Assembly (NCBI GenBank): GCA_963664405.1
Contig: OY761158.1
Span: 3,232,001 to 3,296,000 of the forward strand
Length of the DNA: 64,000 bases
Origin: Thermoanaerobaculia bacterium
GTDB lineage: Bacteria; Acidobacteriota; Thermoanaerobaculia; Multivoradales; Multivoraceae
Reading direction: 5' to 3'
Position numbers and translations under genes: made by a program. The notes under the pieces were generated by a model. The model was not told the DNA's origin. It worked only from the letters and a program-made list of their open reading frames with translations, and did no database searches. Below, in pieces: positions 1 to 64,000 of this stretch. Within the stretch, counting starts at the first letter, position 1. Every line of letters starts with the position of its first letter.

Positions 1-246
1 GTGACCGAGGCCGCGATCCGACTCGGCGCCGTTGCTTCGCTACCTCGCGCCGTCCCGGAAGCTGAGAGTGCTCTCGTGGGTCGCCCCCTCGGCGAAGAAA
101 GCATCCGCGAAGCGGCCGCGCTCTGCCGTCGGGCAGCGACGCCCTTGGACAACACCGATTTCACTGCGCAGTGGCGCGGTCGCATGGTGGAGGTCTACGC
201 CGCTGGGGCTCTGCGCGACTGCGCCGAATCCATACGCGCCGAGTAG
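1..246 (+). CDS. C-terminal part of xanthine dehydrogenase/CO dehydrogenase-family FAD-binding (medium) subunit, 4-hydroxybenzoyl-CoA reductase beta-like; 5' end outside window
   Basis: RLGAVASLPR...AE..LVG...AA......PLDNTDF...WR..MV is the typical C-terminal domain of CoxM/HcrB-type flavoprotein subunits. Confidence 0.7.
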   Translation: MTEAAIRLGAVASLPRAVPEAESALVGRPLGEESIREAAALCRRAATPLDNTDFTAQWRGRMVEVYAAGALRDCAESIRAE

Positions 247-407
247 AAAGAGGATCGCGACTCGGCCCCACGGCGATATAGTCAGGGGTAGGCCCTGTGG
301 ACGCGGGAGGCTCGCGAACCAGAGCATGGCAACGGGGATGACGTACGGTGCAGGACACGTTAGGGTGACCTTCGCGGCGATGCCGGCGAATTAGAGGAGA
401 GTCCCTG

Positions 408-599
408 ATGAGTGTTTCTTCCGGCGGTTTTCTCGAAGGCATCAACAGCCCTTTCGAGCTGGACGACCATGCCAAGGTGCGACCGCGCCCGGCTCCTTGC
501 CATGGTGAGCACTCCGCCGAAGTCCTGACCGAGCTGGGTCTCGATGCCGGGCGCATCGACGAGTTGGTCGAGCGCGGGGTGGTGAAAGCGGGCACCTAG
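408..599 (+). pseudogene. C-terminal remnant of a CaiB/BaiF (class III) CoA-transferase
   Basis: 63 aa SPFELD...RPAPCHGEHSAEVLTELGLDAGRIDELVERGVV matches the conserved CaiB tail (AP.LGEH..EVL.ELG); no N-terminal part upstream. Confidence 0.7.
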
Positions 600-761
600 T
601 GCCGTGTCTCCGACATGGCTTACCAATATCTCGGCCCCTTTTGCCCGCTGCCGTCGTCACGACTCGTCGACATATTCCCAATATGCCTGCCTCGTCGCTC
701 CTTGACAGCGAATAAAATGACCTCGAGCTCTTGGCAAGCCACGTCGGAGACACAACACTAG
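596..761. repeat. CTAG-bounded palindromic (MITE/REP-like) element, copy 1
   Basis: Left arm ctagtgccgtgtctccgacatggcttaccaa is nearly the reverse complement of right arm ttggcaagccacgtcggagacacaacactag; central catatt-ccc-aatatg hairpin. Confidence 0.85.
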
Positions 762-1973
762 ATGACGCCGCTTCTACAGGGTTTGCGCATCGTCGAGGGC
801 TCGGCTTTCGTAGCCGCTCCGCTGGGCGGCATGACTCTCGGTCAGTTGGGCGCCGACGTGATCCGCTTCGACCCCATTGGTGGGGGCCTCGATGTCGGCC
901 GGTGGCCCATCACAGGGGACGGGAAGAGCCTTTACTGGGCGGGGTTGAACAAAGGTAAACGCTCGATCTGCGTCGATATTCGCCGGCCGGAGGGACGGCA
1001 GCTGGTCTACGATCTTGTCGGTCAACCCGATGAGGGAGGGGGCCTCTTCGTTACCAACTTCCCTACCCGGGGGTGGTTGGACTTCGCTACCGTGAAGGCG
1101 GCCACCCGCGAGGATCTGGTGATGGTGAACGTCATGGGGTCGACCGACGGGCGCTCCGCACTGGACTACACCATCAATTGCGCCGTGGGTTATCCCCTCG
1201 CCACCGGTGAGGCGACCCGCGAGGACCCGGTCAATCACATGTTCCCGGCCTGGGACGCGATGACCGGAGTGTCGACCGCACTGGCGCTGCTGGCGGCTGA
1301 GCGCCATCGACTGCGGACTGGCGAAGGGCAGTTGGTGCGACTCTCGCTCGCCGACATCGCTCTGTGGATGGTAGGCAACCTCGGCCACATCGCCGAGGTC
1401 GAGATCAACGGCGCCGATCGTCCGGCCCTGGGCAACGATGTCTTTGGCGCCTTCGGCCGAGACTTCCGTTGCGCCGATGGCGAGCGCATCTACATCGTGG
1501 CTATCACTCGACAGCAGTGGAAGGCGCTGGTTGCCGCAACGGGGATCTCGGAGGCGGTGCAGGGGATCGAGTGTGAGCGAGACATCGACCTCCAAGACGA
1601 GGGCGAGCGCTTTCGTCATCGCGACGAGATCGCCACTCTGGTCGAGCCATGGGTCGCCGCACACTCTCTGGCCGAGCTCGCGCCTATCTTCGACGAGGAG
1701 CGTGTGTGCTGGGGGCGCTACCAGTCGTTCCGTCAGCTGGTAGAAGAAGACCCTCGCTGCTCCGAGGAGAACCCCCTGTTCCAGCGTGTGTCTCAGCCAG
1801 GGATCGGCAGCTACCTGATGCCGGGGTTGCCGATGGATTTCAGTGCCCTGCCGCGAGGCGATGTTCGCCCCGCTCCCCGTCTCGGGCAGCACACCGATGA
1901 GGTCCTGATCGAGATCCTGGGAATGGGCGACTCCCAAGTCGCCCGCCTCCACGATCAAGGCCTAGTGGCCTAG
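762..1973 (+). CDS. mct: CaiB/BaiF-family CoA transferase, probable mesaconyl-CoA C1-C4 CoA transferase (2-methylfumaryl-CoA isomerase)
   Basis: GLRIVEGSAFVAAPLGGMTLGQLGADVIRFDPIGGGLD..RWP...G.SLYWAGLNKGKRS, DYTINCAVG.P, PVNH..PAWD and GND.FGAFGRDF motifs characteristic of the Mct subfamily. Confidence 0.8.
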   Translation: MTPLLQGLRIVEGSAFVAAPLGGMTLGQLGADVIRFDPIGGGLDVGRWPITGDGKSLYWAGLNKGKRSICVDIRRPEGRQLVYDLVGQPDEGGGLFVTNFPTRGWLDFATVKAATREDLVMVNVMGSTDGRSALDYTINCAVGYPLATGEATREDPVNHMFPAWDAMTGVSTALALLAAERHRLRTGEGQLVRLSLADIALWMVGNLGHIAEVEINGADRPALGNDVFGAFGRDFRCADGERIYIVAITRQQWKALVAATGISEAVQGIECERDIDLQDEGERFRHRDEIATLVEPWVAAHSLAELAPIFDEERVCWGRYQSFRQLVEEDPRCSEENPLFQRVSQPGIGSYLMPGLPMDFSALPRGDVRPAPRLGQHTDEVLIEILGMGDSQVARLHDQGLVA

Positions 1974-2136
1974 TGTCCTGTATCAGTAGTTCGTCACACA
2001 ACTCGCTGGCCCTTTTGCGCGCTGCCGTCGTTGCTCCTCCTCGCAATATTGTCCAATATGTCTTCGTCGTAGCGCCTTGGCAGCACCCCAAATGACTGCG
2101 CGATTTATGCAACGAACCACTGATACAGGACACTAG
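1970..2136. repeat. CTAG-bounded palindromic element, copy 2
   Basis: Arms ctagtgtcctgtatcagtagttcgt / acgaaccactgatacaggacactag; core ggcccttttgc.cgctgccgtcgt...atattgtccaatatg...ccttggcagc...aaatgac shared with copy 1. Confidence 0.85.
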
Positions 2137-2179
2137 ACAATCCCTCGCCTTTGAGATGCGCGGTGCCCTGGACGGCCGG

Positions 2180-3265
2180 CTAAAAAACGATGACGCCGCG
2201 GGCGTTGGCTCCGCTCTCGAGATCGGCGAAAGCCTGCGCCGCTTCGTCGATCGAGTAGGTCTTGGTGACCAGGCCCGCTAGGTCGAGCTTGCCGCGGGCG
2301 TCGAGCTCGAGCATCTTCGGAAAGTCGACCGGTGCGTTGACGTTTCCATACATCGATCCTTTGATCGTCTTGCCGCTGAGAGCCAGGAGAAGAGCGCTGA
2401 AACCGACCTCGTCCTTGAACTTGCCGACGCCAACCACGGTGAGTGTGCCGCCTCTGCGCGTTGCCTTGTAGGCCTGCTGAATGACGGCGGGGATGCCGAT
2501 CACCTCGAAGGCGTAGTCGACGCCGATCCCGTTGGTGATCCCCTTGATCACGGCCATCGGATCACCGCTGGCGGCGTTGACCGTATCGGTGGCTCCGAAG
2601 CTCGCCGCCATCTCGAGCTTGTTGTCGGCCATGTCCACGGCGATGATGCGGTCCGCCCCCGCCAGCCTTGCACCCTGGACGACGCAGAGGCCGACGCCGC
2701 CGCAGCCGAAGATGGCGACTGTCGATCCGGGAGCGATCTTCGCGGTCTTGATCGCGGCCCCGACACCAGTCGTCACGCCGCAGCCCACCAGGGCGGCCTT
2801 CTCGAATGAGATGTCTTTGTCGATCGGCACCACACTGATTGCGGGGCAGACGATCTCCTCCGCCATGTTCCCGAGAGAGGTCATTGCGGAGAGGTCCTTG
2901 CCGTCGAGGTGGAGACGGCTGGTGCCGTCGAGCTGAACTCCACCGGGGGGCAGCGCGGTGCAAAGGTGGGACTCATCACGGCGACAGTGGAAGCACTGAC
3001 CGCAGTTGGGGACGAAGCTCATGATCACGTGATCGCCGACGGCGACGTTCGTCACCCCTTCGCCGACTTCGAGGACCACTCCAGCTCCCTCGTGGCCTAG
3101 GACGCAGGGCAGCGGCATCGGGATGGTTCCGTTGATGACTGAGAGATCGGAGTGACACACCCCGCACGCCGCCATCTTGACGTGGACCTCGCCCGCTTTC
3201 GGTGGGTCGAGAGTGACGTCTTCTACGGCCATCTTGTCGAGCTCGTGAACGACGACTGCTTTCAT
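2180..3265 (-). CDS. Zn-dependent alcohol dehydrogenase (class III/AdhD-like)
   Basis: CGVCHSD, LGHEGAG, CGQCFHC...C structural Zn site, GCGGVG NAD site; start MKAVVV at 3265 preceded by AAGGAG. Confidence 0.92.
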   Translation of the reverse strand: MKAVVVHELDKMAVEDVTLDPPKAGEVHVKMAACGVCHSDLSVINGTIPMPLPCVLGHEGAGVVLEVGEGVTNVAVGDHVIMSFVPNCGQCFHCRRDESHLCTALPPGGVQLDGTSRLHLDGKDLSAMTSLGNMAEEIVCPAISVVPIDKDISFEKAALVGCGVTTGVGAAIKTAKIAPGSTVAIFGCGGVGLCVVQGARLAGADRIIAVDMADNKLEMAASFGATDTVNAASGDPMAVIKGITNGIGVDYAFEVIGIPAVIQQAYKATRRGGTLTVVGVGKFKDEVGFSALLLALSGKTIKGSMYGNVNAPVDFPKMLELDARGKLDLAGLVTKTYSIDEAAQAFADLESGANARGVIVF

Positions 3266-3372
3266 TCGCGGCAACTCCTTTTTTCGTCTATTCGGCGGGT
3301 CAGACGTGGACTGCAGATGGTAGCGTACAAACATCGTTCAGAACCGAGCCGAAGTGAGGAGTAGCTCGCAAG

Positions 3373-4818
3373 ATGGCAGAGCCAGAAGCTCGCATCCATC
3401 CATTCACGATGACTGTCGATGGCTACGAAGAGACCAGTTCGGCGACTTTCGGAGTCATTAATCCAGCGACTGGGAAGGTCTTTGCCGAAGCACCGGAGTG
3501 CAGTCGGTCGCTGCTGGACGGAGCCATGGAATCGGCGGCGATTGCCTATCGTGACTGGCGCCGCGACGAGGGTGCGCGACGAGATGCTTTGCTGGCTTGC
3601 GCGGCGCTCTTCAGATCTCGCGTGCAGGAGATCGCACCGATCCTCACTCGCGAGCAGGGTAAGCCCCTGGCTCGAGCCAACGAGGAGGTACTTGCCGCGG
3701 CCGCGTGCTTCGAGTACACCGCCAGCCTGGAGATCCCCACTGAGCTTCTTCACGAGACGTCTGAAGGGCGTGTCGAGGTGCGAAGACGCCCCCTTGGCGT
3801 CGTAGCCGCGATCACTCCTTGGAACTACCCGCTGATCCTTGCAGTACGGAAGGTCGCGCCGGCCCTGCTCGCAGGCAACACGGTCGTTCTCAAGCCTTCT
3901 CCGTTCACTCCTCTCTCGACCCTCAAAGCGGGGGAGATCCTGCGGGCGGTTCTACCGCCCGGCGTTCTCAACGTCATCTGCGGTGGCGACGAGCTCGGGG
4001 CCTGGATGACGAGTCATCCGCTGCCGAGGAAGATCTCTTTCACCGGATCGGTCGCGACCGGCAAGAAGGTCGCGTTGTCTGCCGCGCCGGATCTCAAACG
4101 ACTCACCCTCGAGCTCGGCGGTAACGACGCCGCCATCGTTTTGCCCGACCTCGATCCGGACCGGGTCGCCCGAGACCTGTTCTGGGGTGCTTTTGCCAAT
4201 TCGGGGCAGACCTGCAGCGCGATAAAGAGGCTCTACGTCCACGAAGACCAGTCTCCGGCGATGCTCGAAGCACTGGCCAGGCAGGCTCGCGCGGTGAAGA
4301 TGGGCGACGGGTTCGAGGATGGAGTGGAGCTCGGCCCGGTCAACAATCGACCTCAGTTCGAGAGAGTGATCGAGCTGGTGGAGGATGCGAGAGATGCAGG
4401 TGCAACGGTGCACGCCGGCGGATTTCCCCGCGACGGTGGCGGCTACTTCTTCTCCCCGACGATTGTCTCCGGCGTTCAGGAGGGGGTGCGCCTGGTCGAC
4501 GAGGAGCAGTTCGGACCGGCGCTTCCGGTAATTCCCTATGCGGAGCTCGACGACGCGATCGAGCGCGCCAACGCCACCAAGTACGGTCTCTCTGGGTCGG
4601 TTTGGTCGAGCGACACCGCTCTCGCCGCCGCTGTCGCGAGTCGATTGGAATGTGGCACGGTATGGGTCAATCAGCACCTCACGGATCTTCCTTCGACGCC
4701 CTTCGGCGGTGCCAAGTGGTCGGGTATCGGGGCGGCGAATGGCAGCTGGGGCCTTCTCGGCTACACTCAGATCCAGACGGTCAATATCAGGGGAGTCGCC
4801 GGGGGCTCGCCGGCCTGA
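3373..4818 (+). CDS. Aldehyde dehydrogenase
   Basis: ITPWNYP, KPSPFTP, SFTGS, LELGGND, catalytic Cys in NSGQTCSA, EEQFGP. Confidence 0.93.
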   Translation: MAEPEARIHPFTMTVDGYEETSSATFGVINPATGKVFAEAPECSRSLLDGAMESAAIAYRDWRRDEGARRDALLACAALFRSRVQEIAPILTREQGKPLARANEEVLAAAACFEYTASLEIPTELLHETSEGRVEVRRRPLGVVAAITPWNYPLILAVRKVAPALLAGNTVVLKPSPFTPLSTLKAGEILRAVLPPGVLNVICGGDELGAWMTSHPLPRKISFTGSVATGKKVALSAAPDLKRLTLELGGNDAAIVLPDLDPDRVARDLFWGAFANSGQTCSAIKRLYVHEDQSPAMLEALARQARAVKMGDGFEDGVELGPVNNRPQFERVIELVEDARDAGATVHAGGFPRDGGGYFFSPTIVSGVQEGVRLVDEEQFGPALPVIPYAELDDAIERANATKYGLSGSVWSSDTALAAAVASRLECGTVWVNQHLTDLPSTPFGGAKWSGIGAANGSWGLLGYTQIQTVNIRGVAGGSPA

Positions 4819-4940
4819 ATCTCTTGGCCTCGGACCTTCCTTAGCCTCTGTTTCGGCGATCGAGCCGAGGCAGGAGCCCTTCGTCGACCTGGTATCGTGA
4901 TTCCAGTGGAGACCGCAGGGACCGCTTTGGAGATGGGCTT

Positions 4941-7118
4941 GTGACGTTGCCCCTCGAGGAGATTCAGGGGAAGTACGAGATCCTCCAGAAGATCAAAGAG
5001 GGGGGCATGGGGGCGATTTACAAGGTCCGCCACCTCCTTCTCGATGAAGTCCGCATCATCAAAGTCATCCGGCCGCAGTATGCCGACGATGCGGCCCTGC
5101 AAAGTCGCTTCCGCCGCGAGGCGCGCGCGGCGATCCGATTGAGACACCCCAACATCGCTCAGCTTTACGACTTTTCGGTCGACGAGGCCGGCGAGGCGTA
5201 CATGGTGATGGAGTTCATCGACGGAGTGACTCTTCGCGAGATGCTCACCGCCAGTGGCCCCCCGTCACTTCCCTTGTCTCTCGAGATCGCGCGCCAGGGC
5301 TTGCGGGCGCTGCGTTATCTGCATCAGCAGTCCTACGTCCACCGCGACATCGCGCCCGACAATCTGATGCTGACCCGAGACTTCGAAGGTAAGCCGCTGG
5401 TCAAGCTCATCGACCTGGGGATCATCAAGCACTTGGAGGGCGAGCAGGTCGAGCTCACGGGTACCGGGATGTTTCTAGGTAAGGTGCGCTACTCCTCGCC
5501 GGAACAATTCTCCGGTAAGAAGACCGAGGTCACGGCGTGCAGTGATCTGTACTCGTTCGGCGTCATGCTCTACGAGATGGTGACCGGCGTGTTCCCTTTC
5601 GAGGGAGAGAGCATGTCGGACCTCATCGCAGCGCACCTCTTCGATCCGCCAAGGGATTTCTCCGAGACCGATCCCGAAGGGCGAATCCCTGCCGAGGTGC
5701 GCCAATCGCTCATGCAGTCCCTCGAGAAGGATCCCGCCAAGAGAGTCGGGTCGGCAGAGAAGTTTCTGGAGCTTCTTGCCGATCAGGGTTCGAGTGATTC
5801 TCTCAATCAGGATCTCGATCTGACACTCGACACGACGATCAATCTTCTGGCGGTCGATCGCGTCCGCGAGGTGGGATCGACACAAGGGCGACTCGACAAC
5901 CAGTTCGGTCTTCACGCGACTCCGCCACCGCCACCGGCGACGCCCGCCGTCGCCGGTCCGGCTCTCTTGCCCGAGGCGGAGACTCTCACCAACTCGATCG
6001 GGGCCCGGTCCACCGGCGGCTCGCGGGGGCCGCTTCTATGGGGGAGTGTGATCGTCGCGGCAGTGGCGCTCGGTCTGCTGGTCTGGCAGCTCGTGGACCG
6101 ACCGAGCCCGCCGAAGGAGGCTGTTGTCGTCACCCGAACCGCTGCGGATGTGTTCGACGAAGCCGCCGGTGTGGTGAGCGAGCCTTCGATCGACGAGGTA
6201 GCGGCACAGGCAGTTGAACGAGCCGTGGTAGAGGAGCGCGGCTCTGGTGCCGATCGGCCGGGACCTCCGGGGCCCCGCGGCGGGAGGCCGCCGCCGAGAG
6301 AGCATCGCTTGCCCTCGCCGCCATTGGAAGGCGGCGGCGGAGAACCGGCTCCGCGCGAGGGCGGTAGGCCGGTGCCGGCGGCTCGTCTTCCTGCGCGCTT
6401 TCGTGTTTCCTCATCGCTGGTACGGCCACCGCCTCCGCCTCGAGACCGGCTTGCGGTTCCAGACGACCGCGTCGCAGATGTCCGTCAGGTTGGCAGTGAG
6501 GCCAGGCTTGTTCAGCCCGTGGCCGAGGAGGTCGAGGCGCAAGAGAGCCAGCCACTGCAGCCGCAAGACCAACCTGAAGTGTCGCCGACACCGAGAGTTT
6601 ACGGCCCGGTTGCGGAGCTGACCGGTGATGGATCGAAGATCGTCGGCAAGAACGTCGGGCGACTCAAGGGGCGGTGGCTTGCAGTGGCGGACGTGGCAGT
6701 GCTCGCGACCTATGACAGCGTCTACGTCGGCGAAATCCACTTCGATCTTACGCGGAGGGCCGCCGGCCAGACCGGCGCACCCATCGACGAGGAGACGCTG
6801 AAGGGCGAGCTCCGTGAACTGCTGCTACTGAGACTCGAGGAAGCGTCCCTCTTTCAGGAGGTCATGGAAGGCAGGCCGGGCGATGACGACGTGGCCTATC
6901 TGCGCCTCAACCTCAGCTTAGAGCAGGGAAGCGGCGCTGCGAAGCCGACCTACATCCTCGAGATCCACCTTCTGGACCACGAGTCCGAAGAAGAGATCGG
7001 CCGCTACCACGCCTATGGTACCGGGCGCGTCGCTCGAGGGGCGGGGCGCAGAACAACACAGGACGAGGTTCAGGAGAGCGCCGAAGAGTTCGTGGAGCTT
7101 CTTGCAAAGACGCGTTGA
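4941..7118 (+). CDS. Hanks-type Ser/Thr protein kinase with one TM helix, Pro-rich linker and extracytoplasmic C-terminal domain
   Basis: GGMGAIY, HPNIAQLYD, HRDIAPDN, DLG, YSSPEQ, DLYSFG; TM segment LLWGSVIVAAVALGLLVW. Confidence 0.9.
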   Translation: MTLPLEEIQGKYEILQKIKEGGMGAIYKVRHLLLDEVRIIKVIRPQYADDAALQSRFRREARAAIRLRHPNIAQLYDFSVDEAGEAYMVMEFIDGVTLREMLTASGPPSLPLSLEIARQGLRALRYLHQQSYVHRDIAPDNLMLTRDFEGKPLVKLIDLGIIKHLEGEQVELTGTGMFLGKVRYSSPEQFSGKKTEVTACSDLYSFGVMLYEMVTGVFPFEGESMSDLIAAHLFDPPRDFSETDPEGRIPAEVRQSLMQSLEKDPAKRVGSAEKFLELLADQGSSDSLNQDLDLTLDTTINLLAVDRVREVGSTQGRLDNQFGLHATPPPPPATPAVAGPALLPEAETLTNSIGARSTGGSRGPLLWGSVIVAAVALGLLVWQLVDRPSPPKEAVVVTRTAADVFDEAAGVVSEPSIDEVAAQAVERAVVEERGSGADRPGPPGPRGGRPPPREHRLPSPPLEGGGGEPAPREGGRPVPAARLPARFRVSSSLVRPPPPPRDRLAVPDDRVADVRQVGSEARLVQPVAEEVEAQESQPLQPQDQPEVSPTPRVYGPVAELTGDGSKIVGKNVGRLKGRWLAVADVAVLATYDSVYVGEIHFDLTRRAAGQTGAPIDEETLKGELRELLLLRLEEASLFQEVMEGRPGDDDVAYLRLNLSLEQGSGAAKPTYILEIHLLDHESEEEIGRYHAYGTGRVARGAGRRTTQDEVQESAEEFVELLAKTR

Positions 7119-7132
7119 CGGGAGCGCTCCTA

Positions 7133-9433
7133 CTAGCCTTTGATGATCTCGACTTTGACGGGACCCTTGACTCGCATCATGCACGCGAGTCGACACTCTC
7201 CGGGCTCCAACTCGCAGAGCTCCTCGAGAGTCTCGCGCTCCTGGGCGCTGGGCTCGCCATCGACGTTCTCGCGGCCGCTCAGAATGCGCACCGGGTCGCT
7301 ACCGCAGATGCCGGCGTGACACTCGGCGGTGATGTCTACACCTTGTGCCTCGGCGAGCTCGCAAACTGTTTGCCCCTTGGCGATGGGGAGTGTCTCGCCG
7401 CTGTCGGCGAATGTGACTTGCACGCCTGCGTCATCAGCGCTCGCTGGCCCCTCCTCGGGTGCAGGCTCGACCGAGGGAGTTGGCGGTGCCGGGCGTGACG
7501 AGGTTGGCTCAGCGACTGGGGGGTCGAGCACCTGATCGTCGCGTAGGCAGAAACCCAGAGTCTGCTGCCCAACCCGAAATTGATCACCGTGCTCCAGGCG
7601 CTTGGCACTTCTCACCCGGAGGTAGGTGCCATTGGCGCTGCCGAGGTCCTTGACGACGATCGAATCCGCCTCGACCGAGAGCGCGAGATGTCGCCTCGAC
7701 AGCGTTCGATCATCGGCGTCGAGGGTGACGTCAGGCGCCTGGCGGCCCAGTACCGTTGGCTTTTCGGATAGCTCATGGCGGCCGACTTCTGTGCCCTTCT
7801 GGTCGTAGTGGATGAACGACGAGCGACCGTCACTGTGGGAGACGACGAGGAATTGGTGACCGGCTCGCACCAGGTCTCGATTTTCGAGCTTTCTCTTTGC
7901 CGCGGGTGGGACGCGCAGAAAGACGCCCGTTGAGCTGCCATCGTCGCGGAGGAAAAAACCGTCATCTCCGTGGGAGATCGAAGCGTGGCGTGCCGACAAT
8001 AAAGTGTCGTTGGGCAGCATCACATCGCAGTCGCTGGCGCGGCCGATCGTGGTGACACCGGTCGCGGCGACCGGGTACTCGTCCGCCTCTACGCCGCTGG
8101 GAAGGAGCCGGACGAGGAAGGCACCTCGGCTCTCACCGGCCGCGGGATCCTCCTCATGGCCTTCGACAGAAGGACCCGACGCCGCGACGACCTGCGCCAC
8201 CGGCACCGAGGGCGGCACTTGGACCTCGTCGTCGGCATCTTCGACATGAACGTCGATGTGCTCATGGCCCTCGAGTCTCTGACGAATCGCTTCAGCGACC
8301 AGGACTCCGTCTCTCAACGCAGACTTGATGTTCCCGCGATGCTTGACCTCGCGCAGCTCGCGAGGGTCACAGTCGAAGTCCAAGGTCTCGAAGTGTGCCT
8401 GGCTGAGGACGTCGCCGACGAGAAAGACTCCCGGCTGGCAGGTTTCCAGCCAGGGGGTTACCACCATCCTCTTCTTGTTCCTTGGCCCGCCGGTCGCCAT
8501 CCTGACGCCACACGATCCCAGCAGCCCTTCGGGTATGTCTTCACCGATACACGCTATACAGCTGGTTTTGGGGAACTCGAGATGAGTTGTTTCGCTGGGT
8601 CGTCCGTTTATGCTTCGTCGGTCGACACGGAGCGACAGATACTCACGATGGTCGCCGGCGGTGACGATGGCAGAGGGCTCGCTGAGCGGGCAGTAGCGGA
8701 TATTTCCATTACCGACGTAGGCTTCGAAGAAGACCTCCGCCAAGGCCTTGGAGACTCGTGGCAACCGGTCACCCCGATAAGACCAGTAAATCGCGCTGTT
8801 GTCGTCCGCTTCGATCTTGGCGTTCGAGATCGCGATCACGGCCTCCGCAGCTGAAGTTCCTCCTCCGACTACGCATGCCGGGCTCCCTACGTAGTGCTCC
8901 GCCTCAGAGAGGCGAAATGCGATGCCGTCGGTGTTGCCCGGGATGTCGAAGCGTCGCGGCACTCCCCGGCCGATAGCGAGCACCGCACAGCGCGCCAGAA
9001 AGGTGTGGTCGCAGCGATCCGAGTGATTCCAGGTCTTGACCTCGAGGATGCCGTCGGGCCTTCGATCGATGGCGGTGAGCTCGAAACCGATTCTGGACTC
9101 GATCTCGTGCTTGGCGTGGAGGGCCTTGAAGCTGGTGCAGAGCTGGTCCTTGTCGATCGGCGAGAACTGAAGCCCGGCGACCAGATCCCCGCCCTTGGGG
9201 AAGCGCATTTTGTCGCCGCCTCCGAAATCGGGAAGGATGAGCTTGTCTTTCGAGTAGTCGCGGATCCTCTTCATCAAGTCGTCATACTCGATGACCAGTG
9301 CCTCGATGCCGAGCTCTCTGCAGCGAAGCGCGGCCGCCGTGCCTCCGGGGCCACCGCCGACGATCAGCGCATCGACGATCGATTTTGAAGTGCTCTCTTC
9401 ACTCACCCCTTCTTGCGTCTTGCCTTCACTCAC
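7133..9433 (-). CDS. Fusion protein: TrxB/FNR-like FAD/NAD(P)H oxidoreductase + 2 FHA domains + C-terminal [2Fe-2S] ferredoxin
   Basis: IVGGGPGG (FAD), VVGGGTSAAE and SYRG (NADPH-type), PGVFLVGD; FHA motifs IGR...SARHA...GSSTG and LGR...SRRH...GSANG; CHAGICGSD...RLAC ferredoxin. Confidence 0.85.
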   Translation of the reverse strand: MSEGKTQEGVSEESTSKSIVDALIVGGGPGGTAAALRCRELGIEALVIEYDDLMKRIRDYSKDKLILPDFGGGDKMRFPKGGDLVAGLQFSPIDKDQLCTSFKALHAKHEIESRIGFELTAIDRRPDGILEVKTWNHSDRCDHTFLARCAVLAIGRGVPRRFDIPGNTDGIAFRLSEAEHYVGSPACVVGGGTSAAEAVIAISNAKIEADDNSAIYWSYRGDRLPRVSKALAEVFFEAYVGNGNIRYCPLSEPSAIVTAGDHREYLSLRVDRRSINGRPSETTHLEFPKTSCIACIGEDIPEGLLGSCGVRMATGGPRNKKRMVVTPWLETCQPGVFLVGDVLSQAHFETLDFDCDPRELREVKHRGNIKSALRDGVLVAEAIRQRLEGHEHIDVHVEDADDEVQVPPSVPVAQVVAASGPSVEGHEEDPAAGESRGAFLVRLLPSGVEADEYPVAATGVTTIGRASDCDVMLPNDTLLSARHASISHGDDGFFLRDDGSSTGVFLRVPPAAKRKLENRDLVRAGHQFLVVSHSDGRSSFIHYDQKGTEVGRHELSEKPTVLGRQAPDVTLDADDRTLSRRHLALSVEADSIVVKDLGSANGTYLRVRSAKRLEHGDQFRVGQQTLGFCLRDDQVLDPPVAEPTSSRPAPPTPSVEPAPEEGPASADDAGVQVTFADSGETLPIAKGQTVCELAEAQGVDITAECHAGICGSDPVRILSGRENVDGEPSAQERETLEELCELEPGECRLACMMRVKGPVKVEIIKG

Positions 9434-9445
9434 GTCTCGCTCACC

Positions 9446-10324
9446 TCAGCTTGTTTGATCGTCGTCCCGAAGCCTCGTGCGCAATTTTCCGAAGGCGAGC
9501 TCCGAACCGATAGGAACGTCTGCTTCTCCATCGACGCGGACGCCTTCGAGGTAGGTGTGATTGCTGCTCCCTTCGTCTCGAATGCTAACGCGGCCGCTCG
9601 TTACCGTGATGGTTGCGTGGCTACGGGAGACTTCTTCGCTGTCGAGCCGAACGTCGGCTCTTCTCGATCGACCCACACGGTTGGCTCCTTCACGAAGAGC
9701 GATCGTGGGATGGGGCTCGTCCCTTTTCAGCACTTCCAGAAAGAAGCGCGGCTGGGGGTCTTCTTTTTCGAGCAGCGCCGGCGGCACGGCAACAACTTGC
9801 GCGTCGAAACCGGTTTGCTCGGCATCGACCTCCTGCTCTGCTCGAAGAGAAGGCGGGAGGGGAGGGAGCTCGGCCTCTACACTGGTGTGATCGGGGTCGA
9901 TTCGGTCCTTCGCTGCGCCTGTTCCATCATCGATCTCGGCTTCGTTGAGGCGCGGGGGCAGGACGATGGCCTCATTCTCTGCAAGGGTGGCGTCTTTGCG
10001 CTCCTTCTGGTCGCGGGTCGGCTGTTGAAGAAGCTGAAATATGAAATCGATATCGGTCGAGAAGGTGATGACGTTGAGATCACCGAGGCGCTCGACTCCA
10101 TCAATACCGACGCCGTCAACCTGGGTACCGTTGGTACTGTTCTGATCCTCTATCAGGTACGAGCCCTGCTCTTCCTCCCACCAAATGCGGGCGTGACTCG
10201 CCGAGATGGAGGGCGCTTCGAGGACGACGTCACTGCTCGGAGCCCGTCCTACCGTTGCCCCGTCGGCGAAGTCGAAAAGAGTGCCCTTGAAGGCGCCGGT
10301 CTTGCAGAAGAGTCTTGCGCTCAT
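9446..10324 (-). CDS. Protein with two FHA domains joined by an acidic/Pro-rich linker
   Basis: VGR...SISASHA...NSTNGT and VGR...VSRSHA...GSSNHT. Confidence 0.88.
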   Translation of the reverse strand: MSARLFCKTGAFKGTLFDFADGATVGRAPSSDVVLEAPSISASHARIWWEEEQGSYLIEDQNSTNGTQVDGVGIDGVERLGDLNVITFSTDIDFIFQLLQQPTRDQKERKDATLAENEAIVLPPRLNEAEIDDGTGAAKDRIDPDHTSVEAELPPLPPSLRAEQEVDAEQTGFDAQVVAVPPALLEKEDPQPRFFLEVLKRDEPHPTIALREGANRVGRSRRADVRLDSEEVSRSHATITVTSGRVSIRDEGSSNHTYLEGVRVDGEADVPIGSELAFGKLRTRLRDDDQTS

Positions 10325-10333
10325 CGCCCTTGC

Positions 10334-11896
10334 CTATTCGGTGTCGACGTAGAGCAACAGGTTGGATCTCTGGCTCTTGTTGGGGTGGAAATAGTGACAG
10401 GTGACACATCGATCGGAGGTGAGCTTCGGGTTGTGGCACTGTTGACAGGTCTCGATTCCCGCCAGGTTCAGGATCGCCGAATTGTCCACCGACTTGTCGA
10501 TCGCCTCTTGGCCGCCGGCGAGATCGCCGATAGGGATCTGGTTATGGCACTCGAGACAACGAACCTGCAGGATGTGAGCCCGATGATCGAAGTGGGCACG
10601 GCGGAGCACCCGCTGATCCGTTTCGACTCGGCGGATCCCTGCCTTCTCGATGGAGTGGCACTTCCTGCAAGCCTCGGTCAGTGCGTCGATGACCTCCTCC
10701 GTCGCGGTGACGGTCTCGTCGGCGAGCCCTGCTCGGCGCTGGAGGTCGAGGAGGAATCGGGTCTCGTCGAGGTCCGCATAAGGGTCTTCTAACTTGCGAG
10801 ACAGTGCAGCCAGGAGCTCGGTGATTCGTTCGAGGTCCTGCTGAACCTCGGGCTCAGGCCGCGAGCGCAGGCCTAGTGCCTGGGCTTCGAGGGCAGCGAT
10901 CGCTTCCTCGTATAGCACTCGGATCTGGTGCGGAGCCACATCCGGTGTAGTGCGCAGAAGATCGGTGAGCCCGAGATCCTCATAGAGGAGCCCGCGCAGC
11001 CTTCGCAGGTTCTCCATCACCCACGGATCTTCGTGATGGAGCGGCGTTTTCATCACCCTCGGGCCGCGCTGCCGGAACTCGTTGGGGTTGGTAAAGAGCG
11101 CCCACTCTGTTCCTGGTCTACCCTCGAGTTGAATCGTCGAAAGCGTGGAGACACCCGTGACGCCTGCGGCCGCCACCGGCAGGAAGGGGGTGGCGCCAGC
11201 CGTTGTCAGATGGCAGCTGTCGCAGTGCGCCTCGAAGTCGAGAGGCTCGAAGCTGGTGCCGTCCGGCCGCGGTCGATGGCAATAGAGGCACGACTGCTCG
11301 ACGTCGGTGAGCTCTTCGATCTTCATCACTTCGCGGATGTGCTGGATGTGTGCGAAGGCCAATCCTCCTCGCTCGGGTTGCCCGTTGGCAAGAGGCTCGA
11401 ACTGAGGGTGGCCGCTGTTGAAAGAGGCGAATTCGTGACAGCCGACACACTCGAGCTCCGCGACCCGCGTCAAAGGAGCTTCTCGTCCCTCGTGCTCGAC
11501 ATGGCAGTCCATACAGTCCGGCTCGGCGTCCTCGATGTGCACACGCTGCAGGTCCTGGCTTCGGTACACGTAGTGTGCGGCCAGGGTGTAGACGCCGAGC
11601 TCGTCGCCGAACTTTTCATGGCACCCAGAGCAACTGGCGGCCATGGTCTTGCCCTCACTGTGGCAGGAGCCGCAGTCGGACTCGAGTACCGCGTGACTGG
11701 AAGACAGGGGCCCGTTCGAAAGAGCGCCCCCTCCCCGTAGCCCTATGTCATAGAGAATGAAGCTCATCACCACCGAGACAAGAAGCGCACCGACCCATAG
11801 CAGCGGGTTGCGGGAGGCGGGGAACGAGTAGCCCCTGGCGACCGGCAGGCGCAGCCGACTGAAGGTGCCCTTCTTGCCCTTGATCGCGGGGCTCAT
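10334..11896 (-). CDS. Membrane-anchored deca-heme cytochrome c (cytochrome c3-like family)
   Basis: N-terminal TM helix; 10 CxxCH motifs (CGSCH, CSGCH, CMDCH, CVGCH, CLYCH, CDSCH, CRKCH, CLECH, CQQCH, CVTCH); F.H..H axial-ligand motifs. Confidence 0.9.
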   Translation of the reverse strand: MSPAIKGKKGTFSRLRLPVARGYSFPASRNPLLWVGALLVSVVMSFILYDIGLRGGGALSNGPLSSSHAVLESDCGSCHSEGKTMAASCSGCHEKFGDELGVYTLAAHYVYRSQDLQRVHIEDAEPDCMDCHVEHEGREAPLTRVAELECVGCHEFASFNSGHPQFEPLANGQPERGGLAFAHIQHIREVMKIEELTDVEQSCLYCHRPRPDGTSFEPLDFEAHCDSCHLTTAGATPFLPVAAAGVTGVSTLSTIQLEGRPGTEWALFTNPNEFRQRGPRVMKTPLHHEDPWVMENLRRLRGLLYEDLGLTDLLRTTPDVAPHQIRVLYEEAIAALEAQALGLRSRPEPEVQQDLERITELLAALSRKLEDPYADLDETRFLLDLQRRAGLADETVTATEEVIDALTEACRKCHSIEKAGIRRVETDQRVLRRAHFDHRAHILQVRCLECHNQIPIGDLAGGQEAIDKSVDNSAILNLAGIETCQQCHNPKLTSDRCVTCHYFHPNKSQRSNLLLYVDTE

Positions 11897-11909
11897 GTCG
11901 GAAGATCAC

Positions 11910-12729
11910 TCAATAGTAGAGCACCGCGAAGACATGAAGGACGAGGAAGGCGACGAGCACCAGAGAGAGCGGAACGTGGGAATAGAGCCAGCATCGAAGG
12001 GGTAGTTGGAGAGTGTAGTGAGCGTCGAGCTCGAGCTTCGCCTCATAGAGGGCGGCGAGCTCGGTCAGCTTCTCCTGCTCCTCGGCTGAGGTGAGCCCTT
12101 TCAGATAGTGCAGATCCTTGAGATGGGACTGGATGCCTCCAGTGACGTCGGCGAAGTAGATCCACCGCCGACGCGGACCTTCGAAGGTGGGAGCCAGACG
12201 CGCTGCATAGAGTCTCTTCACCGGCTCGCTGCAGGAAGCGACACAAGACTCCGCCTTGGCGCGCACTTCGTCGACCAGCTCGGGGATACGCTCGTAGAGA
12301 ACTTCCACCGACAGCGCCGATCCGAGTACGCGGGGGATCCACTGTTGCAGCGCCAAGCCCAGAAGTCCGCTGGCGACGGTCCACAGGCTGAGGCCCCAGA
12401 GCCACCCCGTAGTCGTCCCCCTCGGGAGTCGAAAGCCGCTGTGCATGAGCATCAGCACAAGGAAGAGGCTGCCGCCGTAGATATGCAGATAGAGCCAGGA
12501 GCGGGCCGTTCCCAGACCCATTCTGATGGCGATGCGCATGGTGCGCCGGCGCATTCCGTATAGGGCGGCGGCAAGCATCAGAGTGGCGGCGCCAACGCCG
12601 TAGGCGACGCCCCAGGCATTGCCTTGGCCGGATCTCCGAGAAGGTGGCATTGGCTGCAAAGGAGAGGATGCACCCGCCGAATGCAGCCACGAACCCCCGG
12701 CGCCAAGCTGTTGCCTGCTTCCGCTTCAT
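11910..12729 (-). CDS. Integral membrane protein with two His-x13-His pairs (ferric-reductase-like di-heme b domain); apparent +1 frameshift near 12622
   Basis: WLYLHIYGGSLFLVLMLMH and WLYSHVPLSLVLVAFLVLH; N-terminal TM (MKRKQ...FSEIRP, ORF 12043-12744 frame) joins GNAWGVAYG (ORF 11910-12659) if one A is removed from CCAAGGCAAT. Confidence 0.75.
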
Positions 12730-12757
12730 GTTTCGCCGCTGCATCTTGCTCAGAGTC

Positions 12758-14386
12758 TCACTCCCGCGATTGCATCAAGTCGCGAAACTCGTCGAGAGAG
12801 CCGACGCGGTAGGCGCAGCCTTGTGGGCAGTTGGCGGTACAGGCGGGGCCGTGCCCGCTGTCGTGACAGAGGTCGCACTTGCTGGCGACCAAACGATCCT
12901 TGCCCCGCAGCCCGGCCGGGATCATATTGTCCGCCCACTGTTCTCCGGTCTCGTGCATCACGATCGCGTCGTAGGGACAGTTGTTCGAGCATGACGAGCA
13001 ACCGATGCAGATCCTCTCTTCGATCTCGACGACGTCGGCCACTCCCGCGCGATGGATAGCCCCGGTGGGGCATCCCACGAGGCATACGGGATCTCTACAG
13101 TGGTAGCAGGATCGTGGAACGAGCAGATTGTCGACTTTGTTGCCTTCGCGAACGAAGCGCGGGCGACCCTCGTGAGTGGCGGCGCAAGCGCGCACGCAGT
13201 CGTCGCAGCGTGTGCATGCCTCGAGATCGATGACCAGGATGCTGTTCCCCTGCACCAGCCCTGAGTCGAGGGCGACCTGGGTGAACTCGGCATGGCCTAG
13301 ATCGCGGCGGCTGTAGCCGGCTTCCTTGAGCCGATCCACTGCTGTTCGCCACAGTCTGTCTTCGACCTCGGGGTAGGTGCGCAGGAGTTGCTGAAGGGCG
13401 TCTCCAGGCACTCGAATCAGCTCGCTGTACTCGACCGAGACGGCACCACTTTGCCATACCTCGATCCCCTCGATCAGGAGCTCGACTTCGCCGAGCGTCA
13501 TCCCTTTCGATAGGTACGAAGAGACGATCTTTCCTTCACCGAAGTCCTGGAGCAGCTTCACAAATCCGGAACGGACCATGAAGAGGTCGCCAGCCGGCGC
13601 GCCTTGTGGAACCAGCTCCTCTCCCGGGTCCAGCGAGATGAGCTCGATGGTCTCTTTGAGGCCCTCGATGAAGAGTTGCGAGCACCCCCGGAAGAGAGGT
13701 GAGCTCGAGAGTTGAAGGCCTAGCGACCTCTCGCGATAGATACTGTCGACACGCTCCTTGAGTGCCTTCGACTTTCGTTTCATCAGGCGGAGGGCGTTGA
13801 CCCTGATCTGCACCAGCTGGCAGTCCTCGGTGGTTCGCGCAGTCACCGACTGAGGCCAGCCGCTGAGGGCTCCGATCTCGCCGAAGAGGTCGCCGGGTCC
13901 AAGTCTGGCGCCGCTACCTCGTGGCAGGTCGAAGTCCATCGAGGCGAGAAAGGTGATCTCGGTGTCGGTCGAGGTGGGGAGCCTGGGAGTGGTGACCAGC
14001 TGCGTGTATCCGGTCTCCGCTCCCTGGGGGAAGGCGGTGCGGCGGAGGTCGAAAATGGGGATCGGCTCGGTGCTGTCTCCGATCGTTTCTACGAAGACCT
14101 CGACTTCACCGCTGAGGAGGAAGAAGGCGAGGTCGATGTAGGAGCCTTCCTCGAAAAGAACCGATCCCTTTCTCCAGGTAGTGATCGAGACGTCCGGGCT
14201 GATTCTCTCGAGGAAGGTCTCGTCGTAGTCGGAAAAGATCTCTAGTTCTTTGAGCTGGTGTGGAGTGGGCTTCTCGGAGACTTGGATGATGCCGGTGTGG
14301 TCGTCGGAGGAGGTCCACCGATCCTGGTACTGCTCAATCCTGCGCAGCATGGTCTTGCCGAGATCGCCGTCGTGAGGCTCGCTCAT
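12758..14386 (-). CDS. Two cyclic-nucleotide-binding-like domains fused to an NrfC/DmsB-type 4x[4Fe-4S] domain
   Basis: LFEEG...SGEVEV...LGPGDLFGEIG and LVPQG...SGFVKL...GMTLGE cNMP folds; CTRCDDCVRAC, CYHCRDPVCLVGCP, CIGCSSCSNNCP, CDLC...ACTANCP. Confidence 0.88.
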   Translation of the reverse strand: MSEPHDGDLGKTMLRRIEQYQDRWTSSDDHTGIIQVSEKPTPHQLKELEIFSDYDETFLERISPDVSITTWRKGSVLFEEGSYIDLAFFLLSGEVEVFVETIGDSTEPIPIFDLRRTAFPQGAETGYTQLVTTPRLPTSTDTEITFLASMDFDLPRGSGARLGPGDLFGEIGALSGWPQSVTARTTEDCQLVQIRVNALRLMKRKSKALKERVDSIYRERSLGLQLSSSPLFRGCSQLFIEGLKETIELISLDPGEELVPQGAPAGDLFMVRSGFVKLLQDFGEGKIVSSYLSKGMTLGEVELLIEGIEVWQSGAVSVEYSELIRVPGDALQQLLRTYPEVEDRLWRTAVDRLKEAGYSRRDLGHAEFTQVALDSGLVQGNSILVIDLEACTRCDDCVRACAATHEGRPRFVREGNKVDNLLVPRSCYHCRDPVCLVGCPTGAIHRAGVADVVEIEERICIGCSSCSNNCPYDAIVMHETGEQWADNMIPAGLRGKDRLVASKCDLCHDSGHGPACTANCPQGCAYRVGSLDEFRDLMQSRE

Positions 14387-16464
14387 TCGCTACTCCTCCT
14401 GATGCTTTGATAGAGGATCTCCAGCCGCTCCTTGATCAGCACAAGGGTCTCCTCGATCGATGCCATGTCGGTTGAGGGGAAGCTGGGCAGCTCGAGGGGC
14501 CCGGCTTCTTCTGCGGTGGAGATCGAGGATCGATCGATCGGTCGCGCGCGTGGCGGCAGCTGGCGGGCCGGCGATCGAGAAGCTCGCGCCTCAGAGATCG
14601 TAGGACCGCCGCTCGAGCTCGGAGAAGCTGATGTCGAGGGGCCGCCTGAAGAGGCGCTGGCGATCTCTACTTGCTCGACCGTCGGGATGCCACCTCGCTT
14701 GTCGAGGACCTTCGCCCATCCCGCCGCTAGATCTGTGGTGGAGGTTTGGGGGCGCTCCCAATGCTGGATCTTCGCTAAACGATCCTCGAGGTCGAAATCT
14801 TTGCCGGTCGGATGGCCGGTGGAAATGAGACCAGGATCGGTAATGTAGTGGCAGCCGGCGCAGCGGAGCGCCAAGGTCTCGGCATGTCGAAGGTCCTTCA
14901 TGCCGAGTCCGAGAGCCTTCTGGAAACCCGCTCGCCGCCGACCTTGCGACTTCTCTCCCTCCTTGTGGGGCTCGAGGTAGCGGTCGGCGGGGCCGTGGCA
15001 GCTCTGACAGCTGACCCCGTCCCAAATGTCGCGCCGCTCCTTGCCCGAGACGATGGTGCCGTGGCAGTCCATACACAGCTGGGTGCCCTTGGTCGACTGC
15101 GAGCTCGGGAGACCGTAGAAGCGAGCGACCTGCAAGTTCTTCGGCTCCTGATCGTGGAAGGGGGCTGCGGAGCCTTCATGGGGGTCACTGAGCCACCACG
15201 CGTTCTGTTGCTCGTGGCAGCCGCTACAGGCGCCGGCGTCGAGGGTCTTGTGCTGCTCCGGCGGCCGTAGCCTGGTCCTCTTCTCGTAGCTGACGGTTGT
15301 GATTGCGGCCGCGCGTGGGGAAGCCGCCTTGGCCGCGCCACTCGCCACTGCTGCCACTGGGGCCTCCGAGTCGCCGGCGCCGCGGATCGGAGCCGCCGAG
15401 GGCGTCCCGTCGGCGGTATTCGTTGCTAGGTCGACCGGCGCCGGATCAGCCGGCTCCGGCAGCCCCCTGCCCTCCACCAGAGGGTCGATGGCGGCGAGCT
15501 GGGAGCCATCATGATTCTCGACGAAGCGGCGCGTCTCAGCACCGACGCGATCGGCAAGATCGAGAAGATTGGCGGTGTTACCGAGCGTCACTTTGACGCC
15601 CCTGGCTGCAGTGAGGATCCGCACCGCTTCGGGGATCTCCGCGACAGAGCTCAGATCCTGGATCTCCGCTACCGCATTGCGAACCCGTCGCTGCATGCTC
15701 TTGGCGTAGATGCCCTGCTCTGTCGCGATCGCGAAGCCTCGAACACTGAACTCGAGGTCCAGCGCCCGGCCGACGAAGTACATGATCCGCTTGCGCTCCG
15801 GCGGTCGCTCGAGGTTCTCTTTCGAGCCGCCGAGCTGGGACTGGAGGAAGTTGTGCCGCATTGCTCCCTGGGAGCGCTCCACGAGCTCGAAGCCGACTGT
15901 CCCCGTGGTATGCCCACCTATATTGACCAACTTCTCATTGGGGACGAGATGACACTGAAAACAGTTCGCCCCCACCGGGTAGAGGTCGGAAGGCCTGCGC
16001 ATCCCGGCTTGGCGGCTCTCTTCGATGCGCTGGAGACGATGCTCGCTCGACTCGTCGATGTGGCTGCCGCCGGGCCCATAGTCATTGTGGCTGTCGATCC
16101 AATCCTTGCCGGCGCCATGACACGACTCGCAGGAGACTCCGGCGCTCGCGCGCAGTTGGTCTCTGCGTACCTGCGTCGTGTAGTGGCAGTTTAGACAAAG
16201 CGCATCTCGTTTGATCAGTCGGAACCCCATCCTGCCGGCAATCGTCTCTGCCGATTCGAGGCGGTGCAGAGTCTTGAAGCTGGTGGCGTGAGGAGTTCCC
16301 GACCACACCTCATACTCCTGGGCATGGCATTCGCCGCAGCGCTCCGCTGTGGCGATCTTCGCAGGGTCTTCGCGCGCGAAGGAGGCTGTCTCCTGCGCGC
16401 CGGTCCAGGATGCCGCACCAGAGACGGCGACGAGGACGGCAACGAGAAGCTTTGCCGGTGGCAT
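14383..16464 (-). CDS. Exported octa-heme cytochrome c with two c554-like tetraheme domains
   Basis: Start MPPAKLLVAVLVAVSGAASWTGA (signal peptide) overlaps upstream stop as TGATG at 16464; CGECH, CLNCH, CESCH, CFQCH / CSGCH, CMDCH, CQSCH, CAGCH separated by an Ala/Pro linker. Confidence 0.88.
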   Translation of the reverse strand: MPPAKLLVAVLVAVSGAASWTGAQETASFAREDPAKIATAERCGECHAQEYEVWSGTPHATSFKTLHRLESAETIAGRMGFRLIKRDALCLNCHYTTQVRRDQLRASAGVSCESCHGAGKDWIDSHNDYGPGGSHIDESSEHRLQRIEESRQAGMRRPSDLYPVGANCFQCHLVPNEKLVNIGGHTTGTVGFELVERSQGAMRHNFLQSQLGGSKENLERPPERKRIMYFVGRALDLEFSVRGFAIATEQGIYAKSMQRRVRNAVAEIQDLSSVAEIPEAVRILTAARGVKVTLGNTANLLDLADRVGAETRRFVENHDGSQLAAIDPLVEGRGLPEPADPAPVDLATNTADGTPSAAPIRGAGDSEAPVAAVASGAAKAASPRAAAITTVSYEKRTRLRPPEQHKTLDAGACSGCHEQQNAWWLSDPHEGSAAPFHDQEPKNLQVARFYGLPSSQSTKGTQLCMDCHGTIVSGKERRDIWDGVSCQSCHGPADRYLEPHKEGEKSQGRRRAGFQKALGLGMKDLRHAETLALRCAGCHYITDPGLISTGHPTGKDFDLEDRLAKIQHWERPQTSTTDLAAGWAKVLDKRGGIPTVEQVEIASASSGGPSTSASPSSSGGPTISEARASRSPARQLPPRARPIDRSSISTAEEAGPLELPSFPSTDMASIEETLVLIKERLEILYQSIRRSSE

Positions 16465-18009
16465 CAGAACTTGGTGAGCAGCTCGACGCGCCCACCGAAG
16501 AACTCTTGGTCGCGGTTCGGCCGCAACGGGTCGTCGGTGTACGAGCCGTATCCGTCGACGATAGCGACGAAGTGTTTTCCGAACGCGGCTTGGTAGCGGA
16601 TTGTAAGAGCTGTCGCGTCGTCGATATCGCTGGCGGTGCCCACGCGGCCCCCGATCTCTGCGATCACCTGTTTGCGAGTGTGGTCGAAGAACCACTGATA
16701 GCCGAAGGCGCCACCGGCGACATCACGCGCTCGGTTGCTCAGAGGAGCGCCGTAGTTGCCGATACCGACGGCGGCGAAATTGATTCCCGCACGGCCCAGC
16801 GGCCCGCCGGTGGCGGGCCCCCGAGCAGCCGAGGAGAACTCGTCTGCGGCAGCGAAGAGGGTGAAGTAGGCCAGATTGTGGGTGCGGTGCGGGGTCGTGG
16901 AGATCTCGGCGAAGAGCAGCGCCCCGTCGGTGGCGAACTCGGTTTCTCGTTCCGTGGCGAAAGAGCCGAGAATACGGAAAGAGGTGTTCCATTGGCCGAA
17001 GCGCTGCACCGCGCTCAGTCCTCCAGCCACCAGGTCGCCTACCAGCTCGTCCTTGGCGACGACGTAGACGAGGTCGATATCCATCGTCGTTTTGCGAAAG
17101 TCGGTGGAGGTGAGGAAGCCGAGAAGATTGTCGTTGTACTCCTGAGTGTTGTTTGTCGGTCCTCCACGGCCTACTTCGTTGAATCCCCAAAAAAAGGTCA
17201 TGCGGTAGTTGGAGGTGTTCGGTTGCAGCGTATTCCGCGTTATGCCGATGCCGTCGATCGTGTCGTTGATGAGCAGGCCTTCCTGAAAGAGAAGGGGTTG
17301 GCGGCCCACAGAGAAGCCCACGTCGGTGCGCTTGAAGTCGTTCTTCGACAGGTTGGGGAAGATCTCGCCGAAGTCGCCTTCGAAGAAGAGGCCGGTAATC
17401 TCCAGATTGAGCTCATCGACGAACTCTCCGTCGAGACCGGGATCCGGGTGGTCGAAGTAGAAGGTGCTGAAACGACCGTAGCGATCGAGTGGCCGAAGAG
17501 CGAGGACCAGTCGCTCGGTGCCGGAGAGTGAAAGATTGAAGAAGAGGTCGAGACGGTTGCTCCATTCGGTGATGCGATCGTCGCCGTCGAAGCTCTGGAT
17601 AGAGGTACGGTAAGTGCCGAAGAGGAGCAGTGAAGGCTGCCAAACAGCACCGGTCGGAAGCTTGAATCCTTTGTCGAGGGTGCCGGTACCGAGGAAGGGC
17701 TCGCCAAGCTCGAGGAGCGGTCTCGGGCGCTGTGGAAAGTCGTCGAGCTGGAGCGGAATGCGCTCATCACTGAGCCGGCTGCCGTGGTGTTTCTTGCCAG
17801 TCCCCTCGTCGCCGTCTGCATCGGTGACCTTCTCTGTCCGCATCGTCGGCACTGAGATCCGGATCGATGGCGAGGCGGTAGGCGGCAGCTGCACGGATCA
17901 GCTCGGCGGTGCTCTTCACCCACGCCTGCGAAGGGCTTGCACCGGCGACCAAGAGCGCCCCGAAGCACGGGAGCAGAGCCACCGCGTTTCTCAAGCTAGT
18001 TCCACTCAT
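16464..18009 (-). CDS. Probable outer-membrane beta-barrel (porin-like) protein; frameshift near 17830-17890 separates the signal peptide from the body
   Basis: Signal peptide MSGTSLRNAVALLPCFGALLVAGASPSQA (ORF 17767-18030 frame); body (ORF 16464-17894) is rich in G/F/Y/D alternating strands and ends GGRVELLTKF (terminal Phe, BAM-type signal); no TM helices or CxxCH. Confidence 0.65.
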
Positions 18010-18035
18010 TGAGCTCTTTCCGACTCCCACTTGCT

Positions 18036-19808
18036 CTACCTCTCGAGCTCGACTTCGCGTTCCCAGAGCACCAGATGACCTGCCACCACGGCCTCGGCGA
18101 CCTCTCGGGCGCTCATGAAGTAGTCGAAACCGACGTCCTTGATCTCATTCACCAGATTGATCGGGACCATCCCCGCGACGATCTCCACTTTGGCCGTGTA
18201 GGGCGCCTCGCCATTGAGCGCTGCGCCGTCGACGGCGTAGCTTGCCCAGACGCTGTCGAGCGGGGCGATGCCCTGCTTGTGCTTACGGGCGCCACCGGGC
18301 CGGCCGGTGAGGATGGTCGAGAAGGTCGAGGGTCGCAGGAAGGGGAGTGGGTCCGGAGAATAGTTCACGGCCAGCACCTGTTCTCGCTCACCCCCCCGCA
18401 CCATGCGAGTCAGGAAGCGGGATTGCAGGCTGAAGAGTTGCTTGTCGAGCGGCAGCTCACCGTTGTGCACATAGAGAGAGTGAGTGTCGCGGACGTCTCC
18501 GTTGGGGTCGAGATCGCCCGACTTGAACACCACCCGCCCGCTGCCGTCGCTGACTGTGACCCGTAGCCAGACCAATCGCTCCGCGTCGAAGCCGGTGGGA
18601 ACTCCATGACCGTCGGTTGCGTTTTTCACCTCGACCCGGAAGCGGATCTTCTTTGCGTCGACGCGCTCGACGACGATGTCGCCGATCTCGTACCCGGCCT
18701 GCAGGACTTTCTTTCGAGCCCGATCCGCCTCCGCGAGAAGATCGAGATTGTCGCTGATGACGTCTCTGGCATCGTAGCGGTCGTCGGCGGAGGTCCACCT
18801 TTCAGGGAACTCGAAGTCAGGAGGTAGCTCTTCCTCGAAGTCGTCGGTTCCCCAGCCGGCCTTCCAGTCGAAGCTGAGCCACTCGCGGATGCTGGCCATC
18901 TCCGTGGCTTCGGCGTTGTGGGGAAAGATGCCGGGGTGGACAACCGAGTAATCGGGGCCGATGAACATGTGGCCGGTTCGTTTGCGTGGCCGAGTCGGCG
19001 TGTCGCCGACGATCGCCGCCGGAGCCTCGAGGTAACCTGAGACTTTTCCGGGCTCGGTGCCCATGTGGCAGTCCTGGCAGGTGACGCCGTTCTTCGCGGC
19101 TGGCGAGGTCTTGAATTCGCTGAAGGCCTCTTCGAGCCTGAAGCCGTTGACCAGATTGACATCGTGACAGGTGCCGCAGAAACCGGGTGTGGTGAGCTGA
19201 AAGAACTGTTCTGCGTCGGTGTGAATCGCGCGACCGGCCTGACCGCGCTCGGTGTTCACTCGATAATCCTCGCTGGCGATCACCCGTTTGAGCTCCTCGT
19301 TTCCGGTGGGGCCGTAGACCGGGTCGAAGATGTCTCCCTCGACGATGGCGAGCCTGCCGCTGAGCTTGCCGTAGGCAGTGTCGAGACGATGACAAACGAT
19401 GCAGGTTACGCCTTCTCTGGAGGTGGGGTGGCGGTCCATGTTGCTCATGAACTCGGGCTCGCCCAGGTTCATGCCCACCGGCGTATGACAGCGGATGCAG
19501 AAGTCGCCGTTGGTGCCGTTGGTGATCTTGAGCACCGTGCCGTGAAAGGCATTGAAGATGGGGCTCATCTGAGCGTAGGCGTGGGGCGACACCGACCATT
19601 CCCTGTAATGGTCGGGATGGCAGGTGGCGCAGGCTAATGCCGAAGGAAAGCGGTCCTCGAGGAAAACCTGCTCATGCTCTCGATCCGCGAGCTCGGCGCC
19701 TGGGTCTCTCTGCTCCTGCGCAGACGCCGATGAGACCAGCAGCAGAAGCGAGGCAAGCGTCGGCCACAGAAGTGAAGAAGGACGAAAAAATCCCTGCCGA
19801 GTCCCCAT
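18036..19808 (-). CDS. Exported penta-heme cytochrome c (c554-like N-terminus, heme-free C-terminal domain)
   Basis: Signal peptide ending SASA-Q; CATCH, CIRCH, CIVCH, CGTCH, CQDCH; GHGVPTG...RLVWLRV motif; GGAGG RBS upstream. Confidence 0.9.
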   Translation of the reverse strand: MGTRQGFFRPSSLLWPTLASLLLLVSSASAQEQRDPGAELADREHEQVFLEDRFPSALACATCHPDHYREWSVSPHAYAQMSPIFNAFHGTVLKITNGTNGDFCIRCHTPVGMNLGEPEFMSNMDRHPTSREGVTCIVCHRLDTAYGKLSGRLAIVEGDIFDPVYGPTGNEELKRVIASEDYRVNTERGQAGRAIHTDAEQFFQLTTPGFCGTCHDVNLVNGFRLEEAFSEFKTSPAAKNGVTCQDCHMGTEPGKVSGYLEAPAAIVGDTPTRPRKRTGHMFIGPDYSVVHPGIFPHNAEATEMASIREWLSFDWKAGWGTDDFEEELPPDFEFPERWTSADDRYDARDVISDNLDLLAEADRARKKVLQAGYEIGDIVVERVDAKKIRFRVEVKNATDGHGVPTGFDAERLVWLRVTVSDGSGRVVFKSGDLDPNGDVRDTHSLYVHNGELPLDKQLFSLQSRFLTRMVRGGEREQVLAVNYSPDPLPFLRPSTFSTILTGRPGGARKHKQGIAPLDSVWASYAVDGAALNGEAPYTAKVEIVAGMVPINLVNEIKDVGFDYFMSAREVAEAVVAGHLVLWEREVELER

Positions 19809-19930
19809 TCAAGTCACCTCCACGGGGTTTGTGACGCCTAGCAGGATCGCTACCGAGGGTAGCAGAGCCGCGAGTAGCGCTTCAAGACTCACCAGCCCGA
19901 ACGCGCCATCCTCGGCGCCAGACAGCAACA

Positions 19931-22291
<2,361 letters not shown>

Positions 22292-22417
22292 GTCGCGACG
22301 CTCCTCTTCTTTCACAATTATGGGCGATCAGGGGCTTCAGCTCAATCGCGGACTCTCTCTTTTATCACGCGGCAGGGAGCTTCGCGACTGACCGCGCGCA
22401 TACCGAGCCAGTCCCCG

Positions 22418-23278
22418 TCAGGGGGCGAAGCTGGAGCGCGCGCGGATGCCCCAGTGGCCGTCTTGGTTGGTGACCAGATAGAGGGTGTGGAAAGTCGAGA
22501 TCTTGTTGTTCTGGGCGTCGTAGCGGCTGAAGGTGAGGGCGACGTTGACACCCTGGGTGCCGACCTGAACCGCTTTGATGGAGTCCCAGGCGCAGTGGTG
22601 CCAGCCGAAGCGGGCGGCGAAGTCGTCGAAGTCGAATGCGTCGGTGTATTCCTTGGCGGTCTTCGACACGGTCACCGTGCCACTGGCGACGCGGATGTGA
22701 GGGTAATTGAGGGTGGCCGCCCAGGCGTCTTCATCGCGGCTGTTGAAGGTGGTCATGAAATCCTTGACGACGCCTATCGCAGCTTCCTCCGCTTCTTTGC
22801 GCTCCGCTTCCGAGCTCAGCTCGAAGCCGGCCGGAAAACGCGCCTGAATCCCGATACTCCCGTCACCTTCTTCGGTGAGCACATAGGAGACCTGGTTGCT
22901 GAAGATCTGGGAGCCGTCTTTGCGATAGCGGGTGTACTTGCCGGCTACGTGCGCCTTTGTCTCGCCGAGATGGAACACTTCTCTGGTGCCCGGACGAGTG
23001 TGATCCCATCCGGTCGCGATCACCCTCTTGTAGTCGATGGTGGCGGCGTACTCTTGCGGCGTCGAGAAGACTCTTTGTTCCCCGCCGCCACCGGAAGGCC
23101 GCACATGCGGGTAGTGGAGGGGAGCGGCAAAGGCTTCGGGACTTCGACTGCTGAAGGCGGCGTGGAAATTGTCGTAGGTCTCGATCGCCTGGCGACGAGT
23201 GAGGCCCGCCGAAGTGCCGGGCAGCGCGAGGGCCGCGGCCGCGATGACTATGGCTAGGTGTGCTTGAAGGGTGTGCAT
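22418..23278 (-). CDS. Exported protein with two tandem SnoaL/NTF2-like domains
   Basis: Signal peptide; internal repeat F..AF.SR...FAA.LHYPHVR / F..TFNSRD...WAA.LNYPHIR; GWDH/GWHH; RY...G..I...Y.....G..GI.AR. Confidence 0.65.
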   Translation of the reverse strand: MHTLQAHLAIVIAAAALALPGTSAGLTRRQAIETYDNFHAAFSSRSPEAFAAPLHYPHVRPSGGGGEQRVFSTPQEYAATIDYKRVIATGWDHTRPGTREVFHLGETKAHVAGKYTRYRKDGSQIFSNQVSYVLTEEGDGSIGIQARFPAGFELSSEAERKEAEEAAIGVVKDFMTTFNSRDEDAWAATLNYPHIRVASGTVTVSKTAKEYTDAFDFDDFAARFGWHHCAWDSIKAVQVGTQGVNVALTFSRYDAQNNKISTFHTLYLVTNQDGHWGIRARSSFAP

Positions 23279-23286
23279 GAGTTCCG

Positions 23287-24072
23287 CTAGCTCGCTTTCA
23301 GGGGTTGCAGACGGGTGGGCCAGTCGAGGTCGACCACAGGCAAGATCAGATGGCCTCCGTCTTCGATGATGTCGACGTGCGAGTTTGCTAGAAGCCGGTC
23401 CATGCTTCGAGCTTGGTTCACCGAGTTGACAATGCGGTCTCGAGCGCCGGCGAAGAGCAGCACCGGCTGGCGGACGTTAGGCAGCTCTTCGCGTAGGTCG
23501 AGACCTTGGATCATGCGTAAGCGCACTCGGTATCCTTCGCCGAGACTCCAATTCTTACCGGTGCCTTTGAAGGTGGCGATTGCCTCCGGGTTCGCGCGCG
23601 AGCCGAAAAGGAAGAAGGGAGCGATCGTGCGCCTACCGACCTTGAGCATCCATGCGGGTGTGAATCGGGCCGAAGCTCGACTGAGGGCCAGCTGAAAACG
23701 CCTCCCAAAATACGGAAAACTGTTGACCAGTGCGAGACTTTGGATTCGATCCGGGAAGTCCAGGGCGGCGCGGACTGCAACAGCGCCCCCAAAAGACTCG
23801 GCGAGTAGAGACATTCGGTCGATGCCGCGAAGAGAGACTGTTTCGATCAGACTTCCCGCCAAATGCGAATAGGTATGGTGCTGGGAAGAAACGCCGAGGC
23901 TGTAGCGAACGCGAATCAGGCGGAAGCTCTCCTCCAGCTGACCCGCAGTGTTCTGCAGTAGCTGGCCGGAGCCGTCGATGCCCGGCACGTAGATCAGCGG
24001 TGGTCCGTTGCCGCGATCGGAAATGACTTCTGTAAACATGCCCGGGGAGCTGGCTCGAGGGGGAGAAGCCAT
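23287..24072 (-). CDS. Alpha/beta fold hydrolase
   Basis: YVPGIDG oxyanion loop, AESFGG nucleophile, GARD acid, GGH histidine. Confidence 0.85.
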   Translation of the reverse strand: MASPPRASSPGMFTEVISDRGNGPPLIYVPGIDGSGQLLQNTAGQLEESFRLIRVRYSLGVSSQHHTYSHLAGSLIETVSLRGIDRMSLLAESFGGAVAVRAALDFPDRIQSLALVNSFPYFGRRFQLALSRASARFTPAWMLKVGRRTIAPFFLFGSRANPEAIATFKGTGKNWSLGEGYRVRLRMIQGLDLREELPNVRQPVLLFAGARDRIVNSVNQARSMDRLLANSHVDIIEDGGHLILPVVDLDWPTRLQPLKAS

Positions 24073-24187
24073 GCTACCGAAAAATGACTGCGACGGCTCA
24101 AATTAGATGAGGGTCGTTGTCGCTTCTCGCTTTTTGGGTTTGGTGGCTCGTGAGAGAGAATGGTAGTCGGGGTTTCGGGGAACAACT

Positions 24188-25528
24188 ATGAGCAGGGGAG
24201 GCGTGTCCACCGTCAGCCGTCGCCTGTTCGCGCTTGTAGCCGGCGCCGCTTTGGTGGCATCGGTGGGGTGCGGGCGTCCCCCAGAGCGTAAGCCGGATGT
24301 GGTGGTCATCACCATCGACACTCTGCGCCCGGATCACCTCGGCTTTCTCGGCTACCCCAGAGACACAGCCCCCTTCCTCACCGAGCTGGCCGAGCGTTCG
24401 GTGTTTTTTCGCCGGGCGTTTTCCACTTCGACCTGGACCCCACCGGCGACAGTGTCTCTGTTTACCTCACTCTACCCGGCGCAGCACGGGGTGTTGCGGG
24501 GCTTCTTCGTGGCCCAGCGCAGAGGCGAGCCTGAGCAGGCGACTCTGCGACTACGCCGAATTCCCGCGCTTGTGAAGACGCTCCCCGAGGTTTTTAGAGA
24601 GCGCGGCTACAGCACCTTCGGCATCGCGGCCAATGTCAATATTGGTCCGGAGATCGGCTTCGATCGCGGTTTCGACCACTTCGCTCGTCTCCATGAGCTG
24701 AAGCGTCGTAGCGCGGCCAGTGGCGAAGAGGTAGCGGCCAAGCTCTTGGAGTGGGAGCCCCTCCTCCGAGAAGAAGGCCCCAACTTCGTCTATCTTCACT
24801 TCAACGACCCGCATCAGCCCTACCAGAGGCGCGAGCCCTGGTATTCAGTCGATGACCCTGCGACCGATTTGGGCCGCCTCGAGGCGGCGTACGACAGCGA
24901 GATCTCCTACCTCGATCGTGCCTTGGGAGAGCTGCTCCCTCACTTCGGTTGGGATCGCGACGCGATTCTGGCGGTGGTCTCCGATCATGGCGAGGAGTTT
25001 CGGGAGCACGGCAGGGTCGGCCACGACCCTTCTCTTTACGGCGAGCTCCTTCGCGTCTTGATGATGATCCGCTACTCCGGCGTAGAGGCGAAGTCGGTCG
25101 ACGTCAATGTGAGCTTGATCGACGTTCTGCCGACGCTCGCGGACCTCGCCGATTTCGAGTCCCTGCCCTCCTGGCAGGGTCATTCGCTTGCCGGGCTGAT
25201 GCGCAGGGATGATGGGAGAGTTGCTCAAGAGCTCGAAGCCAGATCTATTTACGCGCAGCGCGGGCGCAACAGGAACGAACGTTGGGCGGTCATGCTGGGC
25301 GACTGGAAGCTCATCCAGCGGCGCCGTCGTCAGCAGCTCTTCCATCTGGCGCGGGACCCGCTCGACCAAGACGACCTCGCCGGCGAAGAGAGCGAGGTGC
25401 GAACCAGCCTGGCGGACCTGATGACCCGTTTTCGGGCGAAAATTGCCCCCTCCTCCGATCTGGAGACCGAGGTGACACTCGCGCCCGAAGAAATCGATGA
25501 GCTTCGCAGACTCGGCTATGTCGACTAA
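24188..25528 (+). CDS. Sulfatase-like hydrolase/transferase (alkaline phosphatase superfamily), probable lipoprotein
   Basis: VVVITIDTLRPDHL, WT.P...SLFT.LYP..HG, DPH.PY, YDSEI.YLD, SDHGEEF.EHG, LRRLGY; VGC lipobox-like site. Confidence 0.85.
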   Translation: MSRGGVSTVSRRLFALVAGAALVASVGCGRPPERKPDVVVITIDTLRPDHLGFLGYPRDTAPFLTELAERSVFFRRAFSTSTWTPPATVSLFTSLYPAQHGVLRGFFVAQRRGEPEQATLRLRRIPALVKTLPEVFRERGYSTFGIAANVNIGPEIGFDRGFDHFARLHELKRRSAASGEEVAAKLLEWEPLLREEGPNFVYLHFNDPHQPYQRREPWYSVDDPATDLGRLEAAYDSEISYLDRALGELLPHFGWDRDAILAVVSDHGEEFREHGRVGHDPSLYGELLRVLMMIRYSGVEAKSVDVNVSLIDVLPTLADLADFESLPSWQGHSLAGLMRRDDGRVAQELEARSIYAQRGRNRNERWAVMLGDWKLIQRRRRQQLFHLARDPLDQDDLAGEESEVRTSLADLMTRFRAKIAPSSDLETEVTLAPEEIDELRRLGYVD

Positions 25529-25762
25529 AAACTAGTCCGGCGCGGGCCCGAGCTCAAGCAGTTCTCCATGATCTGGACGGTCGTGGGCTCCGCCAGTGAT
25601 CTCGATCCTCGCTACTCTACTCGCCGTGCCAGATCCCCTGGTCAGAAGGAGGTAGGATTGCCTAGATGACCAAGGGGCGGTCCGCTGTTCACTCCCCGGG
25701 CGTCCAGCCCGGGTTGACTCCATGATGTTTCCAGCCTGTGCATCCCCGACAGCGGTTCGAGC

Positions 25763-27987
25763 ATGGCGGTCTTTCGGAGACTCTGTCGAGTGCTTCTTGC
25801 AAACGGCACTCGAAGGGTTGCCGGGGAGACTGGAGCCGAGTCCTTGTCAACCGGGCCGGTGAAGAGCCGATCGCGCGTTCGAGCCGCAGTTGCCACCCTC
25901 GGGTCGCTACGGTCACTCGCTTCCGGCCTCCGAGAGGAGGGGCCGCTTCTAGTCTCGAAGAAGACGCTGAAGAGGGTGGTGGCAATTCTGCTTACGTTCA
26001 GCTTTGTCGCGAGCCTCCGCTTCTACAGACTCGATGAGCTGCAGGGGGAGTGGTACGGCGACATATCTACTCTCTACGAGTACGTCCAAGCCGTCCGCGA
26101 TCACAACTTTCCTCCCGATCTGTATAACCTGGGCGTCGGGCCACTCTACCCTCTGGTGCTCTCACCGATCCTCGCCGTACTCGGCGAGACCTACCTGGGC
26201 ATCAAGTGTGCGGCCGCGCTGTTCAGCCTTTTCGGGCTCTTCGTCCTGTTCCTGCTCTGCCGCCGACTGCAAGGGACGGGCTTCGCCTTGGTCGCGACTA
26301 TGGTCGCCGGCACGGGCTCCTGGCTATTGGTGTTTAGCCGGCTGGGCGACATCCAGGCTCTCGTGTTGCTGTTCACGGTCGGACCCCTCGCACTCGCAGC
26401 GCACGTCATCGAGACGCGACCCGTCCATGGTGCGACCGCCACGCTTTGCGGCTTCATGACGGGGTCCTCCCTGTACCTTTACGGAGCCGCCTTTGCTGTC
26501 CCGGCACTGATCACCCTGGTAATGGTGGCCTTCCACTTCTTCACGCCCGAGCCCCGCAGGTATGAACGCAGACATCTGTGGCTCTACTTCGTCGCGCTGA
26601 CACTCGCCGTGCTTCCGATGGCGCTGAGCTACCTTCGTAGTCCAGAAGCCGTCGCCCAAGGCCACTTCGCGACTCGCCTCGTACGCGGTCGTGGCGCTGT
26701 TTCGACGGTGGCAGGCAATTTTGCCGAGGCACTCCTCGCCTACGTCACCGTAGGAGACGTCAACTCCAGAGCGAATCCTCCTCTCTTGCCGCACATCGAC
26801 CGCCTCAGCCTGCTGATGGTCGTCCTGGGGTGTGTCTTTTGGTTGGGGCGCAGCCGGAGGCGATGGGGTTTTGTTCTCATGGGCGGCTTCCTTCTCATGC
26901 ACGCGCCTTCCATACTCGCCGAATCGGCGGGAGCCAACGCCGGGCGAACGATCGCCGCTGCGCCCTTCGCCTACATCCTGGCAGCGGAGGGCTCTGGGGC
27001 TTCGCAGCTGTTATTCAGCGCCTATTGGGAAGTCCAGCGCGCGCGGCGGCGCTGGCGCTGCTCCTGATCGGAGTCACGCTCGTCAACATGGACAGATACT
27101 TCGACCGCTACATCGGCGCGCTCCCGTACGAGAACACTCACATCGCGCGATCAATTACGACCTATGTCGGCCTGCTCCCGGCGCACACCAGCGTGTATCT
27201 GGTCGGATCAACCTGGTCACCTGGCGGTATGCCTGAGCCGAAAAGCATTCGCTACGCGATGCGAGATCCGACCTACTTCTTCGAGGAGCCCGCCGAGCGT
27301 TTGGACTGTAACCGCTTACGCCAGCTTCGGCGGCCCGCGGTGCTGATCTGGCGCTATCAGTCCGAGTTACCGAGCCCCAGCGTCAGCGACTGCGGCAGAT
27401 ACATCCCCGCCCAGATTTTTAGCAGCGACAAGAATCTACCCATGTTCTACGCTGCGCCTGTGCTCAGCGAGCCCGTAGCCGGGGAGATGGTCCCTCCCCG
27501 CGTAGAGCCCACGATTCCCCCGGGAAGTCCGAACCGCTCTGAACCGACGTCGCCGGCAGATTACAGCTGGCAAACCGCTCGTGTGAGCCTGAACGGCCAG
27601 GAGGTGGAAATGCTTTACCTCCCGATCGACCAAGGGCAGCCCGATGACGCGCTGGACGGCGACGGGGCAACCCTGATGCGCGGCGCCAGGGACAACCCCT
27701 ACATTCTGGAGCTGCACTTCCCTCAGCCGACGCCGGTCGTCTCTTTCAGCCTGGATCTCGGTTTCATGCAGGAGTACTCGGTCGAAGTCTCGGTTCGGGA
27801 CCGCGACGGCAAGGTTGTCACGGTGTCGATGCGCGAGAGGCCGAACCCAGGCACTTTCCCGCGGGCTGAGTTGATCCTGCCAGCTGGGCCGCTGTCTATA
27901 AAAGTCGCTCGCATAGCGATCACGGACTTCCGTGAGCGGCCGAGGGAAGGATGGCACGTTCACGTGTACGAGTTGCGAATACGCTAG
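25763..27987 (+). CDS. GT-C (ArnT/PMT-like, family 39) membrane glycosyltransferase with a C-terminal discoidin-like beta-sandwich; frameshift near 26985
   Basis: LRFYRL.....WYGD loop, many TM helices (ORF 25763-27067) continuing as GGLWGFAA... in ORF 26830-27987; ends LDGD..T...NP..LEL.FP.P...VHVYEL. Confidence 0.7.
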
Positions 27988-28064
27988 TAACAGTGCCGCT
28001 CGACTCGGAGCTCGAGGAGCTCGGCACCCTCGGCGGTGTCGACTGAAAATAGCTCCGCCGTATT

Positions 28065-28670
28065 CTACGGAGAGGCCGCGGAGTAGAGCTCCACCTCGTT
28101 GAGGTGCACGTAGTCGTCGCGTTTGAGTCGAAGAACCTCCAGCCGGACTATGCTCGTGGTCACGGCTTCGGGCAGGTCGAGCTGCGACCACGCCCGCTCC
28201 GGCACGCCGCGTAGCATGTAGCGAGGGCCACCCGGTAGGGCCTCGACCAGCCAGTCATAGGGAGACCCGACAGGATAGACTCGCACCGCTGCCAGCGAGA
28301 TCTCCTCTGCAAGGTCGATGGTGATCACGAGGGGATTGATGACGTTGCTCTTGATCAGCGATTCGACGTTGCCGTCGACGATCAATCGGACGGCCGGAAT
28401 CACGCTAGGGTCGTTGGGCTCGATGCGCACGTTCCCGGCGGCAAGGCCTTCGCCGAGATCCATCATCCGAAGATCGGTCAGATCGGCCGTTCCCGCCTCT
28501 ACCACGGTAGCGGACTCCAGCTTGGGTCGTGATAGAGGTTGAGCCGGTGCGCCCGCCGCGGCTGGAGAGTTGCCCCTTGCGCCGCCCGTTTCTTCCGGCT
28601 CGAGACACCCAATCGTAGCGACCGCAAGCGTGACTAGAAAAACGATCCTTGCAACGGGAACATAGCGCAT
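28065..28670 (-). CDS. Lipoprotein consisting of a discoidin/F5-8 type C-like domain
   Basis: Lipobox ATIGC; VDGNVESLIKSNVINPLVITI...WSQLDLPEAVTTSIVRLEVLRLKRDDYVHLNEVELY is homologous to the C-terminus of 39677-42289. Confidence 0.7.
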   Translation of the reverse strand: MRYVPVARIVFLVTLAVATIGCLEPEETGGARGNSPAAAGAPAQPLSRPKLESATVVEAGTADLTDLRMMDLGEGLAAGNVRIEPNDPSVIPAVRLIVDGNVESLIKSNVINPLVITIDLAEEISLAAVRVYPVGSPYDWLVEALPGGPRYMLRGVPERAWSQLDLPEAVTTSIVRLEVLRLKRDDYVHLNEVELYSAASP

Positions 28671-28871
28671 GCTGCACTCCTATCTCCGAGAAAGCCACCT
28701 ACTCTTGGTGCTCCCTCGCCAATTCGTGGATCGAGTCGTATCATGGCACGTCTGAAGGGGATCTTACCGGCTCCCGGATGCTACTCGACTCGGGAACAGT
28801 AGGTCCTCCGCTGCCTCGGCGAGTGGCGGTCTACCGAAAGAGATTGATCAACCAAGAGGTAGTCACGCTGA

Positions 28872-30048
28872 ATGTCAGACGAAGGGATCAAATCCGGCAA
28901 GCTCAAGATTCTCATTTGTCTGCTGTATTATGTGCCGCACCGAACTGGATTGACGCTTCACGTGCAGCGTGTCGCCGAAGAGCTCGGTGCGGCGCGGGCA
29001 CGACGTTACGGTCCTGACAGCTCGTTACAGTAGCGCGCTTCCGCGTGATCAAACGGTTCACAATGGTGTTCGTATCGTCCGGCTGTGGGCGCCGATACGA
29101 GTGAGTCGCGGGATGGTGATGCCTGCTTATCCCTGGGCGGCATTTCGATTACTCTTGCAACACGACGTCGTTAGCATTCACACACCGATGATGGAGACAG
29201 CCCTTTTGAGCGTGCTTGCGTCAATAACCGGACGCAAGGTTGTTGCCACCCATCACGGGGACTTGCTTTTGCCGAAGAGGGCTCTCAATGGTCTGATAAT
29301 GAACGTAATGTTCAGTATGTTTAGATTCATGGCGAAACGAGCGGGGCGACTGATCGCCTACAGTCACGATTACGCGGACCACTCGTACTACCTGCGCCCG
29401 GTTCGTGACAAGGTGTCGGTCATCTATCCTCCCATTGAGATTCCGTTACCGAAGGCAGAGAGGGTAGCCCAATTACGTGCGCAATGGTCACACCACGGCG
29501 GGCCGGTAATTGGTTACGCCGGGCGCTTTGTCGAGGAAAAACGCCCTGACCTCGCCATAAAGGCGCTGGGAGTCGTCAGTGGAATATATCCGAATGCGCG
29601 ATTGATCTTTGCGGGTGAGTACGACCTCGAATATGAGGACACTTGGCAGCGCCATAGTGATCTCGTGGAGGCGTATAAGGAGCGCCTTCTCTTTCTCGGC
29701 CTGATTAGCGATATGCAGGAGTTGGCGGATTTTTACGCAGCCTGCGATGTGCTGGTGTTGTCAAGCGATTCGGAGTGCTTCGCACTCGTGCAGGTCGAGG
29801 CGATGCTTTGTGGCACACCGTTAGTGATGACCGATATACCGGGCGGGCGTGTACCTGTCACGGTAACGGGGATGGGCCGGCTGGCAGAGTCTGGCAACTG
29901 GCGGTCCATTGGCGAGGCGCTGGTCGAGGTGCTCAGCAATCCGGAGAAGTATCATCGTCCACGGGAGTACGTTGAAGAGTGTTTCTCACTTCGAGAGACC
30001 GTAGACCGTTATGAGAAGCACCTTAGAAATCATACAAGGGCCTCATGA
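28872..30048 (+). CDS. Glycosyltransferase family 4; +1 frameshift near 28986
   Basis: MSDEG...KILICLLYYVPHRTGLTLHVQRVAEEL joins VRRGHDVTVLT after removing one G; GRFVEEKR, ECFALVQVEAMLCGTP (E-x7-E). Confidence 0.88.
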
Positions 30049-30896
30049 TGGTTGACTCGCAGATGCTGGATTACATGACGCGCAACGAGGCGGATATGGC
30101 CTTCAAGCGCCGTGTACACACGATTTTTGAGTGGATCAAGCCGACCGAAGATAAGCGCATTCTTGACTGCGCCTGCGGGCGGGGCTTTTATCTGAATATG
30201 TTTCGCTATGTCAGCGATTGCGCGTTGGTCGGCCTCGAACTGGAATGGGATGTAATAAATATGGCGCGGCGCAGTGTCGGCAATTTGTCAGATCTCATGC
30301 TGACTAATGCCAGTATCGATCACCTACCGTATGCCGATGACAGCTTTGATGGTGTGATTCTTTCAGAGATTCTTGAACACATCGAGGACGATGTGGGTGG
30401 TCTCCGCGAGGTTTACCGCGTACTGAAGCGCGGCGGCACCGTCGCCATAACAGTGCCGAATGCCAACTACCCTTTCTGGTGGGACCCGCTCAATAGGACA
30501 CTGGAGACTATACTCGGGACGCATATTCACGCGGGGCCACTGGCCGGAATATGGGCCAATCACGTGCGTCTCTACGACTCGGAACAGCTGCATGATGCCG
30601 TTCGTTCGGCGGGCTTTTATGTCGAAGAGGAGCGTTCTTTCACCCATTATTGCTTCCCTTTCATTCATAATTTTGTCTATGGTCTCGGAAAACCCCTCTT
30701 AGAGTCCGGCTGGCTGCCGGAAGCGATGGCGGACGCCGTAGACCGCACAGCATTCAACAAGAGCAATGGGAGCGTGTTGAACCCGATGAATGTCGGTCTC
30801 AAGGTGTTGAACTTCTTTGATCGCAAGAATGTCATGAGCGAGCCCGCGGGGCTTTCAACGGTGAATTTGTGCGTCAAGGCGCGGAAGGCTGAGTAG
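30045..30896 (+). CDS. Class I SAM-dependent methyltransferase
   Basis: ILDCACGRG, LPYADDSFD, EILEHI, RVLK.GG...ITVP, HVRLY; ATGA overlap with GT4. Confidence 0.88.
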   Translation: MMVDSQMLDYMTRNEADMAFKRRVHTIFEWIKPTEDKRILDCACGRGFYLNMFRYVSDCALVGLELEWDVINMARRSVGNLSDLMLTNASIDHLPYADDSFDGVILSEILEHIEDDVGGLREVYRVLKRGGTVAITVPNANYPFWWDPLNRTLETILGTHIHAGPLAGIWANHVRLYDSEQLHDAVRSAGFYVEEERSFTHYCFPFIHNFVYGLGKPLLESGWLPEAMADAVDRTAFNKSNGSVLNPMNVGLKVLNFFDRKNVMSEPAGLSTVNLCVKARKAE

Positions 30897-31048
30897 CCGC
30901 CGTGAGGGACTTTTGGCCCGCTGCATGAGAACTTTGACGAGGAAGGCGCTGGGATCTCGTAGCGGGCGCCAGTCGGTGCATGCGGGGGCGTTCATCTTCG
31001 TCTCCTCGACGAGGATGGGTTAGGTTGTCTACGGAGCCGCTTCCGACA

Positions 31049-34000
31049 ATGGCCTGGTTCCGAAAACCCTATTTCGGTCTGGTGCTCATTCTCGCGGTCG
31101 CGGGCTTTTTTCGCTTCGTGGGTCTCCACTGGGATGCTGCTCCTGAAGAGCAGCGCGATGGCTCGGTTCGAGTCGAGGAGCACCACCTCCACCCCGACGA
31201 GCGCTTTTTGACGTCGGTGACCACGCAACTGGAACTGCCCGAGTCGTTATCCCAATACTTCGCGACTCGGCAGTCGCCGCTCAACCCCCACAATAAGGGG
31301 TTTGGTTTCTTCGTTTACGGCACTTTTCCTATCTTCTTTACAAAAGTCCTGGGGGAGGTACTGGGCTTGGGTGGCTACGGCGACATCCACATCGTGGGGA
31401 GGGTTTTGTCGACGCTATCGAGCCTGTTGACGGTCGTTCTGCTCTACTTTCTTGGGCGTCGCCTCTACGACGAGAAGGTCGCGCTGCTCGGTGCGGGGCT
31501 CTTGACCCTCGCGGTGCTACCGATACAGCAGGCGCACTTCTACACCGTTGACAGCATGGCAAACGTTTTCGTCCTCGCCGGCCTAATTGCCGCGACGGTG
31601 ATCCAACGCGGCAGAGGTTGGCGACCCTACATCTTCTTCGGCTTGGCGCTAGGCTTGGCGATGGCGTGCAAGATGAGCGTGTTCACGCTCTCCCTCACTT
31701 CGGCTGCGGCGGCCGCTGCCACTCTGGTCGGGGAGCCGGGCAAGGGCCCGGCGAAGCCAGCAAGGTGGCTGTTGACGGGTCTGCGCCTGGCGGCCGCGGC
31801 GGGGATCGCCTTTCTGGTCTTTCGGCTGTTTCAGCCGTACGCTTTCTCCGGGCCTGGATTCTTCCGCATGTATCTCAGCCGAGCGTGGTGGGCGAACATG
31901 CAGGAGGTCAGCGATCTCGTATCCGGGGCCCGCGATTTTCCACCGGGGCATCAGTGGGCGGATAGGCCGGCACTTTGGTTTCCGTGGTGGAACATGGTGG
32001 CGGTCGGCTTCGGCCCGGTTCTGGGGCTTGCCGCCTGGGCGGGCTGGGCGTGGTCGGGTTGGCAACTCTGGTTCGGTCGGCGCAGGGAGCACCTTGTACC
32101 GTGGCTATGGGTGACAATCGTCTTTTTCCATCAGGGCAGCCAATGGGTGAAGGCGATGCGATACCTCCTTCCGATATACCCGGCGCTTGCGCTGCTCGCC
32201 GCTTATCTGTTGGTCTCCCTGTGGCGCTGGGGACGCAGCGCGACAGCGGCCGACGGCGTGTCACGGAGTTGGTTGCGCAGAGGAGCCGTGGCCGCGGGCT
32301 TTGTGGTCTTAGTAGGCACGCTGGCATGGGCGTGGGCGTTCACGGCGATCTACCGGCAGCCCCACTCCCCCGCATCGCCGCATCCAGGTGGCTCTACGAG
32401 AACGCCCCCCCAGGCGCCGTCATCGCCAACGAGGGGTGGGACGACGCCCTGCCTCTCCGCCTCGGTGGCCGCGATGCGTTCTCCATCTATCAGGGGCTGT
32501 TGCTCCACCACTACGACGAGGACACGCCCCAGAAGCTTCAGACCGTCCTGGGCTCCCTCGAGCAGACTGACTACATCGTTCTCTCGAGCAATCGGCTCTA
32601 CGACAGCATTCCGCGCCTTCCGATGCGCTACCCGATGACGATGCTCTACTACGAGCACCTCTTCGCGGGCGATCTCGGCTTCGAGAAAGTCGCCGAGTTC
32701 ACGTCCTATCCACGCATCGCGGGCATCGAGATCCCGGATCAGTGGGTGGAGGAAGCGTTCTCGGTATACGACCACCCCAGGGTACAGATTTTTCGCAAGG
32801 ACGCCAGCTGGGACATCGCCAACGCCAGGGCATTGCTCTCGGCGGGGGTCGACTGGGACGATATCAATCGCCTCTCGCCGCTCCAGGCCAAGGGCTTCAA
32901 ATCGATGATGCTCGACGACGAACTGCTGGCGGCCCAGCGCGCCGGAGGCACCTGGTCGACTGAGCTTGGTGGACTTTTCGACGAGAGCGGCCTCTCCAAT
33001 CGCCACCCGATCGTCTTCTGGGTCGCAGCCCTTGTGCTCCTCGGTATCGTCGCGTTCCCGATCAGCTGGCTGGCGCTGTCGAGTCTGCCCGATGGGGGTT
33101 GGCTGGTCTCTCGCACCCTCGGTCTGCTGGTTACTGCCTGGCTTGCCTGGATGTTTGCATCCCTGCGATGGGTGACCTTCACCCGCGGCGGGGTGGCGTT
33201 CTCCCTCGTCCTCGTCGTCGCGGTCTCGGCCGTCGTCTTTTGGCGGCACCGTCACAGCTTGCTCGCTTTCCTGCGTAGTCGCTGGCGCCTTCTCCTCGTC
33301 GAAGAGATTGTTTTCTGGGGGCTCTTTGCGTTCCTTCTGATCGTTCGGCTATGGAATCCGGAGCTCTGGCATCCTGCGCGGGGCGGCGAGAAACCGATGG
33401 ATCTCGCCTACCTCAACGCGGTGGTACGCAGCGAGTATTTCCCGCCCTACGACCCCTGGTTTGCCGGCGGTTACCTCAACTACTACTACTTCGGTTTCGT
33501 ACTTACCGGCACGCTGATCCTGCTGACTGGCGTGGTGCCCACGATCGCCTACAACCTGGCCGTGCCCACATTCTTCGCTCTCACGGGCGGGCTGGCGTTC
33601 GTCGCGGCTTCGGCACTGATGACGGGTCTCCGCAGAAATCGGGGCGAGAAGGACTCTCCCCAGCTGTCTCGGCAGGCCGTTCAAAGTGGTGTCTTCGCGG
33701 CGGTGTTCGCCGTACTTCTGGGCAACCTGAGCGAGATTCGATTGCTCTTTCGTGGCCTCGTGAGGTTAGGTGGGGGGACGGAGGAGGCCTCTCTGGCTCA
33801 GGCGTCGACAGCCTGGTGGAAGGGGCTCGGAGCTTTGGCGCGTGGAGAGTCGATCCCGTTTCCGAACGATTGGTGGTTCTGGAACGCAAGTCGCGCGATC
33901 CCCCATCCTCAGACCGAGCCGCCGCCGATTACGGAGTTCCCGTTCTTTACTCATCTCTTTGCCGACCTGCACGCCCATCTGATGGCCATGCCACTCGGCC

Positions 34001-35505
34001 TCTTGTCCCTCGTGGTGGCGATTCGTCTCGCGTGCGGATCCGCTCTGTCGGGGCCCCTCCACGAGTCAAGGTCGGCACCGTTGGCGGGGCCGTTACGATC
34101 CCACCTGAGGGCTGATCTCCCCGCGCTTGCCATCCTCTCCCTGGCTGTCGGCGCTTTGTGGCCGACCAACACCTGGGACTTTCCGACCTACCTATGCCTA
34201 GCCGGCGCCGGCATCACCATCGGGGAGCTCCGCCGCCGAGCGTCGGTTAAGGTCTCGATCATCGCCGCTGCGGGCCGGTTCGCCGTGGTGGTAGTAGCGG
34301 GGCGGGTCCTCTTCTACCCGTTCCTGGCGAGCTTTGCTTCGGCCTACACTCGCCCCACTTTGTGGAAGGGCTCACGTACCCCTTTCGACGCTTTTTTGAC
34401 CGTGCACGGTTTCTTCCTGGTGCTGGTCTTGGCCTTCCTGGTTGGTAACGAGGGGCTTCGGAAAGAGCTGAGGGGACAACTACGCATTCTCCGTTTACGG
34501 GTGCGGTATCGCACCCGCCGCGTAAGGCTGCGTCGACTGCTGGTGGCGTGCCCGGGGCACCGTCTGGCCACACGAATCCAGGCTTGGTGTTGGCTTGGGC
34601 TCCTCCTTTTCGCCCTCGCTGTCTGGATCGCTGGCTTTCCCGTGGTGTCCCTGCTCCTCGTGCTCTTGGCACTGACCGCGACCCTGCTCTTGAACACCGA
34701 GCCCTCGCAGGGCGCCTTACGCACCCTTTGCTGCATGGTCCTCATCGCCCTGGGCCTTACCGGCGTCGTTGAATTTGTAGTGCTACAAGGTGACGTCGGC
34801 CGCATGAACACGGTGTTCAAATTCTACCTCCAGGTTTGGTTGCTGCTCTCTGTTGTTACCGGGCTCTCAGCCTCAATTCTCATCGAGCGCCGCCCTGTCG
34901 CCAAGACCTGGCTTGCGGTGACCGGTCCCCTCTTTCTGGTTGCGCTCCTGTATCCCGCCCTCGCTGCGCCTGCCCGGATCCGGGATCGGTACGGTGCAGA
35001 TGAGGGGCTGGGCCTCGACGGTCAGGCCTTCATGCGGACTGCTGTTCGCCACGAGTCGAACGGCAAGATCGAGCTTCGCTGGGACGACGAAGCGATCCGT
35101 TGGTTGCGTCGCTCCGTCGAAGGCTCGCCCGTCATTCTCGAGGCGAGTGTACCTCCCTACCGTTGGGGGAGTCGAGTCAGCATCTACACCGGCCTGCCCA
35201 CCGTGGTGGGTTGGGACTGGCACCAACGCCAGCAGCGGGCAGTGCTGCGCAACGATACCGTGCGCCATCGTGTCGACGACGTCCAGCAGGCATATACCGA
35301 GATGGACCTCGAAAACACGTTGGAATTGCTACGCCGCTACAGCGTGAGCTACGTCTATCTGGGGGGAGTTGAGAATTTATACTATCCAGGGCCTGGACTC
35401 GAGAAGTTCGAAAAGGACCCATTGGGGCGTTTCGAACTGGTCTTTGAGAACCCTGGCGTAAAGATCTTCAAGGTGGACTACTCGGTTGGGTCGACCGGCG
35501 GGTAG
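31049..35505 (+). CDS. Large membrane protein: GT39/ArnT-like domain fused to a DUF2298 (Chlor_Arch_YYY) domain; frameshift in the C-run near 32368
   Basis: HLHPDERFL, YGTFP, QQAHFYTVD; RQPHS joins RIAASRWLYEN; GGEKPMDLAYLNA, PPYDPWFAGGYLNYYYFG, DLHAH, NTWDFP, RMNTVFKFY, TVVGW.WH..QQR. Confidence 0.85.
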
Positions 35506-35590
35506 CCGGGGCGACCCCACGCGTTGCCCTGTGCTGGCCGATCCTCCCTGCCTACGCTTCGATGTCGATGTAGAGATCCCCGTTCATAGG

Positions 35591-36734
35591 TCACTTTCGA
35601 AGAAGATCTCAATCTCGTTCACGTGCACGAAGTTGTCGCGCTGCAGTCGCAGGATCTCGAAGCGCACCTGCCGTGTGGAGATGGCTTCGGGCAGAGCGAT
35701 GTAGGACCAGGCGGTGGGCGGGACGCGAGGCGCCAGCAGAACCTATGGGAAGGATGGGGTCTGAACGTCCAATCGTTGGGTGAGGCGGCAAGAAAGGCCC
35801 GCGCTACCTTGACTCGGATCGGCTCAGGAAAGGTGATTGTGATGACGAGGGGGTTGGTGCCGCCGCTTCGCACTGAGTGGCGCACCTCACCGTCGAGCAC
35901 GCCGCCAATCCGGATGAGGAATGGCTCATCGCTGGTGTCGATGCGAAGCGCGCCCTCAGACCAAGCAGCGGCAAGGTCCACACGCTCTAATTCGCCGATC
36001 GAGGCGCAAGCCCAGTTCACGGGCTCGCCGCCGAGCTGAGCCCGTCCCACGGGCCGGTCGGATGCCCGAAGGAGGGTCGCTAGAATCGGTGAGCTCGAAG
36101 GCGGGTAGAGTAAACGCTGCCGAGCCGGCGTTGTCCGCTCCGTGGGACGGCTCCCTTGCGGCGGCGGGACGATAGAGGGACATCTCAGTCTGCAGAGACG
36201 CTTCAGGGCACACGAAGGCTTGGCGTGGCGAGCAGAGCGAGAGCCGCTCCCACTCGCTCGAGTCGAAGTTGCTCGGACATTCGGGCGATAGAAGAAGTGC
36301 GCTCGCGGGACTTTCATCGCGCATGGCGAGCTGGTGGATCTTCCTTCCCGGAAAGTAGTACTCCCATCCCTCGACATGGTGCCTGAGCTGATACTGGCGG
36401 ACAACATGAGGTGCTGCGATGATCCATGTCTCCTCGGCGTGGCGAAGAGTTTCTGTCCTGTTGATCTCGTGGATCGCGAAGTACTTGAGGCTCGAGGCGA
36501 GGTCGCCACGCTGGTGGTCCATCTCGTCGGCGAAGAATCGGTAGCCCGGAACGACTGCCACGATAGCCACGGCGACCCAAAGCACGAGTTTCAGAGGCCT
36601 GCGGCTCTCGGCGGCGTTCGTGATACGGCTCTACCGGCAGCCTCACACGCCATCGCGATGACGAGCGCTACGACGGGAAGTAGTGGTATCTGCCGGTGCT
36701 CGCCGTTGACGATATCGGTGAGCGCGCTGTTGGT
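35591..36734 (-). pseudogene. Truncated, frameshifted duplicate of the 3' ~1.15 kb of the GT-C gene at 39677-42289
   Basis: Collinear DNA/protein similarity (e.g. GDLASSLKYFAIHEI, EGWEYYFPGRKIH, GGTNPLVIT.TFPEPIRVKVAR); split over ORFs 36643-36990, 35956-36585 and 35619-36509; homology stops abruptly at ~36734. Confidence 0.85.
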
Positions 36735-36992
36735 TTGGAGTCAGAGTCAGACCCATCCTTCTCAGCAGGTTCCGCGGCCAAAGGGCGCCCGTCGCGTTCC
36801 TAGGAGGGTCTTGATCACTTGAGCTTCTTACGATGCGCCCAGGGGCGAACTCAGCGCGCCGTGGCTCGATCCTCCGAGCACACGGGTGCGGCTGCCGAAC
36901 TGACTCGAGACAATGTACGATACCGCCAGTTTCGTCAACTCCCGGTGCTTGTCGGTCCTCGTGTGTGGGCATCCCGGTAGACCGACACATCC

Positions 36993-37736
36993 ATGGAGAC
37001 TCGACTGATGCTGGCCGCGAGAATACTGGCGCCTGGGTCCGAGCTTCGCGGCATCGTATTCGACGTCGACGGAACTCTCTATCGGCAGTCGCCGGTGCGC
37101 CATAGGGTAATGCTGCAGCTCGGGCTCAGCGCCTTCTCGTCACCCTGGGCGGCGGTTCGCGATGCAGTATGCATATCGGCGTATCGACGCGCCCACGAGG
37201 CGTTGAGGGGTCAGGTGGTGGGGTTGGACGTATTCGAAGCGCAAGCTGAGTTGGCAAGCGCTAAGGTACCGTTCTCTACGAAGCAAATCAAAAGCACTGC
37301 GAAGGTCTGGATGGAAGAGAAGCCACTAGACTTCATAAGAAGCGCCAGATGCAAGGGCTTGGTGCGATTCCTGGCCGCCTGCGGCGACCACCAACTGAAA
37401 CTTGGAGTGCTCTCCGACTACCCACCCCTCGCCAAGCTAGAAGCCCTGGAGGTCCGCTCGTTCTTCCACACACTGGGCTGGGCTCAGATGCCCGAAATAG
37501 GAGCTCTGAAGCCGAATCCGGCGGGCTTGAGCTGGGTGTTGGACCAATTGGGGGTCGCCCCCTGGCAGTCATTGTATGTCGGAGATCGTCCCGAGATTGA
37601 CGGCAGCCTGGCACAATCGGTCGGAGCGCAGTGGGTAATAGCCGGGACTGGCCGGCAGCAAAGGCATCGGGCACCTACCGAGGCACTTCACAGATTCACA
37701 GACTATGACCAGCTGCACGCACGAATCTTCGGCTGA
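36993..37736 (+). CDS. HAD-superfamily hydrolase/phosphatase
   Basis: FDVDGTLY motif I, LSD motif II, LKP.P motif III, YVGDR..ID motif IV. Confidence 0.88.
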   Translation: METRLMLAARILAPGSELRGIVFDVDGTLYRQSPVRHRVMLQLGLSAFSSPWAAVRDAVCISAYRRAHEALRGQVVGLDVFEAQAELASAKVPFSTKQIKSTAKVWMEEKPLDFIRSARCKGLVRFLAACGDHQLKLGVLSDYPPLAKLEALEVRSFFHTLGWAQMPEIGALKPNPAGLSWVLDQLGVAPWQSLYVGDRPEIDGSLAQSVGAQWVIAGTGRQQRHRAPTEALHRFTDYDQLHARIFG

Positions 37737-38649
37737 GTCCAGCCGCGGGGGAGGGGTGCCCTGCTGGGTCTGTGGAGAGACCGATACCACGCTGTGGAAG
37801 GACACAGGGCTCGATGGAGATCTTCGACCCACCGATCTGCTTATCACCGACAAACGATACGGTCTGACTTTGGAGCTCTACCGCTGTTCGAGGTGCCGGT
37901 TCATTGGCGCCCGTTCCCGCGACGTCCAAGCGCTCAACGAGCTCTACGAGCAACTCGTCGATCCGGGCTACATCGAAAGCGAAGAAGGGCGACTTCGCCA
38001 GTGCCAGGGTATCTTGGCAAGACTGCTAGCCCAAAGGCGCGGCGCCGAGTCTCTTCTCGACGTAGGCGCAGCCAGCGGCCTGTTGGTTCGCGAGGCAATC
38101 AACTCGGGACTCGACGCTATGGGCATCGAGCCGAGCAAGTCGCTCTGTGAAGCGGCCGAGAAGATCCGCAGCCTGACCCTGATCAACGGCACGCTACCGG
38201 CTCCAGAGCTCGAGGGCCGGCGTTTCGACCTAGTAACGCTCGTCGACGTGATCGAGCACGTCAACGCGCCGGTGACCATGCTCGAGAACGCGGCCAACCA
38301 CCTCAACGACGCCGGCTTGATCCTGGTCATCACCCCAGACGTCGCCAGCATAACCGCCAGGCTGTTGGGTCGGCGCTGGTGGCACTTGCGGCTCGCCCAC
38401 GTAGGCTACTTCGAAAAGAGGTCGTTTGCCGTCGCGGCCGAAAAGGCCGGTCTTCGGATCGTCAAGACCGAGTGGGCGAAATGGAACTTCCAGCTGAGCT
38501 ATCTCGCCGAGAGGCTGCTGCAATACCGCATCTCGGCGCCGGTGTCTCCCGCCCTGAGATGGCTTCAGCAAAGCGAGAGATTCGGGCAGATCATCATTCC
38601 CCTGAACCTGTTCGACTCTCGCGCCTTCTACCTGACGCGCGCACGGTAG
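37705..38649 (+). CDS. Class I SAM methyltransferase with N-terminal Zn ribbon
   Basis: CWVC...CSRC; LLDVGAASG; DVIEHV; ITPD; WW.....H..YF. Confidence 0.85.
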   Translation: MTSCTHESSAESSRGGGVPCWVCGETDTTLWKDTGLDGDLRPTDLLITDKRYGLTLELYRCSRCRFIGARSRDVQALNELYEQLVDPGYIESEEGRLRQCQGILARLLAQRRGAESLLDVGAASGLLVREAINSGLDAMGIEPSKSLCEAAEKIRSLTLINGTLPAPELEGRRFDLVTLVDVIEHVNAPVTMLENAANHLNDAGLILVITPDVASITARLLGRRWWHLRLAHVGYFEKRSFAVAAEKAGLRIVKTEWAKWNFQLSYLAERLLQYRISAPVSPALRWLQQSERFGQIIIPLNLFDSRAFYLTRAR

Positions 38650-38679
38650 CCACGCCACATACGAATTCGAGATAGGAAC

Positions 38680-39618
38680 CTGCAGAATCGAGCGACCATC
38701 GGCGGCCACCTAGGCATCTGCCGAATAGACCACTGGTTCAAGAACCTATTCATACTCCCAGGGATTGCGGTGGGGATCGCTGACAGGCCGAAATTCGACG
38801 TCCCCTTGCTCGTTGCCGACGCCTTGTTGGGTATCTTCTCCATCTGCCTCATCGCCTCCAGCAACTACGTGATCAACGAGCTGTTGGACGCGCAGAACGA
38901 CAGTCTCCACCCCAAGAAGAAGCTGCGGCCGGTGCCGACAGGGCGGGTGAACGTTTCATTGGCGTATTGGCAATGGCTGGTGCTGATGATTGCGGGCGTC
39001 GCCCTGGGCTGGTGGGTCTCCCCCGCGCTGGGGATCGTCGCGCTGGCATTGTGGGTGATGGGCTGCGTCTACAACATCCGGCCCGTTCGCACCAAGGATG
39101 TGCCCTATCTGGACGTAGTCTCCGAGGGAGTCAACAACCCCCTCCGTATGCTGGCGGGGTGGTACATCGCCGGTGCCGCGTTAGTGCCGCCGGCCTCGCT
39201 GCTGATGAGCTATTGGATGGTTGGCTGTTACTTCATGGCGCTGAAGCGGTTCGCAGAGAGGCGTATGATCAACTCAGATGATCTCGCCTCTGCCTATCGC
39301 CCGTCTTTTCGTCACTACACAGAGAATCGACTTCTCGTGTCGGTCATGTTCTACAGCTGCGCATCGATGCTCTTCTTCGGTGCCTTCCTCATGCGCTATC
39401 GGATCGAGCTTCTGCTGTCCTTCCCGCTCGTCGCGTGGGTGATGGCGAGCTACCTCCGGGTAGGTCTTCGTGACGATAGCCCTGTGCAGAACCCTGAGAA
39501 GCTCTATCGAGAAACAGGATTGATGGTCAGCCTGACGCTCTGCGTTGTAGTCATGACGGTGCTGTTCTTCGTCGATATTCCGCAGCTGGCGTTGATGCTT
39601 CAGGCGTGGCAGCGGTGA
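38680..39618 (+). CDS. UbiA-superfamily polyprenyl-phosphate phosphoribosyltransferase (DPPR synthase-like); start uncertain
   Basis: RIDHWFKN lies upstream of the called GTG at 38770; SSNYVINELLD...D..HP.KK.RP...G, YN....K.VPYLDV, KRFAE motifs. Confidence 0.82.
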   Translation: MQNRATIGGHLGICRIDHWFKNLFILPGIAVGIADRPKFDVPLLVADALLGIFSICLIASSNYVINELLDAQNDSLHPKKKLRPVPTGRVNVSLAYWQWLVLMIAGVALGWWVSPALGIVALALWVMGCVYNIRPVRTKDVPYLDVVSEGVNNPLRMLAGWYIAGAALVPPASLLMSYWMVGCYFMALKRFAERRMINSDDLASAYRPSFRHYTENRLLVSVMFYSCASMLFFGAFLMRYRIELLLSFPLVAWVMASYLRVGLRDDSPVQNPEKLYRETGLMVSLTLCVVVMTVLFFVDIPQLALMLQAWQR

Positions 39619-39676
39619 ACGAAGCTCCTGAGATTTGTCGAGCTGCGCAGCGCGGTCGATGGGGAGATCCCGCTCA

Positions 39677-42289
39677 TCAGCCACTCTCGACGAAGAGCTC
39701 GATCTCGTTGAGGTGTACGAAGTTGTCGCGCTCCAGTCGCAGGACCTCGAAGCGCACTTCACTTGTGGAGATGGCCTCGGGCAGAGCGATGTAGGACCAG
39801 GTGTCGGGCGGGACACGAGGTGCTAACAGAACCTGATGGGAAGGGTGTGGTCTGAACGTCCAATCGTTGGGAGAGGCGGAAGGAAAGATCCGCGCCACTT
39901 TGACTCGGATCGGCTCGGGGAAGGTGAGCGTGATGACGAGGGGGTTGGTCCCGCCGCTCACCATTGAGTGCCGCACATTGCCGTCGAAGACTCCGTCGAC
40001 ACGGACGAGGAACGCCTCATCGCTGATCTCGATGCGAACCGCCTCCTCAGACCAGGCTGCGGCAAGGTCCACGCGCTCCAATTCCCCGATCGAGGCGCAA
40101 GTCGAGCTCACGGGCAGGCCGTCGAGCTGAGCCCACTCCGCGGGCCGCTCGGATGCCGAAGAAGGGTCGCTAAGACCTATGAGCTCAAACCCGGGTAGAG
40201 CAAACGTCGCCGAGCCGCTGTTCGCCACTCCGTGGGCCGGATTGGTTGTGGCGGCGGGACGATAGAGCAAGAGCTCTGGGTGCGGAGAGGTCGCTTCGGG
40301 GCACACGAAGGCCTGGCGTGGCGAACAGAACGAGAGCCTTTCCCACTCGCTCGGGTCGAAGTTGCTCGGGCACTCGGGGGATAGAAAGAGGGCATTCGGG
40401 GGACCCTCACCGCGAATCGCAAGTTTGTGGATTTTCCTTCCCGGAAAGTAGTACTCCCATCCCTCGATGTGGTGCGCGAGCTGATACTGACCGACAACCG
40501 CGGGTGCGGCGATGATCCACGTTTCTTCGGAGTCACGAAGAGTCTCTGTCGACTCGATCTCGTGGATCGCGAAGTACTTGAGGCTCGAAGCGAGGTCGCC
40601 ACGCAGGCGGCCCATCTCGTCGGCGAAGAATCGGTAGCCCGGAACAATCGCCACGAGAACCAGGGCGACCCAGAGCACGAGCTTCAGAGGCCGGGCAGTT
40701 CTAGGTGGCGTTCGTGATACGGCTCTGCCGGCAGCTTCGCACGCCATGGCGATAACGAGCGCTACGACCGGAAGGAGTGGCATCAGCCGGTGCTCGCCGT
40801 TGACCATGTCGGTGAGGGCGCTGTTGGTGAGGAGAAGGACGAGGAGGTAGAAGAGACAAAGGCCGAAGAGGCGTCGTGGGACCACCAGCAGGCCCACCAG
40901 CAGACCCGCCGCGAAGAGGAACGCGAGCGGCTTGAAAGGAAGCAACGGCTCGTGCGTGGGAAGCCACGAGGTAGTGGGGCGGTCGAAGAAGATGCGCAAA
41001 GACTGCCAGTAATTGGACACCAGAGTACTGAGGTCGGTGCCCGTTGTATCTGGGATGCGGTTCGAAACGAGGAAGATCTCCGGAGTTGTAGCGAGGATCA
41101 GGGGGCCGAATCCGATAAGCATGCCGACTACGGTCAGAAGACCGACGGCCAGAAGCCAACGCAGGCCCTCTCTGCGGGCGGCGAGCAGGGCCGCGATGGC
41201 CGCGAGGCCGAGAGACGCAAAGGCGGCCGCCTTGATAGCGCCGTGAAAGGTGAAAAGCACGCCGCTGAGTAACCCTAGGAAGCCGAAGTGCCTACAGTGC
41301 GGCTGTTTTCGCAGCACGAGGTAGGTGGCTGCGAAGAGCAATGGCATCCAGGCGATGTTGTAGACATGAAGGGACTCGTAGCGGCCGTAGAAGAGCAGGG
41401 TCGGCAGGCACAGAAGCGCAAGTGAGCCAATGAAGCTGGCCTGCGTACTCAACCAGCGCCGCGCGAGCACGAAGAACATCACGATGGTCGCAATGGCAAG
41501 GAGGGCCGGTGGCACCTTGAACGAAAGAGCGCTAGGGCCCAGCAGCAGATAGATGGGGCTCGTAAGGACGGTTGCCATGAGCCCGTAGCTGTTGATGTAG
41601 CCGTAGACGAAGAAGTCTTTGTAATCACCATCGAGAATACGCTGCACATCGAGCCCGGTATCGCGCACTGGGTCGCCTGCTACCACCATGGGGTAACTCT
41701 CGAGCGAGAAGAAGTAGGCGGCCACGGCCACAGCCAAGAGGATCGACAGTGCCAACCCATCGTTTCGTGAGAGGGAAGAGAGATGGCGGCGTACGCCTGC
41801 CAGGCCGGGTCTGCCGAGTAGAGCGACGCCGGTGACCGTCACCGTCACGATCCAGAGGGCAAGGGCTGCCCACTGGTAGCCCGTTGTCTTGATCGCTGCC
41901 AGCCCGAAGGTCGCCAGGTTGAGCAGCAAGAGAATCACGGAGCTCAGCAACCAAGGCCGGAGTCTCGGGAGGGTGACTATGATGCGGTTGGAGGTCTCGT
42001 CCACCCGCACGCCGACCAGGTCTCGGCCGCTGGGTGCGGCGGTGCGGGCCCCGTCCGACCTCTCTCTCGCGGTGATGAGTCCCAGTCCGAGGCAATGCGT
42101 GAGGAACCGAGCCCCGAGCTGCGAGTCGTCTTCAACGGGGGCGGCCTCGGCGAGGAAGCGCGCGATAACGTCGTCCCAACAGGTCTCCGTATCCTCCGGC
42201 AGGCTCGGGTGCTGCCGCGACAACTCCTCTGCAGTATCCGTCACACCCCAACCGATCAGCGCAGAGATGCATGCCTGCCCGGGGGTCAC
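39677..42289 (-). CDS. GT-C (ArnT/PMT-like) membrane glycosyltransferase with C-terminal discoidin-like domain; start uncertain
   Basis: YP.VVAGD loop, LGPSALSFKVP, many TM helices, HRLMPLLP; C-terminal DGNVRHS...NPLVIT...RFEVLRLERDNFVHLNEIELF. Confidence 0.72.
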   Translation of the reverse strand: MTPGQACISALIGWGVTDTAEELSRQHPSLPEDTETCWDDVIARFLAEAAPVEDDSQLGARFLTHCLGLGLITARERSDGARTAAPSGRDLVGVRVDETSNRIIVTLPRLRPWLLSSVILLLLNLATFGLAAIKTTGYQWAALALWIVTVTVTGVALLGRPGLAGVRRHLSSLSRNDGLALSILLAVAVAAYFFSLESYPMVVAGDPVRDTGLDVQRILDGDYKDFFVYGYINSYGLMATVLTSPIYLLLGPSALSFKVPPALLAIATIVMFFVLARRWLSTQASFIGSLALLCLPTLLFYGRYESLHVYNIAWMPLLFAATYLVLRKQPHCRHFGFLGLLSGVLFTFHGAIKAAAFASLGLAAIAALLAARREGLRWLLAVGLLTVVGMLIGFGPLILATTPEIFLVSNRIPDTTGTDLSTLVSNYWQSLRIFFDRPTTSWLPTHEPLLPFKPLAFLFAAGLLVGLLVVPRRLFGLCLFYLLVLLLTNSALTDMVNGEHRLMPLLPVVALVIAMACEAAGRAVSRTPPRTARPLKLVLWVALVLVAIVPGYRFFADEMGRLRGDLASSLKYFAIHEIESTETLRDSEETWIIAAPAVVGQYQLAHHIEGWEYYFPGRKIHKLAIRGEGPPNALFLSPECPSNFDPSEWERLSFCSPRQAFVCPEATSPHPELLLYRPAATTNPAHGVANSGSATFALPGFELIGLSDPSSASERPAEWAQLDGLPVSSTCASIGELERVDLAAAWSEEAVRIEISDEAFLVRVDGVFDGNVRHSMVSGGTNPLVITLTFPEPIRVKVARIFPSASPNDWTFRPHPSHQVLLAPRVPPDTWSYIALPEAISTSEVRFEVLRLERDNFVHLNEIELFVESG

Positions 42290-42481
42290 GTGGAGATTGT
42301 ACCTCGCCCTGACCGACCCTCGTTGCTGCGAGTACGGGCTCCATGGACGGCGCAGAGACGTGGGCGCAGGGGTATCCGCTTCGCAGCTACGGGGTGAGCT
42401 CGTCTACCTGAGAGGGGCGGAGAATCTATACTGAGTAGGCCCTGGCTTGGAGAAACTCGAGAACGATCCCTTTGCCTTCTC

Positions 42482-43468
42482 GTGACAAGTTTGCACCACA
42501 AACTCGGGAGCACTCTGTTCGGGCTCCTTCTCGGCGCAGTGGGTCTGTACTTGGCTTTCCGGGGCTTCGACCTTGACGAGCTTCTTGCCGTCCTCGGTCA
42601 GGTCGAGTGGGCTTGGATCGTGGGCGCCCTCGGGCTGACCGTCGCCGGCTTCGTCGTGCGCGGATGGCGATGGCGGACGCTTCTGCTTCCTCTTACACAC
42701 GCGACGCTGTGGGCCACCACCGCGGCGACGATGATCGGCTACTTCGGCAACAACGTGCTCCCGGCACGCCTCGGCGAGATCATGCGCGCCTACGTTCTCG
42801 CGCAGCGCCAGAAGAACATCGACACCGCCGTCTGCATTGGCTCCATCGCTGTCGAGCGCCTTCTCGATCTGGTCGCGGTCGCGATCCTCGCGGCACTCTC
42901 CATCCCGGCCCTCGGAAGCGACACCTTGTCGCTGGCCTCCTGGCTACCCGCTGCTCTCGCCACTCTCGTAGCTTCCGCTATCCTTTGGGGAGCCTCCCAC
43001 TCCCAGGCGCTGCGGCGACGCCTGCGCACTTGGTCACCGCCTCCAGAGAACTTCCCGGGTCGCTTCGGCGGACTCGTGGGCTCCTTCCTCAAGGGGCTAT
43101 TAGTGCTTGGCGAGAACCCGCACACAGGCGCTTTGCTCTTGCAGACGCTGATCCAATGGCTCGGCTATGTGGCAGGTGTCTGGATGCTTGCCCGCGGCGT
43201 CGGGCTACCTCTTTCCCTTGGCGAGGTCGGCGCGGTGATGGTGGCCACCAGCCTGGCCATCTCGATTCCGGCGGCACCCGGCTACGTCGGCACCTTCCAC
43301 GCGGCAAACGTGCTGCTACTTTCGGAAGTGCTGACCTACGACCCGGCCCAGGCCCAGACATTCGCAATTCTCAGCCACGCTGTGAGCTGGGTTCCGTCGG
43401 TTTTCCTGGGTGCCGCGGTTCTGGTCAGAGAGCCGGTTCGTCTGCGCGATCTCGATTTTACCGATTGA
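42482..43468 (+). CDS. Lysylphosphatidylglycerol synthase TM-domain (UPF0104, flippase-like) protein
   Basis: RGWRWR.LL, GYFGNNVLPARLGE..R, ERLLD, P..PG.VG.F. Confidence 0.87.
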   Translation: MTSLHHKLGSTLFGLLLGAVGLYLAFRGFDLDELLAVLGQVEWAWIVGALGLTVAGFVVRGWRWRTLLLPLTHATLWATTAATMIGYFGNNVLPARLGEIMRAYVLAQRQKNIDTAVCIGSIAVERLLDLVAVAILAALSIPALGSDTLSLASWLPAALATLVASAILWGASHSQALRRRLRTWSPPPENFPGRFGGLVGSFLKGLLVLGENPHTGALLLQTLIQWLGYVAGVWMLARGVGLPLSLGEVGAVMVATSLAISIPAAPGYVGTFHAANVLLLSEVLTYDPAQAQTFAILSHAVSWVPSVFLGAAVLVREPVRLRDLDFTD

Positions 43469-43482
43469 CTACGTACTTTTCT

Positions 43483-43620
43483 CCTTCTGCCCGCTGGCGG
43501 CGTTGGCTAGGCGCCCCCGCGCTCCTCGACATATTGCCCAATATGCTTGCGTCGGCGCGCCTGGCCAGCGAACAGAATGACCTCGAGCTATGCAACACGA
43601 ACTTGGAAACGCTGGTCTAG
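43483..43620. repeat. Degenerate third copy of the CTAG-bounded palindromic element
   Basis: Core ccttctgcccgctg...ctcgacatattgcccaatatgc...cagcgaacagaatgacctcgagct matches copy 1; ends at the CTAG containing the stop of the GT2 gene; left arm lost. Confidence 0.7.
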
Positions 43621-45050
43621 TCGGCCGCAGAGCCCTCGGACCGGCGGACGATCGCGATAAGGGAGACTCCACGCCAGGGCAGGATTCTCTCGAGCAGCTT
43701 GAACAGCCATACCGACCAATCCACGAGCTTGAGCTGGAAGCGGCCGAAGTGCCGGCGGCGAAGAATCTTGCCGTTGAACCACCAGCCTGGCATCGAGGCC
43801 TTGTTGAAGCCGAAGAGCCTCTCGATCTCGAAGCCGGCTGCCTCGAGAGCCGCTGTCAGCGTCTTGCGGGTATAGCGGCACCTGTGCTCGAGGGTTTCGT
43901 CAAGAGTCCCGTAAAGCCATGGACCCTGCGGGACAAGGATGATCGCTCGTCCGCCCTCTCCGAGGGCGGATCGGATGTTGGTGAGCGCCGTGGCCTCGTC
44001 GGGTACGTGCTCCAAGACATTGAGGCACACCACTGTGTCGTACTTCTCTTCATGGCCCTCGAACGTGGCGGGGTTGTCGAGGTCGAGAGTGGCAACGTCC
44101 ATGTAGGGGCGGAACTCGCTCAGGCTGTTCAGATAGGCGAGATAGTGGGGATTGATGTCGGTCGCCGTGTAGTGCTCGCGAGGGATCAAGACGTTCGAGA
44201 TGTTGCCGAGACCCGCTCCGATCTCGAGTACCCGAGTCCCCACGTACGGCCGGATCTCCTCTCCCATCCAGCGGTTGAAGCGCGGCGTTCCGGAGAGTGA
44301 CACCAAGATGTTGGAGCCAAACTCGTCGTCGGTGTAGAGATCGTCCACGATCCACCAGTGAAGCATAGCGCCAAAGGCGAGAGCGCCGTCCCAAAAGCCG
44401 ATCTTCTTGCCCTCTTCGTAGGTCCGGCCCGCATAGGAGATCGGAACCTCGAAGATGCGAGCCTTGCGCTTCGCCAGCTTGAAGCTGAGCTCGATCTCCA
44501 GCCGGAAGTCGTTGCTACGGATGGGGATGGACTTGAGTAGCGGGGTGCGAACAGCCTTGTAGCAGGTCTCTACATCGGTCAGGTTGAGGTCGGTACAGAG
44601 ATCGGCAACGAAGGTGATCAGGCGATTGCCCAAGGTGTGGCGAAAGTAGAGCACTCGGCGCTGGGAGCCGCCGAGGAACCTCGAACCATAGACCGCGTCG
44701 GCCCCCTCCTCGATAAAAGGGCGGACGACGGCCACGAGGTCCTGAGGGTCGTACTCGAGGTCGGCGTCGTGAATGACGGTGACGGCTCCTTTGGCTCGAG
44801 CGATACCTGTTCGTACTGCTGCGCCCTTCCCCTGGTTCCCTTCGTGCTCCACATAGTCGATACGCTGCGGGTACTCGGCAGCGAGCTCGCGCAATATCTC
44901 TCGGGTCCCATCCGTCGAACCGTCGTCGACGACGATGACGTCGACCCGCTCCAGCAGCTCACTCTCGACCGCGAGCACGCGGCGGATGGACTCAGCTACG
45001 AGATAGCGCTCGTTGTAGACCGGAACGATGACGGAGAGGTAAATGCCCAT
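43617..45050 (-). CDS. GT2 (polyprenol-phosphate glycosyltransferase-like) fused to a class I SAM methyltransferase domain
   Basis: SVIVPVYNE, VDDGSTDGT, NQGKGAA, HDADLEYDP, TDVETCYK, GRTYEEGKKI; VLEIGAGLG, NVLEHV. Confidence 0.9.
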   Translation of the reverse strand: MGIYLSVIVPVYNERYLVAESIRRVLAVESELLERVDVIVVDDGSTDGTREILRELAAEYPQRIDYVEHEGNQGKGAAVRTGIARAKGAVTVIHDADLEYDPQDLVAVVRPFIEEGADAVYGSRFLGGSQRRVLYFRHTLGNRLITFVADLCTDLNLTDVETCYKAVRTPLLKSIPIRSNDFRLEIELSFKLAKRKARIFEVPISYAGRTYEEGKKIGFWDGALAFGAMLHWWIVDDLYTDDEFGSNILVSLSGTPRFNRWMGEEIRPYVGTRVLEIGAGLGNISNVLIPREHYTATDINPHYLAYLNSLSEFRPYMDVATLDLDNPATFEGHEEKYDTVVCLNVLEHVPDEATALTNIRSALGEGGRAIILVPQGPWLYGTLDETLEHRCRYTRKTLTAALEAAGFEIERLFGFNKASMPGWWFNGKILRRRHFGRFQLKLVDWSVWLFKLLERILPWRGVSLIAIVRRSEGSAAD

Positions 45051-45146
45051 GACTAGAAGACTGCGGGGGTCGCGTCCGAAGATTGCCACGAAGGGGGCCT
45101 GTGTCTCAAGGCCCACATTGACTGTATTGGTGCTGAGCGCTCCCGT

Positions 45147-47330
45147 TCAAGGTCGAAGTTGCGATTCTGGGAGACCAAGCGCGAGGGCGGTAAAGGCGTA
45201 ACGGTCGGTAAGGTTTTCTATGATCATCCAAGTGGGTTTCCCCGCCCCATGGCCCGCACGTGTTTCCACGCGCAGAAGCACGGGCTGTTCACAGCCCTGG
45301 GCGCGTTGAAGCTCGGCGGCGAATTTGTAGCTGTGCCATGGCACCACTCGATCGTCGTGGTCTCCGGTGGTAATCAGCGTAGGCGGGTAACACCTTCCAT
45401 CTTCGAGATTGTGGAGAGGCGAGTAGGAGATTTGGACTTCGAAATCTTCCTTGATCTCCGAGAGACCGTAATCGTCTGACCAGTTTCGGGCATTGGCACT
45501 GGGTAGGTGGTAGCGAAGCATGTCGAGAACGCCAACCGCAGGGAGTGCGGCGCCAAAGAGCTCCGGGCGCTGGGTCATCGCGGCCCCGACCAGGAGCCCG
45601 CCGTTGGAGCCGCCCTCGATGGCCAGCTTGGCGGACGAGGTCACTCCGCTTTCGATCAGCCATTCCGCAGCTGCGATGAAGTCATCGAAGACGTTCTGCT
45701 TGTTGAGCCGCGCACCGGCCAGATGCCACTCCTCCCCGTATTCACCTCCGCCACGCAGGTTGGCGACAGCAAAGACGCCTCCCATCTCCATCCAGACCAT
45801 GCGGCTGGTGCTGTAGGTCGGGGTGAGGGAGATGTCGAAGCCTCCGTATCCATAGAGGAGGGTCGGATTGGACCCATCGAGCTCGATCCCTTTGCGATGA
45901 GTGAGAAAGAGGGGCACACGAGTGCCGTCCTTGCTGGTAACGAAGACTTGGCGGGTTTCGAAGGCGTCGAAGTCCACTGGGATCTGTGGCTGGAAGAAGA
46001 GCGAGGACTCTGCACTGGCCACCTCGTGACGGTAGATCTGAGCAGGGCGGATAAAACTCTCGAATGAGAAGAAGGTGGCAGAGTCATGCCATGGACCGCC
46101 GAAACCGGCCGCGCTACCGACCCCCGGTAGCTCGAGCTCCCGCTCCCGTCGACCCGAAGGCAGCCAGACCTCTACCCGCGAAGTGGCATCGGACAGGTAG
46201 TGCGCGAAGAAGCGGCCTCCAACAGCGCTCGCGTTCTCGAGTACCTCGGTAGTTTCCGGGATGACCTCACGCCATCCTTGTTTCTCGCGGCGCCCGGCGT
46301 CCACGGCAATAACGCGGCCGCGCGGTGCGTCGTTGGTGGTTCGAAAGTAGAGGGTCGAGCCGTCGTTGGCGAGAAAGTCGTAGCGGGCATCCCAATCATC
46401 GAAGAACGGCCGAATGCCGCCGTCGGGCTGGCTCAGATCCCGGAGCCAGACTGCGTTCTCCAAGGAGCCCTCGGCGATGGTGATGACCAGCCATCGGCCG
46501 TCTTCGCTGACGTCGGCATAGGGGTTGCGTCCCGGATACTCAGGTTGGGCGAAGATCTCCTCGTCCTCGGACTGAGGCGCACCTAGGCGGTGGCGGAAAA
46601 CCCGAACCGGTTGCGAGCCGTCAGCATTACCTGCCGGGTCAGTGGGGTAGCTGCTGTAGTAGAAGCCCGAGGCATCGTGTTGCCAGGAGATGGAGGTGAA
46701 CTTGATGTGGGTGAGGAGGTCGCCGGTTTCTCGGCCGCTCGCGACCTCTCGCAGGTGCCAGTCGCGCCAATCCGAGCCGCCGTCGGAGGTGGCGTAGGCC
46801 AGGAAGCGAGCGTCAGGGCTGGTGGAGACTCCGGCTAGAGCGACGGTTCCGTCGTCACTGAAACGGTTGGGATCGAGGAGAACGCGAGGCTCGGCGCCTT
46901 CTTCCTCGACTACCCAGAGAACGTCCTGGTCTGCCAAGCCATCGTTACGAAAGTAGAAAGTATGCCCGGCACGACGCCAGGGCACTCCCGATCGCTCGTG
47001 GTTCCACAGCTCGGTGAGGCGGGCGTGGATTCTCTCTCTCGCCGGGATCGTCTCCAGGAAGGGCTTGGCGAGAAGGTTCTGTGCATCGACCCACTGCCGG
47101 GTCGGCTCGGCGTCGAGCTCTTCAAGCCAGCGGTAAGGGTCCGCGACCTCGACGCCATGATAGTTGTCGACCTGAGGGAAGCGCTTTGTTGGAGGGTAGT
47201 TGAGTGAGGTCTGTGGATCGCCTTTGTCAACGGTGCTCCGGGAGCACGCCATGGCTACCATCATGCCCGCGAAGAGGGCGCTCATGCACACGGCACCGGT
47301 TTCGCCGAACAGCGTTCCGTCGATCATCAT
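45147..47330 (-). CDS. Prolyl oligopeptidase (S9A)
   Basis: DPYRWLE, LLYGYGGF, NLRGGGEYGE.WH, GGSNGGLL, DHDDRVVP, AGHGAGK. Confidence 0.95.
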   Translation of the reverse strand: MMIDGTLFGETGAVCMSALFAGMMVAMACSRSTVDKGDPQTSLNYPPTKRFPQVDNYHGVEVADPYRWLEELDAEPTRQWVDAQNLLAKPFLETIPARERIHARLTELWNHERSGVPWRRAGHTFYFRNDGLADQDVLWVVEEEGAEPRVLLDPNRFSDDGTVALAGVSTSPDARFLAYATSDGGSDWRDWHLREVASGRETGDLLTHIKFTSISWQHDASGFYYSSYPTDPAGNADGSQPVRVFRHRLGAPQSEDEEIFAQPEYPGRNPYADVSEDGRWLVITIAEGSLENAVWLRDLSQPDGGIRPFFDDWDARYDFLANDGSTLYFRTTNDAPRGRVIAVDAGRREKQGWREVIPETTEVLENASAVGGRFFAHYLSDATSRVEVWLPSGRRERELELPGVGSAAGFGGPWHDSATFFSFESFIRPAQIYRHEVASAESSLFFQPQIPVDFDAFETRQVFVTSKDGTRVPLFLTHRKGIELDGSNPTLLYGYGGFDISLTPTYSTSRMVWMEMGGVFAVANLRGGGEYGEEWHLAGARLNKQNVFDDFIAAAEWLIESGVTSSAKLAIEGGSNGGLLVGAAMTQRPELFGAALPAVGVLDMLRYHLPSANARNWSDDYGLSEIKEDFEVQISYSPLHNLEDGRCYPPTLITTGDHDDRVVPWHSYKFAAELQRAQGCEQPVLLRVETRAGHGAGKPTWMIIENLTDRYAFTALALGLPESQLRP

Positions 47331-47471
47331 GGAGCGGATTCTGCCAGATATGAGATGTGAGCGCTAAAGATGAACTTCCGGCTCGAAGGAGGGTCTTCGT
47401 AACACTTTTTGTAACGTTGCAGGAGTATCGTCTCTTTGATAACGGGATGGTATCGCCGTTAAGGCGACTAG

Positions 47472-47527
47472 GCCGCGGTCACCCTGACCCCCGCAGCCAA
47501 CAGGGTGATCGCGGCTGCCACTTTTTC
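47472..47527. terminator. GC-rich stem-loop with a T-tract on the + strand (probable intrinsic terminator, possibly bidirectional)
   Basis: gccgcggtcaccctg...cagggtgatcgcggc followed by tgccactttttc. Confidence 0.5.
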
Positions 47528-47551
47528 TGCGGGCCTTACCACCTCGCTGAA

Positions 47552-48109
47552 TCAAAGCGCCAAGCTCTGGGGCGTGACGATCTCGAGCAATTCGACTGCC
47601 GGTTCATTGTCGACGTTCACGGTTGCGATTCTTCCGAACGTGGTGGGTCGCTCGCGCTTCGAGTCGACGCCGAGCGCGTCGGCAAGCTCGTGGTTCAGCG
47701 AGATGCGAAGCAGGTCGTGGGTGACGACTCGAGTCATGAATCCGTGCTCGAGGAGGATGCGCCCTAAGGGGGTGTCTCGGGCGAGGATGCGCTGACGCAC
47801 CGGCTCGTCGCTGTAGTCCAGATTCAAACGTACGATCCCGAACTGCAGGATTCTTCGCGTCTCGGGGTGCAAGAGCTGAATCTTGCGCGCATAGAAGGGC
47901 TCGGCCGTGTGCTCCGACAACACCCGTAGCTCTAGGGTGGAATCGTGGAAGCTCTCCAGGGCGACCGTCATGTGCCCGTTATGGGCCAGCATCCTGCGAT
48001 AGGGATCAGGTACTTCAGCCGCGGCGATCGACTGGGCCTCGGGGATCGCGCTCGGGGGATCACCGCAGAGACGAAAGAAATCTTCGATCCGCCGGAGTTG
48101 CTGAGGCAC
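47552..48109 (-). CDS. Chorismate lyase/UTRA-fold-like protein
   Basis: LAHNGHMTVALE, YARKI.L, FGIVRL, I.....PLGRIL pattern of the chorismate pyruvate-lyase-like fold. Confidence 0.55.
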   Translation of the reverse strand: MPQQLRRIEDFFRLCGDPPSAIPEAQSIAAAEVPDPYRRMLAHNGHMTVALESFHDSTLELRVLSEHTAEPFYARKIQLLHPETRRILQFGIVRLNLDYSDEPVRQRILARDTPLGRILLEHGFMTRVVTHDLLRISLNHELADALGVDSKRERPTTFGRIATVNVDNEPAVELLEIVTPQSLAL

Positions 48110-48222
48110 GACTCGCGGAGTCTACTCCAGCTTCGATGAGGCGATCTCCAGGCGACGTGTCCGTCGGGCCGCACGAGCACCGCGCCAGCGGGTCGCAGGC
48201 CGTAGAGGTTGCAGACACGCGA
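48110..48222 (-). pseudogene. C-terminal remnant of an FAD-dependent aromatic monooxygenase (PheA/TfdB-type)
   Basis: Minus-strand frame reads NLYGLRPAGAVLVRPDGHVAWRS with an in-frame TAG just upstream. Confidence 0.65.
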
Positions 48223-48317
48223 CGAACCCTACCGCAAGAGAGTGCCGGCTGGGGAGGCTGCTCGGCCCTGTGCTCGTCGGCTAGACTCCCCCAGCGAGGG
48301 GTCGGGCGGCGAACAAG

Positions 48318-49268
48318 ATGGCAGCACAAGAGCGCAGAATCTGGGTTGATGGGGAGCTCGTTCCGTGGGCCGAGGCCACGGTGCATGTTCTCTCCCACTC
48401 GCTGCAGCGCGGCACCCTGGTTTTCGACTACATGAGAGTCTACGAGACGCAGAAGGGTCCCGCGATCTTTCGTCTCGGCCCTCACTTGGATCGCTTAGTG
48501 CACTCGTGCGACCTCGTAGGGCTTCCACTTCGTCGAGGTGCTGGGGAGCTTGCCGAAGCGACTCGAAGCACGGTGCGGGCAAACCCCGGCAGCCACTCGG
48601 TCAAGATCAGCGCCTATCTAGCTGCGATCGAGGTTGAGGTCGTGCCCCAGGACGACCATGTTTCTGTTGCCATCGCGGCCTACGATGTGATCGAAGATGT
48701 GGTCGGGCCCAACCGTGGGTCTCATCAACAGCGAGATCTGTTGAAGCTCTGGATCGAGAGGCGCAATCGTCGCCACGATGTTCTCGCCCCGCAAGCCAAG
48801 GTCGCCAGCAACTACGGAGGGACGATGTTGGCGAAGTGGCGTGCTCGTCGTAACGGTTACGACGAGATCCTGCTTCTCTCGGAAGACGGTTCGCTGGCCG
48901 AGTCGCCGACCACCAACATTTTTCTCGTCGACGACGCGGGACGCCTACTCACCCCGCCGGCGGAACAGGTGCTGCCCGGAGTGACCCGCGCTTCGATTCT
49001 GGAGATCGCGGCAGCGGAGGGCCTCGAATGCTCCGAGGAAGGTCTCTTTCCCGAGGATCTGATGGCGGCGTCAGAGGTGTTTCTAAGTGCGACTTCAGTC
49101 GGAGTCTGGCCGGTGATCTCCGTTGACGGCCAGCCGGTCGGGAGCGGTGAGCCGGGGCCGGTCACCGCTAGCCTGCGCGAGCGATTTCAAAGAATCGTCG
49201 GGGGGGAAGATCCCGCTTACGAGCATTGGCTAGACTTCGTAACTCAGGCTGTTCAAGCGGAGAAATAG
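48318..49268 (+). CDS. ilvE: Class IV PLP aminotransferase (branched-chain amino acid aminotransferase-like)
   Basis: IWVDGELVPW.EA.VHVLSHSL, IFRL..H..RL, AKVASNY (PLP Lys), GYDE..L, E....NIF, LPGVTR, G.PGPVT. Confidence 0.8.
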   Translation: MAAQERRIWVDGELVPWAEATVHVLSHSLQRGTLVFDYMRVYETQKGPAIFRLGPHLDRLVHSCDLVGLPLRRGAGELAEATRSTVRANPGSHSVKISAYLAAIEVEVVPQDDHVSVAIAAYDVIEDVVGPNRGSHQQRDLLKLWIERRNRRHDVLAPQAKVASNYGGTMLAKWRARRNGYDEILLLSEDGSLAESPTTNIFLVDDAGRLLTPPAEQVLPGVTRASILEIAAAEGLECSEEGLFPEDLMAASEVFLSATSVGVWPVISVDGQPVGSGEPGPVTASLRERFQRIVGGEDPAYEHWLDFVTQAVQAEK

Positions 49269-49269
49269 G

Positions 49270-50458
49270 ATGCCAGGACCCCTTGACGGAATTCGAGTCG
49301 TCGATTTGACCACCATGGTCTCCGGCCCGGTTGCAACCGCGATGCTCGCGGACCAGGGGGCGGAGGTGATCAAGGTGGAGTCGCTCAGCGGCGACCAGTC
49401 TCGAAGCATCGGCAACAGGCGTAACGGCCTGACCGCCGGTTTCTTTGCCTGTAACCGGGGAAAGAAGTCACTCAGTCTCGATCTGAAGAGAGACGATGCC
49501 AAGCAGGCGCTGCGCGAGCTGGTCAAGACAGCCGACGTCTTCGTGCAGAACTTCAGGCCCGGCGCGATCGACCGCATGGGATTCGGCGAAGAGGAGGTCA
49601 GGCGGCTACGAGAAGACATCATTTATGTCTCGATCAGCGGCTTCGGAGAAACCGGACCCTACGCCCACCAGCGTGTTTACGATCCGATCATTCAGGCGTT
49701 GAGCGGAGCCACCGACATTCAGGCCGATCGGGATACCCGTCGACCCAAGATGTTTCGCATCATCATCGCCGACAAGGTGACCTCGCTGACTGCCGCCCAG
49801 GCGATCTCTTCTGCGCTTTTTGCGCGTGAGCGCACAAAGCTTTGGGCAGCACGTCAAGCTCGCGATGTTGGACACTATGGTGTCCTTTTTTTGGCCCGAG
49901 GGGATGTCGGGCCTGACTTTCGTTGGAGATGAGATCGACGTCACCAAATATCAAGGAATGATGGATCTCATCTACGAGACCAAGAACGGCTACATCACCG
50001 CCGGGGCCGTCTCCGACGCGGAGTGGCAGGGCATGTGCGCCGCCTTGAACAAGCCCGAGTGGTTGGAAGACGAGCGTTTCAAGACCACAACCGCACGCTT
50101 TCGCAACGTCGAGGAGCGCAAGCGGCTCACAGCTGTCGAGATCGCGAAGTGGGACCGCGACGAGATCCTCCGACGTCTGGACGAGGAGACAGTACCGTCG
50201 GCTCCCCTGCTCAGTCGACTCGATCTGCTCGAGGATGCTCAGATCGCAGCCAACGGCACGATCGAGATCCACGAATTCGAGAACCACGGCAAGATCCGCC
50301 TCGCCCGTCCCGCGGCTCGCTTCGATCGGACCCCGAGCGAGATCAGGGCGCCGGCGCCGCTTTTGGGAGAGCATTCCGGGGAGATCCTTCGGGGGCTGGG
50401 GTATTCCGAAGAAGAGGTGCGGGAGCTGGAGAGCACCGGAGCTGTGAGCTCGGCTTGA
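49270..50458 (+). CDS. CaiB/BaiF CoA-transferase; frameshift near 49840
   Basis: PLDGIRVVDLT..VSGP, NRGKKS, DVFVQNFRPG, ISGFG.TGP, YD.IIQA; continues GQHVKLAMLD...APLLGEHS in ORF 49820-50458. Confidence 0.88.
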
Positions 50459-50517
50459 TGCGCCGGCCCCTACTTTTGGCTGGAGTATGATCTGCGGATC
50501 TCTCTCGGCGGACATCG

Positions 50518-51963
50518 GTGGATGCGAAGGGTCAAAGGAGGCGGAGCTTGAGCAACATTCCTGAACAGAGGGAAGCCGACCTTCCAGAGCGCAAGCATAG
50601 TTTCTGGCGCATGACCGGACCGGGTGCCATCACTGTGGGCCTGGCCATCGGCGCGGGCGAGTTGGCGGTATGGCCCTGGGTAACCGCCAAGTTCGGGGCG
50701 ACCATGCTCTGGGCGGCTGCGCTCGGCGTTTTTCTACAACTCTTCATCAATTTCGAGATCGGTCGCTGGGCCATTGCCACCGGGGAGAACCCCTACACTG
50801 GCTACGCACGCGTCTCGATCAAGTTTATCTACTTCTTCCTCGGTATCGGCTTTTTCGGCTTCTTCCTCCCCGGCTGGGCACGCATGTCAGGGGTTGCGGT
50901 CAAGGCGCTGTTTTTCGGACCCGACGGGCCAGGGCCGGATTGGGTCTGGACGGCGCTGACCTTTGTCGTGATCGCCCTCGTCCTCTACGGGCCGAAGTCG
51001 ATTTACGGCGCGGTCGAGAAGGCGATCACCGGGATGGTCGTAGTGATCACGGTGGGCCTTGTCTACCTTGCCGTCAAGGTCGGCACCGTGGACGCGTTGA
51101 AAGAGATGTGGGATGGTCTCCTCAACTTCCCCCATATCGAGCTCGACGACGAGTTCACCTTCAGTCGCTTCTTCGGCGCTGTGGTCTTTGCGGGCATCGG
51201 CGGCGCCGGCAATCTCTATTACGCCTTTTACCTCAGGGATAAACAGATCGGCATGGGGGCGCGAGTTCCCAAGCTGGTGAACCCTTTGCGCCAGAAAGAG
51301 TCGGTGGGGATCCAGACCGGCTTCACCTATCGGGACACGCCGGAGAATGCGCGTCGATTCCGTGATTGGTTCCGCTTCGTTGTTCTGGACCAGACCCTCT
51401 ACTTCTGGCTGCTCAACAGCCTCACCATGTTTCTGTTCATGTTCGGGGCGCTGACTGTGCTTCGTCCTCAGGGCATCGTGCCGGCGGAAGGGCAGTTCGT
51501 CTGGGACGAGTCGGTGATGTTCGAACAGATCATGGGTAGCAGCGGCCGCTATCTCTTTCTGATCATCGGCATCGCCGCCCTCTTCAGCTCTCAGCTCGGA
51601 GGCGTCGACGGTGTGGGTAGAAGCTGGGCCTACCAGCTCAGCGTCCACTTCCCCAAGCTGGGCAAGAAGTGGACGCAGAGCCAGTTCTATCTCTTCTTCA
51701 CCGTCTTCTACATGATCTTCGGCACGCTCTCGACCATGGTGCTCGAGGTCTTCGAGATCACCGCCCTCACCTTCATCTTCAACGCCGCCTTGCTTAGCGG
51801 CTTTGTGATGGCGGTCTACGTACCTCTGACGCTGTTCATCAATCTCACGGCGCTGCCCCCCTCGGCCCGACCGAAATGGCCAAACATCATCATGATGATC
51901 ATCGCCTCCATGGTCTACATCTCCTTCGCGCTCTACACCCTCTACGACGTCTTCATTGCGTAG
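50518..51963 (+). CDS. Nramp-related (APC fold) transporter
   Basis: GPG....G..IGAGE...WP...A.FG...LW....Q...N.EIGRW..ATGE; about 11 hydrophobic helices. Confidence 0.72.
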   Translation: MDAKGQRRRSLSNIPEQREADLPERKHSFWRMTGPGAITVGLAIGAGELAVWPWVTAKFGATMLWAAALGVFLQLFINFEIGRWAIATGENPYTGYARVSIKFIYFFLGIGFFGFFLPGWARMSGVAVKALFFGPDGPGPDWVWTALTFVVIALVLYGPKSIYGAVEKAITGMVVVITVGLVYLAVKVGTVDALKEMWDGLLNFPHIELDDEFTFSRFFGAVVFAGIGGAGNLYYAFYLRDKQIGMGARVPKLVNPLRQKESVGIQTGFTYRDTPENARRFRDWFRFVVLDQTLYFWLLNSLTMFLFMFGALTVLRPQGIVPAEGQFVWDESVMFEQIMGSSGRYLFLIIGIAALFSSQLGGVDGVGRSWAYQLSVHFPKLGKKWTQSQFYLFFTVFYMIFGTLSTMVLEVFEITALTFIFNAALLSGFVMAVYVPLTLFINLTALPPSARPKWPNIIMMIIASMVYISFALYTLYDVFIA

Positions 51964-52199
51964 GGCGCTAGACCTCCTCGACGGCGAGGGCCCTGACCCA
52001 GCAGCCCTCAAGACGCTCGACGCTGAGCGGCATGCCGATGTAGAAGGCCCGGTCCTTCTTCAACTTATCGAGGTTGACCAGGGGATAGCAGACCGGGATG
52101 TTGTTGCCGAGCATGTTCCGGTGGGTCGGCGAGTTGTGAGGCTGCGGAGCTTTGAAGTCTGACTCAAAGGCGACACCTGGATAGCCGACGCCGAGCAGC

Positions 52200-53471
52200 T
52201 TGATGACCTGGGACCGCGAGAAGAATGTCGAGTGGGTGACCGAAGTCCCCGGCCGCGGCTGGTCGTCGCCGATCGTGTGGGGCGATCAGGTCTTCCTCAC
52301 CAGCGCGTTCCCCGACGAGAAGCTCGGGCGCTTGGAGCCCAAGGGCACCTTCCGCTGGATGGTCTACTCTCTCGACATCGAGACCGGAGAGATGCGCTGG
52401 TCTCGGGAGGCGCACGCCGGACCGGCGGATCCCATGTCGCAGCGCCGCCGCACCAACGGTTACGCGACCCCGACTCCGACCACCGATGGTGAGCGGGTCT
52501 ATGCTCTTTTTGGATCCCACGGGCTCTACGCCTACGAGCTCGACGGCACGCCGGCCTGGACCTACCCCATCGACAGGAGACAGACCTTCTTCGACTACGG
52601 CCACGCGGCTTCGCCGGTGGTGCACGAAGGCCAGGTCATCTTCACTTCGGACACGGAGGAGGAGTCCTACATCGCCTCGATCGACGCCGAGACCGGCAGG
52701 GAGCTGTGGAGAACAATTCGCAACGAGACCACCTCCTACGCCACCCCGCTGGTGTGGAAGAACGATCTGCGCACCGAGGTCCTGACCTCCGGGGTACGGC
52801 GAATTCGCTCCTACGATCTCGACGGCGAGCTGCTCTGGGAGATGGACGGAGGCATGGGCCAGAATCTCTCACCTTCGCCCTTCTCGAGCCATGGGTTGGC
52901 CTATGTCACCGCCGGGTACTACAAATACCCGCACCGACCGGTGTATGCGTTCAAAGCGGGGGCCAGTGGAGACATCAGCCTGCGCAGCTGGAGCGAGGGG
53001 AAAGAGAACGCGCCGAGAGGGGCCAGCGAGGAGCAGGTCGCCAAGATGGGCGGGGACATCTCGAAGGACTCTCTGAAGGAAGAGGAGCGCTCCAGCGAGT
53101 TCCTCGCCTGGTACCAGCCGGTGGCGGGACCCGAGGTCACCTCACCCCTGGTCGTCGGCGACTACTACTACACTCTGCTCGATCAGGGCTTCATCACCTG
53201 TCATGACGCCAAGACCGGTGAAGTGGTCTATGGCAAGACTCGCATCCCCGGCTATGACCGCTTCATGTCCTCACCCTGGTACTACAATGGAAGGATCTTC
53301 TTGCTCAGCGAGGACGGCAGGACGTTCGTCGTCAAACCCGGTCCCGAGTTCGAAGTCCTTCATCGCAACGAGCTCGACGAGCTCACCATCGCCACTCCAG
53401 CCATCGCACAGGGTCGATTGTTCATTCGCACGGAGTCACGGCTGTACTCCATTACCAAGAGCAGAGAGTAG
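52200..53471 (+). CDS. PQQ-like beta-propeller repeat protein (BamB-like), N-terminus/signal peptide apparently missing
   Basis: NVEW..EVPGRGWSSPIVWGD.VF, YATPTP.TDGERVY, ASPV, SSP....GRIF, ATPAI..GRLFIRT. Confidence 0.8.
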   Translation: MMTWDREKNVEWVTEVPGRGWSSPIVWGDQVFLTSAFPDEKLGRLEPKGTFRWMVYSLDIETGEMRWSREAHAGPADPMSQRRRTNGYATPTPTTDGERVYALFGSHGLYAYELDGTPAWTYPIDRRQTFFDYGHAASPVVHEGQVIFTSDTEEESYIASIDAETGRELWRTIRNETTSYATPLVWKNDLRTEVLTSGVRRIRSYDLDGELLWEMDGGMGQNLSPSPFSSHGLAYVTAGYYKYPHRPVYAFKAGASGDISLRSWSEGKENAPRGASEEQVAKMGGDISKDSLKEEERSSEFLAWYQPVAGPEVTSPLVVGDYYYTLLDQGFITCHDAKTGEVVYGKTRIPGYDRFMSSPWYYNGRIFLLSEDGRTFVVKPGPEFEVLHRNELDELTIATPAIAQGRLFIRTESRLYSITKSRE

Positions 53472-53513
53472 AGTCATGCGCCGTGTTCGGCGCACTTTCA
53501 ACGGGGGGAGACC

Positions 53514-55403
53514 GTGAAGGTTGGGGCATTCTTTCCCCCCGCTAAGCGAGAGCGCGGGTCCTTTCGCCATCTCGGGCACCTGAAGCGTCTCGGCCCCTAC
53601 GTGCGGCAGTATGCCTGGGTTCTGAGCGTATCGGTCGGGGGCCTCTTGGTTACGCGCTTTTTCGACGCCATCGTGCCGCAGTTCATGCGGACAGCCATTG
53701 ACAGCCTCGTCGAGCCCGACACTCCGTCGAACGTGCTGTGGCCGGCGGTGGGGATCCTGGGCGTCGTCGCCGTCAGATTCGGCATCTATGTGTGGGCGCG
53801 TCGACTCTTGCGTCGGGTCTCGATCTCTGTCTCCTACGACTTGCGCAGACGACTCTTCGATCATATCCAGTACCAGGGGGCGGCTTTCTTCAACCGATAC
53901 GGGACCGGCGACCTCATGTCGCGTGCCGTCAATGACGTGGGAATGGTCCAGAGGGTGGTCTCCTTCGGCTGGGTCACCATCGTCATGTTCTTCTTCTCGA
54001 TCGGCACCGGCCTCTACTTCATGATCGGGATGTCGCCCGCGCTCACCGCCTGGGTTGTTTTGCCGATGCCGCTTGTAGCCATCGCCGGCTTTGTCATGGC
54101 TCGCGGCATGTTCCCCTACTTTCGCGCGCAGCAGGAGGCGCAGGCGGCGATCGCGTCTTTCACCCAGGAGAATCTGAACGGCATTCGCACCATCCAGGCG
54201 GCGGCCCAGGAAGACGAGGAGATTCGTCGCTTCCGAGAGGTCAGCACGGTGTTCGCGGACAAGGTCTATCGGGCGACGCGCTACGCCGCGAGCATGAAGT
54301 TGATGATGCCGTTTCTGTCGATGATCTCGATCGTGGTCGTCCTCTTCTACGGCGGCACCTTGGTGCAGCGGGGGGAGATCACCGTCGGCACCTTCTCGGC
54401 GTTTTTTGCCTACCTTGCGATGGTGACCGGCTCGGTAAGCAGTATCGGCATGTCGGTGCAGATGTTCACCTCCGCCGCCGCCGGTACTCAGCGGATCTTC
54501 GAGCTGCTCGACAGCGAGCCCGAGATCGTCGAGACCTCTGCCGAGGATCTCCCGCAAGAGATCCGCGGCGATCTCGAGTTTCGCGGCCTCTCCTATCGCT
54601 ATCCCGAAGCGGCGAGATCCGCCCTCGAGGGCATCGATCTGCATGTCTCGTCCGGCGAGACCATTGCCTTTCTCGGCCGAGTCGGCTCGGGTAAGTCCAC
54701 TCTCTTGCGCGCGGTCGTGCGTCTCGTGGATACGCCTGCCGGGAGGGTTTTCCTGGATGGGCGAGATGTCTGCGACTACCCCCTCCATCGACTGCGCGAG
54801 GTGGTTACGCTGGTGCCGCAGGATCCGTTCCTGTTCTCCGCCACTCTGCGCGCGAATCTGAGTTACGACGATCCGAGCCGTTCCGATGAGCAGATCTGGG
54901 AGGCCGCGGAGGCGGCCGGCCTGGCACAGACCATCCGCGAGCTCAGCGAGGGTCTCGATACGGTGGTCGGCGAGCGCGGCATCACGCTCTCAGGTGGCCA
55001 GAGACAGCGAGCGACTCTGGCGCGCGGACTCATCCGCGAGGCTCCGGTGCTGCTGATGGACGACTGCTTCTCCAGCGTCGACACAGCGACCGAGGAGCTG
55101 ATCCTGAGTGGTCTCGAGAGAATGCGGGAAGGAAAGACGACCTTGCTGATCTCACACCGGGTCTCTACCGCGCGCCACGCGAACCGAATCTTCGTTCTCG
55201 ACGAGGGGCGGGTGCTCGAGTCGGGCACTCACGAGGAGCTGTTGGCGCTTGGCGGTTACTACGCCGATCTCGAGGCCGTCCAACGAAACCAGGATCAGGA
55301 TCGCGCCCGCAAAGACCGCTTGGTGCGGAACCTTCAAGATTCCCAAGAGCGGGAGGAGCCCGCACAGCGGGGAGAGCCCGCGGTAGCGAGTACGGAATCA
55401 TGA
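53514..55403 (+). CDS. ABC exporter, TMD+NBD subunit A (MdlA-like)
   Basis: [35 protein letters not shown], degenerate Walker B MDDCFSSVD. Confidence 0.92.
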   Translation: MKVGAFFPPAKRERGSFRHLGHLKRLGPYVRQYAWVLSVSVGGLLVTRFFDAIVPQFMRTAIDSLVEPDTPSNVLWPAVGILGVVAVRFGIYVWARRLLRRVSISVSYDLRRRLFDHIQYQGAAFFNRYGTGDLMSRAVNDVGMVQRVVSFGWVTIVMFFFSIGTGLYFMIGMSPALTAWVVLPMPLVAIAGFVMARGMFPYFRAQQEAQAAIASFTQENLNGIRTIQAAAQEDEEIRRFREVSTVFADKVYRATRYAASMKLMMPFLSMISIVVVLFYGGTLVQRGEITVGTFSAFFAYLAMVTGSVSSIGMSVQMFTSAAAGTQRIFELLDSEPEIVETSAEDLPQEIRGDLEFRGLSYRYPEAARSALEGIDLHVSSGETIAFLGRVGSGKSTLLRAVVRLVDTPAGRVFLDGRDVCDYPLHRLREVVTLVPQDPFLFSATLRANLSYDDPSRSDEQIWEAAEAAGLAQTIRELSEGLDTVVGERGITLSGGQRQRATLARGLIREAPVLLMDDCFSSVDTATEELILSGLERMREGKTTLLISHRVSTARHANRIFVLDEGRVLESGTHEELLALGGYYADLEAVQRNQDQDRARKDRLVRNLQDSQEREEPAQRGEPAVASTES

Positions 55404-57394
55404 GCGAAGCCGCCTTGGTACCTCCGGCGAAGAACTACTCTGCGTTTGACGCAGATCTCACCCATAAGGCGCTCAATGTTCGCCTTTTCGTCCGCCTCCT
55501 GGGATGGATGAAGCCCTATCGCTTTACTCTGATCTCGAGCATGGCGCTGGTGGTTGTCGCCGCCGCAAGCAGCGTCATGATGCCGGTGATCACCGGCCGA
55601 GTGATCATCGACATGGTGCTCCTGCCCAATCCACAGTCGGCCGACTTACCCGACTACGGGTTGATCGCGGCAACCCGCTTTCTGGCCGAGCTCTTCAGCG
55701 TCGAGATGCTGACGGCAGCAGTTTTTCTCTACGTCGGGCTCGTCATCGTCCAGACTCTCTTGCGCTACGCGCACCAACTGACTTTGGCCAGCGCCGCGCT
55801 CAAGGGGCTTCGCGACCTGCGAGTCGATCTCTTCACCGCACTCGAGCGTAAGCCCGCGTCGTTCTTCGATCATGTTGCGGTCGGGCGGCTGATGACTCGA
55901 GTGACCAATGACGTCGGAGCCCTCTTCGACCTACTCAGCGGCTTCGGCATGCTGGCCGGCGAGTTCGTCCCTTTCTTTCTCGCCGTGTTTCTGATGCTCC
56001 ACCTCAGTAGCCAGTTGACCGGCATGCTGATGTTCGTGGTGCCGGTGGCGGCGGTGGGCACCTACATTTTCCGGGTGGCGATGCGCCAGATCTTCCGCCT
56101 CGTTCGCAACTCGGTCTCCGCGTTGAACCAGTACATGCAGGAAGATCTGATGGGCATCGAGATCGTCCAGCTCTCAGGGCGAGAGGCAATGAACTCGCAG
56201 GCCTACGGAGAGCTCAACAGCGAAAACCGCCGCCAGCAGTTCCGCGCCGTCGACTATGAGGTGGTGTTCGAGACCTTCAATACCAGTTTGGGCAGCATCG
56301 CGACCGCCTTGATCGTCTGGTACGGCGGAGGGCAGGTCGTGCAGAATGAGATCTCTCTCGGCTCGATGGTGCTCTTCACTCAGCTCATCGGCATGATGGT
56401 GACGCCGGTCATCGCCGTCGGTCAGCAGTTCAACAGTCTGTTTCGGTCGATGGCGTCGGGTGAGCGGATCTTCCAGGCCTTGGATTGGAAAGAGACGCTG
56501 CACGAGCCCGCCCATCCGGTGGTCCTTCCCGAGCGTCTCGAGGGAGACGTCGAGCTTCGGAATGTGAGCTTCAGCTACGCGGTCGGCGGCCCGGTATTGA
56601 AGGACGTGTCCTTCAAGATCGCTCCGGGTGAGAAGCTCGCGATCGTCGGCCCCACCGGCTCGGGGAAGAGCACCGTCATTCGCCTACTCGTCCGTTTCTA
56701 CGACATCGAAGACAAGACGATCTTCATCGACGGCATCGACGTCAACGACATCCTCAGTCGCGACCTACGCAAGCGAGTGGGCGTCGTGTTGCAGGATTTT
56801 CACGTCTTCTCAGGCTCGGTACTCGACAACATCACGCTGAACAACCCCGCGATCAGTCGCGAGCGGGCCGAGTGGGCTGCTGAGGTGGTGCACGCCGATC
56901 GCTTCATCCGCGAGCTTCCGGAGGGCTACGACAGCATCCTGGCGGAGCGCGGTCAGAACCTGTCGCAGGGGCAGCGTCAACTGCTCGCCTTCGCAAGAGT
57001 GCTCGCCGCCGACCCCGAGATCCTGGTGCTCGACGAGGCCACCGCCAATATCGACACCGCCACCGAGCTCATCATTCAAGACGCGTTACACCGGCTGACC
57101 GAGGGCCGCACCTCGATCATCATCGCCCACCGTCTGCAGACGATCCAGGAGTGCGACAGGGTGCTGGTTCTCCACCACGGGGTGGTCGAGGAGCTCGGCA
57201 CCCACGACGAGCTCATCGCCCACGGCGGCATCTACCACACCCTCCACGAGCTTCAATTTCAGGACGACGAAGTCACCGCCTCCCTCAAAGGCGAGGCGGT
57301 GGAAGACGGCGAAGGTCAGCCGCCGAAGCCGCCAAAGGCGAGCCCGTCGGCCGAAGACGACCCCTGGGTCCCCGGCGTCGAGCCGATTGCTTAG
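55400..57394 (+). CDS. ABC exporter, TMD+NBD subunit B (MdlB-like)
   Basis: VGRLMTRVTND, GPTGSGKST, LSQGQRQL, LDEATANID, IAHRL; ATGA overlap with subunit A. Confidence 0.92.
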   Translation: MSEAALVPPAKNYSAFDADLTHKALNVRLFVRLLGWMKPYRFTLISSMALVVVAAASSVMMPVITGRVIIDMVLLPNPQSADLPDYGLIAATRFLAELFSVEMLTAAVFLYVGLVIVQTLLRYAHQLTLASAALKGLRDLRVDLFTALERKPASFFDHVAVGRLMTRVTNDVGALFDLLSGFGMLAGEFVPFFLAVFLMLHLSSQLTGMLMFVVPVAAVGTYIFRVAMRQIFRLVRNSVSALNQYMQEDLMGIEIVQLSGREAMNSQAYGELNSENRRQQFRAVDYEVVFETFNTSLGSIATALIVWYGGGQVVQNEISLGSMVLFTQLIGMMVTPVIAVGQQFNSLFRSMASGERIFQALDWKETLHEPAHPVVLPERLEGDVELRNVSFSYAVGGPVLKDVSFKIAPGEKLAIVGPTGSGKSTVIRLLVRFYDIEDKTIFIDGIDVNDILSRDLRKRVGVVLQDFHVFSGSVLDNITLNNPAISRERAEWAAEVVHADRFIRELPEGYDSILAERGQNLSQGQRQLLAFARVLAADPEILVLDEATANIDTATELIIQDALHRLTEGRTSIIIAHRLQTIQECDRVLVLHHGVVEELGTHDELIAHGGIYHTLHELQFQDDEVTASLKGEAVEDGEGQPPKPPKASPSAEDDPWVPGVEPIA

Positions 57395-57414
57395 GCGTCG
57401 TTTTCGCTCGGGCC

Positions 57415-57572
57415 GGCCGCGGGAGGGGTCTCGAAGGGCGCGGGGAGCGTGCGGGCCGGGGTGCTTCGCGGGTTACCTAAGCACTCGTAGTGAAGCCGCC
57501 TTGCTTCGGTATGTTTATGCTGCGCACCCCGGCCCCCACGCTCCCCGCGCCCCCGAGACCCCTCCCGCGGCC
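57415..57572. repeat. Long GC-rich inverted repeat (~50-bp arms) between convergent genes
   Basis: ggccgcgggaggggtctcgaagggcgcggggagcgtgcgggccggggtgc (57415-57464) versus gcaccccggcccccacgctccccgcgcccccgagacccctcccgcggcc (57524-57572). Confidence 0.85.
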
Positions 57573-57644
57573 TGCGGGGGCGAGCGACGTGGGCGACGGT
57601 TGGTGTCGCACCCACAGGGTCCGTACCAAGATACGCTCGTAGCA

Positions 57645-59153
57645 CTACCACTGCGGATTGTCGCTGCCGAGTGGGCGGGCGCCGAAGGACCAGTATGGCT
57701 GTGTCTCCGACATCTGCAGCGCGGGCGCCAAGTGCGTCATCTCTCCATACGGTGTGTCATGAGTCTCGAAGAAGTGGTCTATTCCACCCGCCTGCGACGA
57801 TGATGGGTTGCCTTCTATTAGTCGATATAGCGAGTCTTTGCGGAGGTCGCGACTGAATATATTTGTTTCTCCGCCGAGAGACGCCAACGATGCCAGATCG
57901 CCTGGGGAGCTCGTTCCCAGTCTGAGATACCACATGGCGGTTTGAGTGAGCGATACCTGCACATGCCAGGACCCACCCTCTGTTGCACGTCTGCGCAGCG
58001 CCTCGAGTACGCCATAGGCCGCGAAATACCCAGTGGTGTAGTCATTCATCGGCGCTGGAGCTAATCGTGGAGCGCCAGGATCTTCCCCGGCAGCGAGCGC
58101 ACGGTCCAGATCCGCCGCTAGCGGGGCTCTTTCGCCCTGAAGAAGTGCGATGCCGGATACCGTTTGGGCGAGCTGCTCCCATCCTGGTCTGTTCGCCCAC
58201 GGACCATGATGCCCGTAGCAGTTCTCGGACACATACACGATTCCGGGTCGCAGCTGAGCCATCGCTTCCGGGCCAAAGCCTCGCTTATCCAAGGTCCCTT
58301 TACGGAACCCCTGATTGAATACATCAGCATCTCTCGCCAGGTTTCTCAGGACTTCCGCATCCTGGGCACTGTTCAGATCAATGTGTATCTGACGTTTACC
58401 GTGCCCCGTATCCATCTCGGCCATTTCCATCGTCGGCAAACTCGGAGATGCCACATGGAGGACCTGGGCGCCGTGCTCCGCGAGAGTTCGTGCGCTTGTC
58501 GGGCCTGCGAGCACTCGTGTGAGGTCCAAGACGCGTAGATCTGAAAGCGGTCGGGATCCGGTTTTGTGACCTTCGACCGGGGAGTCTCCGATTCTTGTGA
58601 TTTCAACCGCTGGCCTGTTGATCAGATCCTTTCCCTGGGGGTGACCGATCCACTCTTCCGAGCTCCTCATCGCGGCCCCGGTCACTCCTTGCTCGATGAG
58701 CGCCTCTTCAAGCTCGAACACATTTTGCTTCGACATTGCTTTCGCAATGGTCGCTACGTCGGCCTCTTCGTCGATGCCGAGTTGTTTCGCGATCACCGGC
58801 GCGTCGTTGAAGGATCGATGGAGATGAAAGAATCTTCCATCGCCACAGCGAAAGATGCGAGTCATGCTCTGGTTCCTATGCGTCTTGGGCATATTCTCTA
58901 GAGCAAGCCAGCTCATCGAGTTCAACGATGCAGCCGCATGACGGATGTCAATACTGAGCCTCTGTGCCTTGTGGCCTTGCTGCTGCCAGATCTCATCGAT
59001 CTTTGCGCCGACCAGGGCATGTACGACCGCGGCACCCTCCGCAAGATGAAGGGGAGAGTAGTAGATAGGGTCCGAGCCGATGATCTCGATATCGGCTTCC
59101 GGAACAGGGAGGCCGGCCAGGCGGATCGCCCGTTCAATGTCTTGTTTATGCAC
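57645..59153 (-). CDS. CaiB/BaiF CoA-transferase, long two-domain form
   Basis: N-terminal degenerate domain (FRCGDGRF..LH) then PLSDLRVLDLTRVLAGP..ARTLAEHGA, DTGHGKR, ADVF.QGFR, GPW..RPG.E, DYTTGY. Confidence 0.88.
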   Translation of the reverse strand: MHKQDIERAIRLAGLPVPEADIEIIGSDPIYYSPLHLAEGAAVVHALVGAKIDEIWQQQGHKAQRLSIDIRHAAASLNSMSWLALENMPKTHRNQSMTRIFRCGDGRFFHLHRSFNDAPVIAKQLGIDEEADVATIAKAMSKQNVFELEEALIEQGVTGAAMRSSEEWIGHPQGKDLINRPAVEITRIGDSPVEGHKTGSRPLSDLRVLDLTRVLAGPTSARTLAEHGAQVLHVASPSLPTMEMAEMDTGHGKRQIHIDLNSAQDAEVLRNLARDADVFNQGFRKGTLDKRGFGPEAMAQLRPGIVYVSENCYGHHGPWANRPGWEQLAQTVSGIALLQGERAPLAADLDRALAAGEDPGAPRLAPAPMNDYTTGYFAAYGVLEALRRRATEGGSWHVQVSLTQTAMWYLRLGTSSPGDLASLASLGGETNIFSRDLRKDSLYRLIEGNPSSSQAGGIDHFFETHDTPYGEMTHLAPALQMSETQPYWSFGARPLGSDNPQW

Positions 59154-59343
59154 TGCTGGTCGCTCTCCTGTCCTTCCATCTACGCGTAGGGAGGATCGCG
59201 ACGACGTGAGCCTCCCTCGCTAAGCCCCCAGGCGCAGCCCCCCCGAGCGGGCCTCACTAGGCAGCCCCCCTGGGCGGGCCCCCCTGAAGCGGCCGGTCCG
59301 GCGATATCGACCGCCGAAGGAACTCTCTCGCCAGGACTACCGG

Positions 59344-60171
59344 CTAACGACCCGTGAATACAGGCTGCTCTTTCGCGAGGAAGGCTTTGACGGCGGTTCG
59401 ATGATCCTCGGTGCGTCCGCAGTGAACGTGATGCGTCGCCTCCAGGTCGAGGCAGTCATCGACGTCGCCTGACAACGCCCGATTGAGGTTTTCCTTCATG
59501 TAGCGATAGGCGATGGTCGGCCCGTTGGCCAGTCGGCTGGCGATCGCGGCGGTCTTCTCCGCCAGCTCTTCCGGCTCGCAGACCCAGTTGGTCAGGCCCA
59601 GTGCCAGCGCTTCTTGCGCGCTCACTCGATCGGATAGGTAGTAGAGCTCACGCGCTTTGGCGGAGCCTACGAGCTGAGTCAGGAAATAGGTGCCGCCGTA
59701 GTCTCCGGAGAAGCCGACACGGGCGAATGCGGTGGTGAGGAGGGCATTCGACGCCATGATGCGAAGATCACAGGCCAGCGCTAGACCGAGCCCTGCGCCA
59801 GCGGCGGCGCCAGGAAGAGACGCGATCGTGGGCTTGGGCATTTTGAAGAGCTTGCCGGCGGTTGCGCGCTGATTGACGCGCTGGCGATGAATGGCGGCGT
59901 CGAGCGAGATCTCTTCGCCACCGCCGTCGTTGCGAGAGGCCATGCCCTTTACGTCGCCGCCGGCACAGAATCCCTTTCCGGCGCCGGTAAGCACGATGCA
60001 TTTCACCGCCGGATTGAGCTCCAGGTCGGCCAGCACGGTTGCCAGGGCGCTGGTCATCTCGCCCGACATCGCGTTTCTGGCTTGAGGCCGGTTCATGGTC
60101 AGGGTCGCGACGCCGTCACTCAGGCTCCCTAGCAGATCCTCGGTTCCCGTTTCGATCTTTGATTCGCTCAT
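59344..60171 (-). CDS. Enoyl-CoA hydratase/isomerase (crotonase) family, PaaG-like
   Basis: LTMNRP..RNA, FCAGGDV, GAAAGAGLGLALACDLR, AFARVGFSGDYGG. Confidence 0.92.
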   Translation of the reverse strand: MSESKIETGTEDLLGSLSDGVATLTMNRPQARNAMSGEMTSALATVLADLELNPAVKCIVLTGAGKGFCAGGDVKGMASRNDGGGEEISLDAAIHRQRVNQRATAGKLFKMPKPTIASLPGAAAGAGLGLALACDLRIMASNALLTTAFARVGFSGDYGGTYFLTQLVGSAKARELYYLSDRVSAQEALALGLTNWVCEPEELAEKTAAIASRLANGPTIAYRYMKENLNRALSGDVDDCLDLEATHHVHCGRTEDHRTAVKAFLAKEQPVFTGR

Positions 60172-60314
60172 TCTCTTTACTCCCTGAAAGTCTATTAGCT
60201 GCTTCCAAATGCGGTGGTGGAGATCGTCCGAGTCATCATCTCCCTTTCAGCCATGCGCCGTCCTCGGCGCCAACAGCAAGAACTAGAAGAGAAATGATAT
60301 CCATCATTTCTTCC

Positions 60315-60650
60315 TCAGATATGCGCCGTCCTCGGCGTGTCCTCGGCCTTCTTCATGCTCGATCCGCCACCCGCGTTGTTGACCATGATGTCGAGGCGGC
60401 CGAATCTGTCGACCGTCTGCTTGATCAGGTTGTCGACGTCGTCAGGCTTGGTGATGTCGGTGGCGAGCGCGAGGGACTGGGCTCCGAGGGCCTCGATCTC
60501 CGCTGCGACCTTGTCCAGGTTCTCCTGCTTGCGGCTCGCTACCACGACGTTGGCACCGGCTCTCGCGTACTCGAGCGAGATATGTGTCCCGATCCCACCC
60601 GCGCCGCCGGTGACGATGGCGGTCTTGCCCTGCAGATCAAACTTCGACAT
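60315..60650 (-). pseudogene. N-terminal fragment of a short-chain dehydrogenase (SDR)
   Basis: GKTAIVTGGAGGIG...FGRLDIMVNNAG then abrupt end; no YxxxK. Confidence 0.85.
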
Positions 60651-60754
60651 TCAGGCCCTTTGTCAGATAGTTGAACGGTCGGAGGCTCGAAGGGCTGACT
60701 ATCTCGCTGCAATTGAGCGCTGTCAAGGTCCCGCGAGCGGCGTTGAAGGAGGCA

Positions 60755-61921
60755 TCACCGAGCTGGCCAGCGCCACGGGGGGGTGCTGAAGCGGTCCTGG
60801 TCGAGGGCATGGGTCTCGCCAAGCTCTTTGTCGAGTCGGATGTGGTTCACGCTCTCGGATGGGCCGAGAGTGTCGATGAGCCCGGCCGCGTGAGACACCA
60901 CCCAGAGCTGCGTCTTTTTCGCGCATTTCTTCATCAAAGGGCCGAGGGCCGGGAGCAGCTCCGGGTGCAGGCTGGTCTCGGGCTCGTTGAGCACCATCAT
61001 CGAGGGCGGGCGCGGAGTGTGGAGCGCGGCGATCCAGCGCAAATAGCGCAGGGTGCCGTCGGAGAGCTCCGCTTGAGACAGCGGCCTGAGCAGGCCGTGC
61101 TGGAGGAACTCCAGTTGAAAACGGTCTCCGAGCACTTGCACGCGGACCTCGGCTCCGGGGAAGGCATCGCTGACCGCGAGATCGAGCCCCGCCGCGTCGC
61201 CGATCTCACGGATCGTCTGCCAGGCGGCGGCGAGGTCGTGTCCGTCGTTGCTGAGCGCGGGGGTGCGGGTGCCGATCTGAGGTTGGCGTGCCGGTGAGCC
61301 GCTGTCCGAGCGAAAGTGGTCATAGAAGCGCCCTGAGCGGAGGGTGCGCCTCATCAGCAGGTTCTCCGGCGTCCGCTCCGGATCGGCCAGCTGCGCCAGC
61401 ATGCTGTCGAAGGGTTGGAGATTCTGCTCGATCACTGACCATTCCCCGGCCTCGTCCCTGGCACGAACCACAGCACCGCGACGGTCGACCAGAGCGCGGC
61501 GCTCGTGCCATGAATCGCCGTGCCAGATCACCTCGCGCTTGATCTCCGGATCGTGGTTGAAGAGAGTCTTGGCGCTGGGCGGGGGCAGTCCGAAGTCGAT
61601 CGCGAAGCCGAGGTCCTCACCGGAGAAGCTGAGTCGCAAGGCGACCCTTTTCTTTCGCGGCCCCCCCTGAACCGGCTCTTCGCCACGCCGGACCGAGCGG
61701 GAGGCTTGCTCCGGCCCAGCCCACAGCACCGACTCGAGCCCGCCTTCGGCGGCGATAGTCTGGTGCGCGGTGCCCTGCGCGGTCTCGCACACCAAGCGCA
61801 GGCCGCGATACAGGTTCGACTTTCCACTGCCGTTCGGGCCGGTAACCAGGTTCAACGAGCCCAGGGGGAGGATCAGCTCTCGGAGGGAACGGTAGCCTGC
61901 AACCGCGAAGGTCTTGATCAC
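60755..61921 (-). CDS. AAA/ABC-type ATPase (COG4637-like, AAA_21)
   Basis: GYRSLR, TGPNGSGKSNLY, FYDHFR, ELSDGTLR, LNEPETSLHP, VVSH; GTG start at 61921. Confidence 0.87.
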   Translation of the reverse strand: MIKTFAVAGYRSLRELILPLGSLNLVTGPNGSGKSNLYRGLRLVCETAQGTAHQTIAAEGGLESVLWAGPEQASRSVRRGEEPVQGGPRKKRVALRLSFSGEDLGFAIDFGLPPPSAKTLFNHDPEIKREVIWHGDSWHERRALVDRRGAVVRARDEAGEWSVIEQNLQPFDSMLAQLADPERTPENLLMRRTLRSGRFYDHFRSDSGSPARQPQIGTRTPALSNDGHDLAAAWQTIREIGDAAGLDLAVSDAFPGAEVRVQVLGDRFQLEFLQHGLLRPLSQAELSDGTLRYLRWIAALHTPRPPSMMVLNEPETSLHPELLPALGPLMKKCAKKTQLWVVSHAAGLIDTLGPSESVNHIRLDKELGETHALDQDRFSTPPWRWPAR

Positions 61922-62124
61922 GCTCACCCTCGAGTCAAGAACCGATGCTGGCTTCGTTCGGAGACCTCGACCTGACCGATCCACGACCGCGCGCGACGTG
62001 CGAGGCGATCGCCGCTTCCCTCGCCGCACATCTGTCTTCGGTCGGACATACGCCCACTCTACTGAGCTTCATATATCTTCGCCACAAACTTTGCACACTG
62101 TTGTGGGATACTCCCGAGCGCTGA

Positions 62125-62842
62125 ATGACTGCGCTGCGCCCACTGATCGTCACGCTCCTTCTGCCGTTGATGGCAGTCGTCGGAGCCGCTCTCGCGAGTG
62201 AGCCGAGCCACGGCATCGCCTACTTCGGCAACCTCAAATACCCGAAGGACATGACTCACTTCCCCTACGCCAATCCCGACGCCCCCAAGGAAGGCAGAAT
62301 CAGTACGTGGCTACCCGGCTCCTTCAACAATCTACATCCCTATAAAGAGGGGATCACGGTGGCGGTCGGGATGACCTATGCCCGCCCCGCCTCCACCTCG
62401 GATCGGCTGACCAAGGGAAGCGAGGATGAGCTGTCCTCGGTCTACTGCCTGCTGTGCGAGACGGTCGAAGTCGCCGACGATTATGCCTGGGTCGCCTATA
62501 CGTTGCGCGAGGGCGCGCGCTGGCACGACGGAGTGCCTGTAACCGTCGACGACGCGTCCTATGGACTTTCGACACAGTGAAGCGAGAGGGTGACGTGGGG
62601 GCCAAGAGCGCCTATCGCGACATTCTGAGTGTCGAGCAGACCGGACCTCGCTCTTTCCGCTTTCACCTCCGAGATGGGCCGATCAGGACGCGCCGGCTGG
62701 TGATGCAGACAGCGAGCTTCATGCCCCTGGCGAAACACTATTGGAAAGACAAGGACTTCAGCGAAACGACCATCGTGCCGCCCCTGGGCAACGGGGCCTA
62801 TCGTGTCAAGGAGGTGGATCTGGGCCACAAGATCGTCTTCGA
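62125..62842 (+). pseudogene. 5' part of a YejA-like ABC peptide-binding protein, frameshifted (~62554) and truncated
   Basis: Signal peptide, HGIAYFG.LKYP.D..HF.YANPDAPK.G, F.NL.P, ARWHDG.PVT.DD, PLG.G.Y; ends at a junction with the ATPase sequence. Confidence 0.8.
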
Positions 62843-64000
62843 ACCCTGGAGCTGTTGGAGCTGGTCGGGCTGCAGAACGCCGAAGAACGGTTGAAGTCCT
62901 TCCCTCATCAACTGTCCGGCGGGCAACGTCAGCGAGTGATGATTGCGATGGCTCTGGCCAACGAGCCGGACCTTCTGATCGCCGACGAGCCGACCACGGC
63001 GCTGGATGTAACGATCCAAGCGCAGATTCTGAGCCTGATGAAGTCGCTTCAAGAGAAGCTCGGAATGGCAATGCTGCTGATTACTCATGATCTCGGCATT
63101 GTTCGCTTCATGGCGGAGCGCACCTACGTTATGGAAAGTGGCTTCCTCGTCGAGGAAGGCGAGACCCGCCAGCTCTTCAACTCGCCGCAGCATCCCTATA
63201 CGAGGAAGCTCTTGGACGCTGAGCCGAAAGGACTCTGCTCGATCCCTGACGGAGGCCGAATCCTGATCGAGACCAGGGACCTGGTGGTGAGATATCCGTT
63301 GGGTGGGTGGCCGAAGAAGAAGTTTCTGCGGGCGGTCGACGGAGTTTCGATTCAGGTACGCGAAGGCCACAGCCTCGGTGTTGTCGGCGAGTCCGGCAGC
63401 GGCAAGACCACACTCGGAATGGCGATGGTGCGGTTAATCGGAAGTCAGGGGGAGATCCTCTTTGACGGCAGAAACATCCAGGGGCTCAGCTACAGAGAAA
63501 CGAGGCCTCTTCGCAAGGAAATACAGATCGTCTTTCAGGATCCGTACGGCAGCCTCTCTCCGCGCCTGACCGTCCGTCAGATTATCGAAGAGGGCCTGGT
63601 GGTAAATATGCCCGAGCTCAGCGGAGAGAATCGCCGCCGGCGCGTGACCGAGATTCTTGGGGAAGTCGGTCTCCCGTCGGATATTCAGAAGCGATATCCG
63701 CATGAGTTTTCGGGGGGCCAGCGCCAACGAATTGCCATCGCCCGGGCGATGATTCTGAAACCACGCTTCGTCGTTCTCGACGAGCCGTCGTCTTCTCTGG
63801 ATATGACGGTCCAGGCACAGATCATCGAGCTGCTCAGAGAGCTTCAAGAGCGCCACGGCCTAACCTATTTGTTTATTAGCCACGATCTCAAAGTCGTGCG
63901 ATCGCTCTGTGACGAGATCGTTGTGATGAAAGACGGCAAGATCGTTGAACAAGGCGCGTCGGAACAGATCTATGCCGAGCCCAAGTACGAATACACGAAA
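62843..64000 (+). pseudogene. 5'-truncated YejF-like double-domain ABC ATP-binding protein; runs off window end
   Basis: Open frame TLELLELVGL...[44 protein letters not shown]...HPYT..LL...GESGSGKTT...YPHEFSGGQRQRIAIARA; first Walker A missing. Confidence 0.85.

Follow-up and report, generated by a model that had tools for sequence, protein, structure and literature searches.

Eight genes form a single run on the minus strand of the window, the 64,000 nucleotide stretch of DNA analysed here. They encode three cytochromes with 5, 8 and 10 CxxCH motifs, in line with the 23 motifs counted in the first-pass annotation. A 24th CxxCH, in the Fe-S protein, falls within a cluster motif and lacks conservation. 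The domain assignments made at the outset also hold. One protein has two cNMP folds with 16 Fe-S cysteines, another has two FHA domains and a third has the arrangement Pyr_redox, FHA, FHA, Fer2. The features are listed in Table 1. Likeness to the Ptd proteins, after which most are labelled, rests on published descriptions and on loci of canonical Ptd order.

Some boundaries were revised. The octahaem gene, first placed with a start at 16695, begins at 16464 and overlaps the porin stop by 1 base. Gaps below 30 bp throughout, as initially described, are obtained only with starts at 18009 and 12744; both are out of frame with their gene bodies. The kinase gene does adjoin the run, 14 bp from the last gene, but is convergent with it, on the plus strand, and lies outside the co-oriented set. 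Scans of the locus for promoters (1 found, 1.6 by chance) and terminators (9 found, 9.5 by chance) yielded none above chance.

Table 1. Features of the locus, with positions in the window.
Feature	Coordinates	Strand	Description
PtdA-type periplasmic pentahaem	18036..19808	-	5 CxxCH, 590 aa, signal peptide, Ig-like C-terminal domain
PtdB-type outer-membrane beta-barrel	16464..18009	-	AlphaFold model; small solute-channel fold (modelled); frameshifted near 17838
Periplasmic octahaem (duplicated PtdD)	14383..16464	-	8 CxxCH, PF13435 x2, 693 aa, signal peptide
PtdE-type cytoplasmic protein	12758..14386	-	cNMP fold x2 + 4x[4Fe-4S]
PtdF / PCC4 inner-membrane di-haem-b protein	11910..12744	-	two WX3HX13H; frameshifted at ~12624
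PtdG-type decahaem	10334..11896	-	10 CxxCH; one N-terminal helix by hydropathy
FHA-linker-FHA adaptor	9446..10324	-	PF00498 x2; disordered linker
TrxB/YpdA-like flavoprotein-FHA-FHA-[2Fe-2S]	7133..9433	-	Pyr_redox, FHA x2, Fer2 domains
Membrane Hanks-type Ser/Thr kinase	4941..7118	+	PF00069; single helix at 363-381; convergent

Synteny is conserved in other genomes. The complete gene order is repeated in 12 of 30 other loci (L021-L050) and hence is not due to chance. Elsewhere, parts of the system are fused: TrxB-cNMP2-Fer4 at 11 loci, cNMP2-Fer4-IMP at 5 and FHA-helix-7 haems-helix-Fer4-TrxB at 4. Each class has a cytoplasmic NAD(P)H flavoprotein. At loci with the canonical Ptd order, recovered by searching with the window porin, this is of the FNR type; PtdC carries FAD_binding_6, NAD_binding_1 and Fer2 domains.

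The locus was first read as a functioning system. This does not apply to the present genome, where two of the eight genes, for the porin and the di-haem membrane protein, are frameshifted. In the porin gene the frame breaks near 17838, so that the signal peptide read from ATG 18009 and the body (16464-17897) lie in different frames. In the PtdF gene the break is at ~12624; it separates the first helix, read from ATG 12744, from the frame of the body, and homology to this helix was found in another frame. We rejected an assembly error because contigs from public runs carry the same sequence. Across both sites, those of X3 and X4 align to the window without gaps, as does that of X6 across the second; one of these runs could be the source sample. 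A related seawater contig (X8) has one base fewer at 12624, giving an intact frame. Among the contigs listed, none from a relative had an indel at the porin site. A control using the genes of relatives was insensitive, missing the known break at 12624. A genome-wide hexamer scan returned 301 frameshift candidates, a number inflated by antisense shadows; hence, no background rate is claimed. The barrel has no in-frame hydrophobic signal, scoring 0.39 here compared with at least 1.8 in 79 of 86 porins. The operon copy in this strain is probably inactive, since its barrel would not be exportable and its membrane protein lacks the first helix. Function by internal restarts or recoding at both breaks is very improbable. 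The six remaining genes are intact and the long PtdF frame retains all four haem His, but a slippery run is visible at neither site, and the lack of an in-frame barrel signal and the intact frame of X8 also argue against it.

Compared with its orthologues in Acidobacteriota, the pentahaem PtdA has 69-78% identity; values are lower for the octahaem (42-49%) and decahaem (35-54%). PtdA matches T. tepidum c552 (PDB 5ZE8) with E 7.6e-17, and MccSep weakly (E 0.058). We take Cys241 of 5ZE8 to be its haem 2 ligand. All 10 PtdA cysteines fall within CxxCH motifs, and Leu225/Glu226 occupy the haem-2 Cys site; the weak MccSep alignment sets Cys239 opposite Leu225, one residue off Glu226. Of 101 representatives, 91 have Glu at the latter position. 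Where MccSep has its Sec site, PtdA has Phe407 (Phe in 44, Leu in 26 and Cys in none of 73 sequences). Sec read-through was considered and rejected, the gene stop being TAG and the Sec site Phe. For the five haems, there are four conserved His that are candidate distal ligands. The active site of MccSep is described as lying at haem 2, beside an Ig domain (bioRxiv 10.1101/2025.11.18.688581). Judged from these alignments, the terminal enzyme is most probably PtdA.

The octahaem consists of two c554-like tetrahaem domains (match to cytochrome c554 1BVB, E 3e-4). By hydropathy, helix 31-49 at the N-terminus of the decahaem anchors it in the inner membrane, facing the periplasm. PtdF has the His-x13-His motif expected of it, twice, and all 26 homologues compared keep the four His; the Trp of each WX3HX13H is kept in 25 and 26 of the 26. 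Of the SGXXG that PCC4 has on helix 4, both Gly are present in 26/26, with Ser below 90%. Hydropathy did not resolve the helix number, which is five in PCC4; helix 1 is out of frame here. Atlas neighbours of PtdF carry the name 'ferric reductase-like transmembrane', which we treat as a lead only.

Sequence searches with the porin found neither a family nor a solved relative. Testing for strand periodicity gave no significant signal with 13 porin sequences and a marginal one with 69 (46 of 1000 shuffles). The identity of the barrel was settled by its fold model. The AlphaFold model (444 residues, pLDDT 89, pTM 0.85) supports the beta-barrel first surmised, with a barrel portion of ~390 residues and 17-18 long strands. 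The best fold matches were OpdQ (Z 27.4), MOMP (27.1), OccAB3 (26.1) and AlgE (24.0). MtrB, a barrel of 26 strands, was absent among the best 50 matches listed. By its best matches, the modelled fold is that of a small solute channel (Occ/AlgE/MOMP) and not that of an MtrB sleeve. The MtrAB-like route through the barrel that had been proposed is disfavoured by this modelled fold, and no lipoprotein cytochrome is encoded.

The reductase retains an NADPH-type YRG motif in 21 of 21 sequences. A redox CxxC before the NADPH-binding motif occurs in 0 of 39 domains and, hence, there is no TrxB disulfide. In the second FHA domain of the reductase, Arg564, Ser579, Arg580, Ser599 and Asn601 are present in 21/21; in Bdellovibrio DgcB, the equivalent residues are described as lining its pThr cleft (PMC6733907). 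For the adaptor, Arg, Ser and Asn of FHA2 are each found in 22 of 23 sequences, and those of FHA1 in 16, 19 and 19. Conserved Thr residues sit within otherwise unalignable linkers. The adaptor has Thr113 and Thr147 in its linker (Thr in 19/21 and 20/21), and PtdE carries conserved Thr12 and Thr117 motifs. Thr motifs exceeded shuffled sequences in the adaptor linker (33 vs 5.0), the PtdE N-terminus (19 vs 3.5) and the PtdE insertion (28 vs 5.1), a test that overstates the excess because the motif was defined after viewing these very sequences and the homologues are related to one another. The two reductase linkers have 2 and 0 such motifs. With this reductase as the only query, matches were found in 5 of 151 genomes of the class and in none of the 21 from genus g11.

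Control by cyclic nucleotides, the other possibility raised at first, is not supported, in contrast to control by phosphorylation. The phosphate-binding cassette of cAMP/cGMP domains needs an Arg, and in this lineage neither PtdE pocket has one: Gln179 takes its place in pocket A, and pocket B is without Arg. At the position of the cNMP Arg, Gln was found in 10 rows of the variant and Arg in 17 canonical rows, with 1 row unparsed. In fused proteins the insertion is absent and both Arg are kept (11/11). The clade that lost Arg is also the one that gained FHA, a single clade of 33 rows, so the two changes count as one event. Conversely, phospho-control at the cytoplasmic end is supported by the intact FHA residues, the conserved Thr motifs and the adjacent kinase. 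A kinase lies within 3.5 kb at 14 of 26 loci of this variant class, compared with 3/14 canonical loci and 1/11 and 0/4 fused loci, counts that retain L056 (mis-binned as canonical) and L027/L087 (same PtdE); the one-sided background is ~4%. In a quick tree, the window kinase falls in the same clade as kinases beside 5 other loci. The kinases near such loci belong to at least three lineages, one with a PP2C phosphatase, and their outer domains vary. The convergent kinase is a candidate regulator of the operon.

The best model builds on the observed parts, motifs, synteny, fusions, barrel fold and residue changes. Its electron path, direction, substrate-channel role, catalysis and phospho-docking we infer. 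In intact relatives, the system would be a quinone-independent line for electron export across the inner membrane. Electrons would pass from NADPH to FAD and the [2Fe-2S] cluster of the last-gene reductase, to the four [4Fe-4S] clusters of PtdE and on to the two b haems of PtdF. The membrane-anchored decahaem, the soluble octahaem and PtdA would follow. The continuous path first drawn is thus supported from flavoprotein to periplasmic cytochromes, its inner parts being fused elsewhere, but not at the onward step through the barrel. At its haem 2, either open or flanked by Glu, PtdA would reduce a small solute; the adjacent barrel would let this solute through instead of sheathing a wire. The cNMP folds of this lineage would no longer sense cyclic nucleotides; instead, the Ser/Thr kinase would phosphorylate conserved Thr on PtdE and the FHA adaptor. 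The reductase FHA would then dock on PtdE, in place of the covalent reductase-PtdE fusion of other lineages. We put the probability that phospho-assembled NADPH-to-periplasm electron export feeds a haem enzyme in intact relatives at about 0.5. Outward electron flow would run down the membrane potential. A more specific proposal is tentative: export may be switched by phosphorylation, with pThr-FHA docking replacing the fusion and cyclic-nucleotide control of sister lineages, and the membrane potential delivering reductant of sub-quinol potential to a pentahaem enzyme of a new class, with the MccSep scaffold and a Glu-flanked open haem, that has its own solute channel. Against phospho-regulated export, 12 of the 26 variant loci have no kinase nearby.

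Other readings must be weighed. The redox line could be real with the FHA and cNMP folds as structural docking modules and the kinase a bystander, which we think unlikely. At fused-class loci, at least six decahaems bear an FHA domain that has lost Ser and Asn, so FHA domains can be structural in these systems; the first reductase FHA lacks Asn in 17/21. The genome has 53 kinases, and two paralogues fall in the clade of the window kinase. However, the five pThr-cleft residues of the second reductase FHA are invariant, Thr is conserved where the linkers cannot be aligned, and an FNR-type PtdC (L108) has an independent FHA insertion. Kinase and PP2C genes are also co-oriented in 3 Ignavibacteria/Chitinophagales loci, which argues against a bystander.

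Inward or quinone-linked flow, whereby PtdA oxidises a substrate and electrons pass to the membrane protein and quinone, or to Fe-S and NADP+, is doubtful. In other systems, c554-like domains serve oxidative N chemistry, in keeping with such flow. So is the published model for PCC4, in which a quinone-active di-haem membrane protein supports inward flow ending at the quinone pool (He 2017, PMC5566968). Ptd is reported to be widespread, to occur in Nitrospirales and to reach high transcript levels in oxygen-deficient seawater (bioRxiv 10.1101/2023.11.21.568154). Yet every class has a cytoplasmic NAD(P)H flavoprotein, in many cases as a fusion with Fe-S or membrane parts, and a simple quinone reductase would not require one; inward flow to NADP+ would require a donor well below -320 mV. 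True extracellular electron transfer, with a cytochrome in or under the barrel and exchange with minerals, chelated metals or electrodes, also seems improbable. Porin and pentahaem genes are adjacent at essentially all loci where both positions are visible, PCC4 is found in genomes of Fe(II) oxidisers (PMC5566968) and PtdA-like folds have relatives among archaeal nanowire cytochromes (PMC11976967). Conversely, the modelled barrel, with ~390 residues and 17-18 long strands compared with 26 strands in MtrB, matches solute channels, the sequence encodes no lipoprotein or surface cytochrome, and PtdA resembles an enzyme. Ptd/PCC4 is usually classed as extracellular electron transfer; on these results, it is more likely to be an enzyme system of the periplasm, equipped with a solute channel. 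Residues Glu226, Phe407, Thr12, Thr117, Thr113, Thr147, Arg564 and Gln179 make this reading testable.

Several known systems share parts of the locus. As in MtrAB/MtoAB, a barrel gene lies beside multihaem genes; here the barrel is smaller, of modelled Occ/AlgE/MOMP type, and the decahaem is predicted to be anchored in the inner membrane. With the MccSep/ExtKL polysulfide reductase and 5ZE8, PtdA has in common a pentahaem, an Ig-like scaffold and a GHxxPxG loop, and MccSep too is described near a porin gene (bioRxiv 10.1101/2025.11.18.688581). MccSep has a haem-2 Cys and Sec/Cys, in contrast to Glu226/Leu225 and Phe407; the chemistry of PtdA would differ because it lacks both a haem-ligating Cys and Sec/Cys. 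The intact pThr cleft, and conserved Thr with a hydrophobic +2 residue, resemble the FHA self-switches GarA/OdhI and DgcB as described (PMC6733907). Unlike these, the FHA domains here go together with a flavin/Fe-S reductase and belong to an electron-transfer operon.

Our literature searches found no paper that connects a multihaem cluster of this kind with FHA domains; Supplementary Figure 4 of He 2017 and the supplement of bioRxiv 10.1101/2020.10.01.322446, which mentions multihaem-barrel clusters in marine Acidobacteriota, may describe the variant. The main text of He 2017 (PMC5566968), as available, mentions neither FHA nor kinase, and 'forkhead' is absent from the available text of bioRxiv 10.1101/2023.11.21.568154. 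PCC4, an in silico cluster, shares the porin, 5- and 10-haem periplasmic cytochromes and a membrane protein with two WX3HX13H; its subgroup II likewise is described with an Fe-S gene upstream of the membrane protein. Its cytochromes have 4, 5 and 10 haems, compared with 8, 5 and 10 in the window. The ptdABCDEFG operon was also defined in silico, without a function (Elbon 2024, bioRxiv 10.1101/2023.11.21.568154). As described, it shares, in the same order, the beta-sandwich pentahaem, porin, c554-like cytochrome, cNMP-Fe/S protein, ferric-reductase-like membrane protein and decahaem. It differs in having a tetrahaem PtdD in place of the octahaem (8 CxxCH), and an FNR-type PtdC after the porin rather than a TrxB-like-FHA2-Fer2 protein at the operon end. 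Relative to it, the window adds the FHA2 adaptor and adjacent kinase and loses the cNMP Arg. The initial claim that no characterised system has this full architecture is right in that the system is uncharacterised, but its core had already been described in silico. On gene content and order, the eight genes are a variant of PCC4/ptdABCDEFG.

The three cytochromes of the operon carry 5, 8 and 10 CxxCH motifs. Pfam assigns two cNMP folds and a four-cluster ferredoxin to PtdE and an FHA pair to the adaptor gene; in the last operon gene (the reductase) it finds a pyridine-nucleotide oxidoreductase, two FHA domains and one [2Fe-2S] domain. The nearest relatives carry Acidobacteriota/Thermoanaerobaculia labels, and the host is probably a member of that group. 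Cytochrome c assembly genes are present in the host genome, where the porin (the barrel, PtdB) and the membrane protein PtdF are each single copy.

Coordinates of the operon and of other features (window positions unless a locus or genome is named)
Feature	Location	Strand	Remark
Eight operon genes	19808 to 7133	−	Window gene calls
Ser/Thr kinase	4941-7118	+	3′ end 14 bp from last operon gene
Probable frameshifted gene	25763-27987	+	Overlapping frames in gene calls
Probable frameshifted gene	30980-35505	+	Break near 32362 (hexamer scan)
Probable frameshifted gene	35619-36585	−	Break near 36087 (hexamer scan)
Second pentahaem	G000:C1:3152484-3155312		Host genome; 942-aa frame
Single inner polypeptide	L069:6369-9665		
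FHA insertion in canonical Ptd cluster	L108:6891-8753		FNR-FHA-Fer2
FHA insertion in canonical Ptd cluster	L146:13674-15863		cNMP-FHA-cNMP-cNMP-Fer4
Inner module with other outer set	L044:1789-8915		

Two of the operon genes are broken in this strain. The long frame of the barrel gene has no signal peptide. A typical signal peptide begins at ATG 18009, in a different frame from the barrel body, and a hexamer model places the frame switch near 17838. Among 86 porins whose 5′ end is complete, 79 have an in-frame hydrophobic stretch; the window porin has none. Similarly, the first helix of PtdF (from ATG 12744) is homologous to that of relatives and out of frame with the remainder. Public-run contigs from two studies (X3 and X4) are identical to the window across both frameshift sites, as is a further contig (X6) across the second, and a related seawater contig (X8) has one base fewer at 12624. 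Hence, both breaks are real in this strain. Its copy of the operon is probably inactive and decaying; intact relatives include loci L021, L031 and L044. Three further probable frameshifts suggest that pseudogenes in the window extend beyond the operon.

A full-length PtdE orthologue was found in 11 of 40 relatives, and hits to PtdF occur in 51 of 301 genomes of the phylum. The whole eight-gene order is kept in 12 of 30 loci (L021-L050), one of the 12 being from Gemmatimonadota. In three Ignavibacteria/Chitinophagales loci the five inner genes are retained, accompanied by a PP2C phosphatase, a kinase and a different outer module. Among genus g11, smaller relatives from the same family (3.7-5.1 Mb), there were no reductase matches in 21 genomes with the query used, and no full-length PtdE matches in 10. 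Loci L044-L046 combine the same inner module with other outer proteins, namely an HbpS-like haem protein, a c554-like protein with three haems, an LVIVD protein with 10 haems and a 560-aa protein assigned to no family. At L041, L082 and L148 a kinase directly follows the decahaem or FHA adaptor, and the reductase gene is missing from its usual place.

The first-pass annotation proposed a continuous path from NAD(P)H to the porin that need not use quinone. In other genomes, the reductase is fused to PtdE (11 loci), PtdE to the membrane protein (5 loci), and FHA, helix, multihaem, helix, ferredoxin and reductase to one another (4 loci). These overlapping fusions argue for a single complex spanning the inner membrane. 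None of 39 TrxB-like reductase domains has a redox CxxC, and an NADPH-type motif is retained in all 21 sequences compared. A single N-terminal helix anchors the decahaem. The inner NAD(P)H-to-haem stretch is plausible. He 2017 (PMC5566968) proposes a quinone link instead. From general bioenergetics, the membrane potential would favour outward electron flow, which would yield a periplasmic reductant below the quinol potential. Such export would be costly, which would explain tight control. At L068-L071, one polypeptide combines FHA, a helix, seven haems, a helix, two [4Fe-4S] clusters and a TrxB-like domain. It adjoins a cNMP2-Fer4-membrane-protein fusion, giving a two-gene form of the whole inner conduit.

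Control by phosphorylation or by a ligand had also been suggested. In the window class (loci with the window-type FHA variant), the phosphate-binding Arg is missing from both cNMP pockets. It is kept in 11 of 11 fused-class proteins (reductase-PtdE fusions) and, for pocket A of canonical PtdE, in 17 rows of 18, the other being unparsed. The 33 rows of the window class form one clade, so the loss counts as one event. With neither pocket retaining its Arg, a cyclic-nucleotide gate is unsupported in this class. The fused class (L032-L035, L051 from Sphingobium, L058-L064) is TrxB-cNMP2-Fer4 with both Arg residues intact and is a candidate for the true cyclic-nucleotide-gated version. Most fused-class loci have an FHA-decahaem. 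Several also encode, close by, an unrelated protein of ~1200 aa with 9-10 haems; the one in L045 carries LVIVD repeats.

Phospho-control is plausible. Five residues of the pThr cleft are conserved in the second FHA domain of the reductase in all 21 sequences, by comparison with DgcB (PMC6733907). A conserved Thr with a hydrophobic +2 residue, a motif defined post hoc on the same sequences, occurs in the adaptor linker, the PtdE N-terminus and a PtdE insertion; the insertion is absent from fused proteins. Of 26 window-class loci with visible flanks, the window counted, 14 have a kinase within 3.5 kb, compared with 3/14 canonical loci, 1/11 and 0/4 fused loci, and a one-sided background of ~4%. 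A quick tree places at least three kinase lineages beside the loci. Conversely, 12 of the 26 loci have no nearby kinase, kinase sensor domains differ between loci, and FHA domains of some other classes are degenerate. Independent FHA insertions are found in two canonical Ptd clusters (L108 and L146).

At the outer end, the proposed wire through the barrel is not supported by the predicted fold. The barrel model (pLDDT 89, pTM 0.85) has 17-18 long strands and matches OpdQ, MOMP, OccAB and AlgE at Z 24-27. These are solute channels of 18 strands, smaller than MtrB, and the barrel models as a small solute-channel fold. PtdA, the pentahaem, is the most conserved operon protein. It can be aligned with T. 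tepidum c552 at E 7.6e-17 and, weakly, with MccSep at E 0.058. Polysulfide reduction by MccSep is described at His/Cys haem 2 with Sec (bioRxiv 10.1101/2025.11.18.688581). By comparison, the Cys region of PtdA is Leu225-Glu226, and 91 of 101 representatives have the Glu; Phe or Leu occupies the Sec position in 70 of 73. PtdA has four extra conserved His for five haems. The simplest reading is that PtdA would have a catalytic haem that is open and flanked by Glu, and that its chemistry would differ from that of MccSep. Elsewhere, the host genome encodes a second, membrane-linked pentahaem on the PtdA/c552 scaffold.

Full novelty of the architecture is not supported: the gene set matches Ptd/PCC4. 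Window PtdF has the two WX3HX13H motifs by which He 2017 (PMC5566968) defines the inner-membrane protein of PCC4. The operon also matches the ptdABCDEFG gene set, as set out in a report whose authors state its function to be unknown (bioRxiv 10.1101/2023.11.21.568154). Literature searches, which covered the supplements of both defining papers only in part, found no paper tying FHA domains to such a multihaem cluster. A metagenome scan with the window porin recovered loci in the canonical order, which runs pentahaem, porin, FNR-Fer2, tetrahaem, PtdE, membrane protein and decahaem. In the window, by contrast, the tetrahaem is doubled, the reductase is TrxB-like and lies at the operon end, and FHA proteins are added. 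The operon departs from Ptd/PCC4 in two defining features. Hence, we file it as a variant that would work like Ptd/PCC4 rather than as a strict member. The operon is real and conserved, a new form of this named, putative system.
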